A stretch of 64,000 nucleotides of DNA, from IMG/VR virus record IMGVR_UViG_3300025941_000018, positions 11,296 to 75,295 of that record; one strand, given 5' to 3'. A program made the position numbers and the translations under genes. This document shows positions 1-64,000 of this stretch, piece after piece. Under the pieces are notes generated by a model, which saw only the letters and a list, made by a program, of their open reading frames with translations, made no database searches and was not told where the DNA came from. The stretch comes from a virus. How positions within the stretch are numbered: position 1 is the stretch's first letter; every line of letters begins with the position of its first letter.

Positions 1-47
1 AGTGAATGCTGCCCACCGCGAAGCAACCATTAACACTATCCAATAAC

Positions 48-404
48 ATGAAGACGAAAAGAAAGAAACGCAGATGGACAAAAGCCGACGAAATGAAGGC
101 GGAGATAGACACGCTCAAAGCCGAATTGACAATCGTGCGTAGGCGCTACAAAGAGACCTGCGAGCAAGAGTCGGCAGAGCGCAGCAGAGTCTATAGCCTT
201 ACTGAGAAGTACAGTCTGATCAAGCGGGTCATGGGAGATTTACTTCTACAATCTCATCGGTGCGCGACTTACAAACCTTTAGAAAAGTTGGCTGAGACAC
301 CCCGGATGCGAATCGCCGTTATCGGCACGTCTGGATTGGTTTGCGTCTGGATTGACGACCGGCCAGTGTCAGAAATGAAAGCCGACGACGCCCAGGAACT
401 GTGA
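48..404 (+). CDS. Hypothetical coiled-coil protein
   Basis: ORF coupled (GTGA) to integrase start; ATG at 48 preferred. Confidence 0.6.
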   Translation: MKTKRKKRRWTKADEMKAEIDTLKAELTIVRRRYKETCEQESAERSRVYSLTEKYSLIKRVMGDLLLQSHRCATYKPLEKLAETPRMRIAVIGTSGLVCVWIDDRPVSEMKADDAQEL

Positions 405-1324
405 AATTCGACGCCGCATTCGACAAGTGGCTTGCCGCCAACGACGCCGGGATGTCGGAGGGCTCGCGCTCTGCCTACACGTTCGCTGTCCGCAGGTTCG
501 CCGCGTTCTGCAAAGCGCATCGCCTGCAGGTCGAAGACGTTCACAAACGGCACATCGCGGCTTACATGGCTGAGGCGACTGACGAGATCAAGGGCTGGAC
601 CGTTATGGGCCAGGTGAAGCTTTTGAAACGGGTTTTCGAGTGGGCAGTGGCTGAAGGTCTGGCAGAGACAAACCCCGTCCAATTGAAGTCGCTGCCCAAG
701 CTAGTCCGCCATCGAGCCGATCGCACGGCCTTCACCGCCGATGATTACGCGGCCATCATGGAGCACGTCGGCGCGGCTAAGCCCTACTGGCGGCTTGCCT
801 GTGCGCTTGCCTGGCACACCGGGCTACGCATGGTGGACGTGGCAAATTTGCAGTGGGAGCATGTGGACTTTTCGGTGCGCGTGCTGAGCGTCAAGCCAAT
901 TAAACTTCAGCGCTTCGGACAGCAGCTCGAAATTCCAATGGCCGACGAACTGTATGAGGCGCTCATCCAACGGCACACTGAGAGCACGACCGAGGAACCG
1001 GGCGAGTACGTCCAGCCCGACATGATGATGGCCTACAAATACGGCCGCACTCGGTTAGTTGAGCAGTTCGAACAACTGCGGAAGCGCGCGGGTTTGAGCG
1101 GCGGCAGCTTTCACTCGTTCCGGCACGCAGTGGCCACGAGGCTAATAAATGCAGGCGCTGATTCCTTGGTTGTCGCCTCAATTACAGGGCATAGCCTGAA
1201 GCAACTGAAGGAATACACTCACGTTTCAATGGAAGCCAAAAGGAACGCCTTCAGCATAGCGCAAAAAGTATTGACCCCGCCTTTCAGAAATGAGAATCTT
1301 CGCACGGCCCTAGAACGGCTGTAA
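401..1324 (+). CDS. int: Tyrosine recombinase / integrase
   Basis: TGLR, central K, HSFRH, TGH and Y catalytic pattern; N-terminal core-binding region ending TNP. Confidence 0.93.
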   Translation: MKFDAAFDKWLAANDAGMSEGSRSAYTFAVRRFAAFCKAHRLQVEDVHKRHIAAYMAEATDEIKGWTVMGQVKLLKRVFEWAVAEGLAETNPVQLKSLPKLVRHRADRTAFTADDYAAIMEHVGAAKPYWRLACALAWHTGLRMVDVANLQWEHVDFSVRVLSVKPIKLQRFGQQLEIPMADELYEALIQRHTESTTEEPGEYVQPDMMMAYKYGRTRLVEQFEQLRKRAGLSGGSFHSFRHAVATRLINAGADSLVVASITGHSLKQLKEYTHVSMEAKRNAFSIAQKVLTPPFRNENLRTALERL

Positions 1325-1417
1325 AAACAGATGCGAATAAGATTCTCCATCTCCCTTCACGGTTGCCGCCAAGTCTGTGCGGGTTCTACTTCACGGTCGG
1401 GGGATGGCTTTTCTGTT
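1271..1417 (+). promoter_or_regulatory. Sigma70-like promoter plus structured leader of HNH gene
   Basis: TTGACC-17-GAATCT; hairpin GGCC-CTAGAAC-GGCT (1306-1320) whose loop is complementary to GTTCTA (1383-1388) inside a CCATCTCC/GGGGATGG stem. Confidence 0.55.
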
Positions 1418-2155
1418 ATGTCAAACGCAAAACACGCACGGAAGTACTATTGGAGCCATCGGGAGGAGGTCCTGAGGCGGGCTGTAGAGTATCGCAAGAA
1501 TAACTTGGAGAAATTTCGCCTCCGACATGCAGCAAACCACCTGAAGCACAAAGCTAAAAATAACGCCTATTCCGCGAGGTACTTAGCTGAGCATCGCGAA
1601 GCGATTAACGCCCGTAAACGCAGGTATTACGCGTCGAACAAAGAGAGAATATTACGAGCGAGAGCAGAGGAGAGGATTAATAACTTGGATGCTTTTCGCG
1701 CACACGGCAGGGCGAAATACTGGAAAAACCCGGAAAAAGGCAGGATAGCGTGTGCCGCCTACGCCAAGAAGTATCCAGAAAAATGTGTCGCTAGGGTTGC
1801 AAAACGTCGGGCTCGCATGGCCGCCGTAAGAACGTCAGAGGACGCGGCAACACTAATCTTTCGCTTAAAAAATCAGGCAAAAAAGATCCGATGCCACTGG
1901 TGTGGACGCCGATTAACTTCCTCCACTCTGGAAATCGACCATATCATTCCAATTTCCAAAGGCGGGGCTCACGAGGCTGACAACTTGTGCGCAAGTTGCA
2001 AATCGTGCAACACTAGCAAGGGAGACAGGGCTTTGAAGGACTGGCACAAAAAAGGCCAGCAAATACTCCCATTAGAGCCCTCTGGTTCAACCGCCATGGG
2101 CAACACAATTTCGCCAGTTCCAGTTGGAAACGCACAAGGCAACCAATGTTTCTAA
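1418..2155 (+). CDS. HNH endonuclease with long basic helical N-terminus
   Basis: CHWC...EIDHIIPISKGG...NLCASCKSCNTSKG. Confidence 0.9.
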   Translation: MSNAKHARKYYWSHREEVLRRAVEYRKNNLEKFRLRHAANHLKHKAKNNAYSARYLAEHREAINARKRRYYASNKERILRARAEERINNLDAFRAHGRAKYWKNPEKGRIACAAYAKKYPEKCVARVAKRRARMAAVRTSEDAATLIFRLKNQAKKIRCHWCGRRLTSSTLEIDHIIPISKGGAHEADNLCASCKSCNTSKGDRALKDWHKKGQQILPLEPSGSTAMGNTISPVPVGNAQGNQCF

Positions 2156-2213
2156 TTTCACGGGCTGCTTTGTCGCTGCTCGCCGGTTGGCGGGCGCTGG
2201 CGATTCCGAATTT

Positions 2214-2522
2214 ATGAGTTTGAAATATCACGGCAGATTTGGCGACGGATTGCTCTATACGCTTGGGGAGACTCGAATAATTCTATCCGGCCCAAAGGAA
2301 CGTGAAGCGATTGGCTGGCATTTCAGCATTTCATGCCCCGACAGGAACCCAACTTGGGAGGAACAGAAAAAAGCCAGATACGAACTTTGCCCGGACGACC
2401 TCTACATGGTCCAGATCATGCCGCCCAAGAAAGAGTACGTGGCCGTTCACGAATTCACATTTCATTGGCATGAGGCTGGACCTAAGTTTTTCGACGTTAA
2501 AACCGGAAGGCCATTAGGGTGA
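2214..2522 (+). CDS. Conserved phage hypothetical protein
   Basis: WHFSIS...PTWEE...PPKKEYV..H...H pattern typical of small phage proteins. Confidence 0.7.
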   Translation: MSLKYHGRFGDGLLYTLGETRIILSGPKEREAIGWHFSISCPDRNPTWEEQKKARYELCPDDLYMVQIMPPKKEYVAVHEFTFHWHEAGPKFFDVKTGRPLG

Positions 2523-2550
2523 AACCACCACACCACCCAGAAGCAGGATT

Positions 2551-3423
2551 ATGAAAATGCTTCTTGACCTTTCGGCACTCCCTTGGCAGCATCGTCTCGC
2601 TTTGCAGGACTCCGAGACATCTAAGGATTTGTCGCCCTCTCCGGGGGAATCTTCGCTTGTCGAGGCGTCCGCAAAGCACCCGGAGGGCGGCGATATTAAG
2701 CGTCAAATCCATTTGCGGAAGAAAGCGGCGCGGATGCGGGCCTGGAGGTTGAGAAACCCTGAAGTAATGAAGGCAAGAAACCGCAAGTGGTACGCTGAAA
2801 ATAAGGAGTGCATTTCAAACAAGGCGCGACTGAGATATGCGGCAAACCCATCTGTTAAAATATCGAACAACAGGGACTACTATCGACGCAATCGAGAAAA
2901 AGTTAACGCTTACAACAAAAGGCTTGTCGAAAGAATCAAGCGAGAGCAGCCCGAGCGCTACGCCGCGTGGCTGCGCAAGACATACGAAAACGCCAAGCCA
3001 GGCTTAGTGGAGTATAGACGCCGTCCAGAAATTAAGGCACGCCACCGCGTTGAGAGCAGGCGGTGGGAAGCGGCAAATCCAGAAAAGCGGAGAGCAATGA
3101 ATCGCTCTTGGGTTGAAAGAAACAAAGAAAAAGTAGCCGCAGATCGCAAAGCTCGAAAGGCGCTACCAGAGGACAGGCCAGGGGTTGATGAATTTCTTCG
3201 AAAAGTTTTTAGCAGGCGATTTATAAAATGCTACTATTGCCAACGAAGGACCAGCACGAAGGCGGTTCACGTTGACCATATTGTGCCGAGAAGCAAGGGA
3301 GGAAAAACAAAAGCCGATAACCTTTGTGCCGCCTGTCCAGACTGTAACCTTTCCAAGCACGCAGCGCTAATTCCAGATTGGCAGAAACGCCGCGACCACT
3401 CGCAGCAAATCTTGCACTTATGA
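2551..3423 (+). CDS. HNH endonuclease (true start probably near 2734)
   Basis: CYYC...HVDHIVPRSKGG...NLCAACPDCNLSK; similar to 1418..2155. Confidence 0.9.
   Translation: MKMLLDLSALPWQHRLALQDSETSKDLSPSPGESSLVEASAKHPEGGDIKRQIHLRKKAARMRAWRLRNPEVMKARNRKWYAENKECISNKARLRYAANPSVKISNNRDYYRRNREKVNAYNKRLVERIKREQPERYAAWLRKTYENAKPGLVEYRRRPEIKARHRVESRRWEAANPEKRRAMNRSWVERNKEKVAADRKARKALPEDRPGVDEFLRKVFSRRFIKCYYCQRRTSTKAVHVDHIVPRSKGGKTKADNLCAACPDCNLSKHAALIPDWQKRRDHSQQILHL
2564..2693 (+). promoter_or_regulatory. Promoter plus structured leader of HNH gene
   Basis: TTGACC-17-CAGCAT; hairpin GTCTCG..CGAGAC (2594-2618) carrying GCTTTGCAGGAC, complementary to GTCCGCAAAGC (2667-2677) within a long stem 2632-2693. 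Confidence 0.6.
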
Positions 3424-4070
3424 AAATATTTTCCTTCTATGGCGATGTCCCGGAACTGCCACGCGGAGACGAATTACGTTTAACTATCTTATGGCGCGAG
3501 AAATGGAAATCTGCCGGCTGGGAGCCGGTCATTTTGTCTGAGTGGCAAGCCCGACAGCATCCACACTTTGAAGAATACGATGCGGCAATTTCAAAGTTGC
3601 CGTCGTGCAATCCGCCAATTTATGAAAAATTCTGCTTCTATAGATGGATCGCTCTCGCCCAAGTTGGCGGTGGCTGGCTTGCCGATTATGATCTTTTTGC
3701 GACACCCAACGGAAACCCACTTTGGCACCGACTAACCGGTGCAGAGATGAACAAAGTCATCATCATGCAGCAACCATGCTGCCCATGCCTTGTGTGGTGT
3801 AGCGCCGACAACGCGATTCGTCTCTGTCGTGAGTTTGCGAAAGGCATCGGCAATAATCCCCAGGACGCACGCGCTCATTTTTCTGATCAGTATTCCCTTG
3901 AACGTCTGGTGCTCGACGGTGCCGACTGGATCGAAGTGCGCAACGTGGTGAAGCAGTATCCAGATGAAGGCTGCAAGGATGCTCCTTTAATCCACTACCC
4001 TAATGCCGCCCTTGGACCTCGAAACCTCACCCCGAAATGGCGCCACATTCCGAAGCTCCTACCACTATGA
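3420..4070 (+). CDS. Putative GT-A glycosyltransferase (DxD, GT32-like)
   Basis: W...W...GW start, RWIAL...GGGWLADYD motif. Confidence 0.6.
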   Translation: MKIFSFYGDVPELPRGDELRLTILWREKWKSAGWEPVILSEWQARQHPHFEEYDAAISKLPSCNPPIYEKFCFYRWIALAQVGGGWLADYDLFATPNGNPLWHRLTGAEMNKVIIMQQPCCPCLVWCSADNAIRLCREFAKGIGNNPQDARAHFSDQYSLERLVLDGADWIEVRNVVKQYPDEGCKDAPLIHYPNAALGPRNLTPKWRHIPKLLPL

Positions 4071-4312
4071 AGTTCAACAAACACGACAACGTCAGCCCGG
4101 CGGCCCGAGCGCATCAGGCAAAGCGCAAAGCCGAATTTCACGCCGTCCACAAACACATCGGCACCAAGAACGCGCTTTACTGGAACATGCGCGTGCGCGG
4201 CTGGTGGACCAAAGCTGTCCTGAAGGCGCGAGGTCCTGCTGTCCCGACATCGCTTCGAGAGGCGGCTGAGTTTGCCCTGGCGCAGGCGCTTGAACAGCGG
4301 AGGGCGCGATGA
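4067..4312 (+). CDS. Hypothetical basic protein
   Basis: ATGA-coupled at both ends. Confidence 0.6.
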   Translation: MKFNKHDNVSPAARAHQAKRKAEFHAVHKHIGTKNALYWNMRVRGWWTKAVLKARGPAVPTSLREAAEFALAQALEQRRAR

Positions 4313-4995
4313 GCGCGATGAGCGACGATCTTCTCGTTGTGCTGGCGCACTCGAAGGCCAGCGACGCGCTGGCAAGGCACTGGCCATGGCTCCTGAAAGG
4401 TGAGTGCGACATCCTTGGGGTTGGCCGCGAGGACACGACCACCATTTGGCCGGCTGAAAAGGGGCAGGACAATTTCATCGGCGAGATAAGGGTGGGTGCG
4501 GAATCCTACGCCAGCGGCCAAAATCACATAACACGCTACCTAGATGTGCTGCGGTGGTGCACGGATCACGTCGCGCATCAGCGATTTTGTGTCATTGAAT
4601 ATGACTGCCTGATTTTCAAACCACTTTCCTTAGTTGCGTTCAAACCAGGATTGCTTACAACCTGCGCCGGCGGTCGCAGTGAAGGCTTTCGCGGCTCGCT
4701 GTTCTTCCATACGCCATGGTGGTGCGACCGAACGACAGCTTGCGACATAATGCGTTACGGCGGACGAATGCTTCGTGCGGGTCTCGACGAGCGGGGCTTT
4801 CTGGATCGCTGGCTGGGACTTCTCGCCGACCTTTACGATCTTCGGGTGCAAGACTTCGTGGATTTCTGGTACACGCAAAACACCATCGACACGCCAGAGA
4901 AAATTGCCGAGGCCCGCAGAGCCATCATCGCTGGGGCATGGGGTTTGCATGGCTGTAAGACCGCCGCGCAATTGGAGGCCATCACCCGTGGTTGA
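4309..4995 (+). CDS. Putative glycosyltransferase-like protein
   Basis: VVLAH start, VIEYD (ExD) motif, late HGCK. Confidence 0.45.
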   Translation: MSAMSDDLLVVLAHSKASDALARHWPWLLKGECDILGVGREDTTTIWPAEKGQDNFIGEIRVGAESYASGQNHITRYLDVLRWCTDHVAHQRFCVIEYDCLIFKPLSLVAFKPGLLTTCAGGRSEGFRGSLFFHTPWWCDRTTACDIMRYGGRMLRAGLDERGFLDRWLGLLADLYDLRVQDFVDFWYTQNTIDTPEKIAEARRAIIAGAWGLHGCKTAAQLEAITRG

Positions 4996-5185
4996 ACCTT
5001 TGCCATGCCCAATCTGCGGAAAGCCGCCGCGCACACGCAACCCATTCGGCACCCATTTGTTCGAGGTCCTGTGCGACGACGGGCATAAAGAATGGTGCTG
5101 CTTCTCCATCCTCACGATGGAAGACGCGATTGAGCTTTGGAATAGTGAGTGCGAAATTGCTACTCAGGAAAGAAAGCTATTATGA
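4988..5185 (+). CDS. Lar-like small zinc-finger protein
   Basis: LPCPICG...C...AIELWN pattern. Confidence 0.5.
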   Translation: MVEPLPCPICGKPPRTRNPFGTHLFEVLCDDGHKEWCCFSILTMEDAIELWNSECEIATQERKLL

Positions 5186-5817
5186 ACTTAGACGAAATGA
5201 GCTTGGATCAGATCGGCCTTGTCCATGGCACAGATCAGGCTTCTAGCCACCATGGATTTTTGTCCCACATGGAATCTTTCCTTGAACCTATGCGCGAGAC
5301 TGCTTCGAAGGTAGTCGAAATAGGTGTGGCGGGAGCGGCTGGGACGCGCACGCTTCGAGACTATTTTTCTAACGCTCATATTTTCGGCATCGATCACAAT
5401 CCAGAGAGCTGCAAATTCGACTTAGGACCACGGGTTACACTCATCCATGGCGATGCGAGCCACGAGGAATTCTGGAAGCAATTTGAGAATGAAAACGGAG
5501 GCAACCTAGATTTGATAAGCGACGACGCGAGCCATAATGTCTGGGCAACCTGGGTGGCATTTCACCAAGGCTGGAAGTTGTTGAAGCCCTCGGGCCTCTT
5601 TCTGATCCAAGATATTCACGCGGGCTGGGACCCGGCTTATCGCCGCGACAATGAGCCAAATGGCCTACCTAAATACATGACCGTTCACGATTGGATCTGC
5701 GATCTAGCCATCACGCGCTTGCACGAAGGCGGAGCGAACCAATGTGGCAAACCCACAACGGCAGACTTCGAGTCCATTTACCTATCCAAAAGCCTGGCCG
5801 TCATAAAGAAACGCTGA
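5182..5817 (+). CDS. Class I SAM-dependent methyltransferase (sugar O-methyltransferase-like)
   Basis: HGTD, VVEIGV, IFGID, GDAS, DLISDDASH, LKPSGLFLIQDIH. Confidence 0.85.
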   Translation: MNLDEMSLDQIGLVHGTDQASSHHGFLSHMESFLEPMRETASKVVEIGVAGAAGTRTLRDYFSNAHIFGIDHNPESCKFDLGPRVTLIHGDASHEEFWKQFENENGGNLDLISDDASHNVWATWVAFHQGWKLLKPSGLFLIQDIHAGWDPAYRRDNEPNGLPKYMTVHDWICDLAITRLHEGGANQCGKPTTADFESIYLSKSLAVIKKR

Positions 5818-5820
5818 CCT

Positions 5821-6069
5821 ATGATAGACGCCGATGACGAATTTCGATACGCGCAACTCGATATCCTTGAGGTCGTGCAGCGCAAACTAGCAATCATCAA
5901 TGCCCAGCGGAACGAAATCATGGAAGCCTTTATAGCCAAGCATGGCTTCGACGCGGACGAGGCAGTCCAAGTCGTTCAGCGGATGCGTGATGGAAGCGAG
6001 AAGTTCTTTATTCGCAAGCGCACGCCAGAGGAAATGGAAATGCTCAATAGGCTTAGTTCAGAATTATGA
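5821..6069 (+). CDS. Hypothetical protein
   Basis: In-operon ORF coupled to next gene. Confidence 0.65.
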   Translation: MIDADDEFRYAQLDILEVVQRKLAIINAQRNEIMEAFIAKHGFDADEAVQVVQRMRDGSEKFFIRKRTPEEMEMLNRLSSEL

Positions 6070-6851
6070 AGAAACTTTTGGTCAGCTATTCAAACTGTCA
6101 AGGGTCGGGTGCCCTGTTCTTCCTCAAGCGCACGCACCTTGCCGAGGAATACGAGATGCGGCAATGGAACAACTGGCAGTGCATGCTCGATGAGGTAGAT
6201 CCGCAGGCGATGCTAAAGGACGCCACCCAGGCGGATGTGTTTCTCTATCAGCCAACCGACCGCTTCGAGAGTCGGGCGGGCTTCAACGTGCCGAGTACGG
6301 ACGAAATAAAGAGCCTGCTAGTTCCAGACGGATGCCAGTGCATTTCGTTTGCCTACGCATACAACGATGGCTTCTTCCCCCTCCTCAAGCACGGCGACTG
6401 GAAAACCGGCAATCGCGCTAAAGAACTCGCCGCCATCAGCCCCTACCGTCTCTTCGCTGCCTACAACGCTGATCTGACCTACGACTGCGCGCGTCGGTTC
6501 GTGGAATGTTTGAGCGAGATGTCCAAGCGCGAACAACTCTGCGACATCAAAATGGTCCCGTTCATCCTGAACACCTACCGCGATACTCGGCTCTTCCTAA
6601 ACGAGAACCATCCATCATCATTCATGTTCTGCCACCTGGCGCAGCAAATTTACATTCAGATCAAATCCGAGAGTCCCGACGTGACGAAGATGCTGACTGC
6701 CGACGAGAACGAAGTGAACCTGCCGATGGGCATTAACCCAACGCATCAGTCAGTGGTCAACGAACTGGGCCTGCGCTATCTCGCCGACGAACGCGCCCAC
6801 GAGTTTTACCGCAACTGGTTTGAACAGTATTTGAAGGAGATGAAGCCATGA
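6066..6851 (+). CDS. WcbI-like polysaccharide biosynthesis protein (putative acetyltransferase)
   Basis: SNCQ N-terminal motif, DVFLYQP, LFLNENHPS. Confidence 0.7.
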   Translation: MKKLLVSYSNCQGSGALFFLKRTHLAEEYEMRQWNNWQCMLDEVDPQAMLKDATQADVFLYQPTDRFESRAGFNVPSTDEIKSLLVPDGCQCISFAYAYNDGFFPLLKHGDWKTGNRAKELAAISPYRLFAAYNADLTYDCARRFVECLSEMSKREQLCDIKMVPFILNTYRDTRLFLNENHPSSFMFCHLAQQIYIQIKSESPDVTKMLTADENEVNLPMGINPTHQSVVNELGLRYLADERAHEFYRNWFEQYLKEMKP

Positions 6852-7051
6852 CACCAGAACAAGAAATCATAATTATCAAAGAACGGTTTGAAGCCCTCGA
6901 AAAACTTGTGCTCAATTTAACGCTCATGCACCTTCGCCCTAACGAGCACATCCCCCAAGCAGACCGAACAGCACTGGACCACCTGCTTGGCAACCTGCAA
7001 TACGCAGGTGTTAAGAATTACGAAGAATTCAACTATAAAGGGGAACGATGA
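6848..7051 (+). CDS. Hypothetical protein
   Basis: ATGA-coupled ORF. Confidence 0.6.
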   Translation: MTPEQEIIIIKERFEALEKLVLNLTLMHLRPNEHIPQADRTALDHLLGNLQYAGVKNYEEFNYKGER

Positions 7052-7206
7052 GCGACACCGAAACCAAAAAACCGGACTGCGCCTGCGCTACGGATGATCC
7101 AAGGGAATGCGCCAGGATGAGAGACAGCCGAACCCAAGAAGGGGATTATGGCCGTCTGTGTGAATGCCCCTGCCACGATGAGTTTGAATACGAGGATGAA
7201 ATATGA
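7048..7206 (+). CDS. Small Cys-rich protein (52 aa, not in ORF track)
   Basis: MSDTETKKPDCAC...ECAR.RD...CECPCH; ATGA-coupled on both sides; similar to 63378..63647. Confidence 0.65.
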   Translation: MSDTETKKPDCACATDDPRECARMRDSRTQEGDYGRLCECPCHDEFEYEDEI

Positions 7207-8042
7207 GCATGTGCATCAAATGCGGTATCGCCTTCATTAATCGACCTGAGTGTCCCGCGCCAGAGAATCAGCTTTGCCTTTGGTGTGAGCGCGATGGGTT
7301 GAAGGAATTGAACGCGACCTTGTGTGCCGCCATCAAGCGTTTGGAAATCACGCACGTTGAGCTAATGAAAACGAACGGGATTCTTATGCAATTCGTGCCT
7401 TGCGGAGATTGTGATCCGTGTCTGGTTGGCAAACCGGCACAGTGCGCAATGATTCCGCTAGATGAGTTTGTAAAGCAAAAGGAAAAGCAAGTGTCCGATC
7501 TTCAACAGCAACTCGAATCCGCATTCAAAGGCGTACTGTCCATCCGCTGCACCAAGCACTACACCGTGCCACAACAGAACAAAAACGAGCACGGCGGCGG
7601 ACAGTGCGGCGGGTGCATCGCGGGCGAGCGGGACAAGTTCGCTCGTATCGCAGACCGAGAAATCCAATTGCGGGTGCAACTGGCCAATATGCTTTTCGAG
7701 TGCCAAGAGGCTCTGAAAGTCGCCATCAACACCGTTGAGTGCGCGAGTATCGACACAAGGACAGGCGAGGAATTGCCGTGGTATAAAATGGCCAAGAAAG
7801 CATTGCTCCCAAGAAAGCTCACCGAGGCCGAGGAGAAACTGTGCGCCGATTCCTTTCACAAGTCCAAAATTGCCCAATTAGAGCGCCATGTGAGAAACTT
7901 GGAAATCGCCTTGGCTGAGTCGGTAAAATTACAGAGCTTCTATGGGCAACTGCTTAACACCTACGATGGCGGGAGCAGGCTCAAATTTGATGACTCCCAA
8001 GGCTGGATTATGCGACTGCAACAAACTGGAACCCTGCCATGA
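7203..8042 (+). CDS. Hypothetical Cys-rich coiled-coil protein
   Basis: Several CxxC pairs; coupled ORF. Confidence 0.65.
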   Translation: MSMCIKCGIAFINRPECPAPENQLCLWCERDGLKELNATLCAAIKRLEITHVELMKTNGILMQFVPCGDCDPCLVGKPAQCAMIPLDEFVKQKEKQVSDLQQQLESAFKGVLSIRCTKHYTVPQQNKNEHGGGQCGGCIAGERDKFARIADREIQLRVQLANMLFECQEALKVAINTVECASIDTRTGEELPWYKMAKKALLPRKLTEAEEKLCADSFHKSKIAQLERHVRNLEIALAESVKLQSFYGQLLNTYDGGSRLKFDDSQGWIMRLQQTGTLP

Positions 8043-8353
8043 TACAACTCCAAAACGACACCAAGATCCGCTTCGTAAACGCCGTCGATGCGCTGCTTAC
8101 CCATGCCCGCGAGTGTGAAGCTTGCACCGAATACATGCAGACCGGAGAGGGCGACCTTTGCGACTGGGCCAAAATCAGCCTTGCTCACGAGATGGCTTTC
8201 GCCGACATGAAGCCGATCATCGACGAGAACTTCGTCTTACTCCCCGACGCGGCGACAGGCCCCTGCCCGCCCGCATCGTTGTCAGAGAGCGTCCTACCAT
8301 CCGCGGTGACAACCCTCGCCGAGAACCCACACGGGCACCTCGACTACGAGTAA
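8039..8353 (+). CDS. Hypothetical protein; 3' end overlaps giant ORF antisense
   Basis: ATGA-coupled; H...CxxC...C motif. Confidence 0.55.
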   Translation: MIQLQNDTKIRFVNAVDALLTHARECEACTEYMQTGEGDLCDWAKISLAHEMAFADMKPIIDENFVLLPDAATGPCPPASLSESVLPSAVTTLAENPHGHLDYE

Positions 8354-11300
8354 GGCCGCCGCCTAGTCCGCCGCCCAAGGTTGTCCCGCGTGATGCTGTG
8401 GCCAGCCTGGGAGTGCCTGAAGCCCCGCCAGGCCCACCCACAGCCGGTGCCACAGCCGCACGGCTTGCCGCAGGCGCTCCGCCGCCGCCTATAGATGCCA
8501 CACTAACCCCAACCGACTCCAAAGCGTCTTGATTCGCCCGCTGGAACGCTTTAGCGACGGCGACCTTGTCACTGCCATCCAATCCTTGAAGTTCCTGCTT
8601 GAAATTCACCCCTCGCTGCACCGTGTAATCTTGTAACTCCTGATTCGTCATCGGCCTGAAATCGTTGCCGATGGCGTAGCCCTTATTTGGATTGATGGAC
8701 GGTGGTCGATAGCCGCTTTCAAACACTGCCACGTAGGGTGCCTCTTCCAGTTGCGCTTTCACCGGCAGGGGATACGTGCCTGACAGCATCGTCTGGACGT
8801 AGTTCTGAACGGCATCAGGAGTGCCCACAGGGTCGCCCATGAAGTTGACTGCCTTGTGCCCGCTGGTTGGAAGCGCGACCAGGAAGTCCATGAATGTCGC
8901 CTGTCGAGGATCGAGATGCACGCCGACCGCCCGCATCTGTTCTTGCCAGCCAGGGAGCCCGGGGACCACGGGGCTGATATACGACGCCGCGAGCTTGGTC
9001 GGACTGAAGCTGCCTGCCTCCGTGAACGACTGCGCGGCACCGGTCAGGGTCTTGCCGGACATCAGCAGAGCCAGCGCCGATTCGGCCGCAACTTGGAAGC
9101 GCTCCATGGTAGTAGGAGGCGGGATTTTGCCAGGGGTAAGACCCTTCTTCTCTGCCTCTTGGTTCATGGCGGTCTGCTGCTGTGTGCGCCGCTCAATCAA
9201 ATCCTTTGCTGCCTGCGCGCCGCCGGCATAGGGAGCCAGGAAAGTGCCGACGCCAACCGTCGTGCTCAGTCGGTAAACATGGTTGTCGCCCAGGTTGATC
9301 TCGATGGTTCCCCATTTGTGGCCTGCCTTCTCAGCCAAGTCACGTTCAGCACGATCCATCGGTGGCCGGCCAAAATATTTCATCAGGTTGTTGAACACGG
9401 CCCAAACTGCGATTGCGCCAAAAGCGGTGCCAAGCAAGGCTTGAAAACGGCGCTGCCAAACGTCCTCCTCGGTGGTGAAATAAGGCGACGGTTCAGCCCC
9501 GCGTGGCCGCATGTTAGCCATCGCGTACAGCGGCGTGTTCATAAACGCCCAGTTGATGCCGGTGCCGATGGCATTCGAGAACTGGGTAAAGAACCCCGGC
9601 AGCCCGGCGCCGCGCAACATGCTTTGCGCGTACTTCAGCGGCACGGTAACCAGCGCGCCCGGGCCAGTCTTCACCGGTTCCTGCCATGCGGACAGCCGTT
9701 TGAGCAGGTCGGCGCGCTTCTGGAACTCATCGGCGGGCAAATGGGCCATCCGAATCTCGTCATACATGCGGCTGAGAACGAGCGCCGATGCCCGCTCGAC
9801 CAGTTCAGCCTCAGTCAGCGTCTCGCCAGCGGCTGCCGCTATCCTGCGAGCATCGGCCAGGGCGGCATCTCGCTTCGCCGGCAGTCCCTTGAACACCCTG
9901 TCGCGAATCACTAATCGGTCAGCCAGCAGAAAGCCCTTCTGGATGAGGCTCGAATCGACAAGGTTGGACATTTCAGTCATCTCGACCGCCGTACCCTGCC
10001 AGGCATCCATGGCGCGGATGAAGTGCAAAGACCACTTCACGAGTCCCAGGAAGCGCAGTGCCCCGGCCTGAGCAGTCTTGCCTTGGGCATCCAATTCCTT
10101 AGCCTTGAGTTCCATCCGCTCGAAAGCCTGAACTCCGGACATCAAACGCTCGACGTTTCGGGTCTCGCCGCGATTGAGCAATCCTGCCCTGAACGCCAGC
10201 AGCCCTGGCTTAATGGCATCCACGGTCTCTTTGAACCCTTGGACCATCGTGCGCCCGAGGTCTCCCCATGCCTGCCCGATGGACTCTTCGCCGCGCTCCA
10301 CCCTTGCTGCCACGAATCCCGCAGCCCGACTCGGAACGTGCATCAAGAACTGTGTTGCCATGTGGAGTGGTAGCCGGAAGCCGAACCCGGTCTTGAGCAG
10401 CAGATTGGCAATCTCGAACTCGTTGGTCGCCGCAGCGATGTTCTGCCGTGTAGCCCAGAACTTCGACCATTTGATGGGCTGCGTGAGCCGTGCCCAGCGT
10501 GCCGCTAATTCCCGGTTGGCTGCCCCGATCTTCCCTTCCATGGTCACCATGCGCTCACGGCGGGCCTTCTCGACGTCGCCACCAGCGTCTTTGATTTCTT
10601 CCGGGGTAGGTTCGGCCAGCCGCTGGGCTCGCTCGCTCAACTCCCGCATGATGCGGATCTCCGCTGGGCTGGGTGGCGTGTAGCCGTTGGCCTTCGCAAT
10701 CTCGGCGATGATGGTCGTCGGATCGGCACCACCAGCATTGAACATTCGATGCAGTTTCTCGACCACATTGCGCCTGCGCATCTGTTTGCGCTCCTGTGGC
10801 GTCAGAGCGTCGATAGCCTGCTTTCCAGCCGCTGCCAGCGCTTTGGTCATCGGGAGCTTAAACGCCGCCTGGAACATCGCCTTGACCTTGTCCACCTGCG
10901 CTGGGTCGATGCTCAGATCGCGGACCATGTGGTCGGCAAACCTCTCAGCCAGCTCGTCCTGGCGGTAAAACGGGGTTTCCAGCACTTGCTTGGTCAAACT
11001 GCTGACATTTGGCACCAACCGCTGAACCACGCCCTTAGCCGCCACATTGTCAATCATGGGCGTGTCGATGCCACCGGCGCGGATGATGCCTTCCAGCTTG
11101 CCTTTGGCCTCATCAAGCCGCTTGGCGCGCGCCTCCGGGGTGATCGGCGCCACGTCGAAGGTGCGATCTGCACCCTTCAGGAAGCTTCGGGTAATCCGTT
11201 CTTCCGCTGCCTGCAGCCGTTCGGCCAGGTAGGTCCAGGTCACGGCTTCCAGATACGTGCGGGTTGGCTCATCTAAGGCGTTGAACTTCTCGGCCGTAGC

Positions 11301-14300
11301 GATTTCCTCACTCTTGCGCTCAATCCATTGCTGCTTTTCAGCCCTTGTCGAGGTTGCCAGGCTTTCCAATTCCTTAGCCGACACGTATTTCGAATCGACG
11401 CTGCGAATCAGACGGCGCGTTCGGTCGGTCTGGAAGCGTGGGTCTCGCGACACCCCGGCGTTAATCAGCCCGCGCAGACGCTCGGATGCCGTCTTAGGCA
11501 CGTTCGCCTTCGGGTCGAAGAAATTATCCACGACTCGCTGCTGGGCTTTCTTCAATTGGGCGAGCATCTGCTGCTCGATGGCGTTGTAAACCCGAAGCTT
11601 GGTCTCCGGAGATGCAGCGGACATATCCACCACAGCCTCGATATTATCCATGAAAGCACCCATCACGCGGGCTTTCTCTTCATCCTCGGACTTCGCCAGC
11701 TTCACCAAGTCAATGCGGGTGTCAGCGGGCTTGACCTTGGGGTCCTCGAACTTCGTGCCTTTGAAATGTTCACTAAGCACCTGCCGCACGAGCCGCATGG
11801 TTGTCGGGTTGTAGCCAAGGTCTTCGCCAATCTTCTCCCAGTGCGCGTACTTCGGCAGCTTCATACCTTCGTCGATGAACTGCTGTGGCGGCATCACACG
11901 CTCATTGCCTGGTCCTGCCAGGTCGATTTCCGTCAGCATGTCCTCAAGGGCGGCCTTGCGCTCCGGGTCTTTCTCGCTGGTCGCGTACTTCTTCAGGATG
12001 ACACGGCCCGCATTCCACTGCGCTTCTTCCAACGCCCATTCGAGGGATTGCCCAATCGCATCAGCGGTCTTCGGATCGAGCATCAAATGGAGTTCTTCCA
12101 TCGCCGTCAACTTGGTCTTGCCTGGACGCGGCTTTGGCTCAATGCCGTATTTGGCTTTCAGCCGCTCGAGTACCTTGTCGTAAGCCTCATTCTCTTTGCT
12201 CTTGAGCGCGAGTTGTTCTGGGGTCAATGGTTGCTTGGGTGCCAATGCTCGCTGCAAGCGTCGGTACAACCTGCCGCCTTGGTCCTGAGCACTCAGCCGA
12301 ATCAGTGTATTGATGAATGTCCTCGCGTCGGGATGGCCATTAAGCGCGTCCTCGATCTCTTTGGGCGTGAACAGATCGCGGAAATGGGTCAGCGCCCGCT
12401 CAATCACTTTGCGGATGCCGTCGCCATTGAATGCCTGCGAAAACTCTTTGTGCAGATACACGTCCACGTTGCGGCCAATCACGTCCAGCCCGGGCTTGAG
12501 GCGGGAGAGGGCCGACAGCGCGGCGCCCACGCTGCTAATCTCGCCCTGAGCCACGGCAAATAAATCATCGCGCAGTCCGGTCGGTAGTGTTGCCATCGCT
12601 GAGCCCGGCACGTTGCTGTAGTTTAGGCGCACGGAATTGAGCAGGTGCATCAGCAACCCATTAGCCTTCCCGGGTTCATTCTGCGCTCGAATCTCAGCCT
12701 TCATCCGTTCCAGCAGCTTCTCGAATTGCTCCCGTTGATCCTCGCCACTGGCGTCAAACCGATAGACTTCCTTCTCCATCTTGCCCGTCTCGGGGTCCAT
12801 GACGGCAGTATCGGTGAACGGGATCTTAAGCGAGTCCAGCACGGTCTTGCTGAAATCCTTCATTGTGGCGATCTGCGCAGCGGTCTGTCGGCTGAGCACG
12901 CCGAAGTCCGTGCCCATGACCTTCGTCTCCGTGTATGGGCTTGGCGGCTCTTCTTCGCTCGGGCCGAGAGACGCCATCAATCGCTCGTGCTCAAACTGAT
13001 TGCCGCTCTCCGGTGTGGTATCAAATCGCCCAGCCATCACCGCATCGAGCACATCGTTCTGCCGCGGCCGCATTCGCAGGGCTTTGCGAAGTGCCGACAG
13101 GAATTGCTGCCAAATCGCTTTGACCCTGGCCCAGAAGCCCTCGACGACAGAGCCAGCCTTTTGCTCAAACCTGTCGCTGAACGAGTGCGCGAAATATTCT
13201 TCGTCGTTCGAATGGTGATATAGCAGCTTCTCGTAACGCTTCGGATAGTTGCGGGACAAGAAGTCCTTGGTGTCCACCGTCGGATTGTCGCGCAGGTCAG
13301 TTAGCGCAGCGGTCAGTTCGGCGTTGCCCTCATTCTCTTTCAGTAAGACCTCAATGCTCGCCAACTTGAGCCTGTTTATCTCTGCCCGAATGTCTTCTGG
13401 AAGGACGTTCTGGTAAAGCCAGTGCGCAAATTCATGTGGCAGAGTCTTCGGGTCGGCGGTTCGACCGAACTGAATCAGATTTTGAAGTGTACTTCCAGCG
13501 TATCCGTTCTCCACTGCGTCAGTGATGACAACTCGAACACCTTCGAAATCTTTCGCAACGGGCAAATCCAGCAGCGCATTCGCCAGCCTGACAACTTGCG
13601 GAGATAACCCCGCGTCCTTGGCGTTGATCGCCGTGCGCAACTCTTCGACGGTGCGGGCTTCGACGGGCTGACGCTCGCGCAACGGCGAAGTCAACTCTTC
13701 CGTCGGAGTGCTGGCCATTGCGCCAGGTTCGCGCATCGCAGGCGTGATGGCGATAGCGTGAACCGGAGTCGTTATCGGCACTCCGATTTGCTGCATGGCT
13801 TTTTCAGCATCAGCCCTGCTCGAAAACTGCGAGGACAGTTGCTCTCGCACCCCGTCGGGGGTTCTTCCGTAAACAACCCAAAATCCTTGGAACGAACCCG
13901 GCTCAACTTTGAGGTCGGTCATCCCTTCTCCTTCGCGCTCGCCAACCGAAATGCCCTGCGTTCCAACCTTCACCCCCGCCTTCTTCACCGGAGCCAGATT
14001 GTTGACGACGTTGGGTAGGTCTTGGTCGTAGAGTTTTTTGAGGCCAGCGCCACCGACTCTAAGATCCAGACCGGTGAAGTCCTGTTGCTCTCTGCCGTCT
14101 CTGGCAGCGGCAGCGGCCTTCTCGCCAAGTTCTTTGCCGATGTAATCGGACAGTTTGTCTGCGGAAATTCCAGAGGCAATCTCATACCAGTTGCCCTCGG
14201 TTTCGTGACCCACGCGCCTGACGGAAACGTCCACTTTCTTTCCGTCGCCTGAAATATTCTCGACGCGGATAGCCGACACATGCTTGCTGAGATCATATCG

Positions 14301-17300
14301 TTCCGCTTGTTGAGTCCCCGTCGTCCAACCAACTGCTTCAAACCCATTCTCTGCCGCATGACGTAAAGCCCAACGCATCGCAATCTCGCGCCAGTGCTTT
14401 TGAAACAGGGCGGGCATCTTCTCGAACTCGCCTTTTTGAGGGGGTTGGACCTCCTCAAGAAAAAGCATTCGCTTGCCGTCTGCCGCGGCACGTTCGTTAT
14501 AGCGGAGGCGAACGATGGGATTTGGAATGGCGGCGTACTGCGAGTGGCCGTCGCGCCAGCCGGGCTTTCCCGTGATGGATTGAATTGCATCCTGCTCCGT
14601 CGCTCCGCTGCCTCTATTTAGACCGCTTTGACCCCTGACGATCCATAATCCCCTGCCGTCTGCCGTCTCGACCTTTTCAAGCGTGAATCCTTTCGGAAGG
14701 GCTTGCGGTGTTTTTACTTCCGGCACGGTCAACAGTACTTCGCGATAGCTGCCCTCCTTTGCGCCAGGGAGTGTGTATTGGGAGAAGTGGGTGTCGGTTG
14801 TCACTGGCCCCATCTCGACCTCGGCGCGATCAGCGTCTATGTTCTGTAAAGCTTCGGTTTCATCGTAATGCCCCGGAGCTGATCCGACGTAATTCCCATC
14901 AACGAAACCAACCCAGTCCTCTGGCTTGTGCCAGTCGTGTCCGGGTATCTGCGACTGCTCGTCCGGAGTGAGTGAACCGAATCGACGCAGTTGCGCGGCA
15001 AACTTTTTCTGTCCCAACGTCACATCCTTCACTTGAATCTCATTCGCCTTGAGATAATCCAGCACGTCGGTCTTGGTGTAGGTCTTACCGTCCTCCAAAC
15101 CATCGACGCGCATCAATGCCCATTCGTCTTTGAGCACACCAGGACGATTGCGCAGTTCAGCTTTCCACTGTGCGCCGGTTGCTTTGCCTGTGCGACTGGC
15201 CATCGCCTGCTTGAGAATGTCGCCCAGCGCGGCTTTCTCGCCTTCTGTCGGTGGTTCTTCGGCGGCTGGTGTCGGCGCTTCCGGCTCTGGCTTGGTTGGT
15301 TCAATCTTTGGTTTCAGGTCGGGGTAGTCCGCGAGAACTTCTGCGGGCACGTCCTTACCTTCGCTTAGGGCTTGTTGAACGGCGAGCTTGTGGCTCTGCG
15401 CTTCGCCCGCCATTGTGAGTTCTTCGTTTTTCACAATGCCAGCCCGCATCCCGGCTCGATTCACACGATCAAAAGCTCTGGCGTTCGCGGCCTTTATCCA
15501 GTCGCGGCCTTTCTGCGTTTTGGCTTTTAGGTTCGATCCGCCCTTTACCTTCTTGGCCTCAAGGTCTCCCGATTTAATAAGGGCTTCTGACTCAGATCGC
15601 AGGGTTTCTCGAAGTTCTGATTCAGTCTCAACTTGCGGGCCTGCGTCCGTTCGCGGAAAACGTGCTTGGTAATCTGATTTCGTCATCTGCCATGGCTCTT
15701 TGGACGGTTCGACGTTGGGCGTGACAGGCGCACTCACAACCTCCTTTCCAATGTCCGAAAGGTCGGCTGCTGCTGGTGGCATCGGCTTCTGCGCGGGTGG
15801 AGGCGGCACTTGGCTGACAATCGTTTCGCCAGGATAAAGGCTCGCTGTTGACCATGCTCCATCTTTCACACGGCTAATCATCGGCGGCACACCGGGCACC
15901 TGCTCCCAGTAGCCACCGAATGCGGCTTGGTAGGTCGAACCGTCGGGCCGTTGGATGGTGACTGCGGTGTGGTTTGGTGGCAGTGGCGGGATGCTGGCCG
16001 CGCCTGAAATCTCTGTTATTTGTGCTTTTGGAATTACGTCCGAGTAATTGATTCTCGCAAGCCTTTGTTGAACGATCTTACCGTCATCGAGGAACACATC
16101 CAATTGGGCGGGGTGATTAAACATCGCCCTGCCACCGGCGTTATGTTTTTCTGGGCGCAGTCTCGCTATGTAGTTCTTTCCGCCGGAGGAAAACTTCATT
16201 GCGTGTGTGTATTGACCCTCGTCGCCCACTTCGGTCGAAAGCACGTATGGGTCGGATTCAATTGTCCGCTTAATGTCGGCTCTAAACACCGGATTGTCCG
16301 ACATTGAAGCCAGAGCTTTCTGCCGATTTGACAGAGGCTTTGGTGGTGCGGGAACTACCGTCGGCTGGGTCGGCGCTTGGGTGACTGGCGAGATTTCTGG
16401 CGTGGCTTCGGGCGCGACGACAGGCGGCGTCCCTTGACCACCTTGCCCACTTTCTCTGGCAGGCTGCGGTACGACACTGGGGCTTCCTTCTGCCACTTGT
16501 GCAGCAGGTCCGGGCGGTTGACCGCCGCCCACTTCCACTGGTGCTTGCTCTTGATTGGCATTTGGTCCTTGATTTAAGAGGCGCGTGGCCTCGGGTTGAA
16601 CTGTCGGCACTGCTGACGGTTGGGCTACTGCCGTGGCCTGACCTTCTGGCGTCACTTCGACCGTGCGTTTACGGCCGCCTTTGATGCCCAGCATCTGCGC
16701 AAGTTTCTCAGGCCAGCCTTGCTCGACAATGTTGACGCCTTTTGTGCGGGCCTCTTTGATATTGCCAGGACCGCCGCCAACCTGTCGGCCAAGTTGGTCG
16801 TTGATCATCTGGACAAGATCCTTCTCTGACTGTGTGGCCGATTCATCACCGCGTTGGACTCGCGTGTAAATGTCTCGTAGTTCTTCGGGCGAATAACTCT
16901 CGATCACCTTGCGAGTTGCTAGCGTGTCGGCATTGCGTTCGACCCACGCGCGAGTCTTGCTCGGCACTTTCTTGCTGAATCTGCCGATGCCAAGCAGGGA
17001 GAAACCCAAGTTTGTGCCGATGATCTCAGCCAAGTGCAAAGCCGCGCCCTGCGGGTCGGACTTCATCTGCGCCAGCAGTTCCGGAGTCTGGGTTGCTGTC
17101 ATGTAGCCATCGAGCGCTACCTGTTCGCCGATTGTTTCCAGCACCTTCTGCGCCGTCGCATTGATCGGTGCGGCCCCGCCTTTCGCCAGCGTCTTGCCAA
17201 TCGCCGCGGCGACCGCCGTCTTTCCGACCAGCCCAACGCCTGGCAGCAGGGACGCGATCAGCGCCTCCTTTGGATGGAAATTCCCCTCGTCGTCTATGCC

Positions 17301-17948
17301 GAACAATCCGCCAGCGGCAATTGACTGCGCGATCAACCCCTCGGGAGCCACGGCGAGCAACGCGAAGTTTGGCGCGGCCTTGGCCAAACTGAGGGCTGTG
17401 GCGCCCATCGCCGTTGCAACTGGAAATTCGCCACGGTCTTTTTGCTCCTGGGCTGAGGCTTGTACGGCCTGCTCGACTGGCAGCGGTTCTTCTAACGGTG
17501 CCGCGATATTCGCCTTCGTCAGATTCGGTGCCGTCGCGGTGCTTGGCCGCATGACATTGGCGATGTCGCCGAGTCCACCCATGACCGCTTTACCAGCCAG
17601 CCGCCGCGTCTCCGTGAAACTCAATGGCCGCGCATTCGGGGCTTCCGTCCCGCGTATGTCCGATTTATCCGGTGGCTCTGGTGGCGGCGGGTTCGACTCC
17701 CAACTGCTGCTAACGGGCGGGATGAAGGCTGTCGGGGTTGGGGATGGCCGCGATGAAACCCTTGCTTTGACTGGCGCTGGCGTCTCAACCGGGGTGCCGA
17801 TGTCGCTAAGGTCGAACGGGTCTGGCGCTTTGGCTGTTGGCACCGGCGTCCCAATATCGCTCAAATCCGTGGGCTGCATCTCGCGCCTGGGAGCAGGCAA
17901 AACCTCAGTGCCAATGTCGCTCAGGTCCGTTTCGTCCATTACTGCCAT
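8217..17948 (-). CDS. Giant polyvalent (probably ejected/internal virion) protein, 3243 aa
   Basis: Last gene of virion arm; zincin HEFAH...EEYFA metallopeptidase motif near 13.2-13.4 kb; large-polyvalent-type block (YREVLL..GH..RLR..LFLEEVQ); DLSDIG repeats; Arg-rich tail. Confidence 0.8.
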   Translation of the reverse strand: MAVMDETDLSDIGTEVLPAPRREMQPTDLSDIGTPVPTAKAPDPFDLSDIGTPVETPAPVKARVSSRPSPTPTAFIPPVSSSWESNPPPPEPPDKSDIRGTEAPNARPLSFTETRRLAGKAVMGGLGDIANVMRPSTATAPNLTKANIAAPLEEPLPVEQAVQASAQEQKDRGEFPVATAMGATALSLAKAAPNFALLAVAPEGLIAQSIAAGGLFGIDDEGNFHPKEALIASLLPGVGLVGKTAVAAAIGKTLAKGGAAPINATAQKVLETIGEQVALDGYMTATQTPELLAQMKSDPQGAALHLAEIIGTNLGFSLLGIGRFSKKVPSKTRAWVERNADTLATRKVIESYSPEELRDIYTRVQRGDESATQSEKDLVQMINDQLGRQVGGGPGNIKEARTKGVNIVEQGWPEKLAQMLGIKGGRKRTVEVTPEGQATAVAQPSAVPTVQPEATRLLNQGPNANQEQAPVEVGGGQPPGPAAQVAEGSPSVVPQPARESGQGGQGTPPVVAPEATPEISPVTQAPTQPTVVPAPPKPLSNRQKALASMSDNPVFRADIKRTIESDPYVLSTEVGDEGQYTHAMKFSSGGKNYIARLRPEKHNAGGRAMFNHPAQLDVFLDDGKIVQQRLARINYSDVIPKAQITEISGAASIPPLPPNHTAVTIQRPDGSTYQAAFGGYWEQVPGVPPMISRVKDGAWSTASLYPGETIVSQVPPPPAQKPMPPAAADLSDIGKEVVSAPVTPNVEPSKEPWQMTKSDYQARFPRTDAGPQVETESELRETLRSESEALIKSGDLEAKKVKGGSNLKAKTQKGRDWIKAANARAFDRVNRAGMRAGIVKNEELTMAGEAQSHKLAVQQALSEGKDVPAEVLADYPDLKPKIEPTKPEPEAPTPAAEEPPTEGEKAALGDILKQAMASRTGKATGAQWKAELRNRPGVLKDEWALMRVDGLEDGKTYTKTDVLDYLKANEIQVKDVTLGQKKFAAQLRRFGSLTPDEQSQIPGHDWHKPEDWVGFVDGNYVGSAPGHYDETEALQNIDADRAEVEMGPVTTDTHFSQYTLPGAKEGSYREVLLTVPEVKTPQALPKGFTLEKVETADGRGLWIVRGQSGLNRGSGATEQDAIQSITGKPGWRDGHSQYAAIPNPIVRLRYNERAAADGKRMLFLEEVQPPQKGEFEKMPALFQKHWREIAMRWALRHAAENGFEAVGWTTGTQQAERYDLSKHVSAIRVENISGDGKKVDVSVRRVGHETEGNWYEIASGISADKLSDYIGKELGEKAAAAARDGREQQDFTGLDLRVGGAGLKKLYDQDLPNVVNNLAPVKKAGVKVGTQGISVGEREGEGMTDLKVEPGSFQGFWVVYGRTPDGVREQLSSQFSSRADAEKAMQQIGVPITTPVHAIAITPAMREPGAMASTPTEELTSPLRERQPVEARTVEELRTAINAKDAGLSPQVVRLANALLDLPVAKDFEGVRVVITDAVENGYAGSTLQNLIQFGRTADPKTLPHEFAHWLYQNVLPEDIRAEINRLKLASIEVLLKENEGNAELTAALTDLRDNPTVDTKDFLSRNYPKRYEKLLYHHSNDEEYFAHSFSDRFEQKAGSVVEGFWARVKAIWQQFLSALRKALRMRPRQNDVLDAVMAGRFDTTPESGNQFEHERLMASLGPSEEEPPSPYTETKVMGTDFGVLSRQTAAQIATMKDFSKTVLDSLKIPFTDTAVMDPETGKMEKEVYRFDASGEDQREQFEKLLERMKAEIRAQNEPGKANGLLMHLLNSVRLNYSNVPGSAMATLPTGLRDDLFAVAQGEISSVGAALSALSRLKPGLDVIGRNVDVYLHKEFSQAFNGDGIRKVIERALTHFRDLFTPKEIEDALNGHPDARTFINTLIRLSAQDQGGRLYRRLQRALAPKQPLTPEQLALKSKENEAYDKVLERLKAKYGIEPKPRPGKTKLTAMEELHLMLDPKTADAIGQSLEWALEEAQWNAGRVILKKYATSEKDPERKAALEDMLTEIDLAGPGNERVMPPQQFIDEGMKLPKYAHWEKIGEDLGYNPTTMRLVRQVLSEHFKGTKFEDPKVKPADTRIDLVKLAKSEDEEKARVMGAFMDNIEAVVDMSAASPETKLRVYNAIEQQMLAQLKKAQQRVVDNFFDPKANVPKTASERLRGLINAGVSRDPRFQTDRTRRLIRSVDSKYVSAKELESLATSTRAEKQQWIERKSEEIATAEKFNALDEPTRTYLEAVTWTYLAERLQAAEERITRSFLKGADRTFDVAPITPEARAKRLDEAKGKLEGIIRAGGIDTPMIDNVAAKGVVQRLVPNVSSLTKQVLETPFYRQDELAERFADHMVRDLSIDPAQVDKVKAMFQAAFKLPMTKALAAAGKQAIDALTPQERKQMRRRNVVEKLHRMFNAGGADPTTIIAEIAKANGYTPPSPAEIRIMRELSERAQRLAEPTPEEIKDAGGDVEKARRERMVTMEGKIGAANRELAARWARLTQPIKWSKFWATRQNIAAATNEFEIANLLLKTGFGFRLPLHMATQFLMHVPSRAAGFVAARVERGEESIGQAWGDLGRTMVQGFKETVDAIKPGLLAFRAGLLNRGETRNVERLMSGVQAFERMELKAKELDAQGKTAQAGALRFLGLVKWSLHFIRAMDAWQGTAVEMTEMSNLVDSSLIQKGFLLADRLVIRDRVFKGLPAKRDAALADARRIAAAAGETLTEAELVERASALVLSRMYDEIRMAHLPADEFQKRADLLKRLSAWQEPVKTGPGALVTVPLKYAQSMLRGAGLPGFFTQFSNAIGTGINWAFMNTPLYAMANMRPRGAEPSPYFTTEEDVWQRRFQALLGTAFGAIAVWAVFNNLMKYFGRPPMDRAERDLAEKAGHKWGTIEINLGDNHVYRLSTTVGVGTFLAPYAGGAQAAKDLIERRTQQQTAMNQEAEKKGLTPGKIPPPTTMERFQVAAESALALLMSGKTLTGAAQSFTEAGSFSPTKLAASYISPVVPGLPGWQEQMRAVGVHLDPRQATFMDFLVALPTSGHKAVNFMGDPVGTPDAVQNYVQTMLSGTYPLPVKAQLEEAPYVAVFESGYRPPSINPNKGYAIGNDFRPMTNQELQDYTVQRGVNFKQELQGLDGSDKVAVAKAFQRANQDALESVGVSVASIGGGGAPAASRAAVAPAVGGPGGASGTPRLATASRGTTLGGGLGGGLTRSRGARVGSRRGLSPRMVGRSLTTMRAGRGLSPRRGVRRSSRR
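16355..16561 (-). CDS. Nested small basic protein in alternative frame
   Basis: AAGGA 4 nt before ATG; MPIKSKHQ..W...P...LPEKV resembles the small phage MP(F)KSxAQ proteins. Confidence 0.55.
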   Translation of the reverse strand: MPIKSKHQWKWAAVNRPDLLHKWQKEAPVSYRSLPEKVGKVVKGRRLSSRPKPRQKSRQSPKRRPSRR

Positions 17949-17982
17949 TCCCGCTTATAGCACCCAATGACGAATGTTCCAA
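17946..17982 (-). promoter_or_regulatory. Leaderless-type promoter of giant gene
   Basis: TTGGAA-17-TATAAG then 5 nt to ATG. Confidence 0.55.
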
Positions 17983-17995
17983 AGAAAGAAATTCT

Positions 17996-18538
17996 TTGAC
18001 AGTAGGCGCGAGACGTGGAAAAGTCGAAATGTTCAGGCGACTGACGCCAATACAAATGCAAACCAAAGCTCAATTTAGACTCCACTGGCCATCCGGTCCA
18101 AGGTCGTCTGAACAATGCCCTACCATGCGTTTGTGTGGGGGCCGGACCCATCGGATCTAACCGAGGCGGATTAAACCCCGTCCTCGGTCATTTTCTTTTT
18201 CGCCCGAACCGTTGCCGTTCAGCGGTGAGAAATGGACGCGAGGGTCGGCAATGGATTGCGGTACTCGGGAACTGATTACTACCGCACACGTGGGCGCGAA
18301 TGGGCCAGAGCGTGATTCAGCAGCCTTATACCCAAGGCTGAATAGTCTAGCCCCACCGCTCAAGGTCAAATTTTCGAGCGGAGCCAAAAGCGAAGCGAAG
18401 CGACCGACGGGCTTTCGTAAGAGCAGAGGCAGTAGCGCGTCCCTTAGGGGGCGCTCTGCCTTTTGCTCGCTCTCTCCCTCAAGGCTTTCATCAGTACAAG
18501 GCGGGGATCAGGGAAGTACAGGGGATCTTAACCCGTCC
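17996..18538 (+). ncRNA. Candidate structured non-coding RNA
   Basis: TTGACA-17-AAAAGT; TGTTCAGGCGAC/GTCGTCTGAACA pairing; hairpins ACCGAGG..CCTCGGT, TTCAGC..GCTGAA, CCGCTC..GAGCGG, GCAGAGGCAG..CTGCCTTTTGC; no convincing ORF. Confidence 0.4.
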
Positions 18539-19843
18539 TTACTGAATAATCTTCGCCCCTCTCCGCAAAGCAATCGGCACATTGACGCCCAACACGTCGT
18601 ACACCCGGCCATCAGCCGAGAGCATTCGAACGGTGGCATTTGTGCCAGCGGCTTTCGGAGACTGGACGGACATGATGTTGGGTGCCTGAGCGGTGACCGT
18701 CGTTGTCGGCATTGAGGCTTGCTGAGTGTTGTCGATCATCGGAGCCATCGCGGGATCCTGAACGAGACCGCGTGATGCAACGTCAGGCAATCGGCCAAAG
18801 CGAGATTCGCCGTACATCTTGGCAACCTGGGCGCGAGGAAGTCGAACCAGACCAGCGCTCGTCGGCCCATAGGCCGCAGCCTCATAATCGGCAGGCTGAA
18901 CATTTGCCTGCACGTCAATTGGAGGCTGCATCATCCTAGACACTGTATCAGCGATATTGGTGCCCGATTGCATTCCTCGCCGATCCGCCGGGTGCGTCAT
19001 TTGATACGTGACTCTGTCAGCCTGGGACATGGCCTCATCTCCGCGTGCAGGACGTTCCCACACGCCGCCCGTCGTCGGAGTCCAGCCATTGGGCGCAATC
19101 ACATCGGGAGTTGGGGCACTGCTTGTGCCGGAGTTGCCCGACGGATTTAAGTTTTGGGATTGTGATACGTTTCGATGTGAGATTTGCATTTGCCGTTTAT
19201 CCGGATGCATGGTGGGCGGAGGGTTTAAGGCGCTCATCCAAACCCCAGTTTTCGGGTCCTGATAAACTGTTGCGTGAATCTCTTTGTAAGTCTGATCTTC
19301 CGGGTGAGGAGAGGGTAGAGCGTCTAGTTCAGTTTTGTACTGTTTTTTGCTCTCGACCGCGATGGATAACGGGTCGTTCTCGGCACCGTTTATAAGCTTG
19401 CTAAGCGCGTGACCAATTCCACCATTTTCTTTTATAAATTTATCAATCTCCGCAATATTTGACGTTAGTTCATTTCTTCGGTTCAACACATTGGCGTGCG
19501 CGGTAGAAACGTGGAAATCGCGCTCAAGATTCGCGACTGCATCGGAGTTTATGGCATTTAGACTGCGATCAATTTGCGGGTGCAATCCCGGATATGCACT
19601 GGAAGCGTAGCGCCCGGCTTTTGCGTCCATCAATGCCGAGCGCTCAATCGCCGGAGAATTGCCGGCGCCTTGCATGATTCCCAAAACTTGAAGTGCTCGC
19701 CCGCTAGCTACTCCCATTCCGCGCCCCATCGACTCAAGAGCCTGTTGGTCCATTTGCGCGTATTGAAGTTCACGCTGCTGTCGAAGGGCGGCTTCTCGGT
19801 CTGCTGCTGTTTGCGCAGCGCTGAATGTGTCGCCATAGGCCAT
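18539..19843 (-). CDS. Putative ejection / internal virion protein
   Basis: Position before giant gene; Q/A-rich; C-terminal VRMLSADG..YDV....V..A...GA motif. Confidence 0.6.
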   Translation of the reverse strand: MAYGDTFSAAQTAADREAALRQQRELQYAQMDQQALESMGRGMGVASGRALQVLGIMQGAGNSPAIERSALMDAKAGRYASSAYPGLHPQIDRSLNAINSDAVANLERDFHVSTAHANVLNRRNELTSNIAEIDKFIKENGGIGHALSKLINGAENDPLSIAVESKKQYKTELDALPSPHPEDQTYKEIHATVYQDPKTGVWMSALNPPPTMHPDKRQMQISHRNVSQSQNLNPSGNSGTSSAPTPDVIAPNGWTPTTGGVWERPARGDEAMSQADRVTYQMTHPADRRGMQSGTNIADTVSRMMQPPIDVQANVQPADYEAAAYGPTSAGLVRLPRAQVAKMYGESRFGRLPDVASRGLVQDPAMAPMIDNTQQASMPTTTVTAQAPNIMSVQSPKAAGTNATVRMLSADGRVYDVLGVNVPIALRRGAKIIQ

Positions 19844-19851
19844 GGTTGCTT

Positions 19852-20298
19852 TTAATCCTTCTTCATGATGTTTGCAAGTGTGGATTCGTGTTGCACCGTC
19901 CAGTTGATCTCGCGCAAAAGAGGGCTGAGTTCGCGCACAAGCTCAAACCCGCCGCAAATCGACGCCACCGCCAGCACCATCTCCGAACCAGCGAAGCGCA
20001 GGGTATCTGACCATTGCCGCTTCCAATCACACTTCTCTCCCTCCCACTTAACGCTATCGGCGTAGGCACTGGTGATCGTGGCAACCACCAGTTCTAATTC
20101 TCGGGCGTGTCGATTATAGAAGTTTGCTGAGTATAAAACATTGGCATGAATCAGAAGCTTGATCCAAATCTCAGTCGATTGGACTCGATTGTCGATAAGA
20201 TCATCAATCTCGTGGCAATAGTCACCCCACAATCCCAGCCAGTCGCGTGCTTCTGGATTTCCTGCCGCGGCTCGTTCGTGAAGTTCAGGCAAGGTCAC
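19852..20298 (-). CDS. DDxxD helical protein (class I isoprenoid-synthase-like half domain), paralog 1
   Basis: HEIDDLID; FY.RH; DSVKWE...WKRQW.D.LR; ICGG. Confidence 0.55.
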   Translation of the reverse strand: MTLPELHERAAAGNPEARDWLGLWGDYCHEIDDLIDNRVQSTEIWIKLLIHANVLYSANFYNRHARELELVVATITSAYADSVKWEGEKCDWKRQWSDTLRFAGSEMVLAVASICGGFELVRELSPLLREINWTVQHESTLANIMKKD

Positions 20299-20765
20299 GA
20301 AACGAGTTTCCTTTCCGGGGTTCCTGGCACGCCATGTTTATCAGCGTGGTAAACGTAACACATTGCCATCAACGGAGCGCTAATCCGGCGCATGCCCTCC
20401 CATCCGCCACAAATCATAGCCACTGCCAATATCACCTCGTTTCCAGAGTGCCGCAGCACATCGGCCCATTGCCGCTTCCAGGGTTCTGGCTCCTTTTCCC
20501 AACGAACGCTATCGGTCCACAAGTTCGTTGCGATCAAAACCGGCATTTGTAACTTGGCTACGTGCCGCACGTAAAACGGGTGCGAATAGAATTGGCACGC
20601 CATCATTAACACACGCAAAATATTTTCAGGTTCCCATTTCTGCTCATCACAAACATCATCCACTGCCCGAAGGTAGCACCCCCAGAGCCGCAAGAAATCT
20701 TCCGCGCCAGCCACGCCATTGGCAATTATTCCGTTCAGTTCCTGAATCGCGCTTGGCTCTTTCAT
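20295..20765 (-). CDS. DDxxD helical protein, paralog 2
   Basis: RAVDDVCD; FY.RH; DSVRWE...WKRQW.D.LR; ICGG. Confidence 0.55.
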   Translation of the reverse strand: MKEPSAIQELNGIIANGVAGAEDFLRLWGCYLRAVDDVCDEQKWEPENILRVLMMACQFYSHPFYVRHVAKLQMPVLIATNLWTDSVRWEKEPEPWKRQWADVLRHSGNEVILAVAMICGGWEGMRRISAPLMAMCYVYHADKHGVPGTPERKLVS

Positions 20766-21538
20766 GCCGCGTTGGCCCGATAAAATTGCTCCTGCACCTT
20801 CCATGCGCCTTTGAGTAGTTGTGGATTTTCAAACACCGCGAAATGATTCTCGCGCCAGTGGGTTTCGGGATAATGCGGACACACTAGGTCGGAGATGGTC
20901 CCGAAATTCAGATGGTCGTAAGCATCCAGGATGTCAGTCGTGAAAGGTTCTCCTCCAATCGCGTGGTACAGCAGCGAACATGTGTCGTAGAAATAATTGG
21001 TTTGCGGCATGGCCTTGCCGAATAGTTCCGGTGGGCCAACTGGATGAAACATTGGATAAAATAGGTTCGGCCTGGGATTGAATTGTGTTTCGGGAAACTG
21101 GCTGAAATATTTGGCTGTTTCCTCTTTAATCCGCTGCGGGTTCAGCCATAGTAGCGAAGTGTGCAGGCGGGGTCGCGTAATGCATTTGGTGAAGCTATCT
21201 CGAAACTGAGGAATGTAGCGTCCTGCCATAGGCACGGCGTCAAATTTGCAGTGCTCCACCTTATCCCAGAATACTACATCTGTATCGCATATCCAAAATG
21301 GAGCGTGCTCAATGTGCAGCAGATGCTCAATCCATTCATGGTGGATCGTCACGCCTTTTGGCAGTGGATTAAGTTCCGCCCCCGCTAGAAGTTTCGAGTC
21401 TCCCACGGCGAACTTTTGAATGTTGTCCCATGGAACAATCTCCGCTGATGGAAAACCGATGCGGATTGTGTCAAAAACCATCGTGCTAGCGCGGACTAAC
21501 TCCAGGTTGCGCAGGGTAACTAGAACATGAACATTCAT
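20762..21538 (-). CDS. GT-A glycosyltransferase-like protein
   Basis: WDN, HHEWI, WICDTDVVF (DxD), RLHTSLL, YDT, late H. Confidence 0.6.
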   Translation of the reverse strand: MNVHVLVTLRNLELVRASTMVFDTIRIGFPSAEIVPWDNIQKFAVGDSKLLAGAELNPLPKGVTIHHEWIEHLLHIEHAPFWICDTDVVFWDKVEHCKFDAVPMAGRYIPQFRDSFTKCITRPRLHTSLLWLNPQRIKEETAKYFSQFPETQFNPRPNLFYPMFHPVGPPELFGKAMPQTNYFYDTCSLLYHAIGGEPFTTDILDAYDHLNFGTISDLVCPHYPETHWRENHFAVFENPQLLKGAWKVQEQFYRANAA

Positions 21539-21885
21539 TGCTCAATATCGTCTGTCGCGCTGGCTGGCTTGCCATCGCCCGTCCACCATTCGAAATTAAG
21601 GAACCAGCCGTCCCCGCGGTCGGCATGAGCGCCATGCGCTTGCGCAGCGGTAACCGTATAGAACCGCACCCACGGCAAGGGGCGGTGTTTATTGGAGCCA
21701 TCGCGCGCAACGGATAGGTTTCGGTTTAGGAATACGAAACGGCTGATGATATTGGGGTGCCGGTGCGCTGGGATGGAGTGACCGAATGGACATGTCCAAA
21801 GTTCAATGCGGAGTCGGCCAATTGCCAAAAACAGCCAACCACTGCATTGTGGAGCTATGCTCGGTGCTGGAAGACGGGGAAACAT
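21535..21885 (-). CDS. Cupin-domain protein
   Basis: IPAHRHP and second-motif AHGA; beta-rich. Confidence 0.65.
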   Translation of the reverse strand: MFPRLPAPSIAPQCSGWLFLAIGRLRIELWTCPFGHSIPAHRHPNIISRFVFLNRNLSVARDGSNKHRPLPWVRFYTVTAAQAHGAHADRGDGWFLNFEWWTGDGKPASATDDIEQ

Positions 21886-22658
21886 CAGTAGGATTGCGCT
21901 GCGCTGCTCATAGTGGAAGCCATTTTGGCTTCGTCCTTATCCTGATAGCTCTGCAAATCGTTCAGGAATTTGCCCCAGCGCTGCATCCCTGTGGTTTTCT
22001 GCTGTACCCCGTAAATGTTGTTGGCCTCATCTATGGCGGTGAGGCTTCCGAGATTTCCAGCGTTCGCTCCGAACATTTGTTGGCGTGCGGTGGCAGGGAC
22101 GAGGCTGCGCTGCGCTAGAGTGTCAGCCATTCCCTGACGAGTACCAGCCATGCCGGTTTGCAGGCCCAACCGGCGATAATAATCCTGGCTTGCCTGATCT
22201 GCATCCTGCACCTGGGCTTGTAGTTGATATGGCAGCACCACCCCGGCGAGCAATCGGTCTCGGTAGGTGCCCCCGCTCCCATCTGATCCGACCATTGAGC
22301 GGTTGGCGGTAGCTTGCGCAAATCCCGACCGCCATTTGTTCATGTCCGTTGCAGCGCTCAATCTCCGCGCTCGAAGCCCCGCTTGGTCAGTTTCAAAACC
22401 ACCGTCATATAGTCGATTGAGCGGGGCCATCTCCTCTTCGGTGCGCTTTCCGGCATCGGCGCTGCCTGCCAGGTATTTGGAGATATAATCTCCCAGAGCC
22501 GCCTGTCCTGCCGTGCGGTTCGAGTCAAAATCCCCCAGCAGCGCATTCTCGCGGGAGGCAATGCCAGGGCTCTTGGTATTCCTCAATGTGCGAAACTTCG
22601 GGTCTCCCGAAAAATCGTTAAACGCGCTGCCGCCGATTCCGAAAAGACTTCCAGTCAT
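21885..22658 (-). CDS. Putative DNA ejection / pilot protein
   Basis: Gly/Ala/Gln-rich, follows GNAT and nozzle as in podoviruses. Confidence 0.55.
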   Translation of the reverse strand: MTGSLFGIGGSAFNDFSGDPKFRTLRNTKSPGIASRENALLGDFDSNRTAGQAALGDYISKYLAGSADAGKRTEEEMAPLNRLYDGGFETDQAGLRARRLSAATDMNKWRSGFAQATANRSMVGSDGSGGTYRDRLLAGVVLPYQLQAQVQDADQASQDYYRRLGLQTGMAGTRQGMADTLAQRSLVPATARQQMFGANAGNLGSLTAIDEANNIYGVQQKTTGMQRWGKFLNDLQSYQDKDEAKMASTMSSAAQSY

Positions 22659-22723
22659 AGATTAGCCTTTGACGCTCTGAATCATGTGCTCATTTAGCCC
22701 GATAATGACTGCTTGGCAATAAA

Positions 22724-23140
22724 TTAAACGTCAAAGCACCAACTGCCTTCAAATTCCCGGCCAGCTAATTTACGGTAATACTTGCCGATCCTGTGGTTGG
22801 GCGGATGACTAGCGGCAATAACGCGCACGGCCCCGCCACGCTCGCATTCATCCATCAACGCCTCGAAAATCATTATCTCCCGTGCTCGTTCAAAACACCA
22901 AAATTGAACATACGCAAACTTTACCGACTTGTTAAATGGAAACTGGTGTGCAAAAGCGCCAGCGCAGGAACGCGGACCGACCAGGCAGATACCCCGCAAT
23001 ACTGTATCCTTTACCGTCTCGACCGCCGATGGGTAATCGAACGGAACCTGGTAAGCCGCAATCCCAATTTTGGCGTAGAATCGGCCAAGCATCTGCGCCA
23101 CTCGCTCAACGTCGCCGAGTTGTGCGCGGCGAAACGTCAT
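22724..23140 (-). CDS. GNAT-like acetyltransferase
   Basis: FRRA..GD start, FW, E..GA, YYRKL; usual position after podovirus nozzle. Confidence 0.6.
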
Positions 23141-23400
23141 TCGGCAGGTTCGTAGGTTGCCGCGAAGATGTCAGGCTTGCAAGGATACAGCTCGCCTTTC
23201 ACCCCCCTGATTATCCAGTCGCCGACGTTGGCAGTCATGGTTCCTTCCATCGTTTTAATGGAAAGAGTGTCACCACTAAGTTGAATCACATCGCGTTCTT
23301 CCGCTTCAGCAAACCACATTGGCCCAGGAGGGCAGACTATCTTTTTGTTGAGCCATTGGACGGCTTCGATGACGACGGGTTTCTTGCGATATTTTGCCAT
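23137..23400 (-). CDS. Conserved phage protein (RKKPVVIEA / PGDYG-like)
   Basis: [12 protein letters not shown]...TMEG...[22 protein letters not shown]. Confidence 0.85.
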
Positions 23401-23406
23401 ATAAAA

Positions 23407-23616
23407 TTAAGGCTTACTGACTGCCGCCTGTCCCGGCACTCGCTCGACGAGTTGGCGCTCGAAGTTTTGTCGCCAAACTTCCATTTCGGTGTTGAACTTC
23501 GCGACATCGTCGGAAGTTAAAACCTTTCCGTTGGCAACCGACAGCTTCGGCATAGCCGGCACGCGCAGGGCGTTGGTGGCGAGCGGAGACGAGAATTTGG
23601 CGAGCGGGTTAGCCAT
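23407..23616 (-). CDS. Hypothetical virion-region protein
   Basis: In-operon ORF. Confidence 0.55.
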   Translation of the reverse strand: MANPLAKFSSPLATNALRVPAMPKLSVANGKVLTSDDVAKFNTEMEVWRQNFERQLVERVPGQAAVSKP

Positions 23617-23974
23617 TGCAGACGGGCCTTCCGGTGTTTGGAATTACTTGAACACAGCGGTCGTCCCAGAGTTCGACCATCCCAAAATCCTTGACGTTTG
23701 TAATCTCCAATACCTGACCAACGTGCTTTGCGCACCAGTTCTGAATAGGAGTTATCGCATCCTCAACGCCTCCACCGACCAGCGGCGCTCCATGACCATG
23801 AACGCGGGCTGTGAAGATTTTTACGGTCTTACCTTCCGACAACCACCCCTTTACACGATCGAGCATTGCGGGAATGGGTTCTCCTATGTCCGTTACGCCC
23901 TTCCACCCGCCGTAGAAGGCGAGAGTGCCATCGAGATCCACGCCTATCCACCCTTGATTCATAGTCATCCCCAT
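23609..23974 (-). CDS. HAD-family phosphatase-like protein
   Basis: GVDLDGTLA, IFTAR, TNVK, WDDR. Confidence 0.85.
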   Translation of the reverse strand: MGMTMNQGWIGVDLDGTLAFYGGWKGVTDIGEPIPAMLDRVKGWLSEGKTVKIFTARVHGHGAPLVGGGVEDAITPIQNWCAKHVGQVLEITNVKDFGMVELWDDRCVQVIPNTGRPVCNG

Positions 23975-26241
23975 TTGTTGCCGATTTCAATTCTTCCCAC
24001 CGAACCGATGACCTTCGAAAGCAAGGCGTTGCCGCCCGTTCCGGCAATCTTCAATTCGAAATGTAGAATCGGTCCTTTGCGGAAGAATCTCCAGGTCAGG
24101 TTCTCCGCCGGGATGGTGTTCGCCGTAAGATGCTGCGCTGGCGTGCGTGCGGTCAGAATCCGCAAAGGCTGCAGGCTGTGCTGAAACCAGACTATTCGCG
24201 CCGTGTCGAAATTGGCATCCGCAGGCTGGCCTGAAATGCCGATGCGCAGCCCGATGTTAGTAGGGGTCGCCTGAACTTCCGCGACGTAATCCAACTGGAA
24301 TTGGTTCGCTTCCACCCAGGCGCCGTCCACGAAGACCTGCGCCAATCTCAAAATCGAATCATACCCGGCCAGGATGTAACTGCCCACCGAGGATGTATAG
24401 CCATCGGTGCCGACATCACCGGTCGCCGTCGGGTTAGCGCAGTTCTCGCGGTAAAACACCGTCGCGCCAGCCATTTGCTTCAAACACCAGTCCACTGAAT
24501 CAGCCATGACTAACAAGCTGGGGCCTTCGCACTTCGGGCATTGGTCATCCAGCTTGCGATCTCCCAGCAGGGCGCAAAGCGAATGTTCACTCGGGTTCGC
24601 CTGGTTCCAGTCCTCCACTGTTATCGCCGGGTCCAATGACTGATCGACGTCCGAATAAAACCGGTCAGGCACAAATGCCGCTGTGGTCGGCGGAAACACG
24701 CGGGGGAGACCTTCTGACACGTAATCGTAGCCCAATGCTCGAAGGCCTGCCAGATCGCAAATCTGGTTCTCCAGGATGAAATCGCGAATGGTCGGCACGG
24801 CGGCCGGGCGATGGTTGCACAGCGCCGTAAACCCGTGGTCGATGACATCCGCCACTTCATACTTCAGATTTAGCCTTATTCCGCGATTCGGGCAGTTATT
24901 GGCCACGCCTTCGTCTGCGCTGAAAATCAGAATTTCATCCCCTAACTGTCCTGCGATATGAACCTGGCAGTTGGTCGAGTCGATGACGTATCCGCTGTCA
25001 TCCGGCCCGTACAGCCATTTGCCGGCGCGATCCATCCATTCCACCCGCTCAGGTGCCGACATGAACTGGCTGAAGGAATAGATGCCATCTTCGGCCATGT
25101 AAATGTGCCCGTGCGAAATCGTGTTGCTGAGCGTGTTCGGATACTTCAGCAGGCCTTTGCCCTTATTGTCTTCGCCGTTGTAACAGCGCCGGAAGGCAAA
25201 GCTTTCTTCACCGCCGACCGCCGTCATCTCCCAGATGCCGTGGGTCGTGTAGATCAGGAAACCGTTCACCGACGGTGCGCCGCCTAGTATCCGCTCGTGG
25301 GTCTGAAGGTCGAACGAACCAGTGATGCTGTCGGCCTGCGCCGGGTCAAATCCCAGCGGGTTTAAGTAGTCGCTCCACAATAGCCGATACCCGTAACGCT
25401 GGTTGTCCATCGTGACATCGGCAAAGAACAAACAGTTTTTCCACACCCAGACCACCGCAGCGCGCGTCAGGTTAATAAGGTCCAGGTCGGGGAAAGTCTG
25501 CAGCCCGGGGATGACCTTGGGCATGATATGGCCACCACCGTCATAGACAAACGTGCCCGCCGGGACCGTCGCGCCGCCCGCTCCAACCGAAAACCGATTC
25601 AATGTCACCGGGTTTACTCCTGGGCCAAACGTGTCGTAGGTAATCCCATTGATCGTAAATGCCGTGGTGATTGGAATAGCCTCGGGATAATTGAAGTTCA
25701 CTGCCACGGTCCCGCCACCAGCCGGCTCAACGAAGTTCTCCGTCACCATGACATCGAGACTCGGGGGCTGCTCGAGGATGTGATACATCGGCTTGTCGTA
25801 GTCATTGGTGAAAATCAAGTAATCGCCGAGCTGAGCAGCCTTGAACCGTGGCGCCGCAGCACTGGTCACCAGGTCGCCACCGTAGCCGCTGCCAATCATC
25901 TTCCAATTGCCGCTATACCCGTTCAGCTTGAACACTGCCCCTTGTTTGGCCGCCCATAATGACCGGACCTTTTGTGTCGATTCAGCTTCGAAGAGCAGCG
26001 TCAATGGTTGGCGGATCGAGTTGCTATCGAACGCCAGCAGTTGGTCGTGGAAATCTTCGTTGTTGTAGTCGCTGGTGCGGTTCAGGAACTTGTCCCAGCC
26101 GACCCCTCGGCGAAGCTTGCCCTGGCCGACGCATTGCAGGTTCTGCCGCATCCGTAGCCCATTGGGTGGAATTGCGTCAGGGCTGGACTTAACATCCAGC
26201 GGACCAGTCAGTGGGGCCAGTGGGATGCCGCGGACGCTCAT
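23965..26241 (-). CDS. Tail nozzle / stabilization protein (P22 gp10-like)
   Basis: 758 aa beta-rich, LLWSD..NP propeller-type motif, position between fibre and ejection genes. Confidence 0.65.
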   Translation of the reverse strand: MSVRGIPLAPLTGPLDVKSSPDAIPPNGLRMRQNLQCVGQGKLRRGVGWDKFLNRTSDYNNEDFHDQLLAFDSNSIRQPLTLLFEAESTQKVRSLWAAKQGAVFKLNGYSGNWKMIGSGYGGDLVTSAAAPRFKAAQLGDYLIFTNDYDKPMYHILEQPPSLDVMVTENFVEPAGGGTVAVNFNYPEAIPITTAFTINGITYDTFGPGVNPVTLNRFSVGAGGATVPAGTFVYDGGGHIMPKVIPGLQTFPDLDLINLTRAAVVWVWKNCLFFADVTMDNQRYGYRLLWSDYLNPLGFDPAQADSITGSFDLQTHERILGGAPSVNGFLIYTTHGIWEMTAVGGEESFAFRRCYNGEDNKGKGLLKYPNTLSNTISHGHIYMAEDGIYSFSQFMSAPERVEWMDRAGKWLYGPDDSGYVIDSTNCQVHIAGQLGDEILIFSADEGVANNCPNRGIRLNLKYEVADVIDHGFTALCNHRPAAVPTIRDFILENQICDLAGLRALGYDYVSEGLPRVFPPTTAAFVPDRFYSDVDQSLDPAITVEDWNQANPSEHSLCALLGDRKLDDQCPKCEGPSLLVMADSVDWCLKQMAGATVFYRENCANPTATGDVGTDGYTSSVGSYILAGYDSILRLAQVFVDGAWVEANQFQLDYVAEVQATPTNIGLRIGISGQPADANFDTARIVWFQHSLQPLRILTARTPAQHLTANTIPAENLTWRFFRKGPILHFELKIAGTGGNALLSKVIGSVGRIEIGNKWG

Positions 26242-26242
26242 A

Positions 26243-26983
26243 CTATGTTTTAATATAGTGGTATGCGCCTATCAGTGGCGGAAGGTTATTGTGCCCAGAA
26301 ACAGGCGGCACCGGGGAAGGCTGGTTCATGGTCGCCGTGCGAGCGTAATTGCCCAAGGTGTGACCGAGCAAACTGTCAAGCGTGCTGACCGCTGGAGAAT
26401 CTCCCGCGCCCGTGCGTTCGCAGGTTCCGGTTGGGGGGACCGCTCCCGGGCTTCCGGTCAGCAACCATGCCGCAGTGTTACCGCCAGACAGATCGAACCG
26501 GCCAACGATATGCACGTGGTCCGGAGTGACCGATTCCTCCGCCGGCAGAAGCACATGCAATTCTTCCCCCTTCTCTTCGCCAATTCCGATTGAGTCACCA
26601 CTGTCGTAAGTGCCCACCCCGGCCAGGGACCGAGTGCGGCAGTCCGGAAGCACGAATTCCAACGGGTCGCTCGATGTTCCGAAGCTGTCGCCGATCGCGG
26701 CATACAATAGCGGGTAAGTTGCTTTGACCACTTGCCGCCCATCGCACAGCAGCCAGTTGTCGTCGTCTCCGAGCAGCACGAAGCTGCTCATAATCATTCC
26801 GGTCGCGAAGATCTCGCGCTTTGCGGCTGGGGAAATTTTTCCCGTCTCAGTAGTGAACCAAGACATCCACTGAAAAATTCGCACGGGGAGTTGGAGTAAA
26901 GTCTTAACGAAGTTCGAACACATCGTTGCCGACGGATCGCTAATCATCGATTTCCAAACGGAATTTACAACAGGTGCAGCCAT
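26243..26983 (-). CDS. Tail fibre protein with phage tail-collar domain
   Basis: WLLCDG...YPLLYAAIG...FVLPD.R...GEE.H.L...H.H...HNNLPP..IKT. Confidence 0.88.
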   Translation of the reverse strand: MAAPVVNSVWKSMISDPSATMCSNFVKTLLQLPVRIFQWMSWFTTETGKISPAAKREIFATGMIMSSFVLLGDDDNWLLCDGRQVVKATYPLLYAAIGDSFGTSSDPLEFVLPDCRTRSLAGVGTYDSGDSIGIGEEKGEELHVLLPAEESVTPDHVHIVGRFDLSGGNTAAWLLTGSPGAVPPTGTCERTGAGDSPAVSTLDSLLGHTLGNYARTATMNQPSPVPPVSGHNNLPPLIGAYHYIKT

Positions 26984-27017
26984 GTCCGCTTATACGCCCT
27001 TGCGCCAAATCGCGCAA
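26981..27017 (-). promoter_or_regulatory. Leaderless-type promoter
   Basis: TTGCGC-17-TATAAG, 5 nt to ATG. Confidence 0.55.
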
Positions 27018-27067
27018 CTGATTTTACCACATCATCTCATCGCCAGCCTTGGGGATTTGGTCATTGT

Positions 27068-27532
27068 TTAGGGATAGACGAGGATTTCGATACCATCACC
27101 AATCACTGCATTAAGATGACCATCGGCGGCATCTCCGTTTTCATCGGATGTAAAAATCTCCACAACATCATCGTTTTCTAAATTTACAGTCTGATTTCCG
27201 CCGTTGAAGCTCATTCTAGTCGAAGCCAAAACCATGAATACTTTTCGGCTAGCAAATACTCCAGCGAGCGTTCCGTCATAAGTCCCTGCGGACGCTCTGG
27301 TCCAGACTAATGTTCCACCCAGAGAATTCTCCAACACCGTTGCCACCGGAGCATCTGTCCCTGATTGAGAGAGCAAAGCTCGGTAAACTTTGACGCCACC
27401 GTTGAGCAGGGATTTGAGTTCGTCAATCGTCATGTTATCGACTGCTGGCGCTCCGTCTGGATTGGTTACTTTGGTGATGAGATCGGTGAGCGCAAAGGTC
27501 GTCGCGCGCGGCAATAGTCGCATCTTCGGCAT
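27068..27532 (-). CDS. Fibre/decoration-like protein
   Basis: K..LLP.ATT start; YRALLSQSGT.AP...LEN.LG motif. Confidence 0.6.
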   Translation of the reverse strand: MPKMRLLPRATTFALTDLITKVTNPDGAPAVDNMTIDELKSLLNGGVKVYRALLSQSGTDAPVATVLENSLGGTLVWTRASAGTYDGTLAGVFASRKVFMVLASTRMSFNGGNQTVNLENDDVVEIFTSDENGDAADGHLNAVIGDGIEILVYP

Positions 27533-27536
27533 AAAA

Positions 27537-27764
27537 TTATTCGATTAAAATGGGTTCTCCATCCTCGGTCAGAATTTCCTCACCGTCTTCGGTAAGAATC
27601 GCGTCGGGATCGACATCGCCTTCATCAGACCCGCCGCCAGCCGCGCCGGTCCATCCAGTTGGAGGACTTTGCGACTCTCCGCCCGAATGACGAGCACACT
27701 CATGGGCGGGGTCTGGATGCCGCAAAGAGGGCACATAGTTGATCCCATTACCGTCGCCGTTCAT
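27537..27764 (-). CDS. HPDPA-family small protein with ILTEDG repeats
   Basis: YVPSLRHPDPAHEC..HSGGE; ILTEDGE x2; own promoter TTGCCG-17-TAATGT 6 nt before ATG. Confidence 0.75.
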   Translation of the reverse strand: MNGDGNGINYVPSLRHPDPAHECARHSGGESQSPPTGWTGAAGGGSDEGDVDPDAILTEDGEEILTEDGEPILIE

Positions 27765-27788
27765 GGCGGCACATTACGCCGCTCGCGG

Positions 27789-29288
27789 TCAAGCGGCAAC
27801 AGTTATCTCGGCGCGCGCATAAAGCCCGTGCCAGGTCACGCTGATCGTCGCCGTCCCAACTCCAATCGCGGTTACCAACCCCCCATGCGCGGTCACGGTC
27901 ACAATGTCCGAATCGCTGCTGCAATATTCCAAACCGTTGGCTGGCTGAAAGTTATTCTGCCCCTGCTTTACGGTGGTGGTCATCTGCAATGAGTCGTCCA
28001 CGGCAAGAACGCGGCCATTGGGCGTCAACACCAGGGCGAGTGCGGGTCCCGCAGCATCGCAGGGATCGCAGACCTCTGGCGCAGTGGCGAACACTGGCAA
28101 GTCATCGCCGCCCAACGTCGGTAGCGCCAATCGGTCAGGCTCGCCAGCGTTTGGAAATTCAATCGGCGTCGGGCATGGGACGATTTCGGTTGGCGGGCAG
28201 TCGGGGTTGGTATCAGCTCCGGTCACGGTTTGCGGAAAGCCTCCAACTTGGTAGCCGTGTGAATCGTCCCCAACGGTATAGCCCTCACGGTCTGAGGCAT
28301 GCAGCAAGCCTGTGGCTGGATAGTTTCCAGAGTAGTACGCGTGAATCAAATGGTCGCCAACCGACAATGTAGAAATGTCGAACTCAGCCCAAGCATAAGG
28401 CATCGTTCCAGTCGGAGCATTTAGAGTCACGGTTCCAAGCACGGTCGCGCCTTCGCGAAACTCGACGGTGCCAGTCGCATCCACCACTGGACCACCAACA
28501 AGGTGTCTCGCCCAAACCAAAATTCTGACCTGCTGGCCAAACACTGACGGATTGTAAATTCCCCAACTCTCAATGTCCGTTCCCGGATATATCGGCCCGA
28601 GCGTAATCGGCGTGGCGATGAGCTCCACAAAACTATTCGTGATGATAGGAAAGTCCAGAGTCGCGGTGGACGGTCCAAAATTAGAGTCCCCAGCGTAATC
28701 CGCTTGGACGGTATGCGTTCCAACTTCGAGTATTGCGAAATATGATTCTGCCGAGTCCCAAGTGAAAGTCGCCTGTCCGGAGGAAAGTGTGCCGGTGAAA
28801 TAAAAAACTCCGTCAATCGAAAAGTCCACCGTTCCTGAAGGTGTGCCGCCGCCTGTTAGCGGAGAAACTGTAGCCGTGAACGTAATTGATCCGTGCGCCG
28901 TTGGAGGAACATCCCAAACGTAATATGCCGCATCGGGGGCAAGATTAAGGTTTGTGCCCGGCTTATCAACGACCTGCGCGACGGTGTTCGACGTGCTTGG
29001 ATCGTAAACCGTGCTGCCGCCATCACCTGTGTCGTCGTAGCCCTGATATTCCGCTGTGATGTTGTGAGTCCCTGCGGTAAGGGATGAGGTATTGAAGGTG
29101 GCAACACCAGAACCATTTACCACGCGGGTTCCTAATGTTGTGACGCCATCCTTAAAGGTGACAACCGATGAGAATGTGCCGCCATCTATCGGCACGCCGC
29201 CGACAGTGACGGTTGCGGTGAAGCTTACGAGTTGTCCAAACGTCGAAGGGTTTACCGAACTAAGAAGGGTCGTGACGCTTGCGCTCAT
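27789..29288 (-). CDS. Ig-like repeat virion protein (3x Big_3-like plus C-terminal Big_2-like)
   Basis: SSVNPSTFGQ.V.FTATV..VTFKDG..LG..L.AG.H.ITA.Y.G repeats; SSDSDIVTV..GLVTAIG.GTATI. Confidence 0.88.
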   Translation of the reverse strand: MSASVTTLLSSVNPSTFGQLVSFTATVTVGGVPIDGGTFSSVVTFKDGVTTLGTRVVNGSGVATFNTSSLTAGTHNITAEYQGYDDTGDGGSTVYDPSTSNTVAQVVDKPGTNLNLAPDAAYYVWDVPPTAHGSITFTATVSPLTGGGTPSGTVDFSIDGVFYFTGTLSSGQATFTWDSAESYFAILEVGTHTVQADYAGDSNFGPSTATLDFPIITNSFVELIATPITLGPIYPGTDIESWGIYNPSVFGQQVRILVWARHLVGGPVVDATGTVEFREGATVLGTVTLNAPTGTMPYAWAEFDISTLSVGDHLIHAYYSGNYPATGLLHASDREGYTVGDDSHGYQVGGFPQTVTGADTNPDCPPTEIVPCPTPIEFPNAGEPDRLALPTLGGDDLPVFATAPEVCDPCDAAGPALALVLTPNGRVLAVDDSLQMTTTVKQGQNNFQPANGLEYCSSDSDIVTVTAHGGLVTAIGVGTATISVTWHGLYARAEITVAA

Positions 29289-29291
29289 TCA

Positions 29292-31061
29292 TCAGTGCCA
29301 GCCATTCGAAGACGAAATTCCGTCGTTTTTCTGCCAAATAACCCCATTCGTCGTGTCGATTGTGATAGCAGGCGAAACGCTGTAAACATGCCCATTCGGG
29401 TCCCCAGCCCAGCTATGCACCTGACGAATCGTCGGGTCGCTGCTGTAAAGCGGCAGCACGGCAGCCGCAGGGCCAACCACAGTGTCGGTCGTCGTGGTTT
29501 CCGAGCAATCAGCTTTGTTGATCTGGATGCTGTCCACGATCTCGCCAGCCAGATTGACCAGCTCGTACCGCAGTGAACAGGTCGTCGCGATGATGCGGCC
29601 AGCACCGAATCCGTCGGCGTTTCGAAACTCGCTGTGGCTGTCAGCACCGCCGCTCACCGGTAGAATGGTTCGGCCTCCGAGGCCGTTCAAAATGTAGGGG
29701 ATGGCATCGACCGTCAGGCGCTCATACTGCCCAAGGTCGCCGCTGAGCACCATTGACGCGCCCCAGGTTGCGAATGGCCATTGCAGACCGACAACGCCGC
29801 CTTGAGAAGCGAACGGGCTGCGATTCAGCACGACTATTTTCCACGCCGCGGCAGACAATGCGAGCTTTGCCTGTAGCCAGTTGCCTTGAACCGAGGACGA
29901 CGTGTTGCCGTCGGGCTCCAAATCATCATCACTCAGGAAGAAGAAATGCACCTTGCCAATTACCACGTCGTAGTAGCGCTCGTTCCCGGGCAGGGTGAAG
30001 AAGTCCTGGTAAGGCACCAGAGCCGCATCAGCCCAATCCACGGACCCAGGAGACGGCCAAAAGTAGTTGGTGTCTGAGCCAGAGCCGAAGGCCCCAGCGT
30101 ATCCTTTCAGGAAGTCGTGATAGAACTGGCCGACATCGAGATCGTAGTCGCCACTGCCGCTGTTATTGCCGCTGGTGATGATGGCTGAAGGCGGAAACCC
30201 ACGTAACAAGGCTGCCACTTGCTGGGCATTGGTATCACCGCTGCCATAATTGCCGATATGAGCAATTGTGAGCATGGTGGCCGGCACGTCGTCAGCAATC
30301 TCGCTGAACCATCGGTTGCGCTCAATGCCGCTCTCGTGAGTCGGCCGTAGTTTGGTTTCCTCGTTGCACTGCCACATGAGGTCCGCGAGTGCCTGGTCAA
30401 AGCCACCAGTCCCCGGAGGGTCGCCCATCTTGTAGCGCCTGGCATCCGCAGCGTCTCCGTAATCGCGCTCGTGCCCATGCTGATAATACATCTTCAACGC
30501 CTTCTTGTAGTCCTGGGCGTCGTTTACTGGGTCGTCGTCAGTCCACTCGGCCTTGATGCCTTCCCACTCGATGACCACGACCTCGTTGCTCTGAATCCAG
30601 GGCGCGATGTAAATGTTGCCGTCGTGAACGCACCACACACCGGCCCGCGCGCGACCGCATAGACTGTCGTTGGTGGCGTCCGCGTAGGCGAAACCGAATG
30701 GCAAGCGTTGGGGCAGTCCGGATGCCGCTGGGCTGACGAAAAGGTTGCGTGCCCAATCCTCGGGGACGGGCCAAAGAGTTTGGCGCAGGAACACAGGATC
30801 ACACCACTGCTTGTTCGCCAGCGTGTAAACCCTCTTGATAATCCCACGCGGCGCCCGCACAACCGTCATCCCGCACTTGTAGTTCGTCTTACAGAACTCG
30901 ACCACGTTGACGTTGCGGTCCTGCTCGCACTTGACCCACTTGGCGATCTCCGCGGCGCCCTCTTGAAAAATCTGGTTGTGGGCATCGACAAGATTCTCCG
31001 CTTGGCCTGATGGGAAGCACTGAGCAATGATCTCGGCGCGAAGTTCGGAGTAGGTTTTCAC
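29292..31061 (-). CDS. Putative head-tail adaptor fused to degenerate metallophosphoesterase domain
   Basis: TYSELRAEI adaptor-like start after capsid genes; C-half with YYD..G.VHFF.L, QGNWL..LA.S.A.WKIV, WGA..VLSG...YER. Confidence 0.7.
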   Translation of the reverse strand: MKTYSELRAEIIAQCFPSGQAENLVDAHNQIFQEGAAEIAKWVKCEQDRNVNVVEFCKTNYKCGMTVVRAPRGIIKRVYTLANKQWCDPVFLRQTLWPVPEDWARNLFVSPAASGLPQRLPFGFAYADATNDSLCGRARAGVWCVHDGNIYIAPWIQSNEVVVIEWEGIKAEWTDDDPVNDAQDYKKALKMYYQHGHERDYGDAADARRYKMGDPPGTGGFDQALADLMWQCNEETKLRPTHESGIERNRWFSEIADDVPATMLTIAHIGNYGSGDTNAQQVAALLRGFPPSAIITSGNNSGSGDYDLDVGQFYHDFLKGYAGAFGSGSDTNYFWPSPGSVDWADAALVPYQDFFTLPGNERYYDVVIGKVHFFFLSDDDLEPDGNTSSSVQGNWLQAKLALSAAAWKIVVLNRSPFASQGGVVGLQWPFATWGASMVLSGDLGQYERLTVDAIPYILNGLGGRTILPVSGGADSHSEFRNADGFGAGRIIATTCSLRYELVNLAGEIVDSIQINKADCSETTTTDTVVGPAAAVLPLYSSDPTIRQVHSWAGDPNGHVYSVSPAITIDTTNGVIWQKNDGISSSNGWH

Positions 31062-31261
31062 TTCGGAAATGCAGCGATGCGCTCGCCGAGGATGTCTGAG
31101 TAAGTGCCCATTGCCTCAAGTTGCCGCTCAAGCCGATCCCGCTCAGAAGCGTCGAGCGAGTGGTAAACCGCTCCGCCGGTAAAACTCCGAAGCTTCTGGC
31201 ATCTGTCGTCCAGTTGCTCCTTCTCGGCTATAACTCGTTCCTGGTATGCAAACATAATCAT
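31058..31261 (-). CDS. Conserved small coiled-coil phage protein (crAss001_48-like)
   Basis: QERVIAEK..L.....KL..F...L..QL.AM..Y..IL..RI. Confidence 0.75.
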   Translation of the reverse strand: MIMFAYQERVIAEKEQLDDRCQKLRSFTGGAVYHSLDASERDRLERQLEAMGTYSDILGERIAAFPK

Positions 31262-31764
31262 TCTCCTGCCGGTGGAACCGCCAACCCATCCTTCGTGAAA
31301 CTTGCCAGCTTCGACTTACGCTTGCCGACCGTCGGTTTGAACTCGGCTTTCTCACCAGTGGCAGGCGGCGGGTCGTTCACCCGAACCTGTTGCGAGACTG
31401 GCGCGGGCGTATCAGGACCACTAACCCCCACCACAGCAGCGACTCTTTCGCTTCCCAGCGCCTGGACTGGCGACAGTGACTTTAACGCTCCCTTGCCCAT
31501 CTCCTCTCTCCAAAGCGGCTTTGATGCTCCCGACGGATTCTCTTTTTTTTTGTCAATCCATTCGGTCTTGAACTCTTCGGCGCTGACTTCAGTCACACCT
31601 GAGCGGCCCTCTCTAATGCACGCCTCTAGTTCAGCTTGAACTTGCGGATTATCGTGCGCAAACCAGCCGACCAGATTGTCCAGCGTCGGAAACTTGATTC
31701 TTCCAACCGTCGGGCAAAGGACATCATTCGAGGGACCCAGCTTTTTGAAATAGCGCATTGCCAT
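31258..31764 (-). CDS. Hypothetical capsid-region protein
   Basis: Own promoter TTGACG-17-TAAAGG 6 nt before ATG 31764. Confidence 0.65.
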   Translation of the reverse strand: MAMRYFKKLGPSNDVLCPTVGRIKFPTLDNLVGWFAHDNPQVQAELEACIREGRSGVTEVSAEEFKTEWIDKKKENPSGASKPLWREEMGKGALKSLSPVQALGSERVAAVVGVSGPDTPAPVSQQVRVNDPPPATGEKAEFKPTVGKRKSKLASFTKDGLAVPPAGE

Positions 31765-31802
31765 GGGCAACCTTTAGACCTTCCTCTATCCACCGTCAAA
31801 TG

Positions 31803-31836
31803 AAAAACCGGCGCCCCTTTATGCGAGAGGCGCCGG
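31803..31836 (-). terminator. Intrinsic terminator
   Basis: CCGGCGCC..GGCGCCGG stem followed by TTTTT on minus strand. Confidence 0.75.
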
Positions 31837-31872
31837 AACCGACCTCAGTTCACCCCAACCATTCAGTTTTGG

Positions 31873-32688
31873 TTACGCGATCTGGGGAGGGTTGGCAAGG
31901 GGGATTGTGGCGCCTTTTGACAGATTATCAAATTCCCAAAGGGGCTGGATATTAGAGAAATGAAAGCAAATTTTCTGCTGCTCTGGGTCCGTCAGATCAA
32001 AAGAACTACATGGTCGCTTATGATCCAGATGGATTTTCCCGCTCATTATTCCCTCCATGCTCATGCCCTCGGTAAATTGCGATTCAAGGTGGGCGATGAG
32101 TTCTGGAATGGTACAGCCAATCAGTTCCATGGTTTTCTTTGCTTTCTTGGCCCGACCTCGGAGCGCGTGCCAGAGACGCGAACGAAGTCGGTTGCCGATA
32201 TTGTACTGCGGATCGGTTTGCCTTTTGTGGCGTTGCCAGAGCTTGATGTATTCACGGTCGCGATCAGCGGTGATGTGCTTCCGTGCTTTTATCCGATCGT
32301 ACTGCTTCTGTTTGTTGCGCATGAAATAGTCCATGCCTCGCTTTTTGCACTCGGCGTTGTAGAAAAGGTCTCCGTAGTACTTGTCGTTGCGCTGCTTTAT
32401 TCTCCTCTCCCTAATTTTCGGCTGCATGTTTTCAGCCCTCATCTTGGCGAGCACGTCTGGGTCGCTCATCCTGCGGTGGATGTACTGAATGTTCCAAAAT
32501 TTCTCCCGATTGAGCAGGAGTATCCAGACGTATAACCGGGAGTTTTTATTACATAGAATTGCGGGCCAAAGCGGCGACACGTCTATAAAATCCACGGCGT
32601 CTGCGCGTTTGTTTTTCCTCCATGCTCGAACGATGGGCGACCAATCAACGGGTTCCGAATTTGGCTTTCTTAATGGGTGCGACATAAG
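31873..32688 (-). CDS. HNH-type endonuclease inserted after capsid gene
   Basis: LRSRL...LIGCT...HLESQF..GM...HLDHKRPC..FDL....CFHFSNIQPLW..DN..KG. Confidence 0.88.
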   Translation of the reverse strand, partial: LMSHPLRKPNSEPVDWSPIVRAWRKNKRADAVDFIDVSPLWPAILCNKNSRLYVWILLLNREKFWNIQYIHRRMSDPDVLAKMRAENMQPKIRERRIKQRNDKYYGDLFYNAECKKRGMDYFMRNKQKQYDRIKARKHITADRDREYIKLWQRHKRQTDPQYNIGNRLRSRLWHALRGRAKKAKKTMELIGCTIPELIAHLESQFTEGMSMEGIMSGKIHLDHKRPCSSFDLTDPEQQKICFHFSNIQPLWEFDNLSKGATIPLANPPQIA

Positions 32689-32830
32689 TTTTTGAAGCGC
32701 CCCGTGATGCGTGTCGCACCTTGCAGCAGGGAGCCGCAAGCACGTAACACGGAGCGAAGTTGTTCGGTGACGAATTCATTCGGGTGCGAACCGAGGGAAA
32801 AATAATGGCCGCCATCTCGAACAAACGCAA
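32689..32830 (-). promoter_or_regulatory. Promoter plus structured leader of HNH gene
   Basis: TTGCGT-17-CATTAT; hairpin CGG-TTCGCAC-CCG with loop complementary to GGTGCGA inside GCTCCGTG..CACGGGGC stem. Confidence 0.55.
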
Positions 32831-32831
32831 C

Positions 32832-32860
32832 AAAAAACCCTCGCCAATTACGGCGAGGGT
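32832..32860 (-). terminator. Intrinsic terminator after major capsid gene
   Basis: CCCTCGCC-gtaatt-GGCGAGGG-TTTTTT. Confidence 0.85.
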
Positions 32861-32880
32861 GTGAATAGTTTGGTTTGAAC

Positions 32881-34833
32881 TTAGACCAAAGAACTCAGCG
32901 CAGTGAATGCAACCGAGAGTCCGATTAGTAGCCAGCCTAATCCGGCGTAAAGGTTACTATAAGATGGGTTCAAACTGCGCCCTGAAGTTGAAGGCACCAC
33001 GTCTGCGATCCCCAGAATCGCCAGCGAATTTGCGGGGCATTCCACAATGGCCGTTTTTGTGACGCTAGTAAGCGTGATCTCCTGCGTCACATTCTCCATC
33101 GTGCAAGCAAATGTCGGGTCGAGCCTTGCGAGGTTTTCGAGTTCGCCGAGCGTGCGATTCTTCCGGTTGCTGTCGATCATGCCGGGATAGATCGTGCCGC
33201 CTTTAGGTCCAGGCTGGCCGATGTCGAGCACCAGCATCATACGACCTTGCGAACTGATATTCTCCGTCGAGAACGCGTTGAACCAGTCGTCGAAGTATTC
33301 GTGCGTGATGATGTTGATCGTCACACCCTGCGGGAACTTCGGCTGGAAGCTGGTCCAGTGGAAGCCGAGTTCGTTCTTGCCGGTCTCGATGTTGAGCCGA
33401 ACGATGTCGCCGTATTCGAGCTTCATGTAGTTCACAAAAGCGGTTTCGAACAGCGCGGCCATGCGCGAGTCCGTGTAAACGTCGATGGAGTCCGAGTTGC
33501 GGCCCTGGCTCTTGCGAGCACGCATGATGTTGTAAATCTCGTCGAAGAACTCGTAGAGATTGAGCGCGTTGTTTTGCAGGTCGCGAACACGGTCGCAGGC
33601 TCGTAACTGCTCGATGACGCCGATTTGATACGCCTCGTAGGCGACCAGCTTGCCGCCGGTGCCGGGGTCGATCTGCGAGCCGGTAACGGTCAGGATCTGG
33701 CGCAGGGATTGCCAGAGCGCCATCGTCTGGTTCGAGGACACAGCCTTACCCCAGAAGAACGCATTGACCTGCTCATTCTGGAACTGCATTTCATCCTGGC
33801 GATTGCGTTCGGCCATCGGGAGGTCCCCGAGTTGACGCCAGGCTTCGTTGGACTCCATCAGGCGGGCGAACACTTTCTTATATTCCGAATCCACGCAGCG
33901 GGAGCGGCGGACGGTTTCGATCCAGAACGGAATGCGTTTGCGAGGGTCGAGCGTTGGCCGGTTATGGCACCAGCTTTCGAAGTCGTTCGCAAATGCGCCG
34001 GTCTTGATCAGCACGCCCGAAGTAGGCGCGGTGTCGAAGGGAGTCGCGCTGCCAGAGTTTTGGCTGGTGATCAGCACGTCAACGTAGGACGAGTCAGCGG
34101 CGGCCGCCGATGCCAATACTTTCCACTGGCCTTGAGTGCCGACACCACTGCCGGCGCGGCCAAAGATTTGCACGCGATCGCGGTCAACGAACCAGTTGGC
34201 ATCGAGGTCAACTCCGTAGCGGCTGACAACTCGGACGACGCGGTCGCCAGCGGCGCCCAATGCCTTCTGTGCGGTCGTTAGCGGCCCGGTAACCAAGGCG
34301 GTGTACGCGGAATTCGCCTGACCTTGAGTGATGGCCCAGAAATCGACGTTGATGACGCTGTCCTGCCGAGCGAGCACGAATGGCTGCAACAGCGAAGGCC
34401 CGCGGTCGAGCTTGGTCGTGTTGATGAGCGACTTCATGTTGCGCGCACTGGACATGATCCAGTCATACACGCCATTGGTCTTCACGCCGCACGCCTGCAT
34501 TTCAAACGCGGTTCTCCACCAGGCATCCATATCGGCGTATAAGCCACCGGGACGGAATAGGGTGTCGAGGTCAGCGGGCGTCAGGTGGGCGACCGTAGCG
34601 CGAGTCACGGTGCCGCAGGTATCGTAGTTGTTTCCAACCACGACTTGGCACGGGGTACTCTTGAAGCGCGTGGCGAGTGCGGTAACAGCCATCGTGACGC
34701 CTTTGACGGGCGTCAGCAGCTTGGCGAGGAATAAGCCGGCAACTCCCCAAGCGGGATTGTCGAGCGTGAAAGCGGCTGCGGCGAGAACCAGCAGCGCGCT
34801 GAGGATAAGTAGCGGTCGTAATGTTCGTTTCAT
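32881..34833 (-). CDS. Major capsid protein (putative), with hydrophobic N- and C-terminal segments
   Basis: Follows portal and scaffold, followed by strong terminator; spine-helix-like E...NAFFWG then GVIEQL pattern. Confidence 0.72.
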   Translation of the reverse strand: MKRTLRPLLILSALLVLAAAAFTLDNPAWGVAGLFLAKLLTPVKGVTMAVTALATRFKSTPCQVVVGNNYDTCGTVTRATVAHLTPADLDTLFRPGGLYADMDAWWRTAFEMQACGVKTNGVYDWIMSSARNMKSLINTTKLDRGPSLLQPFVLARQDSVINVDFWAITQGQANSAYTALVTGPLTTAQKALGAAGDRVVRVVSRYGVDLDANWFVDRDRVQIFGRAGSGVGTQGQWKVLASAAAADSSYVDVLITSQNSGSATPFDTAPTSGVLIKTGAFANDFESWCHNRPTLDPRKRIPFWIETVRRSRCVDSEYKKVFARLMESNEAWRQLGDLPMAERNRQDEMQFQNEQVNAFFWGKAVSSNQTMALWQSLRQILTVTGSQIDPGTGGKLVAYEAYQIGVIEQLRACDRVRDLQNNALNLYEFFDEIYNIMRARKSQGRNSDSIDVYTDSRMAALFETAFVNYMKLEYGDIVRLNIETGKNELGFHWTSFQPKFPQGVTINIITHEYFDDWFNAFSTENISSQGRMMLVLDIGQPGPKGGTIYPGMIDSNRKNRTLGELENLARLDPTFACTMENVTQEITLTSVTKTAIVECPANSLAILGIADVVPSTSGRSLNPSYSNLYAGLGWLLIGLSVAFTALSSLV

Positions 34834-34882
34834 CTTGTTGCGTTTTGCCGGCGCGACATGCGCTCGACTTACGCAACAAGAA

Positions 34883-36394
34883 TCACTTAAACATCACGTC
34901 AATGATCTGCTGCTGCGTGGTTTTCGCCGGGGTAGGACCATTATTTGCCGTAGTCACGATGTCGGACGCTGAGGCAACTGAGGGCGAACGCGGTTTTCCC
35001 GCTGGCGTTGGGGCAATTGGCGCGGCTGGACGCGCAACTTGCGTGCCCGGTCGGACGCCATTTGTGGGTGGGGCCTCGGGTTTATACTTCCTTTTAGCCA
35101 GCGCATCGGTTTGTTGGATGAGATTTCGTGCCTTTTTCCCGTAATCGTCGGTAATAAGGTCCACCACATTGTCGATTGTCAGCGTCCAGTGGCGGGCATC
35201 GTATTCCTGAAGCTTGCGTTGCTGCTCCTGGCCGGTCGAGGTATCGCGGATCTGTTTGAAGTCTTTGGCCTTCTGCTCAAGGCTCACCCATTGCCGCCCA
35301 TTGACGTTCTGCACTTCTGCCGGGGCCTGCCGCAACTGATTCTCAGCCTCCCACCGATAGCCGTCGATGATTGCGTGGATCTGATTCTTGTCCGGTTGAA
35401 GCTTGAACGGGTAATTGCCATTGGCATCGCGCACTGTGGATTTTTCCAACTCGCGAAGGATAGGGTCAATCTCGGCCGCAGTCGCGTCGAGGACGGTTGC
35501 GGCGATAGCGTCGGCCTCGTGAACCTTCTCGACTGCTTCGGTGCTCAGGTTGGGATTCTTGCCGTCTGCCGCGGTGACCAGCGCTACCAGTTCGGGCGCG
35601 GCCACAGCCACAAGCTTGAGAATTCCCCTGGCAACGTTCATTTCGATGCTCGGGCGCGCCGATTCTAAGGCTTTTTCGGCATCCATCATGTCAATGCGGG
35701 GCTTCACCTTCTCGGCAAACCGCTGCTCGACGCGCTGCTCGACCTTCATGTCAATCAGCCCGTTTTCGATGGTCTCCTTGTCCACCGGGATCGGATTCGA
35801 AGCAAACCAGTCCGCGTGCTCGTCAGCTGATGGGTCCCATGTCTTGTCGGGATTTTCCTTCTCCCATTTGTCCTGGTAATCGTAAACAGACTTCACGTAA
35901 TCGAGGAAAGCTTTAGCCTTGCCGCTGAACTTCGCGGGGTCCTGCTTCTCCAAAAATTGCAGCACTGCGTATTCCTGGGCATCGGAAGCGCTCATTTCGA
36001 ACGTCACCATGGTTGGCTCTGGCGTGGCAGGGGCGGCGGCAGGTTCCGGTCTCCGCATGGCCTCCGCAGTCTCGCGCGCCGTGCGCGTAATCAGGTCCTG
36101 GGCGTCGAACGGGCGTGCCTGCGGCTCAGGCTCTGGTTCTGGCTCAGGTTCGGCTTGCGGCTGCGGCTCAGGGGCGGCAGCGGGCTCTACGGGCGCAATG
36201 GCGGCGGGTTCCGGCTGCGGCTCAGGCTCTGGCGCGGGGTCGCCGAATAACGAATCAACGGCCACTTTGGCCGCTGCCTTTAGTTCCTCGGCATTAGGCA
36301 CGTCTTTTGGGTCGGGTTCGGCAGGGGGAGCAGGCTTCACAATCGGCGCTGCTTTAACGAAGTTTATCGGCATAAAAGTTCGGCGTTCAATCAA
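34883..36394 (-). CDS. Capsid scaffolding-like protein
   Basis: PEPEPE/Ala-rich N-terminus, helical, Pro-rich tail; between portal and capsid. Confidence 0.6.
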   Translation of the reverse strand: MIERRTFMPINFVKAAPIVKPAPPAEPDPKDVPNAEELKAAAKVAVDSLFGDPAPEPEPQPEPAAIAPVEPAAAPEPQPQAEPEPEPEPEPQARPFDAQDLITRTARETAEAMRRPEPAAAPATPEPTMVTFEMSASDAQEYAVLQFLEKQDPAKFSGKAKAFLDYVKSVYDYQDKWEKENPDKTWDPSADEHADWFASNPIPVDKETIENGLIDMKVEQRVEQRFAEKVKPRIDMMDAEKALESARPSIEMNVARGILKLVAVAAPELVALVTAADGKNPNLSTEAVEKVHEADAIAATVLDATAAEIDPILRELEKSTVRDANGNYPFKLQPDKNQIHAIIDGYRWEAENQLRQAPAEVQNVNGRQWVSLEQKAKDFKQIRDTSTGQEQQRKLQEYDARHWTLTIDNVVDLITDDYGKKARNLIQQTDALAKRKYKPEAPPTNGVRPGTQVARPAAPIAPTPAGKPRSPSVASASDIVTTANNGPTPAKTTQQQIIDVMFK

Positions 36395-36720
36395 TCGGTC
36401 TTGGCTACTTCTAGCACTGGCATGGGCTGCAAGTCAACCCCTTGGAAAGAAAACGGGCCTTCGTCTGGCTGACGGTTGCCCTGTGTCGTCTGGATGAACT
36501 TGATCATGAACTGAATCTGGCGGGCAAGTTCGCCAGCGGCTTCGGCGTCCTCTTTGTCCCCCTGCTCGTTCTTCACCAGAAGGTTTCCAGCGTCGGCGGT
36601 GAGTTGCGCTGACTGCTCGGAAAGGTATCGGAGGAAGAGGGCACAGGCTGGCAATCGTAGCCAATCCTGAAGCTGTTTAGCGCGGTCGTCCGGGTAGGCT
36701 GTGGTCTCGACTTGGATCAT
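36391..36720 (-). CDS. Hypothetical head-region protein
   Basis: Coupled ORF. Confidence 0.6.
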   Translation of the reverse strand: MIQVETTAYPDDRAKQLQDWLRLPACALFLRYLSEQSAQLTADAGNLLVKNEQGDKEDAEAAGELARQIQFMIKFIQTTQGNRQPDEGPFSFQGVDLQPMPVLEVAKTD

Positions 36721-36968
36721 GCGCTTGTTTTAGCAACTAAGTCAGCCAGCTTTTTCTCAGCCTCGACGGGGTCCATTCTAGCCCACGGTCGGTCTTCAAT
36801 TACGGCAAGGGCCTCGCAGGGGCTAAGCCCGTGGCGTTCCTCTAATCGGCGCAGTGTTTGGCTGTGGTTAAGCTGGGCTTGACGCTCATGTCCTGCTATC
36901 AGCGACCACGGAATAGAACGCAGGACTTGCTTGTCGTGACCTTTCTGGATTGGAAAGTCGCCGATCAT
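36717..36968 (-). CDS. Conserved phage hypothetical protein
   Basis: IPW...HE.QA..NH.QTL.RL.ER.GLS..EA. Confidence 0.7.
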   Translation of the reverse strand: MIGDFPIQKGHDKQVLRSIPWSLIAGHERQAQLNHSQTLRRLEERHGLSPCEALAVIEDRPWARMDPVEAEKKLADLVAKTSA

Positions 36969-39481
36969 GCGCCGTTAGCCATCATCGGCTGATTCACGGG
37001 CGGAAGTTGCGGCGTTAGCGGTGGCCCTGGCTCTCGTCCTGGCGGCATCATCGGCGGCGTCCCAGGCATCGGCGGCCCGCTCGGCGGCATCATCGGCGCA
37101 ACAATCATTCCGACCATCTGCTGCAACACCTTCAGGTCATCCGAGTTTTTCTTAGTCGCCTCAAGCAACGGTTGCAACTCAGGTTGAAGCTGCTGCATCA
37201 CTTGGTCCACGACCTGTTTTAGCTGCTGCTCAGCCTGTGCCTTCTGTTCCTCGGGCGTCGTGTTTGGCCCGACGTTCCGGAGTTTGAAGTCCCGATCCAC
37301 GCCAGCCTTTTGCGCGATCTGGTTGGCGATGTCAATGAGCTGGTCGGCACCCAATGCCTGAACCATGCCCGGGATTTGAAGCAACGGTTGCATAAGTTGG
37401 CTCATGGCAATTGCGACCTGGGCGTCGTTCGTGCGGTCTTCGCCGTCGCGGGTCGAAGCAAAGAGCCACATGTCGATAGCGGTGGCCTGCTTCTTCACGC
37501 GCGCCGTGTGGTATTTGTCCCGCACGTTGAGATCCTTGTCCACGAAAGTAAAGCCCATGGCGTTCAGTTGCTCCTTGGTCAGTGGGGTCTCAGCGGGGAT
37601 ATGCGCGTACATGTCGTCGTCGCCGTAGGCCATCAGGCCGCAGTAGATTTGCCGCTTCCAAGCCTCGCAGAGAATATCGACTGGCGTAGCGGTGAACGTC
37701 TGCCGGCTGGAAGTGCTCTGCGCGATGTTCCGGACCTCTTCGCGCGTCTGCTCATGGCTGGCGGCCTGAGCGACTTCGTGGCTGCTCATTACCAATAGCC
37801 GTTCGAGTACGTCGAGGATGGTCTTTAGGACGTTGATCAACTCGGCGGTGTTGCCCTTGGGCAGCGCGAAAGTCTGGACGGCTTCACTGACCTTGTTCTG
37901 GCCACGGCTGGCTTTCTTGCCTGAGTAGCCGAACACGTTCAGAAAACGGTAAAGCCCCTCGCCGATGCCTGCGATGCGCTTCTTCGTGTCCTCCGGTATC
38001 TGGTCCTCATCGACCATCGTGATGTTGGCGAGGTTCTGCTTCGCCGTCAGGATGATCTGGTTGAGGACATTCGTGAACTGGTCTTGGAACGGCAGGATTT
38101 CCAGACTCATTGAGGCATTGCGGCTGCGGCTTTCGTCGGCGTCATACCCGGCGTAGAGCACCGGGCAGTAGGGCAGGGGTGCCGCGTAGATGATCGTGCA
38201 ACCGTCGCCGGCAAGGACAAACCTGAACCAGACGGGATGGTCGTAGTCGCCAAGCCCGTTCTCACTCGGCACCAACTTTTCGAAATATTCGGTCACCAGA
38301 ACGCCTTGGTCCAAGTGGTCGGTGCCGTAGTATTGATTAGCCAAATCCTTCTCACGGTCGAGTTGGCCGGTGCCGACTCCAGCCGTGTAAACCGGGGCTG
38401 CGCCGTCGATTGCTGGCGCCGGGGCTGGTGGAACAGCCACGCCCATTTTCATCGTGCAAGCGGAATAGACAGAGGTGAAGAACAGGCGATTGTTGACCAG
38501 CAGATCCGCGGTGCCCAGGCTCACCTTGTCCGTGTTCCAGAAGCCGCTGGTGAGAATGTCGCGGTAACGCGCCACGCGCCAGGCACCGAAAAACTGGCAG
38601 CCGCTGTCCGAGTTGTAGGTATAAGCGCCGTGGGCGAGGTCTTTGAAATATCGGGTGGGATGCCAGTGCTGGTAGCGCAATCCCTCGCGGGTGGTCACCT
38701 TGATTTCATCCCCGGCATTGACCGGTGTGCCATCCTCCTTCTTCTTTTCCATCAGGACATCTTCCTGATCGGCAATCTTCACCTGCGTCTCCGAGTGCCA
38801 CTCCTCTTTCGGAGTCATAAAGCACTCGCCGTAATGGAGCATTTTGAAAACGCCCTGCTTCAGCACGTCGAAGTAACTGTATTGCGTCGAGATGCCCTGG
38901 ACGCGATCGGTCAGCGCCTCGCACTTTACCCGCAACTGCGTCGTGGCTTTCACCGGCTCGTACTTGAGGAACGGTATCAGCCGACGGTCGTTCATCAGCT
39001 TCGCCCAGCGGATCGTCAGGTAGGCGCGGACCAGTGGAACGAAAACATTGAAGAAAATCGGCAGGTTGAAAACCTTCTTCCCGGTGTCGGCGCCGGTTCT
39101 CGGGTCCTTCTGCTGCTCGATTAGCGACGTCAGTCCCCAGTCCTGAAGCTGTTTGTAAACCGTGTCCTCATCGGGGTTGCTGTCGATCAGGGAAGCGATC
39201 AAGGTCGGGCTTATTTGCCGAAACGGGGTGTCCCATGCCTGGTCGAGCGCGTAGTAGGTTTTCCAGTCACGAAAGTTTCGGTCCATGCCCTCCTGAACAC
39301 GCGACCTGATTCGGTTCCACAGCGCCCAGCGTTTGTCCTGCTGTGTTGCGGTCAGCGGGTCGTAGCCAGGATCGCCGAGTTTTGCGCTGCCGTGCTGCAG
39401 GTCCTTCGGGTCGCCCTGCAAATTCTGGCGCAGGGTTTCGGCGGTGATGCCCCGCTTGGTAAGGATTGTAAGATCGATCAT
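36965..39481 (-). CDS. Portal protein (putative, P22-like)
   Basis: 838 aa, first large head gene; LPFQDQFTN, T.EEV motif, Gln coiled-coil and Pro-rich tail. Confidence 0.72.
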   Translation of the reverse strand: MIDLTILTKRGITAETLRQNLQGDPKDLQHGSAKLGDPGYDPLTATQQDKRWALWNRIRSRVQEGMDRNFRDWKTYYALDQAWDTPFRQISPTLIASLIDSNPDEDTVYKQLQDWGLTSLIEQQKDPRTGADTGKKVFNLPIFFNVFVPLVRAYLTIRWAKLMNDRRLIPFLKYEPVKATTQLRVKCEALTDRVQGISTQYSYFDVLKQGVFKMLHYGECFMTPKEEWHSETQVKIADQEDVLMEKKKEDGTPVNAGDEIKVTTREGLRYQHWHPTRYFKDLAHGAYTYNSDSGCQFFGAWRVARYRDILTSGFWNTDKVSLGTADLLVNNRLFFTSVYSACTMKMGVAVPPAPAPAIDGAAPVYTAGVGTGQLDREKDLANQYYGTDHLDQGVLVTEYFEKLVPSENGLGDYDHPVWFRFVLAGDGCTIIYAAPLPYCPVLYAGYDADESRSRNASMSLEILPFQDQFTNVLNQIILTAKQNLANITMVDEDQIPEDTKKRIAGIGEGLYRFLNVFGYSGKKASRGQNKVSEAVQTFALPKGNTAELINVLKTILDVLERLLVMSSHEVAQAASHEQTREEVRNIAQSTSSRQTFTATPVDILCEAWKRQIYCGLMAYGDDDMYAHIPAETPLTKEQLNAMGFTFVDKDLNVRDKYHTARVKKQATAIDMWLFASTRDGEDRTNDAQVAIAMSQLMQPLLQIPGMVQALGADQLIDIANQIAQKAGVDRDFKLRNVGPNTTPEEQKAQAEQQLKQVVDQVMQQLQPELQPLLEATKKNSDDLKVLQQMVGMIVAPMMPPSGPPMPGTPPMMPPGREPGPPLTPQLPPVNQPMMANGA

Positions 39482-39485
39482 GAAA

Positions 39486-39767
39486 TCAGTAGGCTTCGGC
39501 CTTCTTGCCCGTCTGCTTCGACTTCAGGTAGTCCATCGGCTTAATCGGCGCGGCTTTTGGTTTGGCGGGCACAGCTTTGACCTTGGTAATGCTCTGCACG
39601 TCGGCCATGATCTGCGCCTCGCCTTCTGGCTCTGCCTCGGAGTCCGCTTCTTCCCCCTCTTCACCAGGGAGGGTTTTGACTTTTACCATGAGCACATCGC
39701 CGGGCAGACAACCTTTGAGTGCGGGATGGTCACTTGGCAGCGCAATCTGAATTGGCGGCTTCATCAT
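39486..39767 (-). CDS. Hypothetical protein
   Basis: First gene after minus-strand promoter. Confidence 0.6.
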   Translation of the reverse strand: MMKPPIQIALPSDHPALKGCLPGDVLMVKVKTLPGEEGEEADSEAEPEGEAQIMADVQSITKVKAVPAKPKAAPIKPMDYLKSKQTGKKAEAY

Positions 39768-39821
39768 GGGCTACTCCTACGCTTGCAACTGGCCACGCGC
39801 AAGCTTAATGTTTCCGCCATG
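39765..39821. promoter_or_regulatory. Overlapping divergent promoters
   Basis: Minus TTGCGC-17-TAGGAG to ATG 39767; plus TTGCAA-17-TAATGT to ATG 39819. Confidence 0.6.
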
Positions 39822-40025
39822 ACCGACGAATGGCAAGATAACACGCAAGAAAATCCGTTCTTCAAATCCCGTCAGCCAGTTGAAGTTGAATACACAGACG
39901 GAAAAACCCGCGTGATTGGCTGCCCTCGTTGCGCCACCGGCAGCTTTCTTTTAGTCAAACGCTGGCGCGTCAAACCTCAAACCACCCAACCAAATGAAAC
40001 TACTCGGCAACCGAATCCTCATTGA
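39819..40025 (+). CDS. Small CxxC protein
   Basis: ATG 7 nt after -10 box; GCPRC. Confidence 0.45.
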   Translation: MTDEWQDNTQENPFFKSRQPVEVEYTDGKTRVIGCPRCATGSFLLVKRWRVKPQTTQPNETTRQPNPH

Positions 40026-40257
40026 ACCCATCGAAGAAGCCTCTGGCCCTATCGAAGCCCCGCAACTTTCCAAGCGCGTCACGCCTTTTGGCCGGGTCGC
40101 GATGCTCGGTGATGGGCCTCACATGCCACCCGAACTCGCCATCGGCCAGCGGGTCCATGTCGATGTTGACCGTGGCCACGTCGCCGTCGCTCACGAAGGC
40201 CGCCCGCATCGCATCGTCTCCGTGCTCGACGTGCAACTGATCTTCGCCGATGCCTAA
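39994..40257 (+). CDS. GroES/Cpn10-like co-chaperonin
   Basis: LGNRILIEP...G.I..P...GRV..LGDG...IGQRV; 87 aa. Confidence 0.75.
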   Translation: MKLLGNRILIEPIEEASGPIEAPQLSKRVTPFGRVAMLGDGPHMPPELAIGQRVHVDVDRGHVAVAHEGRPHRIVSVLDVQLIFADA

Positions 40258-41809
40258 CGACGCCGATGGTAATTGGTATCCCGACTTGTTCGATAAGCAG
40301 TTGGAAGTTCTAAATTCCCAGGCGCGCGCCCTTCTTGTTAGCGGCCCACGCCTGAGTGGCAAAACTCGAGGTACCCTTCACCGTATCGTTCGCCATCTCT
40401 GGGAAACTCCAGATGCCCGTGTGGCGATGTTCTCGCGCACGGTCAAAAACTCCAAAGAAGGCGGCACTTGGTCCCTGCTGCACGATGTCGTTCTAAAGGA
40501 GTGGATCGACGCAAAAATCGGCTTGCGATACACGACCCTGAGTGCCGAGAAGCGGCCCGGTTTCAAGCTCGACAGCCTCAGCCGCACCCTTTACTTCCGC
40601 ATCCGCAATGTCCATGGCGGCGAGTCCACCTGCATGTTGTTCTCACTCGACCATGACCCGGACATCGAGGACAAGCTGAAGGAGATGGAGTTTTCCATGA
40701 TTTATTTCTCCGAGCTTTCTAAATTCCACGACCGAAAGATCCTCGGGGTGTCGCTGCTTTCGCTTCGCATGTCCCATATTCCTTACGAAAGCCACATGTG
40801 GATTGCTGATACCAACCCAGCCGACGAAGGCGAGTTGTCGTGGATCTATCGAGTGTTCTACGTGGAACGTGTCCAAGATTACGCTGAGTATGTTGTCTGC
40901 CAAAAGAAACTCGGCTTACCGGTACTTGAAGAACGGTTGTTCCTGGCACAGCAACGCGATCTCGCGCTCATTGAGATTAAGCCCGGCGAAAACCCCAGGT
41001 TGGACCCGAGGCAACTCGACGAACTCAAGTCCCAGAACGCCTACGATGCCGGGTTGTGGGCTAAGTACGTCGAAGGCAAGTGGATTTACGGCGAGGGCGA
41101 TGCCTCAATGCACTTCAGGGCTTATTTCAAGCGCAACCTGCACATCGTCGGGGACTGCACGTCGCCTAATGAAGAAGACTGGACCTACGCGAACCCATCA
41201 CCCGGAGCCTTCGAATTAGTGCTCGGCCTGGACATCGGCGATGTAAACCATGCGGGCGTTATCCTTAACCGGGATGTCATTAACGGTCGCTCACACTTCA
41301 CCCTTATTGACGAACTGGTTTACCTCAAAAAGGAAATCGCGGTCACCACTTTCACCGAGGATTTCATGGAGTTAATTGAGGCCCACGAGAAAGCGGCCGG
41401 GCGGCAGTATAATCTCGACCGGGCCTGGTCGGACAGCAACTCCATCGAAAAGTACAGCGCGGTGGCCGCTACGTTTCCCTACCTGCAAGTCTATGCAGCG
41501 TCGGGCAATCGCATATTTCTCCGCGCGCTGCCCAAAGCCCAGTCCAAGGGCGGAGTGCGGCAGCGAGTGTCATTGGTGAAAATGCTGCTGCACACTGGCC
41601 GGCTAAAAGTCTCCGCTCATTGCCATTTCGCCATCGCCATGTTTGAGGGTCTTAAAAAGGGGAAGGTGGATTATATCCCGACAGAGGACCCGATGAAGCA
41701 CATTTTTGACGCGCTCAGTTATGCGCTCTTTATGGAATGTGCCGAAGAACTCGAAGAGATGCCAGAATCCGGCGGGAGATCAACCGGGATGATTGTGCAT
41801 GTCCGTTAG
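40250..41809 (+). CDS. terL: Terminase large subunit
   Basis: Q motif, Walker A SGPRLSGKT, ADTNP coupling motif, ENP.L, G.W, nuclease LGLDIG and HIFDALSY. Confidence 0.92.
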   Translation: MPNDADGNWYPDLFDKQLEVLNSQARALLVSGPRLSGKTRGTLHRIVRHLWETPDARVAMFSRTVKNSKEGGTWSLLHDVVLKEWIDAKIGLRYTTLSAEKRPGFKLDSLSRTLYFRIRNVHGGESTCMLFSLDHDPDIEDKLKEMEFSMIYFSELSKFHDRKILGVSLLSLRMSHIPYESHMWIADTNPADEGELSWIYRVFYVERVQDYAEYVVCQKKLGLPVLEERLFLAQQRDLALIEIKPGENPRLDPRQLDELKSQNAYDAGLWAKYVEGKWIYGEGDASMHFRAYFKRNLHIVGDCTSPNEEDWTYANPSPGAFELVLGLDIGDVNHAGVILNRDVINGRSHFTLIDELVYLKKEIAVTTFTEDFMELIEAHEKAAGRQYNLDRAWSDSNSIEKYSAVAATFPYLQVYAASGNRIFLRALPKAQSKGGVRQRVSLVKMLLHTGRLKVSAHCHFAIAMFEGLKKGKVDYIPTEDPMKHIFDALSYALFMECAEELEEMPESGGRSTGMIVHVR

Positions 41810-42127
41810 CAGGCGGGCGAACATCCTGCGCTGCTGCGGTGTCGCCCGGTCGAGATAGGCCAGCTTTTTCTTCCTCCAAAACCTGAGTTGCCGGCCAGGT
41901 GCCAGCAGGTTCACGCCACAACCCTCACTGAACGCAGCCACCACACGCAAAGTCATGCCGTCCCACCGTTCGCACGTCGAGATTTTGCAGATGGTGGATA
42001 GCGCCAGTCCCGAACGCCGCGCGATCTCGTCGTTGGTCATCGGGGACAAACCGTGGCTTTTGCGGGCCAGAAAGCGGCACATTTTCGGCGTGAGCAGATT
42101 CAGGTCTGAGAGGGTGCGGACTTTCAT
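41780..42127 (-). CDS. HTH (Xre-like) DNA-binding protein
   Basis: MTNDEIARRSGLALSTICKI. Confidence 0.6.
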   Translation of the reverse strand: MKVRTLSDLNLLTPKMCRFLARKSHGLSPMTNDEIARRSGLALSTICKISTCERWDGMTLRVVAAFSEGCGVNLLAPGRQLRFWRKKKLAYLDRATPQQRRMFARLLTDMHNHPG

Positions 42128-42173
42128 GGCACGAGGCTAAGGCGTTCTGGCATGGAAAGAGTTTGGCTCGCAC

Positions 42174-42479
42174 TTAGGCGGCGAGAGCTTTAGGCAATGG
42201 CTTCCTGCGGGTCAGATGATGAAGGCGGCACTGCAATCCAGTTGTTATCACCCCACAGTTTGGATGAGAGCAGCGATTGTAACGACTTGGGGTCTTAAAG
42301 AATTGCTTCACCTGACTAAGCTCGGCGGCTAGTCGGTCATCGCCTGCGCGTCTGGCCGCGATGATTTTGTATTTGACCAAGCGAGCTAAACCCGCTCGGT
42401 TTGCTTCTCCCGAAAAGCTGACTCGTTGTTTATGGGGAAGGCCAAGCAGAGACTTGACCCGCATATAGCTGATTTTCAT
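42174..42479 (-). CDS. Hypothetical basic protein with C/H motif
   Basis: Coupled ORF; CSHPNC..C..HH. Confidence 0.5.
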   Translation of the reverse strand: MKISYMRVKSLLGLPHKQRVSFSGEANRAGLARLVKYKIIAARRAGDDRLAAELSQVKQFFKTPSRYNRCSHPNCGVITTGLQCRLHHLTRRKPLPKALAA

Positions 42480-43180
42480 TCCCGAATCTGATAGGGGTCC
42501 ACGTTGTTGGTACGAACAAAGCCAACCCGATAGTAGCCCTGACTCCCCGGAGCATTGGTCACTACCACACTTGCCGCCGGCAACTTAGCCCAGTTGGTCG
42601 TGTCGTGGGTGATTTCCACTGTTACTGGGTCGTAAGTAATGATCGGCTGCGGCCATTGGAACGGCATTGAAAGGTCGCTGTTGGTGCCCGGTGCCAGTGT
42701 CTCGGCTTGAATCCAGTATTTTGAGCCATACAGCAAGTGTGGAATGGCATTGAAATTGGTTGGTGTGAAAAAGTTGGTGCTCACGTCCACTGCTCGGCCT
42801 TGGGCTATTGGCGTGACGAAGATTTGATAGCCACTCGCGCCGGGCACCGGGTCGAACTTTAGATACTTCAACGAATACGTCGCTGGATTGGTCGCGCCAA
42901 CAACCACCACATCGGGCGGCATTGGTGGAAGTTCTATCGCGGCAAGCCTTGCCGCCTGTGGGTCGGGTAGGTGATGCGCAGTTTCTTCCTGAGTGTAGAT
43001 CGGCGGATTCCACTGCACCGGCTCAGAGGTCACGGAATGAAACTGCGCTGGTGGCGTGAACGGCTGCCCCATCGCAACCACTTGGAGCATGACAGGTGCC
43101 GCGATGAAGGCTGGGTTAAATGGAACGATGCGCGGGATAGCCCTTATGCTCTCCCACAAGATGGCTGCAAGCGTAATCAT
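42476..43180 (-). CDS. Putative membrane/exported protein with FN3-like segment
   Basis: Hydrophobic N-terminus; FDPVPGASGYQI...L..G..Y. Confidence 0.5.
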   Translation of the reverse strand: MITLAAILWESIRAIPRIVPFNPAFIAAPVMLQVVAMGQPFTPPAQFHSVTSEPVQWNPPIYTQEETAHHLPDPQAARLAAIELPPMPPDVVVVGATNPATYSLKYLKFDPVPGASGYQIFVTPIAQGRAVDVSTNFFTPTNFNAIPHLLYGSKYWIQAETLAPGTNSDLSMPFQWPQPIITYDPVTVEITHDTTNWAKLPAASVVVTNAPGSQGYYRVGFVRTNNVDPYQIRE

Positions 43181-43491
43181 TTGGCCCCTTTCACCGCCCC
43201 AGCGACCGCTCCTTGCACGATGAGGCCAATCAGTTGATCCAAATTTGAACTTGTCACAGAGGCATCATAAGCGCCGATGGTTGATCCACTCGGGTAAGCC
43301 CAGACATTGCTTCCGGTCCCCGCTTGACCCGTGGTGTTCCTGAATTTCGTCAGCGACGATGTGCTGTCAAAGAAAGTGCAAACCCTTACAATGGTGTTTT
43401 CAGAACCGTCCGGCTTCTTGGTGGTGCTTGAGCGGAGATAAGCGCAGCCGCACAGCAGGGCCAGTGGTAGGATTAGGGCGAGTCTTTTCAT
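43177..43491 (-). CDS. Lipoprotein
   Basis: MKRLALILPLALLCG-C lipobox. Confidence 0.75.
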   Translation of the reverse strand: MKRLALILPLALLCGCAYLRSSTTKKPDGSENTIVRVCTFFDSTSSLTKFRNTTGQAGTGSNVWAYPSGSTIGAYDASVTSSNLDQLIGLIVQGAVAGAVKGAK

Positions 43492-43493
43492 AA

Positions 43494-43715
43494 TCAGTAG
43501 TCGTCTGCGGTGTAAGGGTAGGATTGTCGTTTCGTATTTGCCTGGTTCAGCCCAAGGCGTCGAATTAAGCTGGATTCCGTGCGCTTGACTTGCTTGACGG
43601 TGGTTCGAAGCTCGCGGGCGGTTTGCTCCGGGGGTGCGCCGACAAACATTGCTTGCAGAATTCTCGCCTGTCGCTCATCGGAAGTTAGATGTTTTCGGGC
43701 GCTCAATCTGTACAA
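43494..43715 (-). CDS. Small LuxR-like HTH protein
   Basis: LT...ARIL....G.....ARELRTT.K.VK. Confidence 0.45.
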   Translation of the reverse strand: MYRLSARKHLTSDERQARILQAMFVGAPPEQTARELRTTVKQVKRTESSLIRRLGLNQANTKRQSYPYTADDY

Positions 43716-43721
43716 GCAATA

Positions 43722-43741
43722 CGCCCGTCCGAAGACGGGCG
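43722..43741 (-). terminator. UUCG-capped hairpin, possible terminator
   Basis: CGCCCGTC-TTCG-GACGGGCG on minus strand, weak U tract. Confidence 0.5.
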
Positions 43742-43766
43742 CAAGCTTTGAATTGAACCGATTGGC

Positions 43767-44249
43767 TTACGGCTTGGCGGTTGGCGCGCCGAGCGTCAAT
43801 CCCAAGTTTGCAGCATTAGCTCCGGTCGTGTGGACCAGGATCGTGTCCTGAACATCCACAACTCCAGATCCGAGATCGGCATCGCCATCGACCAAATAGG
43901 TCGTATCGTCCGGGGAGTCGGGCGTTACCAGAGTCGCGGACATGCCATCAGCGGCGGGTGTTACGGTGCCAGCGCCGGATACCACAGACCAGACGGGAAT
44001 GCCGTCGAGTTTTGCAGGCTTTCCGGTGGCAGTTACGGGCTTTAGTGTGGCAACAACTTGCTGCTCATTTGTCAGTGTGATTTCTGCGGGCATATGATTT
44101 TGACCTTTCTTATTGAAGGGAAGCCCGAAACCGAAATTGAGCCGGGCGGCCCGTCGTTTTTTGTTCTTCTTACACTTCGCCTCAAGTTGTGAGGCAAATT
44201 CTTTAATCGCTTTACGCATGGCCTTTTTCATTCGTTCAATCCAGTCCAT
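43767..44249 (-). CDS. Small Ig-like beta protein (start may be 44093)
   Basis: G.PA.LDG.P.W...ADG.SA...DADLG.GV. Confidence 0.6.
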   Translation of the reverse strand: MDWIERMKKAMRKAIKEFASQLEAKCKKNKKRRAARLNFGFGLPFNKKGQNHMPAEITLTNEQQVVATLKPVTATGKPAKLDGIPVWSVVSGAGTVTPAADGMSATLVTPDSPDDTTYLVDGDADLGSGVVDVQDTILVHTTGANAANLGLTLGAPTAKP

Positions 44250-44272
44250 TCGGAGAGAGCCAGAATCTAGCC

Positions 44273-44515
44273 CTAATCATGGCGCTTGTCACGCGGGGGA
44301 TTGTCCTTACCTTTCTTGCCGTTGGGTGTTACCTCCCCGCGCATAAGTTCACCAGCCGGAAAGATTGCCAGCGGACGATATTCCCGCCCCGCCTCGCCCG
44401 CCCAATGGATTACCGCGACGGCGACCTGTCCATCGCGCTCACTTTCCCAAACGACGCCAGCCCCACATTGCGATGCGCCCTTGAGTCGGAATATGATTTT
44501 TTCACCGCGAATCAT
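44273..44515 (-). CDS. Hypothetical protein
   Basis: TAATG-coupled to upstream small membrane gene. Confidence 0.5.
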   Translation of the reverse strand: MIRGEKIIFRLKGASQCGAGVVWESERDGQVAVAVIHWAGEAGREYRPLAIFPAGELMRGEVTPNGKKGKDNPPRDKRHD

Positions 44516-44688
44516 TACGAGTGAACTGGCTGGCCGAACACTTTCCAACCCAGCAATAAAAGCAGGATGAAAAGCAGCAGTGTGCCGCCGAGTGGTTTGA
44601 ACGGGCTTCCGGTCGCTGGCCAGTTTGACCAGAGGCCGAACACCAGCCATAGAAGCATTAAAACCCAATAGATTAATTGAAAACTCAT
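44515..44688 (-). CDS. 57-aa two-TM membrane protein (holin-like; not in ORF track)
   Basis: MSFQLIYWVLMLLWLVFGLW...GGTLLLFILLLLLGWKVFG. Confidence 0.75.
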   Translation of the reverse strand: MSFQLIYWVLMLLWLVFGLWSNWPATGSPFKPLGGTLLLFILLLLLGWKVFGQPVHS

Positions 44689-44752
44689 AATTTGCCTTTC
44701 GTTGTTGTGTGCAAGCCTAAGCCCTAATCGCCTTTTGGCAATGGGGCCATTT

Positions 44753-45100
44753 TCATATCAGCTTACTCTTGATCTCAGCAACCATGCGCTTAGTTTCCTG
44801 GGCGGCTGCTTCCATTCGGACAACCGCGTCCAGCGTCTCCTCTGCCTTTCGGATGCGGGTATGATAATTGTCTAGCCGATCCTCAATGCGGGTTAGCGTG
44901 ACGGCATTTTCCTGCCTGACTATCACCGCAGACTTGTCGTTCTCCTTCATTTCCCGTTCCAACTCGGCGAGTTGTTTGCTCATGGATTCTTGGTTGAATT
45001 GAGAGCGAAACCAGGTAGCCGCTCCAGCGAGCAGGATGCCGATCCAAGTAACCACGTTCCCAATCGTGATTTCCAAAAAGTTCTTCGGGTCTTGTGCCAT
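44753..45100 (-). CDS. Single-TM coiled-coil protein (holin/spanin-like)
   Basis: ITIGNVVTWIGILLAGAATW then coiled coil. Confidence 0.6.
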   Translation of the reverse strand: MAQDPKNFLEITIGNVVTWIGILLAGAATWFRSQFNQESMSKQLAELEREMKENDKSAVIVRQENAVTLTRIEDRLDNYHTRIRKAEETLDAVVRMEAAAQETKRMVAEIKSKLI

Positions 45101-45135
45101 GCGAGCGTCATGTTAATCACCGTGTTTGATTTGGG

Positions 45136-45453
45136 CTAAGGCTTTTTCTTAGAGAGAGCTTCATCGAGTTTATTCTGTGATGCGAGATGCGCCTTATATT
45201 CTTTCTCTGCTTGTACGGCTCGTTCCTGATAGGACTGATTCTCCGGGCTGCTGTCGGCAAGCTGCCGAAGCGCAACCGCGCCCACCCCAAGGGCAGCGCC
45301 CATTGCTTTGTTGCTCAGGGCGTGAATCGCAACTGTGTCGGTCTTCACGTCCTTAATGTCGTCGCCGTTTCGCCAGGATTTGATGAAGCTTCCCAACGCC
45401 AGAATGGTCGGCGCTATGGCAACGATTAGAGCGGTTTGAACGGCGTCGGTCAT
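45136..45453 (-). CDS. Single-TM membrane protein (holin-like)
   Basis: ALIVAIAPTILAL N-terminal TM. Confidence 0.6.
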   Translation of the reverse strand: MTDAVQTALIVAIAPTILALGSFIKSWRNGDDIKDVKTDTVAIHALSNKAMGAALGVGAVALRQLADSSPENQSYQERAVQAEKEYKAHLASQNKLDEALSKKKP

Positions 45454-47387
45454 TACCGCACCCTCCTTGCGCGAATCGATCCGTAGGCGGAAACGGTGCC
45501 TGCGCTGAAGGTCGCCTTGCCAATTAAATACACCGTAGTGGTCGCGCTCACATTGATTTGCTTAGCTGGAACCGTCAGTCCATCAGTAACAGATACGGCG
45601 GTGAACTGAGCGCCGGAATTGACTTCCGTTCCGTCGGTCGCAAGCGTGGCTGACGTGGTGCCAATTGACCCCGCCGAACCTGTGTAGGTCGCCGTGCCGC
45701 CTGCGAAGCTGATGTTGCCCGATACGTCCCAATCGCCTGCGGTGAGTGAGATGCTGGTGACGTTTGCTGCGGTCGCCGTCGTTAAGGAAACCGCACTTCC
45801 CGAGGCTACCAGCGATGAAATCACTTCGCCCACTATCCCCGAGGCGGCGCTGCTACCGGCGACGTAGCCGATGATGCCGTTGGAGAAACTTCCCGTGTTG
45901 GTGGCGATGACATTGCGAGCCAGCAAGTCTCGGTAATTGGCAGTTGTACCGTTATTAACTTCTACAATTCCAGAGTTTGCCGCATAAAGCCCCGCTTGAA
46001 CTGTCGAGAAAGAAGTGTCGTTGTAGAAAAGTACTTTTGTGTTCGGTAATCCTATACCGCCCGCAGTAAAACGGCCAGCAACACCACTTCCGGCTGCGAA
46101 CCAAAGTTGGCTCCCAAACGGGTTATACATACCCGTTCCGGGGTCAGCCCCAAATGCGAACCCAGGCCGTGACGTGCTTCCAATTTGAGCTAAGAAAATG
46201 CCGTTTGTGATCCTGGCTTCCAACCCCAAAGATCCATTGCTGATACTCAGGCTATCGTTCGTTGCAAAAATAAACCCCTTAGTCGCCGCATTCGTAACCG
46301 AAAACCCATTAGTAACCGTTGTTGATCCGAGTGTTACTGGCGCCCCAAAGCTAGTAGCCACGCTCTCTCCATTGGTAAGAATATTGCCTGGTGCCAGGAT
46401 ATTCGCAATGTTCGTCGCCGTGCTGCTCAGCTTGAGCGTGTTCGCGCTGAAGGTAAAGTCCGAGGACAAGTTGATGTTGCTCACCGTGTTGTCGCCTTCG
46501 AGTGCGAGGAGAGAGTTGACCACTGCGTTACTCAAGCTCAACTGATGCGCCGCATCGAGTGTGAAATTGTTGGACCCGCGCACAACGAAGGTGAAGGTCT
46601 GGGTGACGATGGTTCCGGGGCTCGCAATCGATGCTATGGTCAACACCCCGCCACTACTCGCGCCGGTATGCGTATGTTGCGCGCTCGTAAAATCCGAAAT
46701 GGCAGGCTGGTTCAATAACGGATTCGCCGCGAATACCGCCGCTCCGCTCCCTGTCTCATCCGTTAACGCCGTCGCCAATTGCCCCGAACTCAATGATAAC
46801 CTTGCCGGCGGCAATATCCCACTCGTCAGCTGCGAAGCATTCAGCGCTGTCAATCCAACTCCGATTCCTGCGATCTCCCCCAAGGAACTGATAGTGGCTA
46901 ATCCTCCAGCAAAACTGGCCAGCCCCGTCCCATTTCCATCTCCAAGGACAATGGCGCTGTTGTCCACCGACATGCTGCGCTTGTTGGTGGTGTAATTATC
47001 AAACACCGTTCCGGTAATGTGAAGGTCGTTGCCAGCGTTACCGTTGGTTACACCTCCAGAGAGCGCGTTGGTCTGGAAAAACGGGTAGGAAGATGTGATC
47101 CCGTTAGTTGCCGCCTGGGCTGCGGCCGCGGCTACATTTGTTACCAGTAATTTCGAAACATCGGCCGACACCGTGACAAGATGGCCGTTTGTAATCAGGA
47201 TCACGTTTGTTCCTGAACGAACAAAATAACCAGCCGATCCGACCAGCGCTACTCGATTGGTATTCACTAGAATGAATCCCCCATTCGTCCAAACGAAGTC
47301 ATTGGTCGAAAAAGACTGATAAGACGGGTTTGCCGCACGTCCACAAAGGCAGGACAGCAACAGTAGGACCGACAATAATTTCTTCAT
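45453..47387 (-). CDS. Fibre-like T/N/S/G-rich protein with Sec signal peptide
   Basis: MKKLLSVLLLLSCLCGRA; LTDETGSGAAVFA, P.F.F..D.GTGMY, G.VGE...SISLTAGDWDV...ARRVR fibre motifs. Confidence 0.75.
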   Translation of the reverse strand: MKKLLSVLLLLSCLCGRAANPSYQSFSTNDFVWTNGGFILVNTNRVALVGSAGYFVRSGTNVILITNGHLVTVSADVSKLLVTNVAAAAAQAATNGITSSYPFFQTNALSGGVTNGNAGNDLHITGTVFDNYTTNKRSMSVDNSAIVLGDGNGTGLASFAGGLATISSLGEIAGIGVGLTALNASQLTSGILPPARLSLSSGQLATALTDETGSGAAVFAANPLLNQPAISDFTSAQHTHTGASSGGVLTIASIASPGTIVTQTFTFVVRGSNNFTLDAAHQLSLSNAVVNSLLALEGDNTVSNINLSSDFTFSANTLKLSSTATNIANILAPGNILTNGESVATSFGAPVTLGSTTVTNGFSVTNAATKGFIFATNDSLSISNGSLGLEARITNGIFLAQIGSTSRPGFAFGADPGTGMYNPFGSQLWFAAGSGVAGRFTAGGIGLPNTKVLFYNDTSFSTVQAGLYAANSGIVEVNNGTTANYRDLLARNVIATNTGSFSNGIIGYVAGSSAASGIVGEVISSLVASGSAVSLTTATAANVTSISLTAGDWDVSGNISFAGGTATYTGSAGSIGTTSATLATDGTEVNSGAQFTAVSVTDGLTVPAKQINVSATTTVYLIGKATFSAGTVSAYGSIRARRVR

Positions 47388-48343
47388 AGGTAACCTCCAC
47401 CAAGAGCCACGCGCAAAGCCTGTACTCGGTCGGCGTGCTTTTGCACCTGCGCCGCGCTCATCCCCTGGGTCACGCCCAGGTAAGAATTGCGGCCGTCAAT
47501 CCAGCCGCTGATACTTCCAAGACTGTTTAGCGCAAAGGCTACGATCGGGTAAGTGGCAATCGTCGTTCCGGTCTGTGCCGAACTTCCAGAGATCACGCTT
47601 TTAATAGGTGTAATACTGCTGTTTTGCCGATAAAGAGTTAAGGCCCCGGAGCCCGAAGCCGCAGTCCGCATTCCTGCCGAATAACCTCGATACCCAAAGC
47701 TACCCACTGCTGAGTCAGAGTCCTGGACAAAATCAGTGTTCGCGTTCTGGAACCTCCAGCAATAAATCCCTTCGATGTTGCTGGCGTAGTAAAGGGCAAA
47801 ATGCGAACTGTCATTAACCCCGCCGACGCCAAAACTATAGCCATGCCCGGTGGTGTCCAACGTGTGGATGTAAGCCGCCAGTCCCGCATTGGTCGCGGTC
47901 ATCGGCGATGCGCTGCTGGTGATGATGCCCGTGTCGAGATACTTGCTGGTGCCATCACCCTTGAGCCCGTTAATCGTCAAGTCGCCGCCGACAAAGCTAT
48001 GGTTGGTCCACGGGTCGCTTCCGACCGAATGGAAAAATGGCGTAGTCGCCCCAATCAAACTGCTCGAGACTACGAGTATGTCGCTCAGTATCATTGAGTC
48101 GATGCCGTCCGTGACACAGCCACGGTAGTAGGCATCTGCCGCCAGCAGCTCGCCGGCAGTCGGGTAGGTTCCACCGTTGGCCACCACCCGCGCCGCCCAG
48201 GCCAGCGTAAATGAGGCCAATGGTCGCACATTACCCATCCACGGCTGGTCTCGAAACGTGTAGGCCTGCGCGCGCAGCAACTTCGGGATGAAGAGTGTGG
48301 GCACAAACAAAGCGCCGCGTTTTATAAAGGATCGGCGGTTCAT
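47384..48343 (-). CDS. Tat-signal protein with lectin/beta-sandwich-like body
   Basis: MNRRSFIK twin-arginine motif; GLKGDGTSKYLDTG; ends VQAL..ALG. Confidence 0.72.
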   Translation of the reverse strand: MNRRSFIKRGALFVPTLFIPKLLRAQAYTFRDQPWMGNVRPLASFTLAWAARVVANGGTYPTAGELLAADAYYRGCVTDGIDSMILSDILVVSSSLIGATTPFFHSVGSDPWTNHSFVGGDLTINGLKGDGTSKYLDTGIITSSASPMTATNAGLAAYIHTLDTTGHGYSFGVGGVNDSSHFALYYASNIEGIYCWRFQNANTDFVQDSDSAVGSFGYRGYSAGMRTAASGSGALTLYRQNSSITPIKSVISGSSAQTGTTIATYPIVAFALNSLGSISGWIDGRNSYLGVTQGMSAAQVQKHADRVQALRVALGGGYL

Positions 48344-48423
48344 GGTTGCATCACGAGAGCGACAGGGTTAAAGTGAAAACGCTCGCCCGGGCCTGTAACC
48401 CAAGCGAGCATCAAACTAACACG

Positions 48424-48999
48424 ATGCAAAAGATTACCGCTGAGTATCTTGCTGAGCAAGGACTTTCCGCAAACTTCCCCTCTTACTTTTTTGAACGAGT
48501 TGAAATTACTGGAAGTTGTTGGTTTTGGACCGGCTCCCACAGGAAGAAGGGAGTGGCTTATGGAAACGTTTATCGAGGTCTTGGCCGATCTGGCAACAGT
48601 GGCACAATTCTCGCGCATCGAGCGTCCTGGCTCTTGCATTTTGGTCCGGTGCCGAATGGGCTTCAGGTCTGCCATGATTGTCCTGACGGCGATTGCCCCT
48701 ATTGCGTTAATCCAGGTCATCTTTGGCTTGGCACCATTACCGAGAACCTTCAGGACATGGCCAGAAAAGGAAGGCACTGGAGTCCTGTCGGTCGCTACAC
48801 TGGGCAGAAGAGCGCCAATGCGGCGTTCACCGATGCGCAAGCCGATAAGATCCGAACGGAGTATAAGCCGCGTCGAGTGACACTGGATTTCTTGGCGACC
48901 AGATACCAAGTTTCCAAGCAGGTAATCTACCGTATCGTTCATGCCAAGACTTACAACAACACTGGCGCTGCCGATGTGGGATCGTTCAAGCATAAGTGA
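48424..48999 (+). CDS. HNH endonuclease inserted antisense in fibre cluster
   Basis: CWFWTG..YG..AHRASW...VCH.C...CVNPGHL.LGT..EN..DM..KGR; C-terminal HTH; upstream TTGCAT-17-TAAAGT. Confidence 0.9.
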   Translation: MQKITAEYLAEQGLSANFPSYFFERVEITGSCWFWTGSHRKKGVAYGNVYRGLGRSGNSGTILAHRASWLLHFGPVPNGLQVCHDCPDGDCPYCVNPGHLWLGTITENLQDMARKGRHWSPVGRYTGQKSANAAFTDAQADKIRTEYKPRRVTLDFLATRYQVSKQVIYRIVHAKTYNNTGAADVGSFKHK

Positions 49000-50031
49000 T
49001 CACCAAATGGGAAGCGCGATGGCATTCGTCCACTTTTGGGCATGTTGGCTGAAGGTAATAGCGGTCAGGTTAGTACAAAACCAAGTGCCAACCTGATGCA
49101 CATTTGCTGGAGCGGTGATCGCGATTGCGACCGCTGTGCTGTTAGTTACGTAAAAAACTGTCGTTTGGTCCAAGGTCTTTGTCGTATCCACGCCGACTGG
49201 GGCCAGAACCGTAAACGCCGCATTGGTCGAGACCAGCGTGTAGCCTTTGGTGAAGTCTGGGGCGGTCGCCGTGGCACTCACGTTGGTTGTGTAATGCGCC
49301 TGCGTGGTCACCAATGGAACGCTCAGCGTGAGTGAATTGGTGGACAACAAAGCCATCCGCGTTTCTTCCGTCCCGTTGTCATCGCTGCTCTGCGTGAATT
49401 CCAGAAAGCGCTCTGCGTTGTTGGTGGTCCCTGGAACGATGCCGCGCAGCGATAGCATAAAGTCCTGCGCACCAGACCCGTTCCAAACACTGGTGTTGAA
49501 GTTGAACCGCTTGGTTGGTCGATTTGATCCATTGCTCGCGCTTCCATCTTTCTGAATTTTTACCGTGCCGCCGTTCGCGCCAGCAAACCCGAGCTGGATG
49601 ATACTGTTGTTTCCCTCTGACGTGAGCGAAATCGATTGAGCATCGAAAATCAACTTGCCCGCTGAGTCGCTCACAAACACTTTCGCCAAGCAGTTCACGC
49701 CATCCAGTGTGAACATAATTCCGCGGTTATTTTGGTCGGTCCAAAACAGCAGGTTCTCGCCACGAAAAACTTCAGTCATTACCCCCAGCGTAGCCGTGAG
49801 CCCTGAATCGAAGGCGCGACCGTTTCCAATAACAGTCGTTCCCAGAAACGTCGCGTTGGTTCCGAAGCCCGACTCCTTCGCGATGGCGTTTCCGCTAACG
49901 ACGTTGGTTGCCAGCGATTTGTTGATGTTGGTGAGCACTGTCCCACTGTTGGTTGTGCCAAACTGCAACCTAACCGGCTGAGCCGAGAGCAGCAGCGGCC
50001 ATAAAGCGATGAGTGCAAAAAGTTTCTTCAT
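49000..50031 (-). CDS. Fibre-like protein with Sec signal peptide
   Basis: MKKLFALIALWPLLLSA-QP; T/N-rich beta sequence. Confidence 0.7.
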   Translation of the reverse strand: MKKLFALIALWPLLLSAQPVRLQFGTTNSGTVLTNINKSLATNVVSGNAIAKESGFGTNATFLGTTVIGNGRAFDSGLTATLGVMTEVFRGENLLFWTDQNNRGIMFTLDGVNCLAKVFVSDSAGKLIFDAQSISLTSEGNNSIIQLGFAGANGGTVKIQKDGSASNGSNRPTKRFNFNTSVWNGSGAQDFMLSLRGIVPGTTNNAERFLEFTQSSDDNGTEETRMALLSTNSLTLSVPLVTTQAHYTTNVSATATAPDFTKGYTLVSTNAAFTVLAPVGVDTTKTLDQTTVFYVTNSTAVAIAITAPANVHQVGTWFCTNLTAITFSQHAQKWTNAIALPIW

Positions 50032-50035
50032 AAAA

Positions 50036-50284
50036 TTAAGGTCCGATGATTTGATCCCAGGCCGTGTTGGTCAGTCCCGTCGATTGCCAGACGCTGTGGG
50101 GCACGTTCTGGTCGGTGTAAAGTTGGCCGATTGACGTCGGGGTCACTACGCCTACCGGAGAACCCGTTCCGCTGAGATTTCCAGTGCCGGTGCCATCGCT
50201 GCCGCCGTTGTCTTCGCAGCAGGTGGTCATATTCGCAGGGTCGGGATGATGTATTCCGGTCGTTGGGTCGTAAGAATCACTCAT
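50036..50284 (-). CDS. HPDPA-family small protein with GSPxGVV module
   Basis: IHHPDPAN; GTGSPVGVVTP..IGQLYTD...W...W. Confidence 0.7.
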   Translation of the reverse strand: MSDSYDPTTGIHHPDPANMTTCCEDNGGSDGTGTGNLSGTGSPVGVVTPTSIGQLYTDQNVPHSVWQSTGLTNTAWDQIIGP

Positions 50285-50290
50285 AGGTTT

Positions 50291-50707
50291 TTATATCAGT
50301 GTGATGGTGAACTCGCTGGAATAGTCGCTGACCCGAGAACCCCCGAGGGTCCATGCGGCTTCAGCTGCAAATTGGTCTCCCAGCCCTGCGTCGGAAATTA
50401 ACGTAATTGCCCCAGGTGACCCCGGAACATCAGGCACTGAAAAATCGCCACTGGGAAAAGGTCTCCAGCGAAAACTTATCCCGTCCGCGCCGGCGGGAGC
50501 GCTGGTAAGCCAATTGGCAAGCACGTCTGCCCCAAATTGTTGCAGTGTCCAGTCAGTTCCGTGGACCGGCGCAGGTAGTAGCACTGAATCCGATTCCGGT
50601 GTGATGCCAGCCCATCCCGTCGGCGGACTCTGAACTTCTCCGCCGCTGTGAGATTGGCACTCATGCGCGGGGTCTGGATGGCGTAACGATGGAACATATC
50701 CGCTCAT
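50291..50707 (-). CDS. HPDPA-family protein with FN3-like domain
   Basis: YVPSLRHPDPAHECQSHSGGE.QSPPTGW; W..W...SDYS. Confidence 0.72.
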   Translation of the reverse strand: MSGYVPSLRHPDPAHECQSHSGGEVQSPPTGWAGITPESDSVLLPAPVHGTDWTLQQFGADVLANWLTSAPAGADGISFRWRPFPSGDFSVPDVPGSPGAITLISDAGLGDQFAAEAAWTLGGSRVSDYSSEFTITLI

Positions 50708-50709
50708 AA

Positions 50710-50868
50710 TCAATCAGGAGGATTGTCATTAATCGGCGCTTCTGGATCGCCATTCCAGTCCGATGGATGAGACTGCGGTTCGCCTCCACTATGGGACGTA
50801 CATTCATGCGCTGGGTCTGGATGCTTCAACCCGGGCACGTAAAGGAAGCCATTGCCGTCGCCGTTCAT
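50710..50868 (-). CDS. HPDPA-family 52-aa peptide (not in ORF track)
   Basis: MNGDGNGFLYVPGLKHPDPAHECTSHSGGEPQSHPSDW; promoter TTGACC-17-TAGGGT 6 nt before ATG. Confidence 0.75.
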   Translation of the reverse strand: MNGDGNGFLYVPGLKHPDPAHECTSHSGGEPQSHPSDWNGDPEAPINDNPPD

Positions 50869-50948
50869 GGGCGCACCCTATGCCGCGAACGGCACGGGGT
50901 CAAAGGCTATTTTTGGAACTGGGCGCCTTGGCACGCCCGTAAAGAAGA

Positions 50949-51305
50949 CTACTTTGAACCGTTTTTCTCGCCTTCGGCAGGCTCTGCAGGCGCGGGATCT
51001 CCTTTGCGGCCACCCCGTCCGGTGTTCTGCATGATGCTGAATGTGCCCTGAGCGTTGTCCACCGTGGACGTCCGCTCGTCGGTGTAGGTCTCGCAGAACC
51101 GGATCTTGGTATTGACCACCGGCTCGCTCTCGGAGCAGTCAATTTCATTGCTGAAATTGACGTTGATGGACTTCTTTTGAGCCCGATTGCGGATGTTCTG
51201 AATCTGCTCAATGTGCTCGTCATAGAGCGCTTCGATCTGCGCCATGATCGCCTCTTTGATGCCTTCTTCGCTGATGTTTTTAACTGGGTTTTCTGTAGTC
51301 GCCAT
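50949..51305 (-). CDS. Hypothetical protein
   Basis: In-operon ORF. Confidence 0.6.
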   Translation of the reverse strand: MATTENPVKNISEEGIKEAIMAQIEALYDEHIEQIQNIRNRAQKKSINVNFSNEIDCSESEPVVNTKIRFCETYTDERTSTVDNAQGTFSIMQNTGRGGRKGDPAPAEPAEGEKNGSK

Positions 51306-51323
51306 GGGTTTTGTGTTGATGGT

Positions 51324-51563
51324 TTACTGGTCTAAGAAATCGACTTCTTCGTGCTCCAATATCCCGATAACCGGGTTCGCTGGTGAAAACGAGTGCGTCC
51401 AGAAGGGGTGCTTTACGAGCATCACAATTTCAGGAGCGGCTGGATCCGGATGCAGTCCAGTAACGATGGCAGCGCCTCCTGGGTATCCACCGATTGCTTC
51501 GGTCATTATCACGCGGCCAATCGCCGAACGTCCGTAGATGTTTACGAACGATCCGGCGTTCAC
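51324..51563 (-). CDS. Hypothetical protein
   Basis: GTGA-coupled to YqaJ stop. Confidence 0.5.
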   Translation of the reverse strand: MNAGSFVNIYGRSAIGRVIMTEAIGGYPGGAAIVTGLHPDPAAPEIVMLVKHPFWTHSFSPANPVIGILEHEEVDFLDQ

Positions 51564-53341
51564 GGCGTCACCCCAATATCCTCGTAGCTTTCTCGGGATC
51601 GGCCTGCTGCGATGTCGTCGGCAAAAGCCATCTTCACTCGCGGCGGAGGCGGGCCACCGTTCAATTCGATCAGCCGAGCCATCGCACGGTCGAACTTGCC
51701 GAGGAAGATTTCGAGGGCTTCGGCGAGTTTTTCCTGAAAGATTTCGTCGCGTGGAACGGTGATCACCAGCGCAGGGAAATGCCTTCTGTAACTTATGAAC
51801 TGCCATTCCTTGCGGCCCGTGACGAACATCGCTCCCTGAATTTGGCTGATGTGTTCTTTTGGGACCTCGTTCTTGAGCAGATATTTGACGTGTGTTTCGG
51901 CGGCGGGGCACTTTATCTCCACGCCCGAGTAGTCGCCGATAAGGCCGTCGGGCGAGCAGTTGCCAACCCAGGTAAACCGACCACCTCTTCGAACCAAAAC
52001 AATCCCCGTATGGGTAGTTACGCAAAACACATCATCGTCGTGCTGGATTACATTGAACCCAAGCGCTCTGTTTGGGTCTTTGGAAATCACATGATAAGCC
52101 TTTCCAGTTTTCCGTATGTTAATGTGGTATTGGATCTTAGACCATCCGGTTCTGCCGCGAATATTCCAACGCCGCGGCGAACGGATGTGTAATGATGGCC
52201 ACCAGCCGGCCCGGATTACCAACTCGCACAAATCATCGGCGAGCGCTTTATTTGATGTGAATAAAGACCTCTGACCGTTACGACCGGTCCATCCGTCGCC
52301 TATCATAAATCCGCCCAAGAAGGCTCGAATGGCCTTTCGCGATCCGAAACGAATGTAACTCGGGACTCGCTTTCCAAACGTCCCGCTTCCGCAAGATAAT
52401 ACGAGCGCCTCGGCGAGTGCCCGGCGTTCGGTTGTCCAGCCATTCTTTTTTTGGCACCATCTAACCGGAATTGCTTTTATGATCTCTTTTGCAGCATCAA
52501 GTTTTCCTGCTGCAGTTTGAGCTATTCCAACTTTTCCTAGGTTGGTGCCTTGGCGGTTTTTCTCTGTCCACCCTTCCGCTATCCATAGACCTACAAATCG
52601 AGCCCAGTCAATAAACGGAACTCTGAATCCCAGTGGCCCTTTGGGGTGATTTTTTACGGGTGTAAGTTCTTGGACTTCATATTCCTTAGGGTCAACCTGC
52701 TCCTGGTGCCATATCTCAGGAACCTGCACAAATTCTCCGCTTCCTCCAAGATCCTGGCTTTCGATGAACCCCGTTCTCTCGGTCCTGCGCCTTCCTCCAA
52801 CCCATTTCACAATCGTTCCCCAAAGTCGATGATTGGGCGTAACAACAAGATTCACTACAGCATCCCCGTAGTGGTGCATTGGCCCTGTGTAATGATAGCG
52901 AATCAAACGAAGAACGGGCGACCACTTGATTTTGTTGCTGTCGGGATCAAGATTAGCAATTAGATCAGTGCTTTTTACGTCCTGCACGGGAACAAATCCA
53001 CGGTGTGTAAGAATATCTGTTTTTCTATCAAAACACCCAATGCGTCCGTCATCGGTCGTCACCAAGCCGACGCGCTCGATCTTCCAGCCAAATTCAAACT
53101 CAGCCCACGGGATGGCTTCGCCTTCGAGGATTTGGCCTTGCTCGGTCGCGAAGGAGCCGAACCCGGGCAGCGGTCCATTCCATGCCTCGGCGAGTTTGCG
53201 GCAGAGAAAGGTTTTGGGAGTTTCACCTTCCCTCGGCTTGCCGTCGGGGCTAATGAGGCAATCGAACTCGCTGGCAGTCGGAATTCCACATCGAGCTTCT
53301 ATCCATTCTACGGACTGCTGTTGACATTCTACGATCTTCAT
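51560..53341 (-). CDS. YqaJ / lambda-exonuclease-family protein interrupted by intein
   Basis: EW..AR.G.PTAS, G..LE, (G|C)SPDG, EIKCP, QIQG. Confidence 0.92.
   Translation of the reverse strand: MKIVECQQQSVEWIEARCGIPTASEFDCLISPDGKPREGETPKTFLCRKLAEAWNGPLPGFGSFATEQGQILEGEAIPWAEFEFGWKIERVGLVTTDDGRIGCFDRKTDILTHRGFVPVQDVKSTDLIANLDPDSNKIKWSPVLRLIRYHYTGPMHHYGDAVVNLVVTPNHRLWGTIVKWVGGRRRTERTGFIESQDLGGSGEFVQVPEIWHQEQVDPKEYEVQELTPVKNHPKGPLGFRVPFIDWARFVGLWIAEGWTEKNRQGTNLGKVGIAQTAAGKLDAAKEIIKAIPVRWCQKKNGWTTERRALAEALVLSCGSGTFGKRVPSYIRFGSRKAIRAFLGGFMIGDGWTGRNGQRSLFTSNKALADDLCELVIRAGWWPSLHIRSPRRWNIRGRTGWSKIQYHINIRKTGKAYHVISKDPNRALGFNVIQHDDDVFCVTTHTGIVLVRRGGRFTWVGNCSPDGLIGDYSGVEIKCPAAETHVKYLLKNEVPKEHISQIQGAMFVTGRKEWQFISYRRHFPALVITVPRDEIFQEKLAEALEIFLGKFDRAMARLIELNGGPPPPRVKMAFADDIAAGRSRESYEDIGVTP
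51959..53035 (-). mobile_element. Intein (359 aa) with LAGLIDADG homing endonuclease
   Basis: CFDRKTDILT..G start, VTPNH block B, GLWIAEG and FLGGFMIGDG motifs, ends VGN before extein Cys. Confidence 0.93.
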
Positions 53342-53967
53342 ACGCTTGCCCATCTTCGAACAGGTGCCGTTAGCGTCTTTTCCACTATCCACCCGCTTCT
53401 CATTCTTGAATTTACGATCTGACGCGGGAGATTGAGATGCCTTTCCCACTGAGCGGGGGTCATCGTAAGCCCAGAGAAGGTGATTTTTTTGGAATTGCGG
53501 TGGTTGTTGGCCTGGGTAATCGCGTCTGCCCAGCGACAATTTTTAGGCTCATAGTTGCCATCAGGATCAATCCGATCTATGGAGTGTTTCGGCGTTGGCT
53601 TTGATCCCATGTCTGCGTAGAATTGAGCGAAGTTATCCCACGCGCCACAGATCGTTACGCAGCTTCCTCCGTACCTGTGAAACTCGTTATTATTGGGATC
53701 TTTGCAGCGACCTCGCATTTTCATCCAACTTCGCCATTCTGGACTTCTGTGCATTCCGTGCCGCCTGGCGCGGTTTCCAATCATCTCGTTAGCGAGGCAT
53801 CCGCACGACTGTATTTTGCCTGCGCAAAGATGGCCAACTCTAACCTTTGTGGTTTTTCCACAATCGCACAAACAGAGCCAGTACGTATCGTAGCCACGTC
53901 TCTCGAAATCAGCGGTAACGGCAAGCCTTCCAAACCTCTGCCCAGCCAAATTTTTGAATTTGTGCAT
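53338..53967 (-). CDS. HNH endonuclease
   Basis: GQRFGRL..WLCLCDCG..SCGC..SIDRID.DGNYEP.NCRWA. Confidence 0.9.
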   Translation of the reverse strand: MHKFKNLAGQRFGRLAVTADFERRGYDTYWLCLCDCGKTTKVRVGHLCAGKIQSCGCLANEMIGNRARRHGMHRSPEWRSWMKMRGRCKDPNNNEFHRYGGSCVTICGAWDNFAQFYADMGSKPTPKHSIDRIDPDGNYEPKNCRWADAITQANNHRNSKKITFSGLTMTPAQWERHLNLPRQIVNSRMRSGWIVEKTLTAPVRRWASV

Positions 53968-53968
53968 C

Positions 53969-54706
53969 CTAAGTCTTCTCCTTTTTTGCCAGCGTCCGAT
54001 CCAGAAGATCGTACTTCGCCGACGGGATTTCCTCGTAGGTTTTCGCGCCACTAAATTTCAGGAACGCAGCTTCGTCCGACCCTGTGGACATTACGCGCTC
54101 GCGCAAATTCTTCGCCTGCTCTGGCGTGATGGGAGCACCCTCCATTCTCGCGTCGTTGTCCTGCCTCACGACAATATTGAGCGCGTCGCAAAAGACGCCG
54201 CGTTGCGCGTAGCTGGCGGCGCTACCGTCGGCCTGGCTCTCACTTGCTCCTGGCGGGCCTTGACCGATTCGCACCGTGAACTCGTTGGTGACCGAATGGC
54301 CGGCAGAGTGCATGAGCGTACACATCATCGTCACCTTGCCGCTGTCGATTTTGGAACTGAAACGAACGCTGAAACCGTGCTTGTTCAGGTACGGCTGCAC
54401 CTGCTTCATGATCGCTTCGAACGGCGCGTATTTGTATTTGATGTTGCCGTGCTTGTCAGGCACGGGCTTGAGTGCTTGAACGGTCGGCATCTCCTGCTGC
54501 AAGAGCGTGAACGCCCGATTGAACTCGCGCGCGGCATTCCTGTCCTCCATGCGCTCGCTCAGCTTCACCAGTTCGGTAAAGGCAGCGACGTTCGACTCCG
54601 TGATGCCTGCCTTGATCATCGCCTGCATCATCTCGCCTGGGGCCGGTGTCGCCAGCGGCATCGGTTCCATGCGCGTCAGGGATTGGTTTTCGGTTTCGTC
54701 GCTCAC
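53969..54706 (-). CDS. erf: ERF-family ssDNA annealing protein
   Basis: YKYA....I, L.H.AGH, Q..GSA.SYA.R...NI...D.DA. Confidence 0.85.
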   Translation of the reverse strand: MSDETENQSLTRMEPMPLATPAPGEMMQAMIKAGITESNVAAFTELVKLSERMEDRNAAREFNRAFTLLQQEMPTVQALKPVPDKHGNIKYKYAPFEAIMKQVQPYLNKHGFSVRFSSKIDSGKVTMMCTLMHSAGHSVTNEFTVRIGQGPPGASESQADGSAASYAQRGVFCDALNIVVRQDNDARMEGAPITPEQAKNLRERVMSTGSDEAAFLKFSGAKTYEEIPSAKYDLLDRTLAKKEKT

Positions 54707-54885
54707 AGGAAACTTTCCTCCTTCTGCGCCTTGACGGGAGCTTCAGGTTTCGATTTCTCCAAAGCCTCATAAGTCAAATCCAGCGCGGTCTTGATGGCCG
54801 TGACTGGAATGTCGTTGTGCGTGACAGCCAAGTCTAAAGCCTGTTTAAGTCCGTCCTGAAAGCCTTTGTTGTAATCCTCGCTCAT
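54703..54885 (-). CDS. Hypothetical protein
   Basis: Coupled ORF. Confidence 0.55.
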   Translation of the reverse strand: MSEDYNKGFQDGLKQALDLAVTHNDIPVTAIKTALDLTYEALEKSKPEAPVKAQKEESFL

Positions 54886-55172
54886 GCGGCACCCACTTTC
54901 TCTGGTGCGACGGCCGGGACGACTTTGGGTGTGCGCTTTCTCGTTCCGCCATTTATCTTCCTGGCGCTTGGCTTCGACGAAGGCTTCATCGTGAGGCAGT
55001 CGATTACTTTTTCGCGCAACGATAGAATGGCGTCAGCAATTTCCCTGTTGGTCTCTGGAACCGTTTTGAGCGCCGGGGCAAGGAGAAGTTCCAGCGAATG
55101 CTTTTGCGCTTCCTCGATGGTGTTGAACATTTGACCGTCGTCAGTTTTGAAAGATGTTGCTTTTTGGATCAT
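54882..55172 (-). CDS. Hypothetical protein
   Basis: F.T.DG..F.T.EEA..H motif; coupled. Confidence 0.6.
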   Translation of the reverse strand: MIQKATSFKTDDGQMFNTIEEAQKHSLELLLAPALKTVPETNREIADAILSLREKVIDCLTMKPSSKPSARKINGGTRKRTPKVVPAVAPEKVGAA

Positions 55173-55624
55173 GTGTTTTTGGTCTGTTTTTTGTGTTGTT
55201 CTACAGTTCTCTTGCCGTGACACGACAAGCAAAGCATTACGGTGTCCTCCTTCGTATAATCTTCGTGATGTCTCGATAGCCCGACGCCAAGTTTTCCGCA
55301 GTCAGAGCATTTTTCTACTTTGCGTTCCGGCCCGCGCCTTTGCACTAGGACATATTGTTGAGCCCGCTGATGAGAAAAACCGAAGTGTTTTCCTATTTGG
55401 CTGTAGCTAAGACCCCTCGCCTTCATTTCCATCACCCGCTCGCGAGTCTCTGTGTTCTTAAAGCCTCGCGGCCTTCCTGCTTTGAACGGGGGTATGCCTA
55501 ATTTTCTCCGGACGTAGCATATCGAAGAACCGGTCGTTTGGACTGATTTTTGAATCTCTCTCGGTTTCTTGCCTTCGATTAGCAACTTTTCAATCTGATG
55601 ATAGGTGGTCCTAGGGCGAGACAT
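55169..55624 (-). CDS. HTH plus HNH-like zinc-finger protein
   Basis: GLSYSQIG..FG.S.QR..Q; CSDCG..HHEDY...LCLSCH. Confidence 0.7.
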   Translation of the reverse strand: MSRPRTTYHQIEKLLIEGKKPREIQKSVQTTGSSICYVRRKLGIPPFKAGRPRGFKNTETRERVMEMKARGLSYSQIGKHFGFSHQRAQQYVLVQRRGPERKVEKCSDCGKLGVGLSRHHEDYTKEDTVMLCLSCHGKRTVEQHKKQTKNT

Positions 55625-55627
55625 AAA

Positions 55628-55802
55628 CTAGAATACCTCTGGTAGGTCTTTGGCTTGCTCGACGAATGGAAGTTGTGCGACAAGGCAGTAGCGGACCATC
55701 GCGCCAAGACTTTTTGCGTGCCGCTTGCAGGCGGTTTCCAGCCGCTGTTCAAGCTTTTCGTTAATTTGAATCGTGATTCTCCGTCTGTTCTTCTTTGCCA
55801 TG
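55628..55802 (-). CDS. Ribbon-helix-helix regulator
   Basis: RRITIQI...L...L...S...VR; upstream TTGACA. Confidence 0.55.
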
Positions 55803-55899
55803 CCGAATACTGGTAACACGGTTGTCAGACAAATGTCAACACTTTTGCTGAATTATTTTTTACAGAGACTTTTTGGACAGAATCGACTAAGTTGCCCAA

Positions 55900-56292
55900 A
55901 TGATACCGGTTCGCTACTGGTTACCGATGCTCTGGGCTGCTGCCGTGGCCACCCTGGTTTTGCTCTGCCGACTGCGGTTTCGCACTCTGGCGGGTAAGAT
56001 CCTCGACTTCCTGTCGCTGCTGATTTCCTACGACTGGGTGTCCAATTTGCGGCACTTCCGCATGTCGCATTGCCGCCGGTGCGAACTGTTCGACGCCAAG
56101 CGACAAACCTGCGGACGGGCATCGCTGACAAAAGAAAGCTGGTATGAATCCCCAAGGACTGGGCGCTCCGAGCCCTACGGGTGCTGGTGCTATCTCCCGG
56201 TCAAAGCCGCGACTCCCTGCAACTGCTGGCTCTACGAACGCACCAATGGCGAATCTGGCTGGCCGGCGGCGCTCAACAGCTTTCCGTTATGA
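55900..56292 (+). CDS. Cys-rich hypothetical protein
   Basis: R...CRRC...C...GCWC.L..KA....C. Confidence 0.55.
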   Translation: MIPVRYWLPMLWAAAVATLVLLCRLRFRTLAGKILDFLSLLISYDWVSNLRHFRMSHCRRCELFDAKRQTCGRASLTKESWYESPRTGRSEPYGCWCYLPVKAATPCNCWLYERTNGESGWPAALNSFPL

Positions 56293-56723
56293 GCGAATGT
56301 TGGGGTGTCACACTGCGGTTGCCGGGCGAGTCCGACCAGGATTACAAGGCTCGGCTGCAATCCAAAGCGGCAAACGCGCGCGAGGCCCTGGCCCGCAAGC
56401 ACAGGGACCTGAAAGAAAACCCGCGGCCTGACATGATCATGATGCTGGAAATCGCCGCGACCGCTGTTTTTCGCAATATCGAACGGCTCAGGGCTAAGCC
56501 ATCGTACCAGACCAAGCACAGCGTCGAGTTACGCGCGCTCACCCGGGAGCTGACGACCATCACCGCCAAGATCGTCGATTACAAGGAGTCCCAGAAGCCC
56601 AAGAAGTATAAGCCTCGCAAGGGCAAAGGCGAAGTGGTCGAGGAAGAGGCCCCGATTCAAAAGGCGTTCTCGCCTGGCCGCGTGATTCAGCCGGGGAATG
56701 GGTCTGGCGCTCCGGCGGAATAG
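56289..56723 (+). CDS. Hypothetical basic helical protein
   Basis: ATGA-coupled. Confidence 0.55.
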   Translation: MSECWGVTLRLPGESDQDYKARLQSKAANAREALARKHRDLKENPRPDMIMMLEIAATAVFRNIERLRAKPSYQTKHSVELRALTRELTTITAKIVDYKESQKPKKYKPRKGKGEVVEEEAPIQKAFSPGRVIQPGNGSGAPAE

Positions 56724-56975
56724 CCCATGTCCATTTTTGCCTCCTCATCGGAGACAGAAAAAATGGAAACGCTCAGCGCCGTCCGCCTTTCACACGATTC
56801 AAATTTGGATTCCTCTTCCGGGCCGCGCTGCTGGCCCGCCTGGTTGACGCGGCCAACTCCGCGCTCGCACGTTTCGTCGAAATGCCCTGGCGCCGCGCCA
56901 TGCTGCTTGCCACGCTCTTAAAGCTCATGCCCGCATCATCCTCGGAAAAAAAGTTGCGTCAACACCAGATTTTTG

Positions 56976-57158
56976 TTGCGTATGGCGAAATACGGACGCA
57001 GAATCGGCGGCGTCACTTGTGACACGGCGTCGAACCGCCAACAAAAATGAACGTTCTAAATTCAAATCCGCACCCACCGATGGGCCTTTTGGTACGCGCG
57101 CCCGCGCTTCCTTTTTTGGCCGTTCGCATCGGCTGGGTGCGGTTTCGAGTTTAGAACC
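56976..57158 (+). promoter_or_regulatory. Promoter plus structured leader of replication operon
   Basis: TTGCGT-17-CAGAAT; hairpin GGCG-TCGAAC-CGCC (57026-57039); long stem 57053-57157 ending just before ATG with bulged GTTCG. Confidence 0.65.
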
Positions 57159-57539
57159 ATGACCTACTCCGATAAACTGCGCGACCCGCGCTGGCAAAAA
57201 AAACGCCTGGAAATTCTCCAGCAGCGCAATTGGACCTGTGAGGATTGCGGAGACACAAAGTCCACGCTGCACGTGCACCACTGTTATTACGCACGTGCCT
57301 TCGAACCATGGGAATATTCAGATAATGCGCTGAAGTGCCTTTGCTGGAGCTGCCACGAACAAAGGGAGGACTTGGAAGCTGACATCAGAATGGAGTTGTC
57401 CAAATTCAGCAAGTCCTCCCTTGTTGATATTCTAACTTGCGTGCTTCAGGTGGCGAAGAAAATTGGAACGCCTGAACTTTGTAACACACTCTGTGAATTA
57501 GAGGCTTCGCAGGTGGAGCGTGCGGAGACAAAGCCGTGA
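57159..57539 (+). CDS. HNH-like protein
   Basis: DPRWQKKR..I......CEDCG...LHVHH..Y...LCWSCH. Confidence 0.85.
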   Translation: MTYSDKLRDPRWQKKRLEILQQRNWTCEDCGDTKSTLHVHHCYYARAFEPWEYSDNALKCLCWSCHEQREDLEADIRMELSKFSKSSLVDILTCVLQVAKKIGTPELCNTLCELEASQVERAETKP

Positions 57540-58492
57540 AACTATATCGCATCCGCGACTGGTCTGACCACTTCGAAAACAACCGCTCGAAGACCGTGGT
57601 AAGCCTCTCCTGGGTCGCCATCCCGAATCGGCATGACGGCGAAAACTATTCTTCCATCGTCACTCACGAGGACGGCGCCAAGATATTCAGCGCCTGGATT
57701 TTGATGCTCCAAGTCGCCAGCAAGTGCGACCCTCGCGGAACGCTCATTCGGGACAACAAGACCCCCCACACCCCCCTCTCCCTCTCCCTTAAAACCCGCG
57801 CTCCACAGGAATGGTTCGAAATTGCCCTCGACTTTCTCGTATCCAACACGGATTGGCTTGAATACGAGGAACTTGCAGGAGACTGTCAGCCGACTGTCAG
57901 GCAACTGACGCCCGAGTGCGCCTCGCGCGCGCGCGCGGAATGGAATGGAAAGGAGGGAATGGAAAGAAAGGAAGTGGAGTCTTGCGCTGTCGCGCCTCCT
58001 CCTGAAAAAACTACTAAAGAAGCGAAAAACTCAGAACACCAGAAGTTTATTGATTTCTGGTGTCGGGCGTTTCAAGACAGGTTCGGGCTCCCTTACGCTT
58101 TCGCTGGTGGAAAAGACGGAATGGCGGTGAAATCTCTGCTTTCCATGAAAATCCACCCGAATCAGTTAATTGAAATCGCGAGACGTGCTTGGGCCAAGAC
58201 GGATGGGCGGCTCTATTGGGCTTGTTGCAACCAAAGTCAAACCCTGGCTGGGTTTAACGGTGCGCTGAACAAAATCAACGCGGAACTGGCTAAAGACGGC
58301 GGTGGTGGACCCTCCATCTCCACTGATTCACTTCCCGACATCTACGAAATCGACGGCCACAAGTGGGCGATGAACGGTCCTGGACCCCAACGGAGCGACT
58401 TTGGCCCCGGGGAAGAGGGCGACGGCAACTTCTCGGGGTTCACTAAAGCGTTCGCGCATCGAAAGGAGAAATGGCTAAACGCGCGGAAATAG
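57536..58492 (+). CDS. Replication initiator (replisome organiser)
   Basis: Directly upstream of DnaB; internal repeats and low-complexity linker. Confidence 0.7.
   Translation: MKLYRIRDWSDHFENNRSKTVVSLSWVAIPNRHDGENYSSIVTHEDGAKIFSAWILMLQVASKCDPRGTLIRDNKTPHTPLSLSLKTRAPQEWFEIALDFLVSNTDWLEYEELAGDCQPTVRQLTPECASRARAEWNGKEGMERKEVESCAVAPPPEKTTKEAKNSEHQKFIDFWCRAFQDRFGLPYAFAGGKDGMAVKSLLSMKIHPNQLIEIARRAWAKTDGRLYWACCNQSQTLAGFNGALNKINAELAKDGGGGPSISTDSLPDIYEIDGHKWAMNGPGPQRSDFGPGEEGDGNFSGFTKAFAHRKEKWLNARK
57881..57975 (+). repeat. Candidate iteron/ori inside initiator gene
   Basis: GACTGTCAG x2 plus variant, (CG)n run, then purine-rich GGAAT/GGAAA repeats. Confidence 0.45.
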
Positions 58493-59859
58493 ACCGGTTA
58501 CCGCCATGGGACGATGCCGCTGAGCGCGCCGTCCTGGGGTGTGTCTTTTTGTCCCCAATCGACTCAATGACCGAGTGCCTGCTGAAACTACGCGCCGGCG
58601 CGGAGATGTTCTACGACCTGCGCCATCAGGAAATCTACAGCACGTTCCTTTACCTTCACGGCCACTCGAAGCCGATAGACCTGATTCTCGTGCATGACTA
58701 CCTGAAAACCAAGGATTTACTCGACCATGTCGGAGGGGTGGCCTACCTGTCACAGCTTCCAGACGCCTGCGCGAGCGCGCTGAACCTTCCGGAGTATATC
58801 GACATCGTCCAGCGCAAGCACCTACTGCGAACGATCATCCGGACCTGCACGGACACCGCGGCGGCCGCCTACGAGGTAAACGGGGAAGCCCGGGAGTTTC
58901 TCGACAGGTTCGAAGCCAAGTCGCTGTCCATCCGCGGTGCCACCGAGCCGCTGAGTGGGTTCATCGACCTCCTGGCCATTCGCGGCAGTTTACTTCAGGA
59001 CTACGATAACGCCCAGACGAAGCAGCGCCCGATGGGGATGCCAACCGGGTTCGATGACCTGGACCGCATATCCGGTGGGATGATGGATCAGGAAATGATT
59101 GTCCTGGCCGGATTGCGCTCGACCGGAAAGACATCGCTGGCGACCTCTATCGCGTTCAACGTCGCCCGTTCTGGCACCGGAGTTGGATTCATTTCCCTCG
59201 AGACTTCCGGCAAGAAAATCGTTCATCGCATGGCCTGCGCCGCCGGGCACGTCGATGGCAGCAAGCTCTTGGCTGGTTCGGTGAGCGCCGCTGAGAGCCA
59301 GGCGACCATGGCTGGGTTTAGTAGATTGATTTCGTGCGCGGATAAGTTACTGATTTCCGATGCTGGGCCCCTGAGCCCCGAGCAACTTTGCTCCGTCTGC
59401 CGGCGCATGTATCAGAAGGGTGCCCGCCTATTCATCGTCGATTATCTTCAACTTCTCAACTGCCCCGGGCAGAAGGAGTATGATCGGGCGACCTACGCCT
59501 CGCGCGCTATCAAAAACCTCGGCAAAGAAATGAACTGCCCAGTCATCGTGCTGTCGTCGCTGAATCGTGAGAGCGACAAGGACCAGCGGCGCCCGCGACT
59601 CTCTGACCTGCGCGCCTCGGGCCAAATCGAGTACGACGCCGACAAGGTCTGGCTGCTGTCGAACGATTCGAAGCAGCAGCAGGACGAACTCGCCCGCCGG
59701 GTGATACTCGATGTTGTGAAGAACAAAGACGGCCCGACCAAGGACTGCCGATTGATGTTCTTCGCCTCGGAGTTTCGAATGCAAAACGCAGCCAGGATTG
59801 ATGACCGAGACGTTCAGGCCGAATTTATTGACGCTCCAAATACCCCATACCCCGATTGA
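58471..59859 (+). CDS. dnaB: Replicative DNA helicase
   Basis: AERAVLG, PTGF.DLD...GG, GLRSTGKT, SLE, IVDYLQL, SLNR, RP.LSDLR.SG.IEYDAD, KNKDGPT. Confidence 0.96.
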   Translation: MAKRAEIDRLPPWDDAAERAVLGCVFLSPIDSMTECLLKLRAGAEMFYDLRHQEIYSTFLYLHGHSKPIDLILVHDYLKTKDLLDHVGGVAYLSQLPDACASALNLPEYIDIVQRKHLLRTIIRTCTDTAAAAYEVNGEAREFLDRFEAKSLSIRGATEPLSGFIDLLAIRGSLLQDYDNAQTKQRPMGMPTGFDDLDRISGGMMDQEMIVLAGLRSTGKTSLATSIAFNVARSGTGVGFISLETSGKKIVHRMACAAGHVDGSKLLAGSVSAAESQATMAGFSRLISCADKLLISDAGPLSPEQLCSVCRRMYQKGARLFIVDYLQLLNCPGQKEYDRATYASRAIKNLGKEMNCPVIVLSSLNRESDKDQRRPRLSDLRASGQIEYDADKVWLLSNDSKQQQDELARRVILDVVKNKDGPTKDCRLMFFASEFRMQNAARIDDRDVQAEFIDAPNTPYPD

Positions 59860-59903
59860 CCAATGATCATCTCCCCCAAACGCCTGCTTGGTGACAGCCC
59901 GCT

Positions 59904-60164
59904 ATGAACAAAGACGAGCACTTGGCACAACCCCCTGTAAGTTCGGTTGCCGACTTGACGAATGAACTTCACGCCCGAAGGCATGCCATGAATGAGATTT
60001 GTGACGCCGTGGGATCTGACAATCCTGAGCGAGTGAGCGAGTGCTTTCGGTTAATGGAGGCCGAGTTGTTCAGTCTCAGGAAAGAGCTTAAAGTTTTCAA
60101 ACAAAGCAGACCGCGCCCGCATTGCGCAGGAACGGGATGGGTGAAGATGACACCGCCGCTCTAA
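59904..60164 (+). CDS. Hypothetical protein
   Basis: ORF in co-directional operon. Confidence 0.45.
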   Translation: MNKDEHLAQPPVSSVADLTNELHARRHAMNEICDAVGSDNPERVSECFRLMEAELFSLRKELKVFKQSRPRPHCAGTGWVKMTPPL

Positions 60165-60278
60165 ACTTTTCTCCGCCTGACCAAAGAAAACCGTTGACAC
60201 TTTCCCCAACCTCGCGTAAAACAGCCGCACAGTGAACGCCGAAATTATCAAAATCTTCGAAACAAACCCCCGCTTCCT

Positions 60279-60785
60279 ATGAGCCTCTACAACATTCTGT
60301 TCGGTAAAAACCAATACGCCGATCTTCTGCTGGCCACACTTGGACTAAAGCAATCAGATTGCGGTCGGTTTCGTGACTGCTACCCGTCGGAGGACGGCAC
60401 AAAAATAATTGTCCATACACGGAACGGCGGCGGGAACCGTGAGGAGTACCAAAGCGTGATTGATGAGCTTGCCGATCATCCTTGCTATGTGAGCGACAAT
60501 GACGACGATTTCGATTGCACCTACGCGGACATTATTTTCCGCGTGCCCGATGGAGCTGAGGCGTTTGTCAAAAGCGTGGCTGATGCGACCGACACAACTC
60601 CGCCAGCCGAACGCTGGAAAAAACTCCTGGCCGACATGCAATCTGGAAAGGACAGCGCCGTGGTGTCTCGTGCTATGGATGTTGGCAAACAAATATTCAG
60701 CGCGATTGATGCTGCGGCACCCACAGCAGAAGTAAAAACACCAGAGGGTTCGGTGATCATATCCTCCATTGAATCCAAGCCGTGA
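60279..60785 (+). CDS. Conserved phage hypothetical protein
   Basis: SLYN.LFG, RFRD, TRNGGGNR, DDDFDCTYA; upstream TTGACA-17-TAAAAC. Confidence 0.75.
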   Translation: MSLYNILFGKNQYADLLLATLGLKQSDCGRFRDCYPSEDGTKIIVHTRNGGGNREEYQSVIDELADHPCYVSDNDDDFDCTYADIIFRVPDGAEAFVKSVADATDTTPPAERWKKLLADMQSGKDSAVVSRAMDVGKQIFSAIDAAAPTAEVKTPEGSVIISSIESKP

Positions 60786-61348
60786 AGCCCAAGGTCACCG
60801 CCGCTCACACAATGAATTCTCTTTCCGAACTCCTGTTTCCTTTGCTTCGCGGCATGGTAACCGATCCGCAGGGACTCAAGATTGTCGAACAACCGCCGGT
60901 CAATCGCATGGCGCTGATCGCTGTCACGCCAGCCGCTGCGGATTATCGCATCCTCTGCGGGACCGGAGGCCGCACCATCCGCGCGCTGTCGGCCCTCACG
61001 TCGCTCCTAGGCCATGCGCTCGGCACGCCGGCCAGGCTCGAATTGCGGGAGAACTTTCAGTATAACCAGGCACCCAACGTCCCGTTCATCCAAAACGACG
61101 ACTTCGACAAGCGGGCCTGCATTGACAACATCAAACAGTTCTGCGCCGTGCTGTTCGACCGCGAAGTGCCGATTACGTGGAACCCGAATGCGCCAGGGGT
61201 ACTCGAGGTTTGGATCGACGCAGACCTTGACGACGCTAAGGAAGTCTCGACGGTGTTTGCGCTCGGAGAAAGCTTCTACCCATACGGCTATCGGCAGGGG
61301 ACTATGATCAAAATCAAGACCCTCAAGAAGTCGCTCAAACGAAAATGA
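60782..61348 (+). CDS. KH-domain (KhpA-like) RNA-binding protein
   Basis: MVTDP..L.I, D...LCGTGGRTIRAL..L. Confidence 0.7.
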   Translation: MKPKVTAAHTMNSLSELLFPLLRGMVTDPQGLKIVEQPPVNRMALIAVTPAAADYRILCGTGGRTIRALSALTSLLGHALGTPARLELRENFQYNQAPNVPFIQNDDFDKRACIDNIKQFCAVLFDREVPITWNPNAPGVLEVWIDADLDDAKEVSTVFALGESFYPYGYRQGTMIKIKTLKKSLKRK

Positions 61349-61623
61349 AACCAAAACCCATCATCATCGCGCTCACCGGCTCTCTCAGTCAGGTTCAGAA
61401 AAAGGAACTCTCGGATTCTGGCTACATTGTGATCATGGCAGAGCGGCCAGAGGACGTGCGGTTGATTAAACCCAGTTCGCTTGGGTTCGACGCCGACATG
61501 CTGTCCATGGCCGCGCTCGGAGCCATTATGGGCAACGAGTCGAGTGCTGAGAGATCCGCTTTCGTGCGACTGCTCTTTGCCGCGCTGAAGGATGAACAGG
61601 TCAAAAACGAAAATACCAAATGA
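61345..61623 (+). CDS. Hypothetical protein
   Basis: Coupled ORF. Confidence 0.6.
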   Translation: MKPKPIIIALTGSLSQVQKKELSDSGYIVIMAERPEDVRLIKPSSLGFDADMLSMAALGAIMGNESSAERSAFVRLLFAALKDEQVKNENTK

Positions 61624-62057
61624 GCCGTGACGAAATCATCTCCAAGTTTCCAAGAGCCACAGAGGACTTTATTCGACTCAACGCCACAGACGTTGACCAT
61701 CGAGATCAAGGGCATCGGGAAAGTTCCATCATTCAAAACGGGCAAGCGGGCGTTCGGCTGGCTGGACAAAAAGACCAAGAGGATAATGGCCCGACCGATA
61801 ACCCAGCCAGAGCACCGTATCTGGATGCAAAAAGCACTGCTGCTTATCGAGTCGAAATTACGCTCCGATTTTCAGATCGGAGACGCATCGACTCAGACGG
61901 TTGCGTCTCTACGATCTTTGATGTGCTTACTACCGTCCGACGATTGCTGGTCCGTGATCCCAGAGCACTCCGTAAGCTGCGAACTGTGCGAACCTGGAAG
62001 CGAAGGGGCGACGATCAGGATAACCCGGATACTGTGAATGAAGCGGTGCCATTTTAG
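61620..62057 (+). CDS. RusA-like overlapping ORF A (carries central DRRRxDxD..FDxL motif)
   Basis: ATGA-coupled start; VEITLRFSDRRRIDSDGCVSTIFDVLT. Confidence 0.6.
   Translation: MSRDEIISKFPRATEDFIRLNATDVDHRDQGHRESSIIQNGQAGVRLAGQKDQEDNGPTDNPARAPYLDAKSTAAYRVEITLRFSDRRRIDSDGCVSTIFDVLTTVRRLLVRDPRALRKLRTVRTWKRRGDDQDNPDTVNEAVPF
61627..62037 (+). CDS. RusA-like overlapping ORF B (carries N-terminal PS and C-terminal DD motifs)
   Basis: TIEI.G.VPS.K; LPSDDCW...GATIRIT. Confidence 0.6.
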   Translation: MTKSSPSFQEPQRTLFDSTPQTLTIEIKGIGKVPSFKTGKRAFGWLDKKTKRIMARPITQPEHRIWMQKALLLIESKLRSDFQIGDASTQTVASLRSLMCLLPSDDCWSVIPEHSVSCELCEPGSEGATIRITRIL

Positions 62058-62095
62058 TTATTGACAAAAACCCCAGCGGTGCGGATTATTTATGA

Positions 62096-62659
62096 ATGCA
62101 AAAAATCAATATGCGGTTCAGCTCGGAAGACTTGGCGGAAGCCGTGCAACCAAAGCTCAAAAAGAAGCGGCAAGGAGGAACGGTAAAATGGGTGGCAGGC
62201 CAAAAGCGAAAAAGCCTGTTCGACCGATTCACCGAAAAAATAACCCCGGCAGAAAATAGTTGCTGGTTATGGCAAGCCAATATCCTGCCAAACAGTTATG
62301 GGACATTTACAGCCTTTCAAAAAACCCAATACGCACACCGATTCGCTTACGAATTGTTCAGGGCAGAGATACCAAAAGGGCTGACCTTAGATCACAGATG
62401 CCGCACTCGGCATTGCGTAAACCCATTTCATTTGTTTCCGGAGACCCGGGGAAACAACGTAATAATCGGAGATACCATCGCCGCAAGGAATGCGGCAAAA
62501 ACTCATTGCCCAAAAGGGCATCCATACAGTGATGAAAACACTTACAGGCCCAAACGCGGAGGCAGAATGTGCAATGAGTGCCGAAGGATTCGAGATAGAG
62601 CAAAGAGCCAGAGCGAATCAGAATTGAAATCTACAGGACTGAATAAAATTCCGTTTTGA
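62096..62659 (+). CDS. HNH endonuclease
   Basis: CWLW..YG.F..AHRFAY..LDHRCR...CVNP.HL; THCPKGH; promoter TTGACA-17-GATTAT. Confidence 0.9.
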   Translation: MQKINMRFSSEDLAEAVQPKLKKKRQGGTVKWVAGQKRKSLFDRFTEKITPAENSCWLWQANILPNSYGTFTAFQKTQYAHRFAYELFRAEIPKGLTLDHRCRTRHCVNPFHLFPETRGNNVIIGDTIAARNAAKTHCPKGHPYSDENTYRPKRGGRMCNECRRIRDRAKSQSESELKSTGLNKIPF

Positions 62660-63381
62660 CCATGAAAGCCATCACCGCAACGCAGACCGTCATCGAGAAG
62701 CCGATCCTTTTCAGCGGCCCGATGATCAACGCGATTCTGGAAGGCAGGAAAAGTCAAACCCGCCGCGTCATTAATCCGCAGCCAATCATCGACGACAGCC
62801 TCCTCGAAGGCGGCACTTCTTCCGAATACGGCGTCCATGTGGGCGAGCGTCGCAGGAACCACTTAATTTGGACGGGCAAGCGGGGATGTCATACCACGTT
62901 CGGCCAAGGGCTGAAGTGGATGGCAGAGCGCAGCCCATACGGCGGAGTCTCAGATAGGCTTTGGGTGCGGGAAACTTTTGGGTATGCCGACGAGAGCGAC
63001 GGAAAACAGGTAGTCTATCGCGCCGACTCAGGTCCCGTTCACGAAGCCACAACCAAATGGAAACCGTCAATCTTCATGCCCCGATGGGCATCGCGCCTCA
63101 CCTTGGAAATTGTCAGCGTGAGAGTTGAGCGGTTGAAGGACATAAGCGAGGAAGATGCGATAGCTGAGGCCATCGAAGGCCGATGGCACCCAAAAGACCC
63201 GAAGTGCTGGACTTGGAAGGACTATGGAAGATCGGTGAGATTCAATGAGGACATTTTTCACTACGGTTCTGCGGTGACTCCTATTTCTACTTTCGAATCA
63301 CTCTGGAATTCTATAAACGGAAAGAAGCATCCTTGGAACTCTAACCCGTTCGTTTGGGCCATCACGTTCCGACGGCTATGA
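62656..63381 (+). CDS. ASCH/PUA-like conserved phage protein
   Basis: PILFS.PM..AILEGRK.QTRR, LWVRET, WKPSIFMPRWASRL.LEI, NP.VW. Confidence 0.85.
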   Translation: MTMKAITATQTVIEKPILFSGPMINAILEGRKSQTRRVINPQPIIDDSLLEGGTSSEYGVHVGERRRNHLIWTGKRGCHTTFGQGLKWMAERSPYGGVSDRLWVRETFGYADESDGKQVVYRADSGPVHEATTKWKPSIFMPRWASRLTLEIVSVRVERLKDISEEDAIAEAIEGRWHPKDPKCWTWKDYGRSVRFNEDIFHYGSAVTPISTFESLWNSINGKKHPWNSNPFVWAITFRRL

Positions 63382-63647
63382 AAGACGAGCACGACATCCG
63401 CAAAGAGAAATTGGTGGACGCCCAGATCGCCCAGGCCGAGCACAAGGCCGAACTGGAAGCCAAGCCCGAACTCATCCCCTGCGCCTGCGTCCATCACGAC
63501 GCCTACGAGTGCGCGCGGATACGCGACCGCATCGACGACGCGCCAGACCCATTCGATGATCCAAACCCGCGAGACCAAGAACGTCGCGCCTGCGAATGCT
63601 GCTGCCACGAGAAAGACCAGGACGAATTGGAGGACGTGCCGTGGTGA
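63378..63647 (+). CDS. Small Cys-rich protein
   Basis: CAC...D..ECAR.RD...CECCCH. Confidence 0.65.
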   Translation: MKDEHDIRKEKLVDAQIAQAEHKAELEAKPELIPCACVHHDAYECARIRDRIDDAPDPFDDPNPRDQERRACECCCHEKDQDELEDVPW

Positions 63648-63961
63648 GTCGAACACCGAATTACGTCACCGGAGGTCCTGAGATTTACCCTCGCCATGAA
63701 GAGGTTGATTTCTCCGACGACCAATGCCCGAACTGCGGCCATGAGTGTTTCACGTGCCCCTGTTCGGATTGCGGCGGCGATGGATGTCACGACGGATACG
63801 AAGAAGACCCGCTGCTGTTTGACCCTGGCGATGTATTTGAGTGTCACATGTGCCGAGGCGAAGGACATTTTTGTTGGTGCCCAAGGTGCGGCTGGGACAT
63901 GAACCTTCCCGAGAAATATAACACGCCCCGTCATCGCGGGGTTGAACTGATGAAACCATGA
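63641..63961 (+). CDS. Multi-CxxC zinc-finger protein (DnaJ-type CxxCxGxG repeats)
   Basis: CPNCG, CSDCGGDG, CHMCRGEG, CPRCG. Confidence 0.65.
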   Translation: MVSRTPNYVTGGPEIYPRHEEVDFSDDQCPNCGHECFTCPCSDCGGDGCHDGYEEDPLLFDPGDVFECHMCRGEGHFCWCPRCGWDMNLPEKYNTPRHRGVELMKP

Positions 63962-64000
63962 TCAAAATCGAAATCATCATAGAGGAGCAAGCTGATAGAG

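Follow-up and report, generated by a model that had tools for sequence, protein, structure and literature searches.

Two-hairpin leader RNAs with covarying loop pairing in relatives of a phage HNH gene, and a likely member of the family in the virus genome IMGVR_UViG_3300025941_000018

Selfish nuclease genes and early replication operons need to be expressed at the right, low level, as they otherwise harm the phage. T4 achieves such control by single hairpins and weak terminators, and regulatory hairpins or 5' intrinsic terminators are found at T-even homing-endonuclease genes including I-TevI/II/III, segB, Aeh1 mobE, T4 mobE/segF and seg43(25) of phage 25 (PMC2988022). These genes resemble those described here in that a stable hairpin closely precedes or covers the ribosome binding site of a nuclease gene, be it free-standing or intron-encoded, and cassette promoters lie nearby; their weak terminators cut nuclease transcript levels (PMC2988022). 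The T4-type translational hairpins further involve a late or middle promoter within the hairpin, whose transcripts cannot fold it. The T4 cases are nevertheless single hairpins without a second hairpin docking onto them, and no covarying loop code has been described for them. Here, in contrast, a promoter is followed by a short hairpin (H1) and a long hairpin (H2) with a pseudoknot contact, and the arrangement is found in several phyla and also precedes replication genes. A two-hairpin 5' leader is known from the guanidine-IV (mepA) riboswitch, in which a Rho-independent terminator forms the second hairpin, U residues and the start codon come next, and a loop-loop (kissing) contact has been proposed to decide terminator function (PMC7736828, PMC11611296). 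The present leaders share with it the two hairpins, the terminator-like nature of the second and the kissing contact. However, the guanidine-IV loops are conserved and their contact is ligand-dependent. The freely varying loops of the phage leaders instead form 5-8 Watson-Crick pairs, which leaves no evident ligand pocket. The CI RNA of P4 (seqA/B/C), c4 of P1/P7 and the CA RNA of N15 are processed leader RNAs which control early operons by RNA-RNA pairing, acting in trans after processing, when they terminate transcription prematurely or block translation at distant sites. As in these systems, a leader segment is complementary to the same transcript, lies upstream of replication or antirepressor genes and has a specificity that varies between related elements, but no sequence or Rfam (C4) similarity to them was found.

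The window analysed in this study is a stretch of 64,000 nt of IMGVR_UViG_3300025941_000018 (record positions 11,296-75,295). A sequence-only reading had proposed that four HNH genes in it are each preceded by a promoter, a short hairpin and a long hairpin, the loop of the former being complementary to an unpaired stretch of the latter. We numbered the sites by their genes (1, gene 1418; 2, gene ~2734; 3, gene 32685 on the minus strand; 4, gene 57159):

1418-2155, plus strand: HNH gene of site 1 (Pfam HNH, E 6e-13)
2551-3423, plus strand: HNH gene of site 2 (Pfam HNH match; start uncertain)
31873-32685, minus strand: HNH-like gene of site 3, endonuclease VII-type (PHROG 1035)
57159-57539, plus strand: small HNH-type gene of site 4, 126 aa (PHROG 119 and 144, HNH endonuclease, E 4e-14)
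58471-59859, plus strand: DnaB

The assignment of all four genes to the HNH type was borne out, with sites 1 and 2 matching Pfam HNH and sites 3 and 4 matching only PHROG endonuclease families. The genes of sites 1 and 2 are 32% identical. For the latter, the candidate starts are 2551/2557, according to the frame and a Shine-Dalgarno sequence, and 2734, according to the paralogue alignment. The site-3 gene sits after the terminator (stem 32860-32837) of an upstream 650-aa gene, and its long form is favoured because the alignment of its homologue P0002 begins at residue 25. Gene 57159 opens a rightward replication module, in which it is followed by a 318-aa ORF and then by the DnaB-type helicase. 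A scan for tRNAs and tmRNAs in the window gave none.

A covarying loop-loop or loop-bulge leader does exist between promoter and HNH gene in relatives of the site-4 gene. Among 151 non-identical leaders of gene 57159 homologues (individual leaders carry L numbers below), the recurrent unit is H1 followed by a long terminator-like H2 abutting the start codon, H2 having a median length of 88 nt, a dG of -29 and a distance of 7 nt from the ATG. The upstream 120 nt of the homologues fold with a mean z of -2.45, as compared with -0.58 for control windows (p 3e-6), and in 81% of the leaders the sense strand folds more stably than the antisense strand, which indicates an RNA rather than a DNA element. 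In 44 of 141 leaders the H1 loop is complementary over 6 nt or more to an unpaired H2 segment, against 11-17 in composition-preserving controls, and taking one leader per similarity cluster gave 36 of 120 (10.9 expected, p 7e-11). The topology was required in these pairing counts, since a matched-versus-mismatched test without it is confounded by ordinary long hairpins. In near-identical leaders both partners change together, as in GGACTAG/CTAGTCC, GTACGAG/CTCGTAC and GGTCGAG/CTCGACC. Across 14 leaders the 7-bp kissing helix is 100% paired, and the two pairing partners covary in these relatives of gene 57159, with 6 of the 7 kissing pairs changed on both sides; the whole structure is 92% paired in the same leaders and 63% paired in shuffles.

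The part of H2 engaged in pairing depends on the type of phage. In A+T-rich Bacteroidota-type phages it is the apical loop of an inner hairpin, whereas G+C-rich phages use a bulge that immediately follows an inner hairpin on its 3' side. For the G+C-rich leaders the pairing signal is specific to 3'-side bulges, with matches of at least 5 nt in 14 of 64 leaders (5.3 expected) and of 6 nt or more in 7 of them (1.2 expected), and covarying examples are provided by L006/L035 and by L072/L003/L002. At sites 2-4 of the window the proposed target also lies on the 3' side. Promoter-like sites lie just before H1, being TAnnTTTG in the Bacteroidota type and TTGAAT-16-TATTAT in L006, and in relatives with a Shine-Dalgarno sequence a U-run is located between H2 and this sequence.

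The leader was found in phages of Bacteroidota, Pseudomonadota, Desulfobacterota, Chloroflexota and candidate phyla. It heads at least three HNH families, namely the small 57159-type, an HNH_3/NUMOD4 gene (L271) and a site-3-type gene (L101). The proposal that it travels with nucleases has to be widened, as replication-type genes (HTH_36, Lin1244_N and DUF1376-like) are headed by it as well. The family is uncatalogued and absent from Rfam: neither the whole window nor 20 related loci matched Rfam 15 at gathering scores, and the region 56700-57250, searched at E up to 10, gave only a spurious lncRNA match (E 0.065). In the papers searched, no kissing-loop leader of HNH genes was described. R1, a covariance model built from 14 A+T-rich (Bacteroidota-type) leaders, had no match in the window with cmsearch, filters off and E up to 10. 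It also missed the loci of site-3 and site-2 gene homologues, even L101, which shows that the model is specific to one sequence subgroup. No close relatives alignable with the window's own leaders were found, and the covariation is seen only in other members of the family.

Site 4 provides the closest counterpart in the window, with the following features:

56976-57004, plus strand: weak promoter-like TTGCGT-17-CAGAAT, read from the sequence, for which the promoter scanner made no call
57026-57039, plus strand: short hairpin H1, GGCG-TCGAAC-CGCC, present in the minimum-energy fold
57053-57157, plus strand: long hairpin H2 of 105 nt, from folding
57122-57126, plus strand: target GTTCG, a 3'-side bulge directly after the inner hairpin, unpaired in the minimum-energy fold

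H2 consists of an outer stem, GTTCTAAATTC..TCCGCACCCACCGATG / CATCGGCTGGGTGCGG..GAGTTTAGAAC, which encloses an inner GGCC...GGCC hairpin, and its 3' arm contains a broken U-run, GGTTTCGAGTTT. With a dG of -55.4 kcal/mol and a z of -4.80, it was not equalled by any of 200 shuffles and falls in the top 0.09% among 3,446 window positions; it is the only exceptional long hairpin among the four sites. A single nucleotide separates it from the ATG at 57159, and in the predicted fold positions -2 to -106 relative to this ATG all lie inside it. The hairpin was also considered as a terminator of the ORF at 56181-56723, which was ruled out given that it lies 330 nt downstream of this ORF and abuts the next start codon. 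H1 begins 21 nt after the proposed -10, and its 4-bp stem with a 6-7-nt loop is also found in the relative L048. The CGAAC of its loop is complementary to the target, although this pairing comprises only 5 bp and a rival partner, the CGTAT-GGCGAA-ATACG hairpin at 56979-56994, fits the bulge equally well. The bulge aligns with the 3' bulges of the closest relatives, L003, L002, L061 and L072, each of which pairs with its own H1 loop. Taken together, the leader at 57026-57157 is likely a member of the folded-leader family.

At site 3 the same geometry was observed on the minus strand:

32794-32780, minus strand: short hairpin TCGG-TTCGCAC-CCGA, from the sequence
32756-32698, minus strand: long hairpin, ending 12 nt before the ATG at 32685

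The long hairpin has an outer stem (CGCTCCGTG/CACGGGGCG) and an inner hairpin (CTTGCGGC..GCTGCAAG), followed by the 3' bulge GTGCGA (32719-32714), an arrangement with a 3'-side target like that of the G+C-rich relatives of site 4. The short hairpin begins 8 nt after a -10-like CATTAT (32807-32802), a spacing equal to that of L006, and TTGCGT (32830-32825) lies 17 nt upstream of this -10. The region has a z of -2.43 (4 of 200 shuffles are as stable), and the fold that keeps the target unpaired is close in energy to the minimum (-38.6 versus -39.8). The dG of the long hairpin, -32.1, is ordinary against window positions, and the loop-bulge match of 6 nt has a frequency of 7% in the window background. 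In viral contigs, the homologues of the site-3 gene, which are distant and match its C-terminal half only, were not enriched in the architecture (8 of 33 versus 16% expected, p 0.16). When viral contigs were scanned for exact outer-stem patterns of site 4 and site 3, 23 and 16 matches were obtained, all in unrelated G+C-rich sequences. The site-3 leader (32794-32698) is plausibly a further member of the family.

The leaders of sites 1 and 2 comprise:

1304-1322, plus strand: short hairpin of site 1, ACGGCC-CTAGAAC-GGCTGT, in the minimum-energy fold
1347-1407, plus strand: long hairpin of site 1, from folding, ending 10 nt from the ATG
2594-2618, plus strand: short hairpin of site 2, GTCTCG-13 nt-CGAGAC
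2630-2695, plus strand: long hairpin of site 2, ending 38 nt from the ATG at 2734
2667-2677, plus strand: target of site 2, GTCCGCAAAGC, 3' of a small inner hairpin

At site 1 the outer stem CCATCTCCC/GGGGGATGG carries an apical loop with GTTCTA (1383-1388), and CTTTTCTGTT precedes the ATG at 1418. As in T4, where hairpins cover the start region, the predicted folds place the site-4 hairpin against its ATG and the only Shine-Dalgarno-like run of site 1, GGGGGA, in the 3' arm of its H2. The stretch 1331-1417 has a non-coding-like score, and the sense strand exceeds the antisense strand in stability by 5.3 kcal/mol. The z of the region is -0.70, the dG of the long hairpin (about -25) equals the window median, and a search of a 5.8-billion-protein set for homologues of the site-1 gene returned the gene itself alone. 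This leader is possibly a member of the family. At site 2 the complementarity of 7+4 nt is present, yet the minimum-energy fold (z -1.52) uses it as an ordinary nested helix. An open frame runs through 2551-2733, with AGGA ahead of an ATG at 2557 and a coding-like score in the HNH frame, and the proposed leader is probably part of a coding sequence. A search for homologues of this HNH gene gave 5 weak loci. A U-run after H2 is absent at sites 2 and 3.

The loop and target motifs listed by the sequence-only reading are all present at the four sites, with complementarities of 6, 7+4, 6 and 5 nt at sites 1, 2, 3 and 4, respectively, and the four leaders do differ in sequence as it stated, none being common to them. 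For sites 1, 3 and 4, folds with both hairpins and an unpaired target have the minimum free energy or come close to it, the nested helix of site 2 being the exception. In a stricter pipeline sites 1 and 3 reached 6 nt and site 4 reached 5 nt; the pair of site 2 was missed, since the minimum-energy fold pairs part of its target. Taken site by site, the match is not rarer than background in the window. Among 3,446 pseudo-starts run through this pipeline, 31% had at least 5 nt, 7.1% at least 6 nt and 1.3% at least 7 nt, and in shuffled leaders the loop matched downstream sequence over at least 5 nt in 81-99% and over at least 6 nt in 27-73%. A permissive descriptor retrieved 636 such architectures, with sites 1-3 ranking 383, 74 and 209, and none of the window-only statistics (shuffles, descriptor scan with energy ranking, pseudo-start background) separated sites 1-3 from background. 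The claimed -35/17/-10 promoters fared no better, since they match only 7-8 of 12 consensus positions and the scanner called none of them at its cut-off of 9/12. The short hairpins of sites 1 and 2 begin only 1-4 nt after the proposed -10 (4 nt at site 1, where it is GAATCT at 1294-1299), which places the predicted transcription start inside the hairpin. The proposed leader class is supported in so far as the covarying leader is real in relatives, but of the four sites only site 4 has comparative backing.

We slightly favour, as a whole, an explanation in which the relatives define a leader class, site 4 belongs to it and the leader throttles expression in cis. In this explanation, phages of several bacterial phyla have a structured leader RNA between a promoter and the gene that opens a self-promoted cassette, these cassettes being HNH nucleases and replication-initiation genes, and its H1 loop base-pairs with an unpaired part of H2. 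Judging from its anatomy and from the T4 and guanidine-IV precedents, the leader may act on its own transcript, with H2 terminating part of transcription, burying the ribosome-landing region, or both. The H1-H2 contact may lock or tune the fold, giving a low, set level of a potentially harmful nuclease or an early operon. A cis-acting expression throttle is the most likely role of the leader.

It is somewhat unlikely, but deserves consideration, that nothing is shared, i.e. that the hairpins are ordinary and unrelated and the four loop-bulge matches are coincidences picked by eye. The strong hairpin of site 4 would then hide the start region or terminate, and that of site 3 would be a moderate one. 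Such a reading is consistent with the commonness of 5-6 nt matches in shuffles and background, the sub-threshold promoters, the z-scores of sites 1 and 2 (no better than shuffles), the lack of a common sequence or of an R1 match in the window, and the coding-like nature of site 2. It is opposed by the homologues of the site-4 gene, in which the same architecture, the 3'-bulge variant included, is statistically and covariationally real, and by the alignment of the site-4 bulge with the pairing bulges of its nearest relatives. Site 3 moreover repeats the geometry, with an 8-nt gap between the -10 and H1 and a target that immediately follows the inner hairpin on its 3' side, and 2 of the 4 HNH leaders reach 6 nt where the background rate is 7%. 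The idea that the HNH protein binds the leader as a cofactor or guide RNA, the more speculative option of the sequence-only reading, is exceedingly improbable. Apart from the HNH association, it would draw only on a weak HNH-domain similarity to IscB (18 bits, against a family cut-off of 175), and it conflicts with the occurrence of the same leader before non-nuclease genes, with variable segments that pair with each other rather than with an external target, with a protein of 126 aa that is a bare HNH domain, and with the absence of any match to HEARO/omega RNA or another Rfam family.

The variable loops also raise the question of an action in trans. The promoter-to-terminator unit could be a small RNA gene, whose loop code recognises the matching leader of a co- or superinfecting phage and forces termination, amounting to RNA immunity or incompatibility; P4 CI RNA, P1/P7 c4 and plasmid antisense RNAs are precedents for trans-acting RNAs. 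Near-identical leaders change mainly in the two pairing loops and the inner stems while the outer stems are fixed, one genome may hold several copies with different codes (e.g. L271), H2 with a U-run would release a discrete RNA of ~100 nt, and site 4 heads a replication operon, as the P4 immunity leader does. We nonetheless consider this very unlikely: both partners are on the same transcript, ~50 nt apart, so that cis pairing should win, and the recurrence of the code GTACGAG in unrelated backbones (L050, L231, L359 and L101) argues against private addresses. A broader version, also quite unlikely, takes the loop-bulge code as an address, used either by a self-recognising leader in cis or for trans immunity or incompatibility between co-infecting phages. 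In the cis form, transcripts from the leader's own promoter, with H1 intact, would read through the terminator, and read-through transcripts from upstream would be stopped, ribosomes or alternative pairing having unfolded H1. The short hairpin of site 1 overlaps the integrase stop codon (1322-1324), and ribosomes would therefore unfold it there. If correct, the address would make the leader a portable, programmable RNA insulator common to phages across phyla.

Under the favoured explanation of a cis-acting throttle, the control exerted in T4 by single hairpins would here fall to a two-hairpin leader whose pairing code evolves freely, yet is always matched, and recurs across phyla. Should the contact control termination or translation, the leader would be a compact natural element that could be given a new specificity by changing ~7 bases, of use in phage annotation, in understanding how mobile cassettes insulate themselves and in synthetic RNA control design. 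The window adds a phage of presumably mid-range G+C with sigma-70-like rather than TAnnTTTG promoter-like sites and mostly a 3'-bulge rather than an apical-loop target, a form missed by models of A+T-rich sequences such as R1.

Two minor observations concern the surroundings of site 4. Contigs of four soil/root metagenomes cover parts of 56700-57700, excluding 56972-57141, and showed no variants of the leader. The promoter scanner made a call of its own, GTGACA-18-AAAAAT at 57019-57048, which overlaps H1, and a motif search showed that sites 4 and 3 have TTTTGTTGCGT in common, with the sole exact copies at 56971-56981 (plus strand) and 32825-32835 (minus strand).

This analysis revealed that, in relatives of the HNH-type gene at 57159, the loop of a short upstream hairpin (H1) makes a real contact with an unpaired target in the long hairpin (H2) adjoining the start codon. 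Established in these relatives is a sense-strand, RNA-level fold with a covarying tertiary pairing, flanked by a promoter-like site and the start codon and carrying terminator-like features. What is new is the spread of this small-HNH leader across phyla, together with a variant with its target in a 3' bulge, which is statistically supported in G+C-rich phages.

The relatives were taken from 195 loci of viral, genome and metagenome collections encoding homologues of gene 57159, none exceeding 66% protein identity, and provided 151 non-identical leaders. For the first 68 leaders, from viral loci, the 120 nt before the start codon were far more stable than their shuffles (mean z -2.45; control windows, -0.58; p 3e-6). 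The dominant hairpin (median 88 nt, dG -29 kcal/mol) ends a median of 7 nt before the ATG and often precedes a U-run, and the Shine-Dalgarno sequence, where present, lies 3' of that run. Folding was better for the sense strand than for the antisense in 81% of leaders, compared with 62% of coding controls, the mean difference in leaders being 5.1 kcal/mol; this bias towards the sense strand argues that the structure works as RNA. The A+T-rich leaders carry a TAnnTTTG element 3-5 nt upstream of H1, the Bacteroidota -7 promoter motif. The linker between their two hairpins, AACTTATT, is nearly invariant (columns 36-44 of leader alignment A4, e.g. locus L071:1303-1404) and has no pairing partner in the model; it may contact a protein or the ribosome, or belong to an alternative fold.

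Complementarity of at least 6 nt between the upstream loop and unpaired H2 segments was present in 44 out of 141 leaders; the parallel complement gave 11, the reverse 17, the same sense 13 and shuffled segments 11.5. Matches of at least 7 nt occurred in 17 of the 141, versus 1-4 in controls, and the excess was retained with one leader per similarity cluster (36/120 versus 10.9 expected, p 7e-11). Near-identical leaders in alignment A1 have both partners altered together (GGACTAG/CTAGTCC, GTACGAG/CTCGTAC, GGTCGAG/CTCGACC). When 14 A+T-rich leaders were aligned, every cell of the 7-bp kissing helix proved to be paired (100%) and six of its seven pairs to be altered on both sides; the structure is 92% paired overall, versus 63% in shuffles and 36-41% with partners slid. 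One pair, ATGCGAC/GTCGCAT, is found in both orientations, the hairpins swapping strands between the related leaders of loci L017/L078/L238 and L148/L008.

The loop-bulge geometry that the sequence-only reading had described for sites 2-4 does occur in G+C-rich relatives, both as covarying pairs and as enrichment in 3' bulges. Among the 64 G+C-rich leaders, enrichment was limited to the 3'-side bulges of the long hairpin directly after an inner hairpin; for H1 stems of at least 4 bp with loops of 5-9 nt, there were matches of at least 5 nt in 14 leaders (5.3 expected, p 7e-4) and of at least 6 nt in seven (1.2 expected, p 2e-4); apical loops of these 64 showed no excess. On a common backbone, CGTTCC/GGAACG of L006 is replaced by TGAGCC/GGCTCA in L035, and a scanner-confirmed promoter, TTGAAT-16-TATTAT, lies 8 nt before H1. 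Further pairs are GTGAGAA/TTCTCAC (L072/L061), TGGAAG/CTTCCA (L003), GGTGAG/CTCACC (L002) and TCGCAC/GTGCGA (L048).

The window covers 64 kb of a virus record of about 75 kb, and the genes concerned are as follows.
401-1324, tyrosine integrase
1418-2155, HNH gene of site 1
2551/2734-3423, HNH gene of site 2
32685-31873, minus strand, site-3 HNH-like gene (PHROG 1035)
57159-57539, plus strand, site-4 HNH-type gene, 126 aa (PHROG 119)

By their family assignments the four site genes are all HNH-type but belong to three different families, those of sites 1 and 2 being paralogues (32% identical). A DUF7694 protein gene (2124-2522, +) lies between these paralogues, directly after the integrase. The site-3 gene is found within a long leftward structural block, 3' of the terminator of an upstream 650-aa gene, and the site-4 gene opens a rightward replication module, followed by a 318-aa ORF and the DnaB helicase. 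Scored with a codon/periodicity model for which the phage's long genes were the training set, the four HNH genes (1418-2155, 2734-3423, 31873-32685, 57159-57539) reached -0.02 to +0.02 per nt, versus +0.03 for other genes, which fits recently acquired mobile cassettes. The alignment of P0002, a homologue of the site-3 protein, begins at residue 25 of the long form, and therefore supports ATG 32685 as the start. The public call (P0001, 198 aa) begins at internal Met73 and, given the P0002 alignment, misses about 72 codons of the gene. The same protein sequence is also listed for another contig, of 43.6 kb.

All quoted motifs were found in the window, and at sites 1, 3 and 4 H1 plus H2 with an unpaired target was the fold of lowest energy or came within about 1 kcal/mol of that fold. 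The proposed promoters fared worse, with 7-8 of 12 matches and none reported by the promoter scanner; H1 of sites 1 and 2 starts just 1-4 nt past the proposed -10. Nor were the loop matches rare: shuffled leaders reached 5 nt or more in 81-99% of cases and 6 nt or more in 27-73%. Folding z against dinucleotide shuffles was -0.70, -1.52, -2.43 and -4.80 for sites 1 to 4. A permissive two-strand descriptor, which asked for a short hairpin, a match of 6 nt or longer and an enclosing stem with 7 bp or more, returned 636 candidates, among which sites 1, 2 and 3 ranked 383, 74 and 209 by summed energy. In a stricter pipeline, in which the minimum-energy long hairpin must leave the target unpaired, 31%, 7.1% and 1.3% of 3,446 pseudo-starts in the window gave at least 5, 6 and 7 nt, respectively; sites 1 and 3 match over 6 nt and site 4 over 5 nt, and the site-2 pair was not recovered. 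The in-window statistics are thus weak, and only the long hairpin of site 4 is exceptional in the window (dG -55.4 kcal/mol, top 0.09%).

The site-4 hairpin probably belongs to the leader class. It adjoins the ATG, the bulge on its 3' side (GTTCGC) lines up with those that pair in L003, L002, L061 and L072, the nearest relatives, and the short hairpin GGCG-TCGAAC-CGCC resembles GGCG-CTCGCAC-CGCT of L048. The proposed loop-bulge pair itself stands at even odds. About 60% of 5-nt bulge matches in G+C-rich relatives exceed chance (14 versus 5.3), and the true partner is ambiguous because a rival hairpin at 56979-56994, CGTAT-GGCGAA-ATACG, offers 5 nt complementary to the same bulge. The site-4 leader itself had no coverage in public reads. 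On a 22.9-kb contig of a rhizosphere metagenome (run X4), the opening 56 nt of the small HNH gene (57159-57214) are matched with 7 differences and an unrelated sequence stands before the ATG; the gene therefore also occurs with other leaders.

Site 3 may or may not be a member, with neither reading favoured. Its geometry is that of the relatives (H1 begins 8 nt past CATTAT, 7-nt loop, target immediately 3' of the inner hairpin), with a match of 6-7 nt and z -2.4; it is without a U-run, and the leaders of its gene's homologues give no support. Membership of site 1, which would be of the kissing type, is more doubtful. It has a U-rich tail and a Shine-Dalgarno-like run within the H2 3' arm, its sense strand folds better than the antisense by 5 kcal/mol, its stability is otherwise average, H1 overlaps the last codons of the integrase, and 1331-1417 is not coding-like. 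Site 2 is an unlikely member: its pairing is an ordinary nested helix, and its "leader" is probably coding, since the frame stays open over 2551-2733, AGGA precedes ATG 2557, and the in-frame coding score equals that of the rest of the gene. A covariance model of the A+T-rich type had no matches within the window; the sites, if members, would share the architecture but form a separate sequence lineage.

The idea that the leader travels specifically with nucleases has to be dropped. Additional members identified by a protein-blind DNA pattern scan head HTH_36, Lin1244_N and DUF1376-like genes as well as an HNH_3/NUMOD4 nuclease and a small HNH gene, and at L101 the element lies upstream of a gene of the site-3 family. 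The 10.6-kb viral contig L271 carries two kissing-loop leaders (2327-2428 and 7432-7534) with differing codes, GTAGGAT/ATCCTAC and GTGAGAT/ATCTCAC, one before a DUF1376-like gene and the other before the HNH_3/NUMOD4 nuclease, and three unrelated backbones (L050, L231/L359, L101) share the code GTACGAG/CTCGTAC. An immunity-like action in trans is conceivable and would explain why variation is concentrated in the loop code; a guide RNA has no support. We infer rather a cis-acting throttle on the leader's own transcript; by analogy with two known systems, the H1-H2 contact could make the fold more stable or put strain on the base of the terminator. In the T4 family, RBS-sequestering hairpins and weak 5' terminators restrict homing-endonuclease expression (PMC2988022), likewise placing a hairpin or terminator before a nuclease gene. 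In the guanidine-IV riboswitch, termination is proposed to be decided by a kissing contact that an upstream hairpin makes with the terminator hairpin (PMC7736828), which resembles the docking of H1 on a terminator-like hairpin by loop contact. No Rfam family matched the window or 20 related loci, and no description of a kissing-loop leader before HNH genes was found in the literature searched.

The 11-mer TTTTGTTGCGT has exactly two copies in the window, 32825-32835 (-) and 56971-56981 (+), both just upstream of HNH leaders (sites 3 and 4), and could serve as an operator or as the -35/UP element of a phage promoter. With one mismatch allowed, 6 matches were found versus 1.8 expected, and a further GTTGCGT (56954-56959, +) precedes the site-4 copy by 22 nt. 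A 10-bp inverted repeat, CTTGTTGCGT...ACGCAACAAG (34833-34881, -), has the core TTGTTGCGT in common with the 11-mer. The repeat runs right up to the start codon of the 650-aa gene (32881-34833), which is therefore predicted to have its own start-occluding hairpin.

Follow-up and report, generated by a model that had tools for sequence, protein, structure and literature searches.

Short-tailed phages send internal proteins out of the capsid that form a channel across the host envelope, a process still poorly understood. The locus described here raises a related question. It comes from an uncultured phage of about 75 kb that carries small-enzyme genes of four kinds inside its virion-gene (late) operon. 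What do these enzymes act on, and do they act together? We analyzed a window of 64,000 nucleotides from IMG/VR record IMGVR_UViG_3300025941_000018; positions below are those of the window.

Gene content and translation signals

The cassette and its surroundings contain the following genes.

23137..23974, minus strand: overlapping trio of short genes that precede the GNAT gene (ORF coordinates, translations, and PHROG)
22724..23140, minus strand: P0001, GNAT-fold acetyltransferase-like protein, 138 aa (structure matches)
21885..22658, minus strand: P0002, Gly/Ala/Gln-rich, putative internal (ejection) protein, 257 aa (position only)
21535..21885, minus strand: P0003, small cupin with a 3-His site (H41/H43/H84), 116 aa (alignment and profile)
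20762..21538, minus strand: P0004, GT-A fold (GT8-like) glycosyltransferase-like protein, 258 aa (predicted model and invariant residues)
20295..20765, minus strand: P0005, DDxxD all-alpha protein, paralogue 1, 156 aa in the P0127 form (phrog_21390 and model)
19852..20298, minus strand: P0006, DDxxD all-alpha protein, paralogue 2, GTG start, 148 aa (phrog_21390)
18539..19843, minus strand: P0007, putative internal (ejection) protein with a Ser/Thr/Pro/Asn-rich middle, 434 aa (position only)
8217..17948, minus strand: giant 3,243-aa protein that closes the module (ORF list)

The three upstream genes encode a 121-aa HAD-like protein with a DLDGT motif, a 69-aa protein, and an 87-aa phrog_419 protein. 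The seven genes P0001 to P0007 are all on the minus strand, in the order that the preliminary description had given (GNAT, P0002, cupin, GT-A, DDxxD, DDxxD, P0007). Its proposal that the genes from the cupin to the second DDxxD gene are translationally coupled also stands. The P0003/P0004 junction is ATGA, the P0004/P0005 junction (counted from M14) is ATGA, and the P0005/P0006 junction is GTGA. The P0005 frame stays open to 20804, and M14 at 20765 is the probable start, in agreement with the database gene call P0127. The P0002/P0003 junction is TGATG. Gaps of 8 nt and 65 nt lie before P0007 and after P0001, respectively.

An SD-like AAAGG precedes the ATG of P0002, and an AAGGA SD precedes the ATG of P0007. 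The enzyme genes of the cassette have no SD sequences. This contrast, together with the coupling of the enzyme genes, fits low-level, catalytic expression of the enzymes beside abundant structural proteins. Scans for promoters and terminators gave signals at chance level.

Pfam gave no match at E<=1 for any of the seven proteins, and therefore every label needed another kind of test. The five enzyme labels (GNAT, cupin, GT-A, and two DDxxD) held up in fold or profile comparisons, as set out below.

The GT-A protein

The AF2 model of P0004 has a pLDDT of 92.7. Its best 50 matches in VIA are all GT-A or nucleotidyltransferase folds, with Z scores of 10.3 for WbbM (the top match), 9.9 for LgtC, 9.1 for LtpM, and 8.4 for YeGT. 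Many of the top matches are protein glycosyltransferases (GlyE, UGGT, glycogenin, Skp1 GalT, and LtpM). Foldseek retrieved 38 PDB matches at E<=1e-3 (best E, 6e-5), nearly all of them glycosyltransferases, plus the nucleotidyltransferase MurU. Across 35 homologues (alignment A1), the DxD motif D85-T-D87 is invariant, as are H126, D185, and H209. The family contains at least 263 clusters at 90% identity and is located solely on viral and metagenomic contigs in the collections searched.

P0004 matches neither Glyco_transf_8 (PF01501) nor any other Pfam family at E<=1, and it has no match in NCBIfam. The A1 profile matched no glycosyltransferase among the PDB sequences. P0004 has a modeled GT-A fold and the DxD motif but not membership in a Pfam family, and sugar transfer is predicted.

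The closest known enzymes are retaining GT-A glycosyltransferases of the GT8 type. Over about 175 to 195 residues, P0004 resembles LgtC (1g9r), the C-domain of WbbM (6u4b), GlyE (5gvv), glycogenin (3u2t), and the catalytic domain of UGGT (6fsn) with Z scores of 9 to 10. As in these enzymes, the DxD of P0004 comes after strand four, and a distal His is conserved. Unlike them, it is a compact 258 aa without the Glyco_transf_8 signal, and it is just 8 to 12% identical to them. A structural twin (M4QDL4; TM, 0.74) is encoded by a T4-like cyanophage, Prochlorococcus phage MED4-213, outside any podovirus ejection module.

The DDxxD proteins

P0005 and P0006 are 43% identical, and both contain the DDxxD motif. 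Both match phrog_21390, with E values of 2e-11 and 2e-9, respectively. The motif is present in 151 of 160 family members, and the family comprises 1,136 cluster representatives at 50% identity. The P0005 model has a pLDDT of 91.7. In VIA, 13 of its 14 best rows are trans-prenyltransferases, with Z scores of 8.1 to 9.0 over 141 to 155 aligned residues, in a range (Z<13) that is unsafe for helical proteins. Foldseek returned nothing for the DDxxD model at E<=0.001. In a profile comparison, CrtM was matched weakly at the DDxxD motif (E, 0.64). The polyprenyl_synt family (PF00348) had no match anywhere in the phage genome at E<=10, and it was matched in all 14 control genomes. Pfam scans of unusual architectures within the DDxxD family gave no match.

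The modeled fold resembles a half-size trans-isoprenyl diphosphate synthase; this resemblance is suggestive only. Like FPPS, GGPPS, and HexPPS (4f62, 3ipi, and 2h8o), the DDxxD proteins are predicted to be all-helical bundles in which a long helix carries the DDxxD at its C-terminal end. The two-subunit heptaprenyl diphosphate synthase HepS/HepT (5h9d and 9kp1) is a further likeness, and the peptide prenyltransferase ComQ may be another. Isoprenyl diphosphate synthases have about 300 aa and carry both FARM and SARM in one chain, whereas each DDxxD chain of about 150 aa has a single Asp-rich motif. The DDxxD proteins are also fused to or adjoin a GT-A domain and lack a Pfam signal, and their Z scores are only 8 to 9. 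Their other conserved motif, DSVxWE, is not an Asp-rich one. A unit with two Asp-rich motifs arises only from the tandem pair or a DD-DD fusion. A complex prediction for P0005 with P0006 scored 0.18 against a mark of 0.32, which counts neither toward nor against pairing as a heterodimer. To our knowledge, no prenyltransferase has a GT-A domain fused or adjacent to it.

The cupin and the GNAT

H41, H43, and H84 of P0003 are invariant in 15 homologues (alignment A4) and form the HxH...H pattern. The family profile matched solved cupins, including BacB (3h7j; E, 1.2e-5) and quercetinase (E, 3e-5), in a range to 1e-4. Weak Cupin_2 matches were found in 7 of the 15 relatives. From sequence, P0003 is assigned to the cupin superfamily. 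The ESM Atlas model of P0001 has TM scores of 0.85 to 0.90 to viral clusters in which 93 to 100% of the members carry PF00583, and on this basis P0001 is predicted to have the GNAT fold.

Linkage of the GT-A and DDxxD domains

In many uncultured phages, the GT-A and DDxxD domains are fused into a single protein, in both domain orders. The GT-A domain comes first in P0050 and P0137, and the DDxxD domain comes first in P0195. A triple fusion of GT-A, an AttH/CrtC-like lipocalin, and DDxxD is found in L055, L056, and P0290; its lipocalin insert matched AttH (2ich) with an E value of 2.3e-4. DD-DD tandem fusions (P0171, P0182, and P0197) parallel the tandem paralogues P0005 and P0006. Unfused GT-A and DDxxD genes are adjacent in three arrangements, in both halves of the deep GT-A tree. 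The GT-A-DDxxD fusions in both orders and the DD-DD tandem fusions are new here, as is the suggestive likeness of the DDxxD fold to isoprenyl diphosphate synthases. Together with the adjacency in three gene orders, the GT-A-DDxxD fusions support a real functional link between the two genes.

Neighborhoods in relatives

We mapped the genes around 56 GT-A loci from IMG/VR. A DDxxD gene is present at 24 of these. The cupin gene adjoins the GT-A gene at about 19, in each half of the tree and with either gene first. The reciprocal census around DDxxD genes covered three loci only (tight alignment A6). The preliminary description had called for a check of the neighborhoods of DDxxD homologues: the GT-A-DDxxD linkage recurs, and the full gene set does not co-occur.

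The three closest genomes show how far the content varies. The window encodes the cupin, GT-A, and two DDxxD proteins, L003 encodes GT-A and two DDxxD proteins, and L061 encodes the cupin and one DDxxD protein. One pathway of seven genes, as first proposed, is thus not conserved; L003 has no cupin and L061 has no GT-A. Homologues of P0001 and P0002 were found only in these two relatives. P0007 is present in both and is conserved at its ends only.

In other lineages, the partners of GT-A include a cupin-SET methyltransferase (SET, 22.6 bits), a GNAT, Methyltransf_24, and the AttH/CrtC-like lipocalin, and the module there invariably adjoins ejection-type genes. The P22-like phages (L044 to L058) encode a GT-A of the same family, 27 to 30% identical to P0004. 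Their module occupies the same slot as in the window, directly upstream of the ejection genes. Its partner is a cupin-SET fusion, in contrast to the stand-alone 3-His cupin and the DDxxD proteins of the window. The cupin-SET gene of these phages was considered as a second GT-A paralogue and rejected. In L053, one ORF spans GT-A into the cupin-SET gene. A cupin-SET homologue occurs in a cultured phage, as gene 30 of Rhodoferax phage P26218, in which no GT-A was detectable. In hhalign comparisons, seven further GT-A neighbor families (f3, f5, f26, f27, f28, f62, and f74) showed no relation to the GT-A, DDxxD, and cupin profiles.

The position of the module beside ejection-type genes, noted earlier for the window, recurs in several distinct podovirus lineages. 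In the distant lineage L044 to L047, the gene adjoining the module matched P22_gp7 at E 2e-4, under the Pfam cutoff. For P0002 and P0007, the putative label "ejection-like" comes from position, upstream of the 3,243-aa protein, and not from similarity to known ejection proteins. Neither protein had a match in Pfam, PHROGs, NCBIfam, or PDB, and in hhalign neither showed a relation to its positional counterparts at other loci. The 3,243-aa protein had no Pfam or PHROG match. In the maps of the 56 loci, it is the positional counterpart of the 1,400- to 2,200-aa proteins downstream of the relatives' GT-A gene.

A tblastn search of 50,697 phage records found no match for P0004, P0005, or the 290-aa GT-A of the P22-like lineage. 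The clade's terminase, 838-aa protein, and 758-aa protein were also without match, and the clade therefore has no cultured relative in this collection. No relative turned up when the A1 profile was run against the GTDB species genomes. Viral contigs scanned with the single sequences of P0004 and P0005 gave no match. Our literature search found no phage prenyltransferase-like or terpene-synthase-like enzyme and no SET domain linked to ejection proteins.

What the module may modify

We tentatively read the module as a variable island of tailoring enzymes in the late virion operon that decorates proteins of the same operon, most plausibly the internal (ejection) proteins. Its core would be a two-part enzyme. 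One part would be a GT8-like sugar or sugar-phosphate transferase with its DxD metal site. The other would be the DDxxD subunit, present as one or two all-helical copies of about 150 aa with the shape of half a trans-isoprenyl diphosphate synthase. Probably as a pair, the DDxxD subunits may bind a co-substrate by its Mg-diphosphate end; a prenyl diphosphate or a polyprenyl-PP-linked group is the likeliest candidate. Optional tailoring steps would come from the cupin and the GNAT. The product would be a posttranslational decoration, glycosyl and possibly lipid-linked, plus acetyl, and its most plausible targets would be the internal proteins encoded on both sides.

The prenyltransferase-like matches of the DDxxD proteins and the lipocalin insert of the triple fusion hint at a lipid or isoprenoid ligand. 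The SET, GNAT, and Methyltransf_24 partners, the ejection-type neighbors, and the protein glycosyltransferases among the GT-A matches hint at a protein target. Against a protein target, GT8-like enzymes act on lipid-linked glycans too, and WbbM is the top match. The retention of P0002 and P0007 in the three closest genomes despite their varying enzyme content counts against decoration of same-operon proteins; no single modification would then be essential. The cyanophage twin of P0004, encoded away from any podovirus ejection module, also speaks against the preferred reading. A more specific form of the preferred reading appears improbable to us. It holds that, in several lineages, ejection proteins are lipidated or glyco-lipidated by the podoviruses that encode them. 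The GT-A protein and the split, half-size prenyltransferase-like pair would attach a prenyl- or polyprenyl-phosphate-linked sugar to internal proteins, which would then be primed for insertion into the host envelope, where they would form the channel for the DNA.

Phage-encoded glycosylation of virions has a precedent in mycobacteriophages (Freeman 2023, PMC10527164, as cited in PMC11256854). In Che8, Corndog, and Myrna, phage glycosyltransferases were demonstrated to decorate virion proteins (PMC10527164, via PMC11256854); here such decoration is proposed. These phages are actinobacterial siphoviruses and a myovirus with glycosylated capsid and tail-tube proteins, and PMC11256854 describes no DDxxD or cupin partner in their operons, unlike in the cassette of the window.

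The same enzymes might instead act on lipid-linked envelope precursors of the host and not on phage proteins, which we consider unlikely. The DDxxD protein, sometimes with the lipocalin, would grip an undecaprenyl-diphosphate-linked intermediate, and the GT-A protein would add a sugar. Late in infection, O-antigen, capsule, or cell-wall synthesis would be altered or blocked, and receptor masking, phage exclusion, or aid to lysis might follow. WbbM, the best match of the GT-A protein, works on an Und-PP-linked galactan. The prenyl-diphosphate-synthase-like fold of the DDxxD proteins, the lipocalin between GT-A and DDxxD in the triple fusions, and the cupin, GNAT, and Methyltransf_24 partners, all typical sugar-tailoring enzymes, agree with such a role. 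It leaves the constant position beside ejection genes and the SET-domain partner unexplained, however. The translations of P0001 to P0007 show no evident membrane segment or signal peptide, and no sugar-nucleotide synthesis genes were seen adjoining the module.

The enzymes could also be cargo, packaged with the internal proteins and ejected ahead of the DNA, and would then act on a host target as infection begins. This is how T4 Alt and the N4 vRNAP enter the cell. The genes do lie inside a putative internal-protein block that ends in the 3,243-aa protein, and the GT-A fold resembles that of bacterial glycosylating toxins and effectors (the LtpM and YeGT matches above). The SD-less enzyme genes look weakly expressed, though, and a search for longer proteins gave two matches and no fusion of GT-A to a large internal protein, which is weak evidence. 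We rate this as quite unlikely. We give a similarly low probability to the absence of any common pathway, with the site as an insertion-tolerant slot between two fast-evolving internal-protein genes where only GT-A and DDxxD cooperate. The differing content of the window, L003, and L061 and the lineage-specific partner sets would follow from this. The recurrence of the cupin beside GT-A across the tree, the ATGA-type overlaps at the junctions, and the fact that the partners are all of group-transfer or tailoring classes argue against it. Hypermodification of the phage DNA, for example glycosylation of a modified base, is highly improbable. Phage GT-A enzymes do glycosylate DNA bases elsewhere, according to bioRxiv 10.1101/2023.12.21.572611. 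The module belongs to the late structural operon and not to the replication genes, however, and in the gene maps of the loci no hydroxymethylase, TET/JBP, kinase, or DpdA was noticed beside it.

Significance

This work defines two sizeable protein families without a Pfam match, the GT-A and the DDxxD families. The DDxxD family may be a minimal, half-size class I isoprenoid-synthase fold that acts as a pair. What the cassette modifies is open to direct testing, since its genes are small and easy to express and their products look soluble. The module is conserved beside ejection-type genes in hundreds of uncultured phages. Its pairing of a GT-A protein with a mini isoprenoid-synthase-like protein may represent an unrecognized modification of virion proteins or a new form of tampering with the lipid-linked envelope precursors of the host.

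Gene order and operon structure

The parent IMG/VR viral contig is 75,295 bp, of which the window covers 11296-75295, and is rated 93% complete. The cassette sits in a long minus-strand operon, with tail- and virion-type genes at its start and a 3243-aa protein at its end. The tail- and virion-type genes include those for a 758-aa virion structural protein (phrog_3287) and a 246-aa tail-fibre-like protein. The 3243-aa protein had no family match. By tblastn against 50,697 phage records, no match was found for the terminase, the 758-aa structural protein, an 838-aa protein, P0004, or P0005. The phage belongs to an uncultured clade. The genes of the region are as follows.

22724-23140, minus: P0001, GNAT
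21885-22658, minus: P0002, flanking protein
21535-21885, minus: P0003, cupin
20762-21538, minus: P0004, glycosyltransferase-fold (GT-A) protein with DxD
20295-20765, minus: P0005, DDxxD protein
19852-20298, minus: P0006, DDxxD protein
18539-19843, minus: P0007, flanking protein
8217-17948, minus: 3243-aa protein

Gene calls bear out the order in the preliminary description (GNAT, ejection-like, cupin, GT-A, DDxxD, DDxxD, ejection-like). The translational coupling noted there from the cupin through the DDxxD genes also holds, with overlaps of ATGA, ATGA, and GTGA, preceded by TGATG at P0002/P0003. The P0004/P0005 junction is ATGA only if translation of P0005 begins at M14, as in the database gene call P0127. 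No Shine-Dalgarno sequence precedes the enzyme genes; P0002 has AAAGG and P0007 has AAGGA. Promoter-like and terminator-like sites occur at chance frequency, so the region can be read as a single transcription unit. The 540 or so nt separating P0007 from the 3243-aa gene (17996-18538) contain no long ORF, only one of 70 aa (17939-18151). A 288-aa protein among the structural genes (31873-32739, minus) is endonuclease VII-like in its C-terminal part (phrog_1035, E 1.5e-8).

Enzyme assignments

Pfam at E<=1 returned nothing for any of the seven cassette proteins, so each label was tested separately. At the level of fold or profile, the enzyme labels of the preliminary description stood. P0001 fits a GNAT: its ESM Atlas model resembles viral clusters with 93-100% PF00583 members (TM 0.85-0.90). 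In P0003, H41, H43, and H84 form an HxH...H pattern that is invariant across 15 homologues. The profile of these homologues matches the solved cupins BacB and quercetinase (E about 1e-5), and 7 of the 15 have a weak Cupin_2 match.

The P0004 model, built on 35 homologues, has a pLDDT of 92.7. Foldseek matches it to GT6, GT8, and GT24 enzymes at E 6e-5. The best 50 rows of an exhaustive VIA search are all GT-A or nucleotidyltransferase folds, with WbbM at the top (Z 10.3), followed by a GT8 protein (10.0), LgtC and GlyE (9.9), and UGGT (9.8). D85-x-D87, H126, D185, and H209 are invariant. A near-best structural match (TM 0.74, E 3e-13, 15% identity) is an uncharacterised 258-aa protein of the T4-like Prochlorococcus phage MED4-213 (BFVD entry M4QDL4), a possible cultured handle on the GT-A protein.

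P0005 and P0006 are paralogues (43% identical), and both match phrog_21390. An exhaustive profile search found 1136 cluster representatives of their family, mostly of 145-160 aa. The motif is present in 151 of 160 members, and the remainder are DNxxD or fragments. The model is all helical (pLDDT 91.7). It gave no significant match in Foldseek. Exhaustive VIA placed trans-isoprenyl diphosphate synthases in 13 of its 14 best rows and in nearly all rows that align the whole model (Z 8-9 over about 150 residues, a suggestive level for a helical protein). Two weak pointers agree with this, neither significant by itself: a match of the motif region to CrtM (E 0.64) and the chance-level Atlas neighbours DUF2600, polyprenyl_synt, and HEPPP_synt_1. 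The fold is thus a probable, putative isoprenoid-synthase-like one.

Fusion and linkage of GT-A and DDxxD

At least 263 homologues of the GT-A protein were found, many of them 411-434 aa long because a DDxxD domain is fused at the C terminus. In the database homologue P0050, residues 4-249 are 47% identical to P0004 and residues 272-416 are 34-36% identical to P0005/P0006. Representatives of the DDxxD family include a reverse fusion, DDxxD then GT-A (P0195), and three DDxxD-DDxxD tandem fusions (P0171, P0182, and P0197). In 24 of the 56 IMG/VR loci that carry a GT-A homologue, a DDxxD gene lies next to it or is fused to it; the two come in either order or as one protein. A cupin adjoins GT-A on either side in about 19 of the 56. 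Both deep halves of a maximum-likelihood GT-A domain tree contain links to DDxxD and to the cupin, and the GT-A/DDxxD fusion arose at least two times. Taken together, fusions, locus linkage, and tree are strong Rosetta-stone evidence that the two proteins would form one enzyme. The tandem fusions and the tandem paralogues of the cassette suggest that DDxxD domains may work in pairs. The pair would bind a Mg-diphosphate group, and the GT-A protein would transfer a sugar.

Other lineages add further partners. Two loci (L055:7674-9905 and L056:7989-9923) encode a triple fusion, which the homologue P0290 shares: GT-A comes first, DDxxD last, and a lipocalin domain (AttH/CrtC-like, about 240 aa) lies between them. 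The insert matches the AttH/CrtC-type lipocalin 2ich (phmmer E 2.3e-4) and, over a short stretch only, Pfam Lipocalin_9 (E 2e-5). This lipocalin family includes carotenoid hydratases, and the insert may then be a second, independent pointer to a hydrophobic or isoprenoid ligand. P0289 joins GT-A to Methyltransf_24. L015 and L016 carry GT-A, cupin, and GNAT; L023 and L035 carry an additional, Anp1-like GT-A.

Variation among relatives

The two closest genomes, L003 and L061, keep the frame of GNAT and P0002, then P0007 and the giant protein, and differ inside it. L003 has GT-A and two DDxxD genes without the cupin; L061 has the cupin and one DDxxD gene without GT-A. GNAT and P0002 homologues are detectable only in these two. 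The full enzyme set, proposed earlier as one pathway, is thus not a fixed pathway: GT-A and DDxxD are linked, but the set as a whole is not constant in relatives. The region is more aptly seen as an island in which the tailoring enzymes vary around a linked GT-A/DDxxD core.

A 121-aa HAD-phosphatase-like protein with a DLDGT motif (23609-23974, minus) matches PHROGs (E 1e-6) that carry the annotations phosphoheptose isomerase and polynucleotide kinase. Its gene overlaps the end of the 758-aa structural gene, and the island may therefore extend upstream of the GNAT gene. An 87-aa protein (23137-23400, minus) belongs to phrog_419 (E 1.5e-33). Over about 100 nt, its gene is 74-80% identical to Gordonia, Arthrobacter, Burkholderia, and Bacillus (SPO1-like) phages, and this nucleotide conservation across very distant phages is unusually high.

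Proposed ejection link and putative target

Position is what speaks for the earlier ejection-like label of P0002 and P0007; searches of Pfam, PHROGs, NCBIfam, and PDB gave no match for either. Across lineages, GT-A recurs with portal-proximal structural genes before it and the genes of a 300-500-aa protein and a very large one after it; the flanking proteins have diverged beyond recognition between lineages. In a P22-like lineage (L044-L058), the gene after GT-A encodes a cupin-SET methyltransferase fusion (L045:6116-6991 and homologues; SET domain 22.6 bits, barely above the cut-off) and lies directly upstream of a gp7-like gene. The gp7-like protein matches P22 ejection protein gp7 along nearly the whole profile (E 2e-4 twice and 2e-3, under the Pfam cut-off). 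Among cultured phages, homologues of the cupin-SET fusion include gene 30 of Rhodoferax phage P26218 (KP792623.1, P26218_30; L059:4950-5825). Vibrio, Ralstonia RSK1, and Thalassomonas BA3 phages have N-terminal matches that bear the annotation "tail fiber" or "RmlC-like jelly roll."

We rank proteins of the same operon first of three putative targets. The partners (SET, GNAT, and protein-GT-like) speak for them, as do the unchanging location next to ejection-type genes and the known case of virion glycosylation by mycobacteriophages. Polyprenyl-diphosphate-linked host envelope intermediates rank second; WbbM as the best structural match of GT-A, the prenyl-synthase-like DDxxD fold, and the lipocalin insert of the triple fusion point to them. 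Ranked third, the enzymes would themselves be candidate ejected cargo.

The folds are already known. The GT-A and DDxxD families lie outside Pfam, PHROG function annotation, and NCBIfam, and searches of cultured phages and, with the GT-A profile, of GTDB species genomes found no sequence homologue. Literature searches turned up no account of a GT-A coupled with a half-size isoprenoid-synthase-like domain. In kind, the cassette belongs with the tailoring or glycosylation enzymes that phages encode next to virion genes. The fusions and linkage of GT-A and DDxxD are the main new result.

What the first reader, a model, noticed from the sequence alone, without database searches (positions are those of the whole stretch)
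32881..34833. Major capsid candidate bracketed by signal-like and transmembrane-like segments
Seen: N-terminus MKRTLRPLLILSALLVLAAAA..WGVAGLFLAKLL and C-terminus YAGLGWLLIGLSVAFTALSSLV-stop (about 20 uncharged residues); a 10-bp inverted repeat CTTGTTGCGT/ACGCAACAAG abuts the ATG. Known: HK97-fold capsid proteins are normally soluble. Inference: membrane-tethered procapsid assembly with later cleavage, or a lipid-associated head. The N-terminal part disappears if Met48 is the start; the C-terminal part does not.
Basis: partly seen in the sequence, partly recalled or inferred. Interest (0 to 1): 0.8.

Follow-up and report, generated by a model that had tools for sequence, protein, structure and literature searches.

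The report
Phage capsid protein with membrane-type ends
The shell protein of this uncultured 75-kb soil phage is a normal HK97-fold capsid protein, but it is made with a membrane-anchor-like front piece (kept in many relatives) and an optional membrane-like end piece, which I found described for no tailed-phage capsid and whose function is untested.

Summary
The ORF at 32881-34833 (minus strand, 650 aa) is the major capsid protein. It sits after the portal-like and scaffold-like genes. The AlphaFold2 model (pLDDT 87.5) matches only HK97-fold shells (Z 15.1 to phage VP1, 14.9 to crAss001).

Met1, not Met48, is the start. In 21 of 22 related loci the whole spacer between the scaffold stop and the capsid ATG is a single hairpin. 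That hairpin touches the ATG of the leader wherever a leader exists.

The leader has a basic tip, a roughly 37-residue uncharged span and a central proline. It occurs in 63 of 234 relatives, shows synonymous-over-nonsynonymous change, and has no alternative start in some relatives.

The C-terminal tail has 18-22 uncharged residues and is all-or-none. I found 11 cases scattered over the tree, one of them in an 88%-identical relative.

No head protease or rhomboid was found, and the phage encodes few membrane proteins.

My best reading (about 0.4) is that both ends tether new subunits to the inner membrane before assembly; this is untested. The hairpin probably couples scaffold and capsid translation.

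Unchecked earlier notes of this scan report similar leaders on other phages' capsid proteins.

The parts
32881..34833 (-). Major capsid protein gene, 650 aa (P0001), stop codon included
   Evidence: ORF. AF2 model m399f2871d66c has pLDDT 87.5. VIA Z is 15.1 to VP1, 14.9 to crAss001 and 10.8 to HK97, with all top-50 hits HK97-fold shells. The search found 279 homologues and 227 representative clusters.
34693..34833 (-). N-terminal leader, residues 1-47: basic tip (1-7), helix 1 (about 5-25), turn with Pro27, helix 2 (27-39), then a polar linker. Met48 is at 34692-34690.
   Evidence: Helices are from the AF2 model. The same architecture occurs in 63 of 234 relatives: tip with K+R 146 against D+E 6, Eisenberg H 0.80 and moment 0.09, median uncharged span 37 aa, central Pro in 54 of 63. 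Synonymous changes outnumber nonsynonymous ones in 5 of 6 pairs of the L002/3/5/11 clade.
32947..34668 (-). Conserved capsid core, residues 56-629 (N-arm plus HK97 P and A domains plus an insertion domain). It ends in the conserved motif NLY.
   Evidence: Alignments A1 and A2. Structural alignment covers residues 114-613.
32884..32946 (-). C-terminal tail, residues 630-650: 21 uncharged residues, rich in Gly, Ala, Ser and Leu, with Trp at the fifth position
   Evidence: A tail of the same type is present in L030 (88% identical core), in L013 and in 8 proteins. Tail length is either 0-2 or 18-22 aa, with nothing in between.
34834..34882 (-). Spacer between the scaffold stop and the capsid ATG, folded as one hairpin (18 bp, 2 nt free at the 5' side, 0 at the 3' side)
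   Evidence: The same arrangement holds in 21 of 22 related loci. It is the only gene of 40 in the window with such a hairpin touching its ATG.
32837..32860 (-). Intrinsic terminator-like hairpin (10 bp followed by a T run), 20 nt after the capsid stop codon
   Evidence: Comparable terminators follow the gene in the relatives.
34883..36394 (-). Scaffold-like protein gene (503 aa from TTG, or 496 aa from the ATG at 36373). It is Pro/Glu/Ala-rich at the front, and its stop codon abuts the hairpin.
   Evidence: Position and composition. Synteny is conserved in all loci. It has no family match, so the name rests on position only.
36965..39481 (-). Portal-like protein gene (838 aa), upstream in the same head module. 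The large terminase gene is divergent at 40250-41809 (+).
   Evidence: Position. Terminase_6N and phrog_979 match the + strand gene. The portal has no family match, so its name rests on size and position.

Best explanation
This is the phage's real HK97-fold major capsid protein. It is translated from Met1, so every subunit is born with a leader of about 47 residues of the membrane-hairpin type: a basic tip followed by two uncharged helices around a proline. In this phage it also carries a 21-residue uncharged C-terminal tail.

Shown:
- The fold is HK97.
- Met1 is the start.
- The leader is translated and under selection.
- The leader is spread over clades of the family.
- The tail is an all-or-none optional module.

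Inferred:
- Both ends insert into the cytoplasmic membrane of the infected cell, with the capsid core left in the cytoplasm.
- New coat subunits are therefore held as a membrane-bound pool, or are assembled at the membrane.
- In HK97-fold shells the N-terminus points inward and the C-terminus outward (my own knowledge of P22, T7 and encapsulins). A closed shell therefore cannot keep both ends in one membrane. The anchors must be pulled out or cut off, probably by a host enzyme, at or near the conserved polar linker before the core.
- The hairpin that fills the spacer puts the scaffold stop codon and the capsid start codon at its two feet. It most likely couples capsid translation to scaffold translation.
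For: - **Fold and gene order.**
- **Start codon.** The hairpin abuts the ATG of the leader in leader-bearing loci and the ATG of the core in leader-less loci, in 21 of 22 loci. Locus L015 has no ATG, GTG or TTG between the leader's Met and the core. In L002 the only internal candidate, an ATG 20 codons before the core, would still encode the second helix.
- **Selection on the leader.** In the last 30 leader codons, synonymous changes outnumber nonsynonymous ones in 5 of 6 pairs (for example 12 against 5), and length differences between leaders leave the frame intact.
- **Membrane character.** H is 0.80 and the moment 0.09. K+R per residue is 0.27 in the tip against 0.05 in the turn. The median uncharged span is 37 aa, against 14-17 aa in this phage's own export signals. 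A central Pro occurs in 54 of 63 leaders.
- **A variant with the same predicted outcome.** In P0004 and P0005 the leader is a single helix followed by a basic stretch. By the positive-inside rule this also leaves the core in the cytoplasm.
- **Structural neighbours.** The Atlas neighbours of residues 1-56 are pieces of membrane proteins; this is weak evidence.
- **Tail.** Eleven cases share H of about 0.7, a moment of about 0.15 and an aromatic residue near the start. Lengths are bimodal.
Against: - No experiment or proteome bears on this.
- No phage head protease (S78, S49, S77) or rhomboid was found. The cleavage step has no candidate enzyme, and podovirus-like head modules often do not process their coat protein at all.
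- In the window's own protein, helix 2 is only 13 residues long and contains a Lys, so a true double span is doubtful here.
- The tail is absent from the closest full-length relative (P0002, 86% identical in the core). It is therefore dispensable for assembly.
- TM-prediction programs (DeepTMHMM, SignalP) were not available. Hydrophobicity was scored with simple scales.
- The coupling role of the hairpin rests on geometry only.
Confidence: 0.4

Rival explanations
1. The hydrophobic ends are not removed. They stay in the virion as structural elements. The leaders would lie under the shell, as an inner hydrophobic layer or bound to lipid or internal proteins. The tails would lie on the outer surface as built-in cement or as a sticky decoration that helps virions adhere to membranes or soil particles.
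For: No head protease of the S78, S49 or S77 families and no rhomboid was found in this genome, and no rhomboid in five relatives' records. The head module looks podovirus-like, with a separate scaffold, and such phages usually leave the coat unprocessed (my own knowledge). The tail is optional among near-identical phages, as accessory decorations are.
Against: Several hundred copies of a 37-residue uncharged hairpin next to packed DNA, or of an uncharged helix on the outside, have no precedent among solved HK97 shells (none among the top matches). Cement helices are normally amphipathic, but the moments here are low. The genome encodes almost no other membrane proteins, unlike PRD1- or PM2-type lipid phages.
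Confidence: 0.22
2. Two products are made from one gene. Most coat protein starts at Met48 and is soluble. The long form from Met1 is a minor product with a separate, membrane-linked role, comparable to the two forms of T7 gene 10.
For: An in-frame ATG (Met48) lies 8 codons before the conserved core. Most leader-bearing relatives have an ATG, GTG or TTG within 6-17 codons of the core. Met1 sits at the foot of a strong hairpin that could limit initiation there.
Against: L015 has no candidate start other than the leader's Met, and in L002 the only internal candidate is 20 codons before the core and inside the leader. The hairpin-to-ATG rule places the conserved start signal at Met1 in every leader-bearing locus. 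Genes of this phage mostly lack Shine-Dalgarno sites, so nothing marks Met48.
Confidence: 0.12
3. The leader is an ordinary cleavable Sec signal peptide and the protein is exported.
For: The basic tip, a 15-residue uncharged run and an Ala-Ala-Ala stretch in the window's protein resemble a signal peptide. This phage does encode proteins with clear Sec, Tat and lipoprotein leaders.
Against: Across the family the uncharged span is 37 aa (median) with a central proline, against 14-17 aa in the phage's real export signals. A shell that must package DNA with a cytoplasmic terminase cannot be built in the periplasm; this last point is inference.
Confidence: 0.05
4. Artefact: a mis-called start plus read-through or an assembly error at the 3' end.
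For: The tail is missing in most relatives, which end exactly at the NLY motif.
Against: A second assembly gives the identical sequence. Ten other sequences carry a tail of the same length and composition. There are no intermediate tail lengths. The leader is under purifying selection. The hairpin marks Met1.
Confidence: 0.03

Closest known systems
HK97-fold major capsid proteins of podophages (Vibrio phage VP1, phicrAss001 gp32, N4 gp56)
   Same: The fold is the same over residues 114-613 (Z 15.1, 14.9 and 12.4). The gene sits after portal-like and scaffold-like genes and before a strong terminator.
   Different: There is no detectable sequence similarity: no Pfam, PHROG, PDB-sequence or cultured-phage match. 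The core is 574 aa with an insertion domain. A membrane-type leader and tail are present, which I know of in no solved capsid protein.
HK97 gp5 delta domain and T4 gp23 propeptide (N-terminal pieces removed by the head protease)
   Same: Both are N-terminal extensions ahead of the N-arm that are absent from part of the family. The extension here may be removed before maturation (inferred).
   Different: Delta domains are soluble, charged coiled coils that replace a scaffold, and they come with an adjacent protease gene (my own knowledge). Here the piece is uncharged, a separate scaffold-like gene exists, and no S78, S49 or S77 protease was found.
Membrane-bound start of T4 prohead assembly (portal gp20 with gp40 on the inner membrane)
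   Same: It is a precedent that a tailed-phage head can be started on the cytoplasmic membrane (my own knowledge).
   Different: In T4 the portal is membrane-associated, not the coat protein, and no transmembrane segment is part of gp23.
Membrane-anchored capsid proteins of flaviviruses and the hepatitis C virus core (hydrophobic anchor cut by a viral protease or by signal peptide peptidase)
   Same: It works the way I propose here: a capsid protein is tethered by a hydrophobic segment and released by cleavage next to or inside the membrane (my own knowledge).
   Different: These are unrelated folds in eukaryotic RNA viruses. The anchor is C-terminal and doubles as the signal for the next protein. 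No cleavage has been shown in the present case.
T7 gene 10B (C-terminally extended minor coat protein)
   Same: It is an optional, non-essential C-terminal extension of an HK97-fold coat protein that lies on the outer surface (my own knowledge).
   Different: 10B arises by a -1 frameshift and is a minority of subunits. Here the tail is in frame, so every copy carries it, and it is uncharged.

Membership tests
HK97-fold major capsid protein (Duplodnaviria) | HK97 fold (N-arm, P domain with spine helix, A domain) | tested here: met
   The model has pLDDT 87.5 and pTM 0.81. VIA Z is 15.1 (rmsd 4.1, 346 aligned) to VP1, 14.9 to crAss001 and 10.8 to HK97 Prohead II. All 50 listed entries are HK97-fold shells. 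Foldseek gives E 8e-10.
HK97-fold major capsid protein (Duplodnaviria) | Gene in the head module beside portal, scaffold and terminase genes | tested here: met
   The order is portal-like, small ORFs, scaffold-like, capsid, terminator, conserved in about 20 loci. TerL is adjacent.
HK97-fold major capsid protein (Duplodnaviria) | Main protein of the virion shell | not testable with these tools
   No cultured relative exists in the phage collection, and no proteome is available.
Sec-type cleavable signal peptide | Basic n-region | tested here: met
   The tips of 63 leaders hold K+R 146 against D+E 6.
Sec-type cleavable signal peptide | Short h-region of roughly 7-15 residues followed by a small-x-small cleavage site | tested here: not met
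   The median uncharged span is 37 aa with a central Pro in 54 of 63, against 14-17 aa in this phage's own export leaders. The window's protein alone would be borderline (15-residue run followed by AAA).
Tail-anchored membrane protein | Single uncharged helix of about 20 residues at the extreme C-terminus | tested here: met
   The 11 tails have 18-22 residues, H 0.60-0.78 and moment 0.09-0.25, with nothing after them.
Tail-anchored membrane protein | Actual insertion in a membrane | not testable with these tools
   This needs fractionation or topology reporters.
C-terminal sorting signals (LPXTG, PEP-CTERM, GlyGly-CTERM) | Signature motif, hydrophobic helix, then a basic cluster at the very end | tested here: not met
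   No tail ends in a basic cluster. They end in small or hydrophobic residues. No rhomboid was found in this genome or in five relatives' records.
Delta-domain-type propeptide with head protease | Head maturation protease gene in the genome | tested here: inconclusive
   There is no match to Peptidase_S78, S49 or S77 in the 75-kb record, and none in the head-module ORFs by Pfam or PHROGs. A novel protease cannot be excluded, and the record is 93% complete.
T7 10B-type extension by recoding | Extension reached by frameshift or stop read-through | tested here: not met
   The tail is in frame with no stop codon. In tail-less relatives the frames after the stop codon are closed or run into the terminator.
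Internal-membrane phages (PRD1 or PM2 type) | Double jelly-roll coat plus many small virion membrane proteins | tested here: not met
   The coat is HK97 fold. Only three other small proteins with a hydrophobic segment exist in the window, and they look like a lysis cassette.

The most novel reading that the evidence does not exclude
In a widespread group of uncultured soil and freshwater phages of about 75-80 kb, the HK97-fold coat protein is a membrane protein before it is a shell protein. Subunits are inserted in the inner membrane by a helix-Pro-helix leader, and in some phages also by a tail anchor. They are then released into the growing procapsid by a host membrane protease, or the anchors are kept and bind lipid in the particle. 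Either version would be a new step in tailed-phage head assembly. It may also serve to hide the coat protein from cytoplasmic immune sensors.
Probability: 0.3. Interest if true: 0.85.

Novelty: new variant of a known kind. Interest (0 to 1): 0.68.

Why it matters
Tailed-phage capsids are the textbook case of soluble subunits assembling in the cytoplasm around a scaffold. A coat protein that is born with a selected, membrane-type anchor would add a membrane step to that pathway, or a hydrophobic layer to the particle.

The system offers natural controls. Close relatives exist with and without the leader, and with and without the tail.

The stop-hairpin-start spacer is a compact, testable device for setting the scaffold-to-coat ratio in a host that seems not to use Shine-Dalgarno sites.

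Unchecked notes of this scan report similar leaders on unrelated phage coat proteins, so the feature may be general rather than a curiosity.

Tried and rejected
- **Sequence searches.** Pfam, PHROGs, PDB sequences and tblastn against 50,697 phage records gave nothing for the capsid, scaffold or portal proteins.
- **First AF2 model.** The 43-row alignment gave pLDDT 65 and was replaced.
- I could not fetch the DNA of the closest tail-less and tail-bearing sisters (P0002, P0003, P0014, P0020, P0075, P0104), so the gain/loss mechanism of the tail stays open.
- **Metagenome scan.** It returned only 16 loci.
- **Read-through or frameshift access to a hidden tail.** Rejected for tail-less relatives: after the stop codon the frames close or run into the terminator. 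Only L002, L003 and L005 show a short tail-like remnant in frame 0.
- **DNA alignment of the 3' ends.** Uninformative.
- **Host inference.** The four genome-collection hits are MAG contigs assigned to four different phyla, probably mis-binned phage contigs.
- **Expression.** No RNA holder was listed. Only the probable source sample covers the two ends, so population variation could not be read.
- **Lipid-rich virion.** There are few membrane proteins. The two multi-TM ORFs found are antisense to the scaffold and portal genes.
- **The DDxxD/cupin cassette at 19852-22658.** No Pfam match, so no link to lipids can be made.
- **Literature.** Three full-text searches found no tailed-phage coat protein with a transmembrane leader.
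- **Atlas.** The feature search gave no usable hit.
Full report
**What is there.** The window is 64 kb of a 75,295-bp IMG/VR virus record that is 93% complete. The ORF 32881-34833 lies on the minus strand and encodes 650 aa. Upstream on the same strand are an 838-aa portal-like gene, two small ORFs and a 503-aa Pro/Glu/Ala-rich scaffold-like gene. The large terminase gene is divergent at 40250-41809. A 10-bp terminator hairpin with a T run follows the stop codon after 20 nt. A Logan assembly of the probable source sample gives the same 2.2 kb with no difference.

**Is it a capsid protein?** Sequence methods say nothing. There is no Pfam, PHROG or PDB-sequence match, and no hit in 50,697 phage records. 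The protein has 279 metagenomic homologues in the word-indexed search and 227 clusters at 50% identity in the exhaustive one. Many sit on contigs of 75-82 kb. With a 149-row alignment, AlphaFold2 gives pLDDT 87.5 and pTM 0.81, with residues 63-623 confident. Re-alignment of Foldseek's best 1000 chains gives Z 15.1 to Vibrio phage VP1, 14.9 to phicrAss001, 12.4 to N4 and 10.8 to HK97. All fifty listed entries are HK97-fold capsids or encapsulins, aligned over residues 114-613 (first model). The fold and the gene order, which is conserved in about twenty loci, make this the major capsid protein.

Three lines of evidence say Met1 is used.
- In related loci the ORF is open through a comparable leader. 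L015 has no ATG, GTG or TTG between the leader's Met and the core. L002 has only one, 20 codons before the core and still inside the second helix.
- In the clade L002/L003/L005/L011, the last 30 leader codons show more synonymous than nonsynonymous differences in 5 of 6 pairs (for example 12 against 5), and the leaders' length differences leave the frame intact. The leader is therefore read as protein.
- The inverted repeat is a family-wide landmark. In 21 of 22 loci (42-88% identity) the entire spacer between the scaffold stop codon and the capsid ATG folds into one hairpin. The spacer is 38-71 nt long. The hairpin has 13-27 bp, with 0-6 nt free at the 5' foot and 0-5 nt at the 3' foot, and z is mostly between -3 and -7. 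In leader-less relatives the 3' foot touches the ATG of the core. In leader-bearing relatives it touches the ATG of the leader. In the window it touches Met1.

No other gene of 40 in the window has such a hairpin at its start. Shine-Dalgarno sites are rare in this phage and do not discriminate between the starts.

**The leader.** By a simple hydrophobicity criterion, 63 of 234 near-full-length homologues carry it. They cluster in several clades of the closer half of the family. The distant half starts a few residues before the conserved core. Sequence is poorly conserved, but the build is constant:
- a tip of about 5 residues with K+R 146 against D+E 6 overall;
- an uncharged span of median 37 residues with a proline in its middle half in 54 of 63;
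- a polar Ser/Thr-rich linker into the core.

Mean Eisenberg hydrophobicity is 0.80 and the moment 0.09, which is the transmembrane corner of the Eisenberg plot. The phage's own exported proteins have leaders of only 14-17 uncharged residues, so the capsid leader is not an ordinary signal peptide. It looks like a helix-Pro-helix membrane hairpin. The model shows helices 5-25 and 27-39. The Atlas's structural neighbours of residues 1-56 are fragments of membrane proteins, which is weak evidence. A variant in P0004 and P0005 has one helix followed by a strongly basic stretch. By the positive-inside rule, both versions leave the capsid core in the cytoplasm; this is inference. In the window's own protein the second helix is short (13 residues, with a Lys), so a full double span is uncertain there.

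**The tail.** Directly after the conserved C-terminal motif NLY, 9 of 234 proteins carry 18-22 uncharged residues. So do two further loci: L013, and L030 with an 88%-identical core. The tails are rich in Gly, Ala and Ser (36-50%) and have an aromatic residue within the first five positions. Extension length after that motif is 0 in 106 near relatives, 1-2 in 6, and 18-22 in 9, with nothing between. On a tree of the core, the nine tailed proteins need nine changes. Each has tail-less close kin, including P0002, which is 86% identical to the window's protein. Yet tails within one clade resemble each other (P0020 and P0075; P0014 and P0015). The tail is therefore a discrete, selected, optional module. 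It is neither read-through noise nor an assembly error. In tail-less relatives the sequence after the stop codon is closed or is the terminator. Only L002, L003 and L005 show a short tail-like remnant in frame 0.

**What else is, and is not, in the genome.** The window has only three other small proteins with hydrophobic segments. One is a lipoprotein-like protein at 43177-43491. The second, at 44753-45100, has a transmembrane segment followed by a coiled coil. The third is a small hydrophobic protein at 45136-45453. Together they look like a lysis cassette. No real multi-span protein exists in the whole record. No rhomboid was found in this record or in the records of five leader-bearing relatives, three of them at least 90% complete. 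No S78, S49 or S77 head protease was found in this record.

**How it most likely works.** The sequence features of both ends are those of membrane anchors, and both are under selection. I therefore think new coat subunits are held on the cytoplasmic face of the inner membrane. In solved HK97-fold shells the N-terminus faces inward and the C-terminus outward (my own knowledge of P22, T7 and encapsulins; not tested here). A closed shell thus cannot keep both ends in one bilayer, and the anchors must be extracted or cut. With no phage protease in sight, a host enzyme acting near the conserved polar linker is the likeliest agent; this is inferred. I give the whole chain about 0.4.

The main rival (0.22) is that the ends stay in the particle, as an inner hydrophobic layer and an outer sticky or cementing helix. 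The lack of a protease favours it. The uncharged, non-amphipathic nature of the segments and the near absence of other membrane proteins count against it. A two-product model with Met48 as the main start (0.12), true export (0.05) and artefact (0.03) are less likely, for the reasons above.

**The hairpin.** It places the scaffold stop codon and the capsid start codon side by side at its base. A ribosome ending the scaffold gene would either melt the stem or be handed directly to the capsid AUG. Translational coupling of scaffold and coat is the simplest reading, but it rests on geometry alone.

**Comparison and novelty.**
- The core is a new, highly divergent member of the HK97 coat family.
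- The leader differs from delta domains, which are soluble, charged and paired with a protease.
- T4 shows that heads can start on a membrane, but through the portal, not the coat.
- The nearest working analogues are the anchored capsid proteins of flaviviruses and hepatitis C virus.
- The nearest analogue of the tail is T7 gene 10B, which is made by frameshift.

Three full-text searches found no tailed-phage coat protein with a transmembrane leader. Earlier notes of this scan, mostly unchecked, report similar leaders on coat proteins of other phages. They also cover the L013 relative of this very family. One note linked a leader to a phage rhomboid; that link does not hold here. I rate this a new variant of a known kind, with interest 0.68.

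Noticed in passing
window 45453-47387 (-), 47384-48343 (-), 49000-50031 (-): Three large proteins begin with clear export leaders: two Sec-type and one twin-arginine type (RRSFIK). The first has a tail-fibre-like C-terminal part (phrog_11393). Exported fibre-like proteins are odd for a tailed phage.
   Followed up: partly
window 43177-43491, 44753-45100, 45136-45453 (all -): A lipobox protein, a protein with an N-terminal transmembrane segment followed by a coiled coil (weak XhlA hit), and a small protein with hydrophobic segments. Together they look like a spanin/holin-type lysis cassette. No endolysin was recognised.
   Followed up: partly
window 31873-32739 (-): An endonuclease VII-like gene (phrog_1035) sits between the capsid terminator and the next conserved gene (the 170-aa ORF at 31258-31770). 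No ORF of its size (288 aa) sits at that position in most related loci, where a 140-200-aa ORF usually follows the terminator. It may be an inserted homing-type nuclease, but ORF homology was not compared.
   Followed up: partly
window 51560-53539 (-): A 659-aa protein combines a YqaJ-type exonuclease end with a LAGLIDADG domain in the middle. It may be an intein or an inserted homing endonuclease.
   Followed up: no
window 8217-17948 (-): A 3243-aa ORF has no Pfam or PHROG match at all. By size and place it may be an internal or ejected virion protein.
   Followed up: partly
L002:5825-5900, L003:5858-5930, L005:5816-5890: In these tail-less relatives, frame 0 directly after the TGA stop reads a short Gly-Leu-x-Cys-Trp-Ile stretch that resembles the start of the tails. 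It then runs into the terminator. It may be a relic of a lost tail.
   Followed up: partly
L016:5800-5900 and L019:5764-6144: In two leader-less, tail-less relatives a small ORF with one hydrophobic helix follows the capsid terminator directly (about 31 aa in L016, 126 aa in L019). A link to the tail is not shown.
   Followed up: no
tails of L013, P0031, P0104: Three of the eleven tails end in a cysteine as the very last residue. No meaning is known.
   Followed up: no
window, most gene starts: Few genes have a Shine-Dalgarno sequence. This hints at a host with SD-independent initiation. The host remains unknown.
   Followed up: partly
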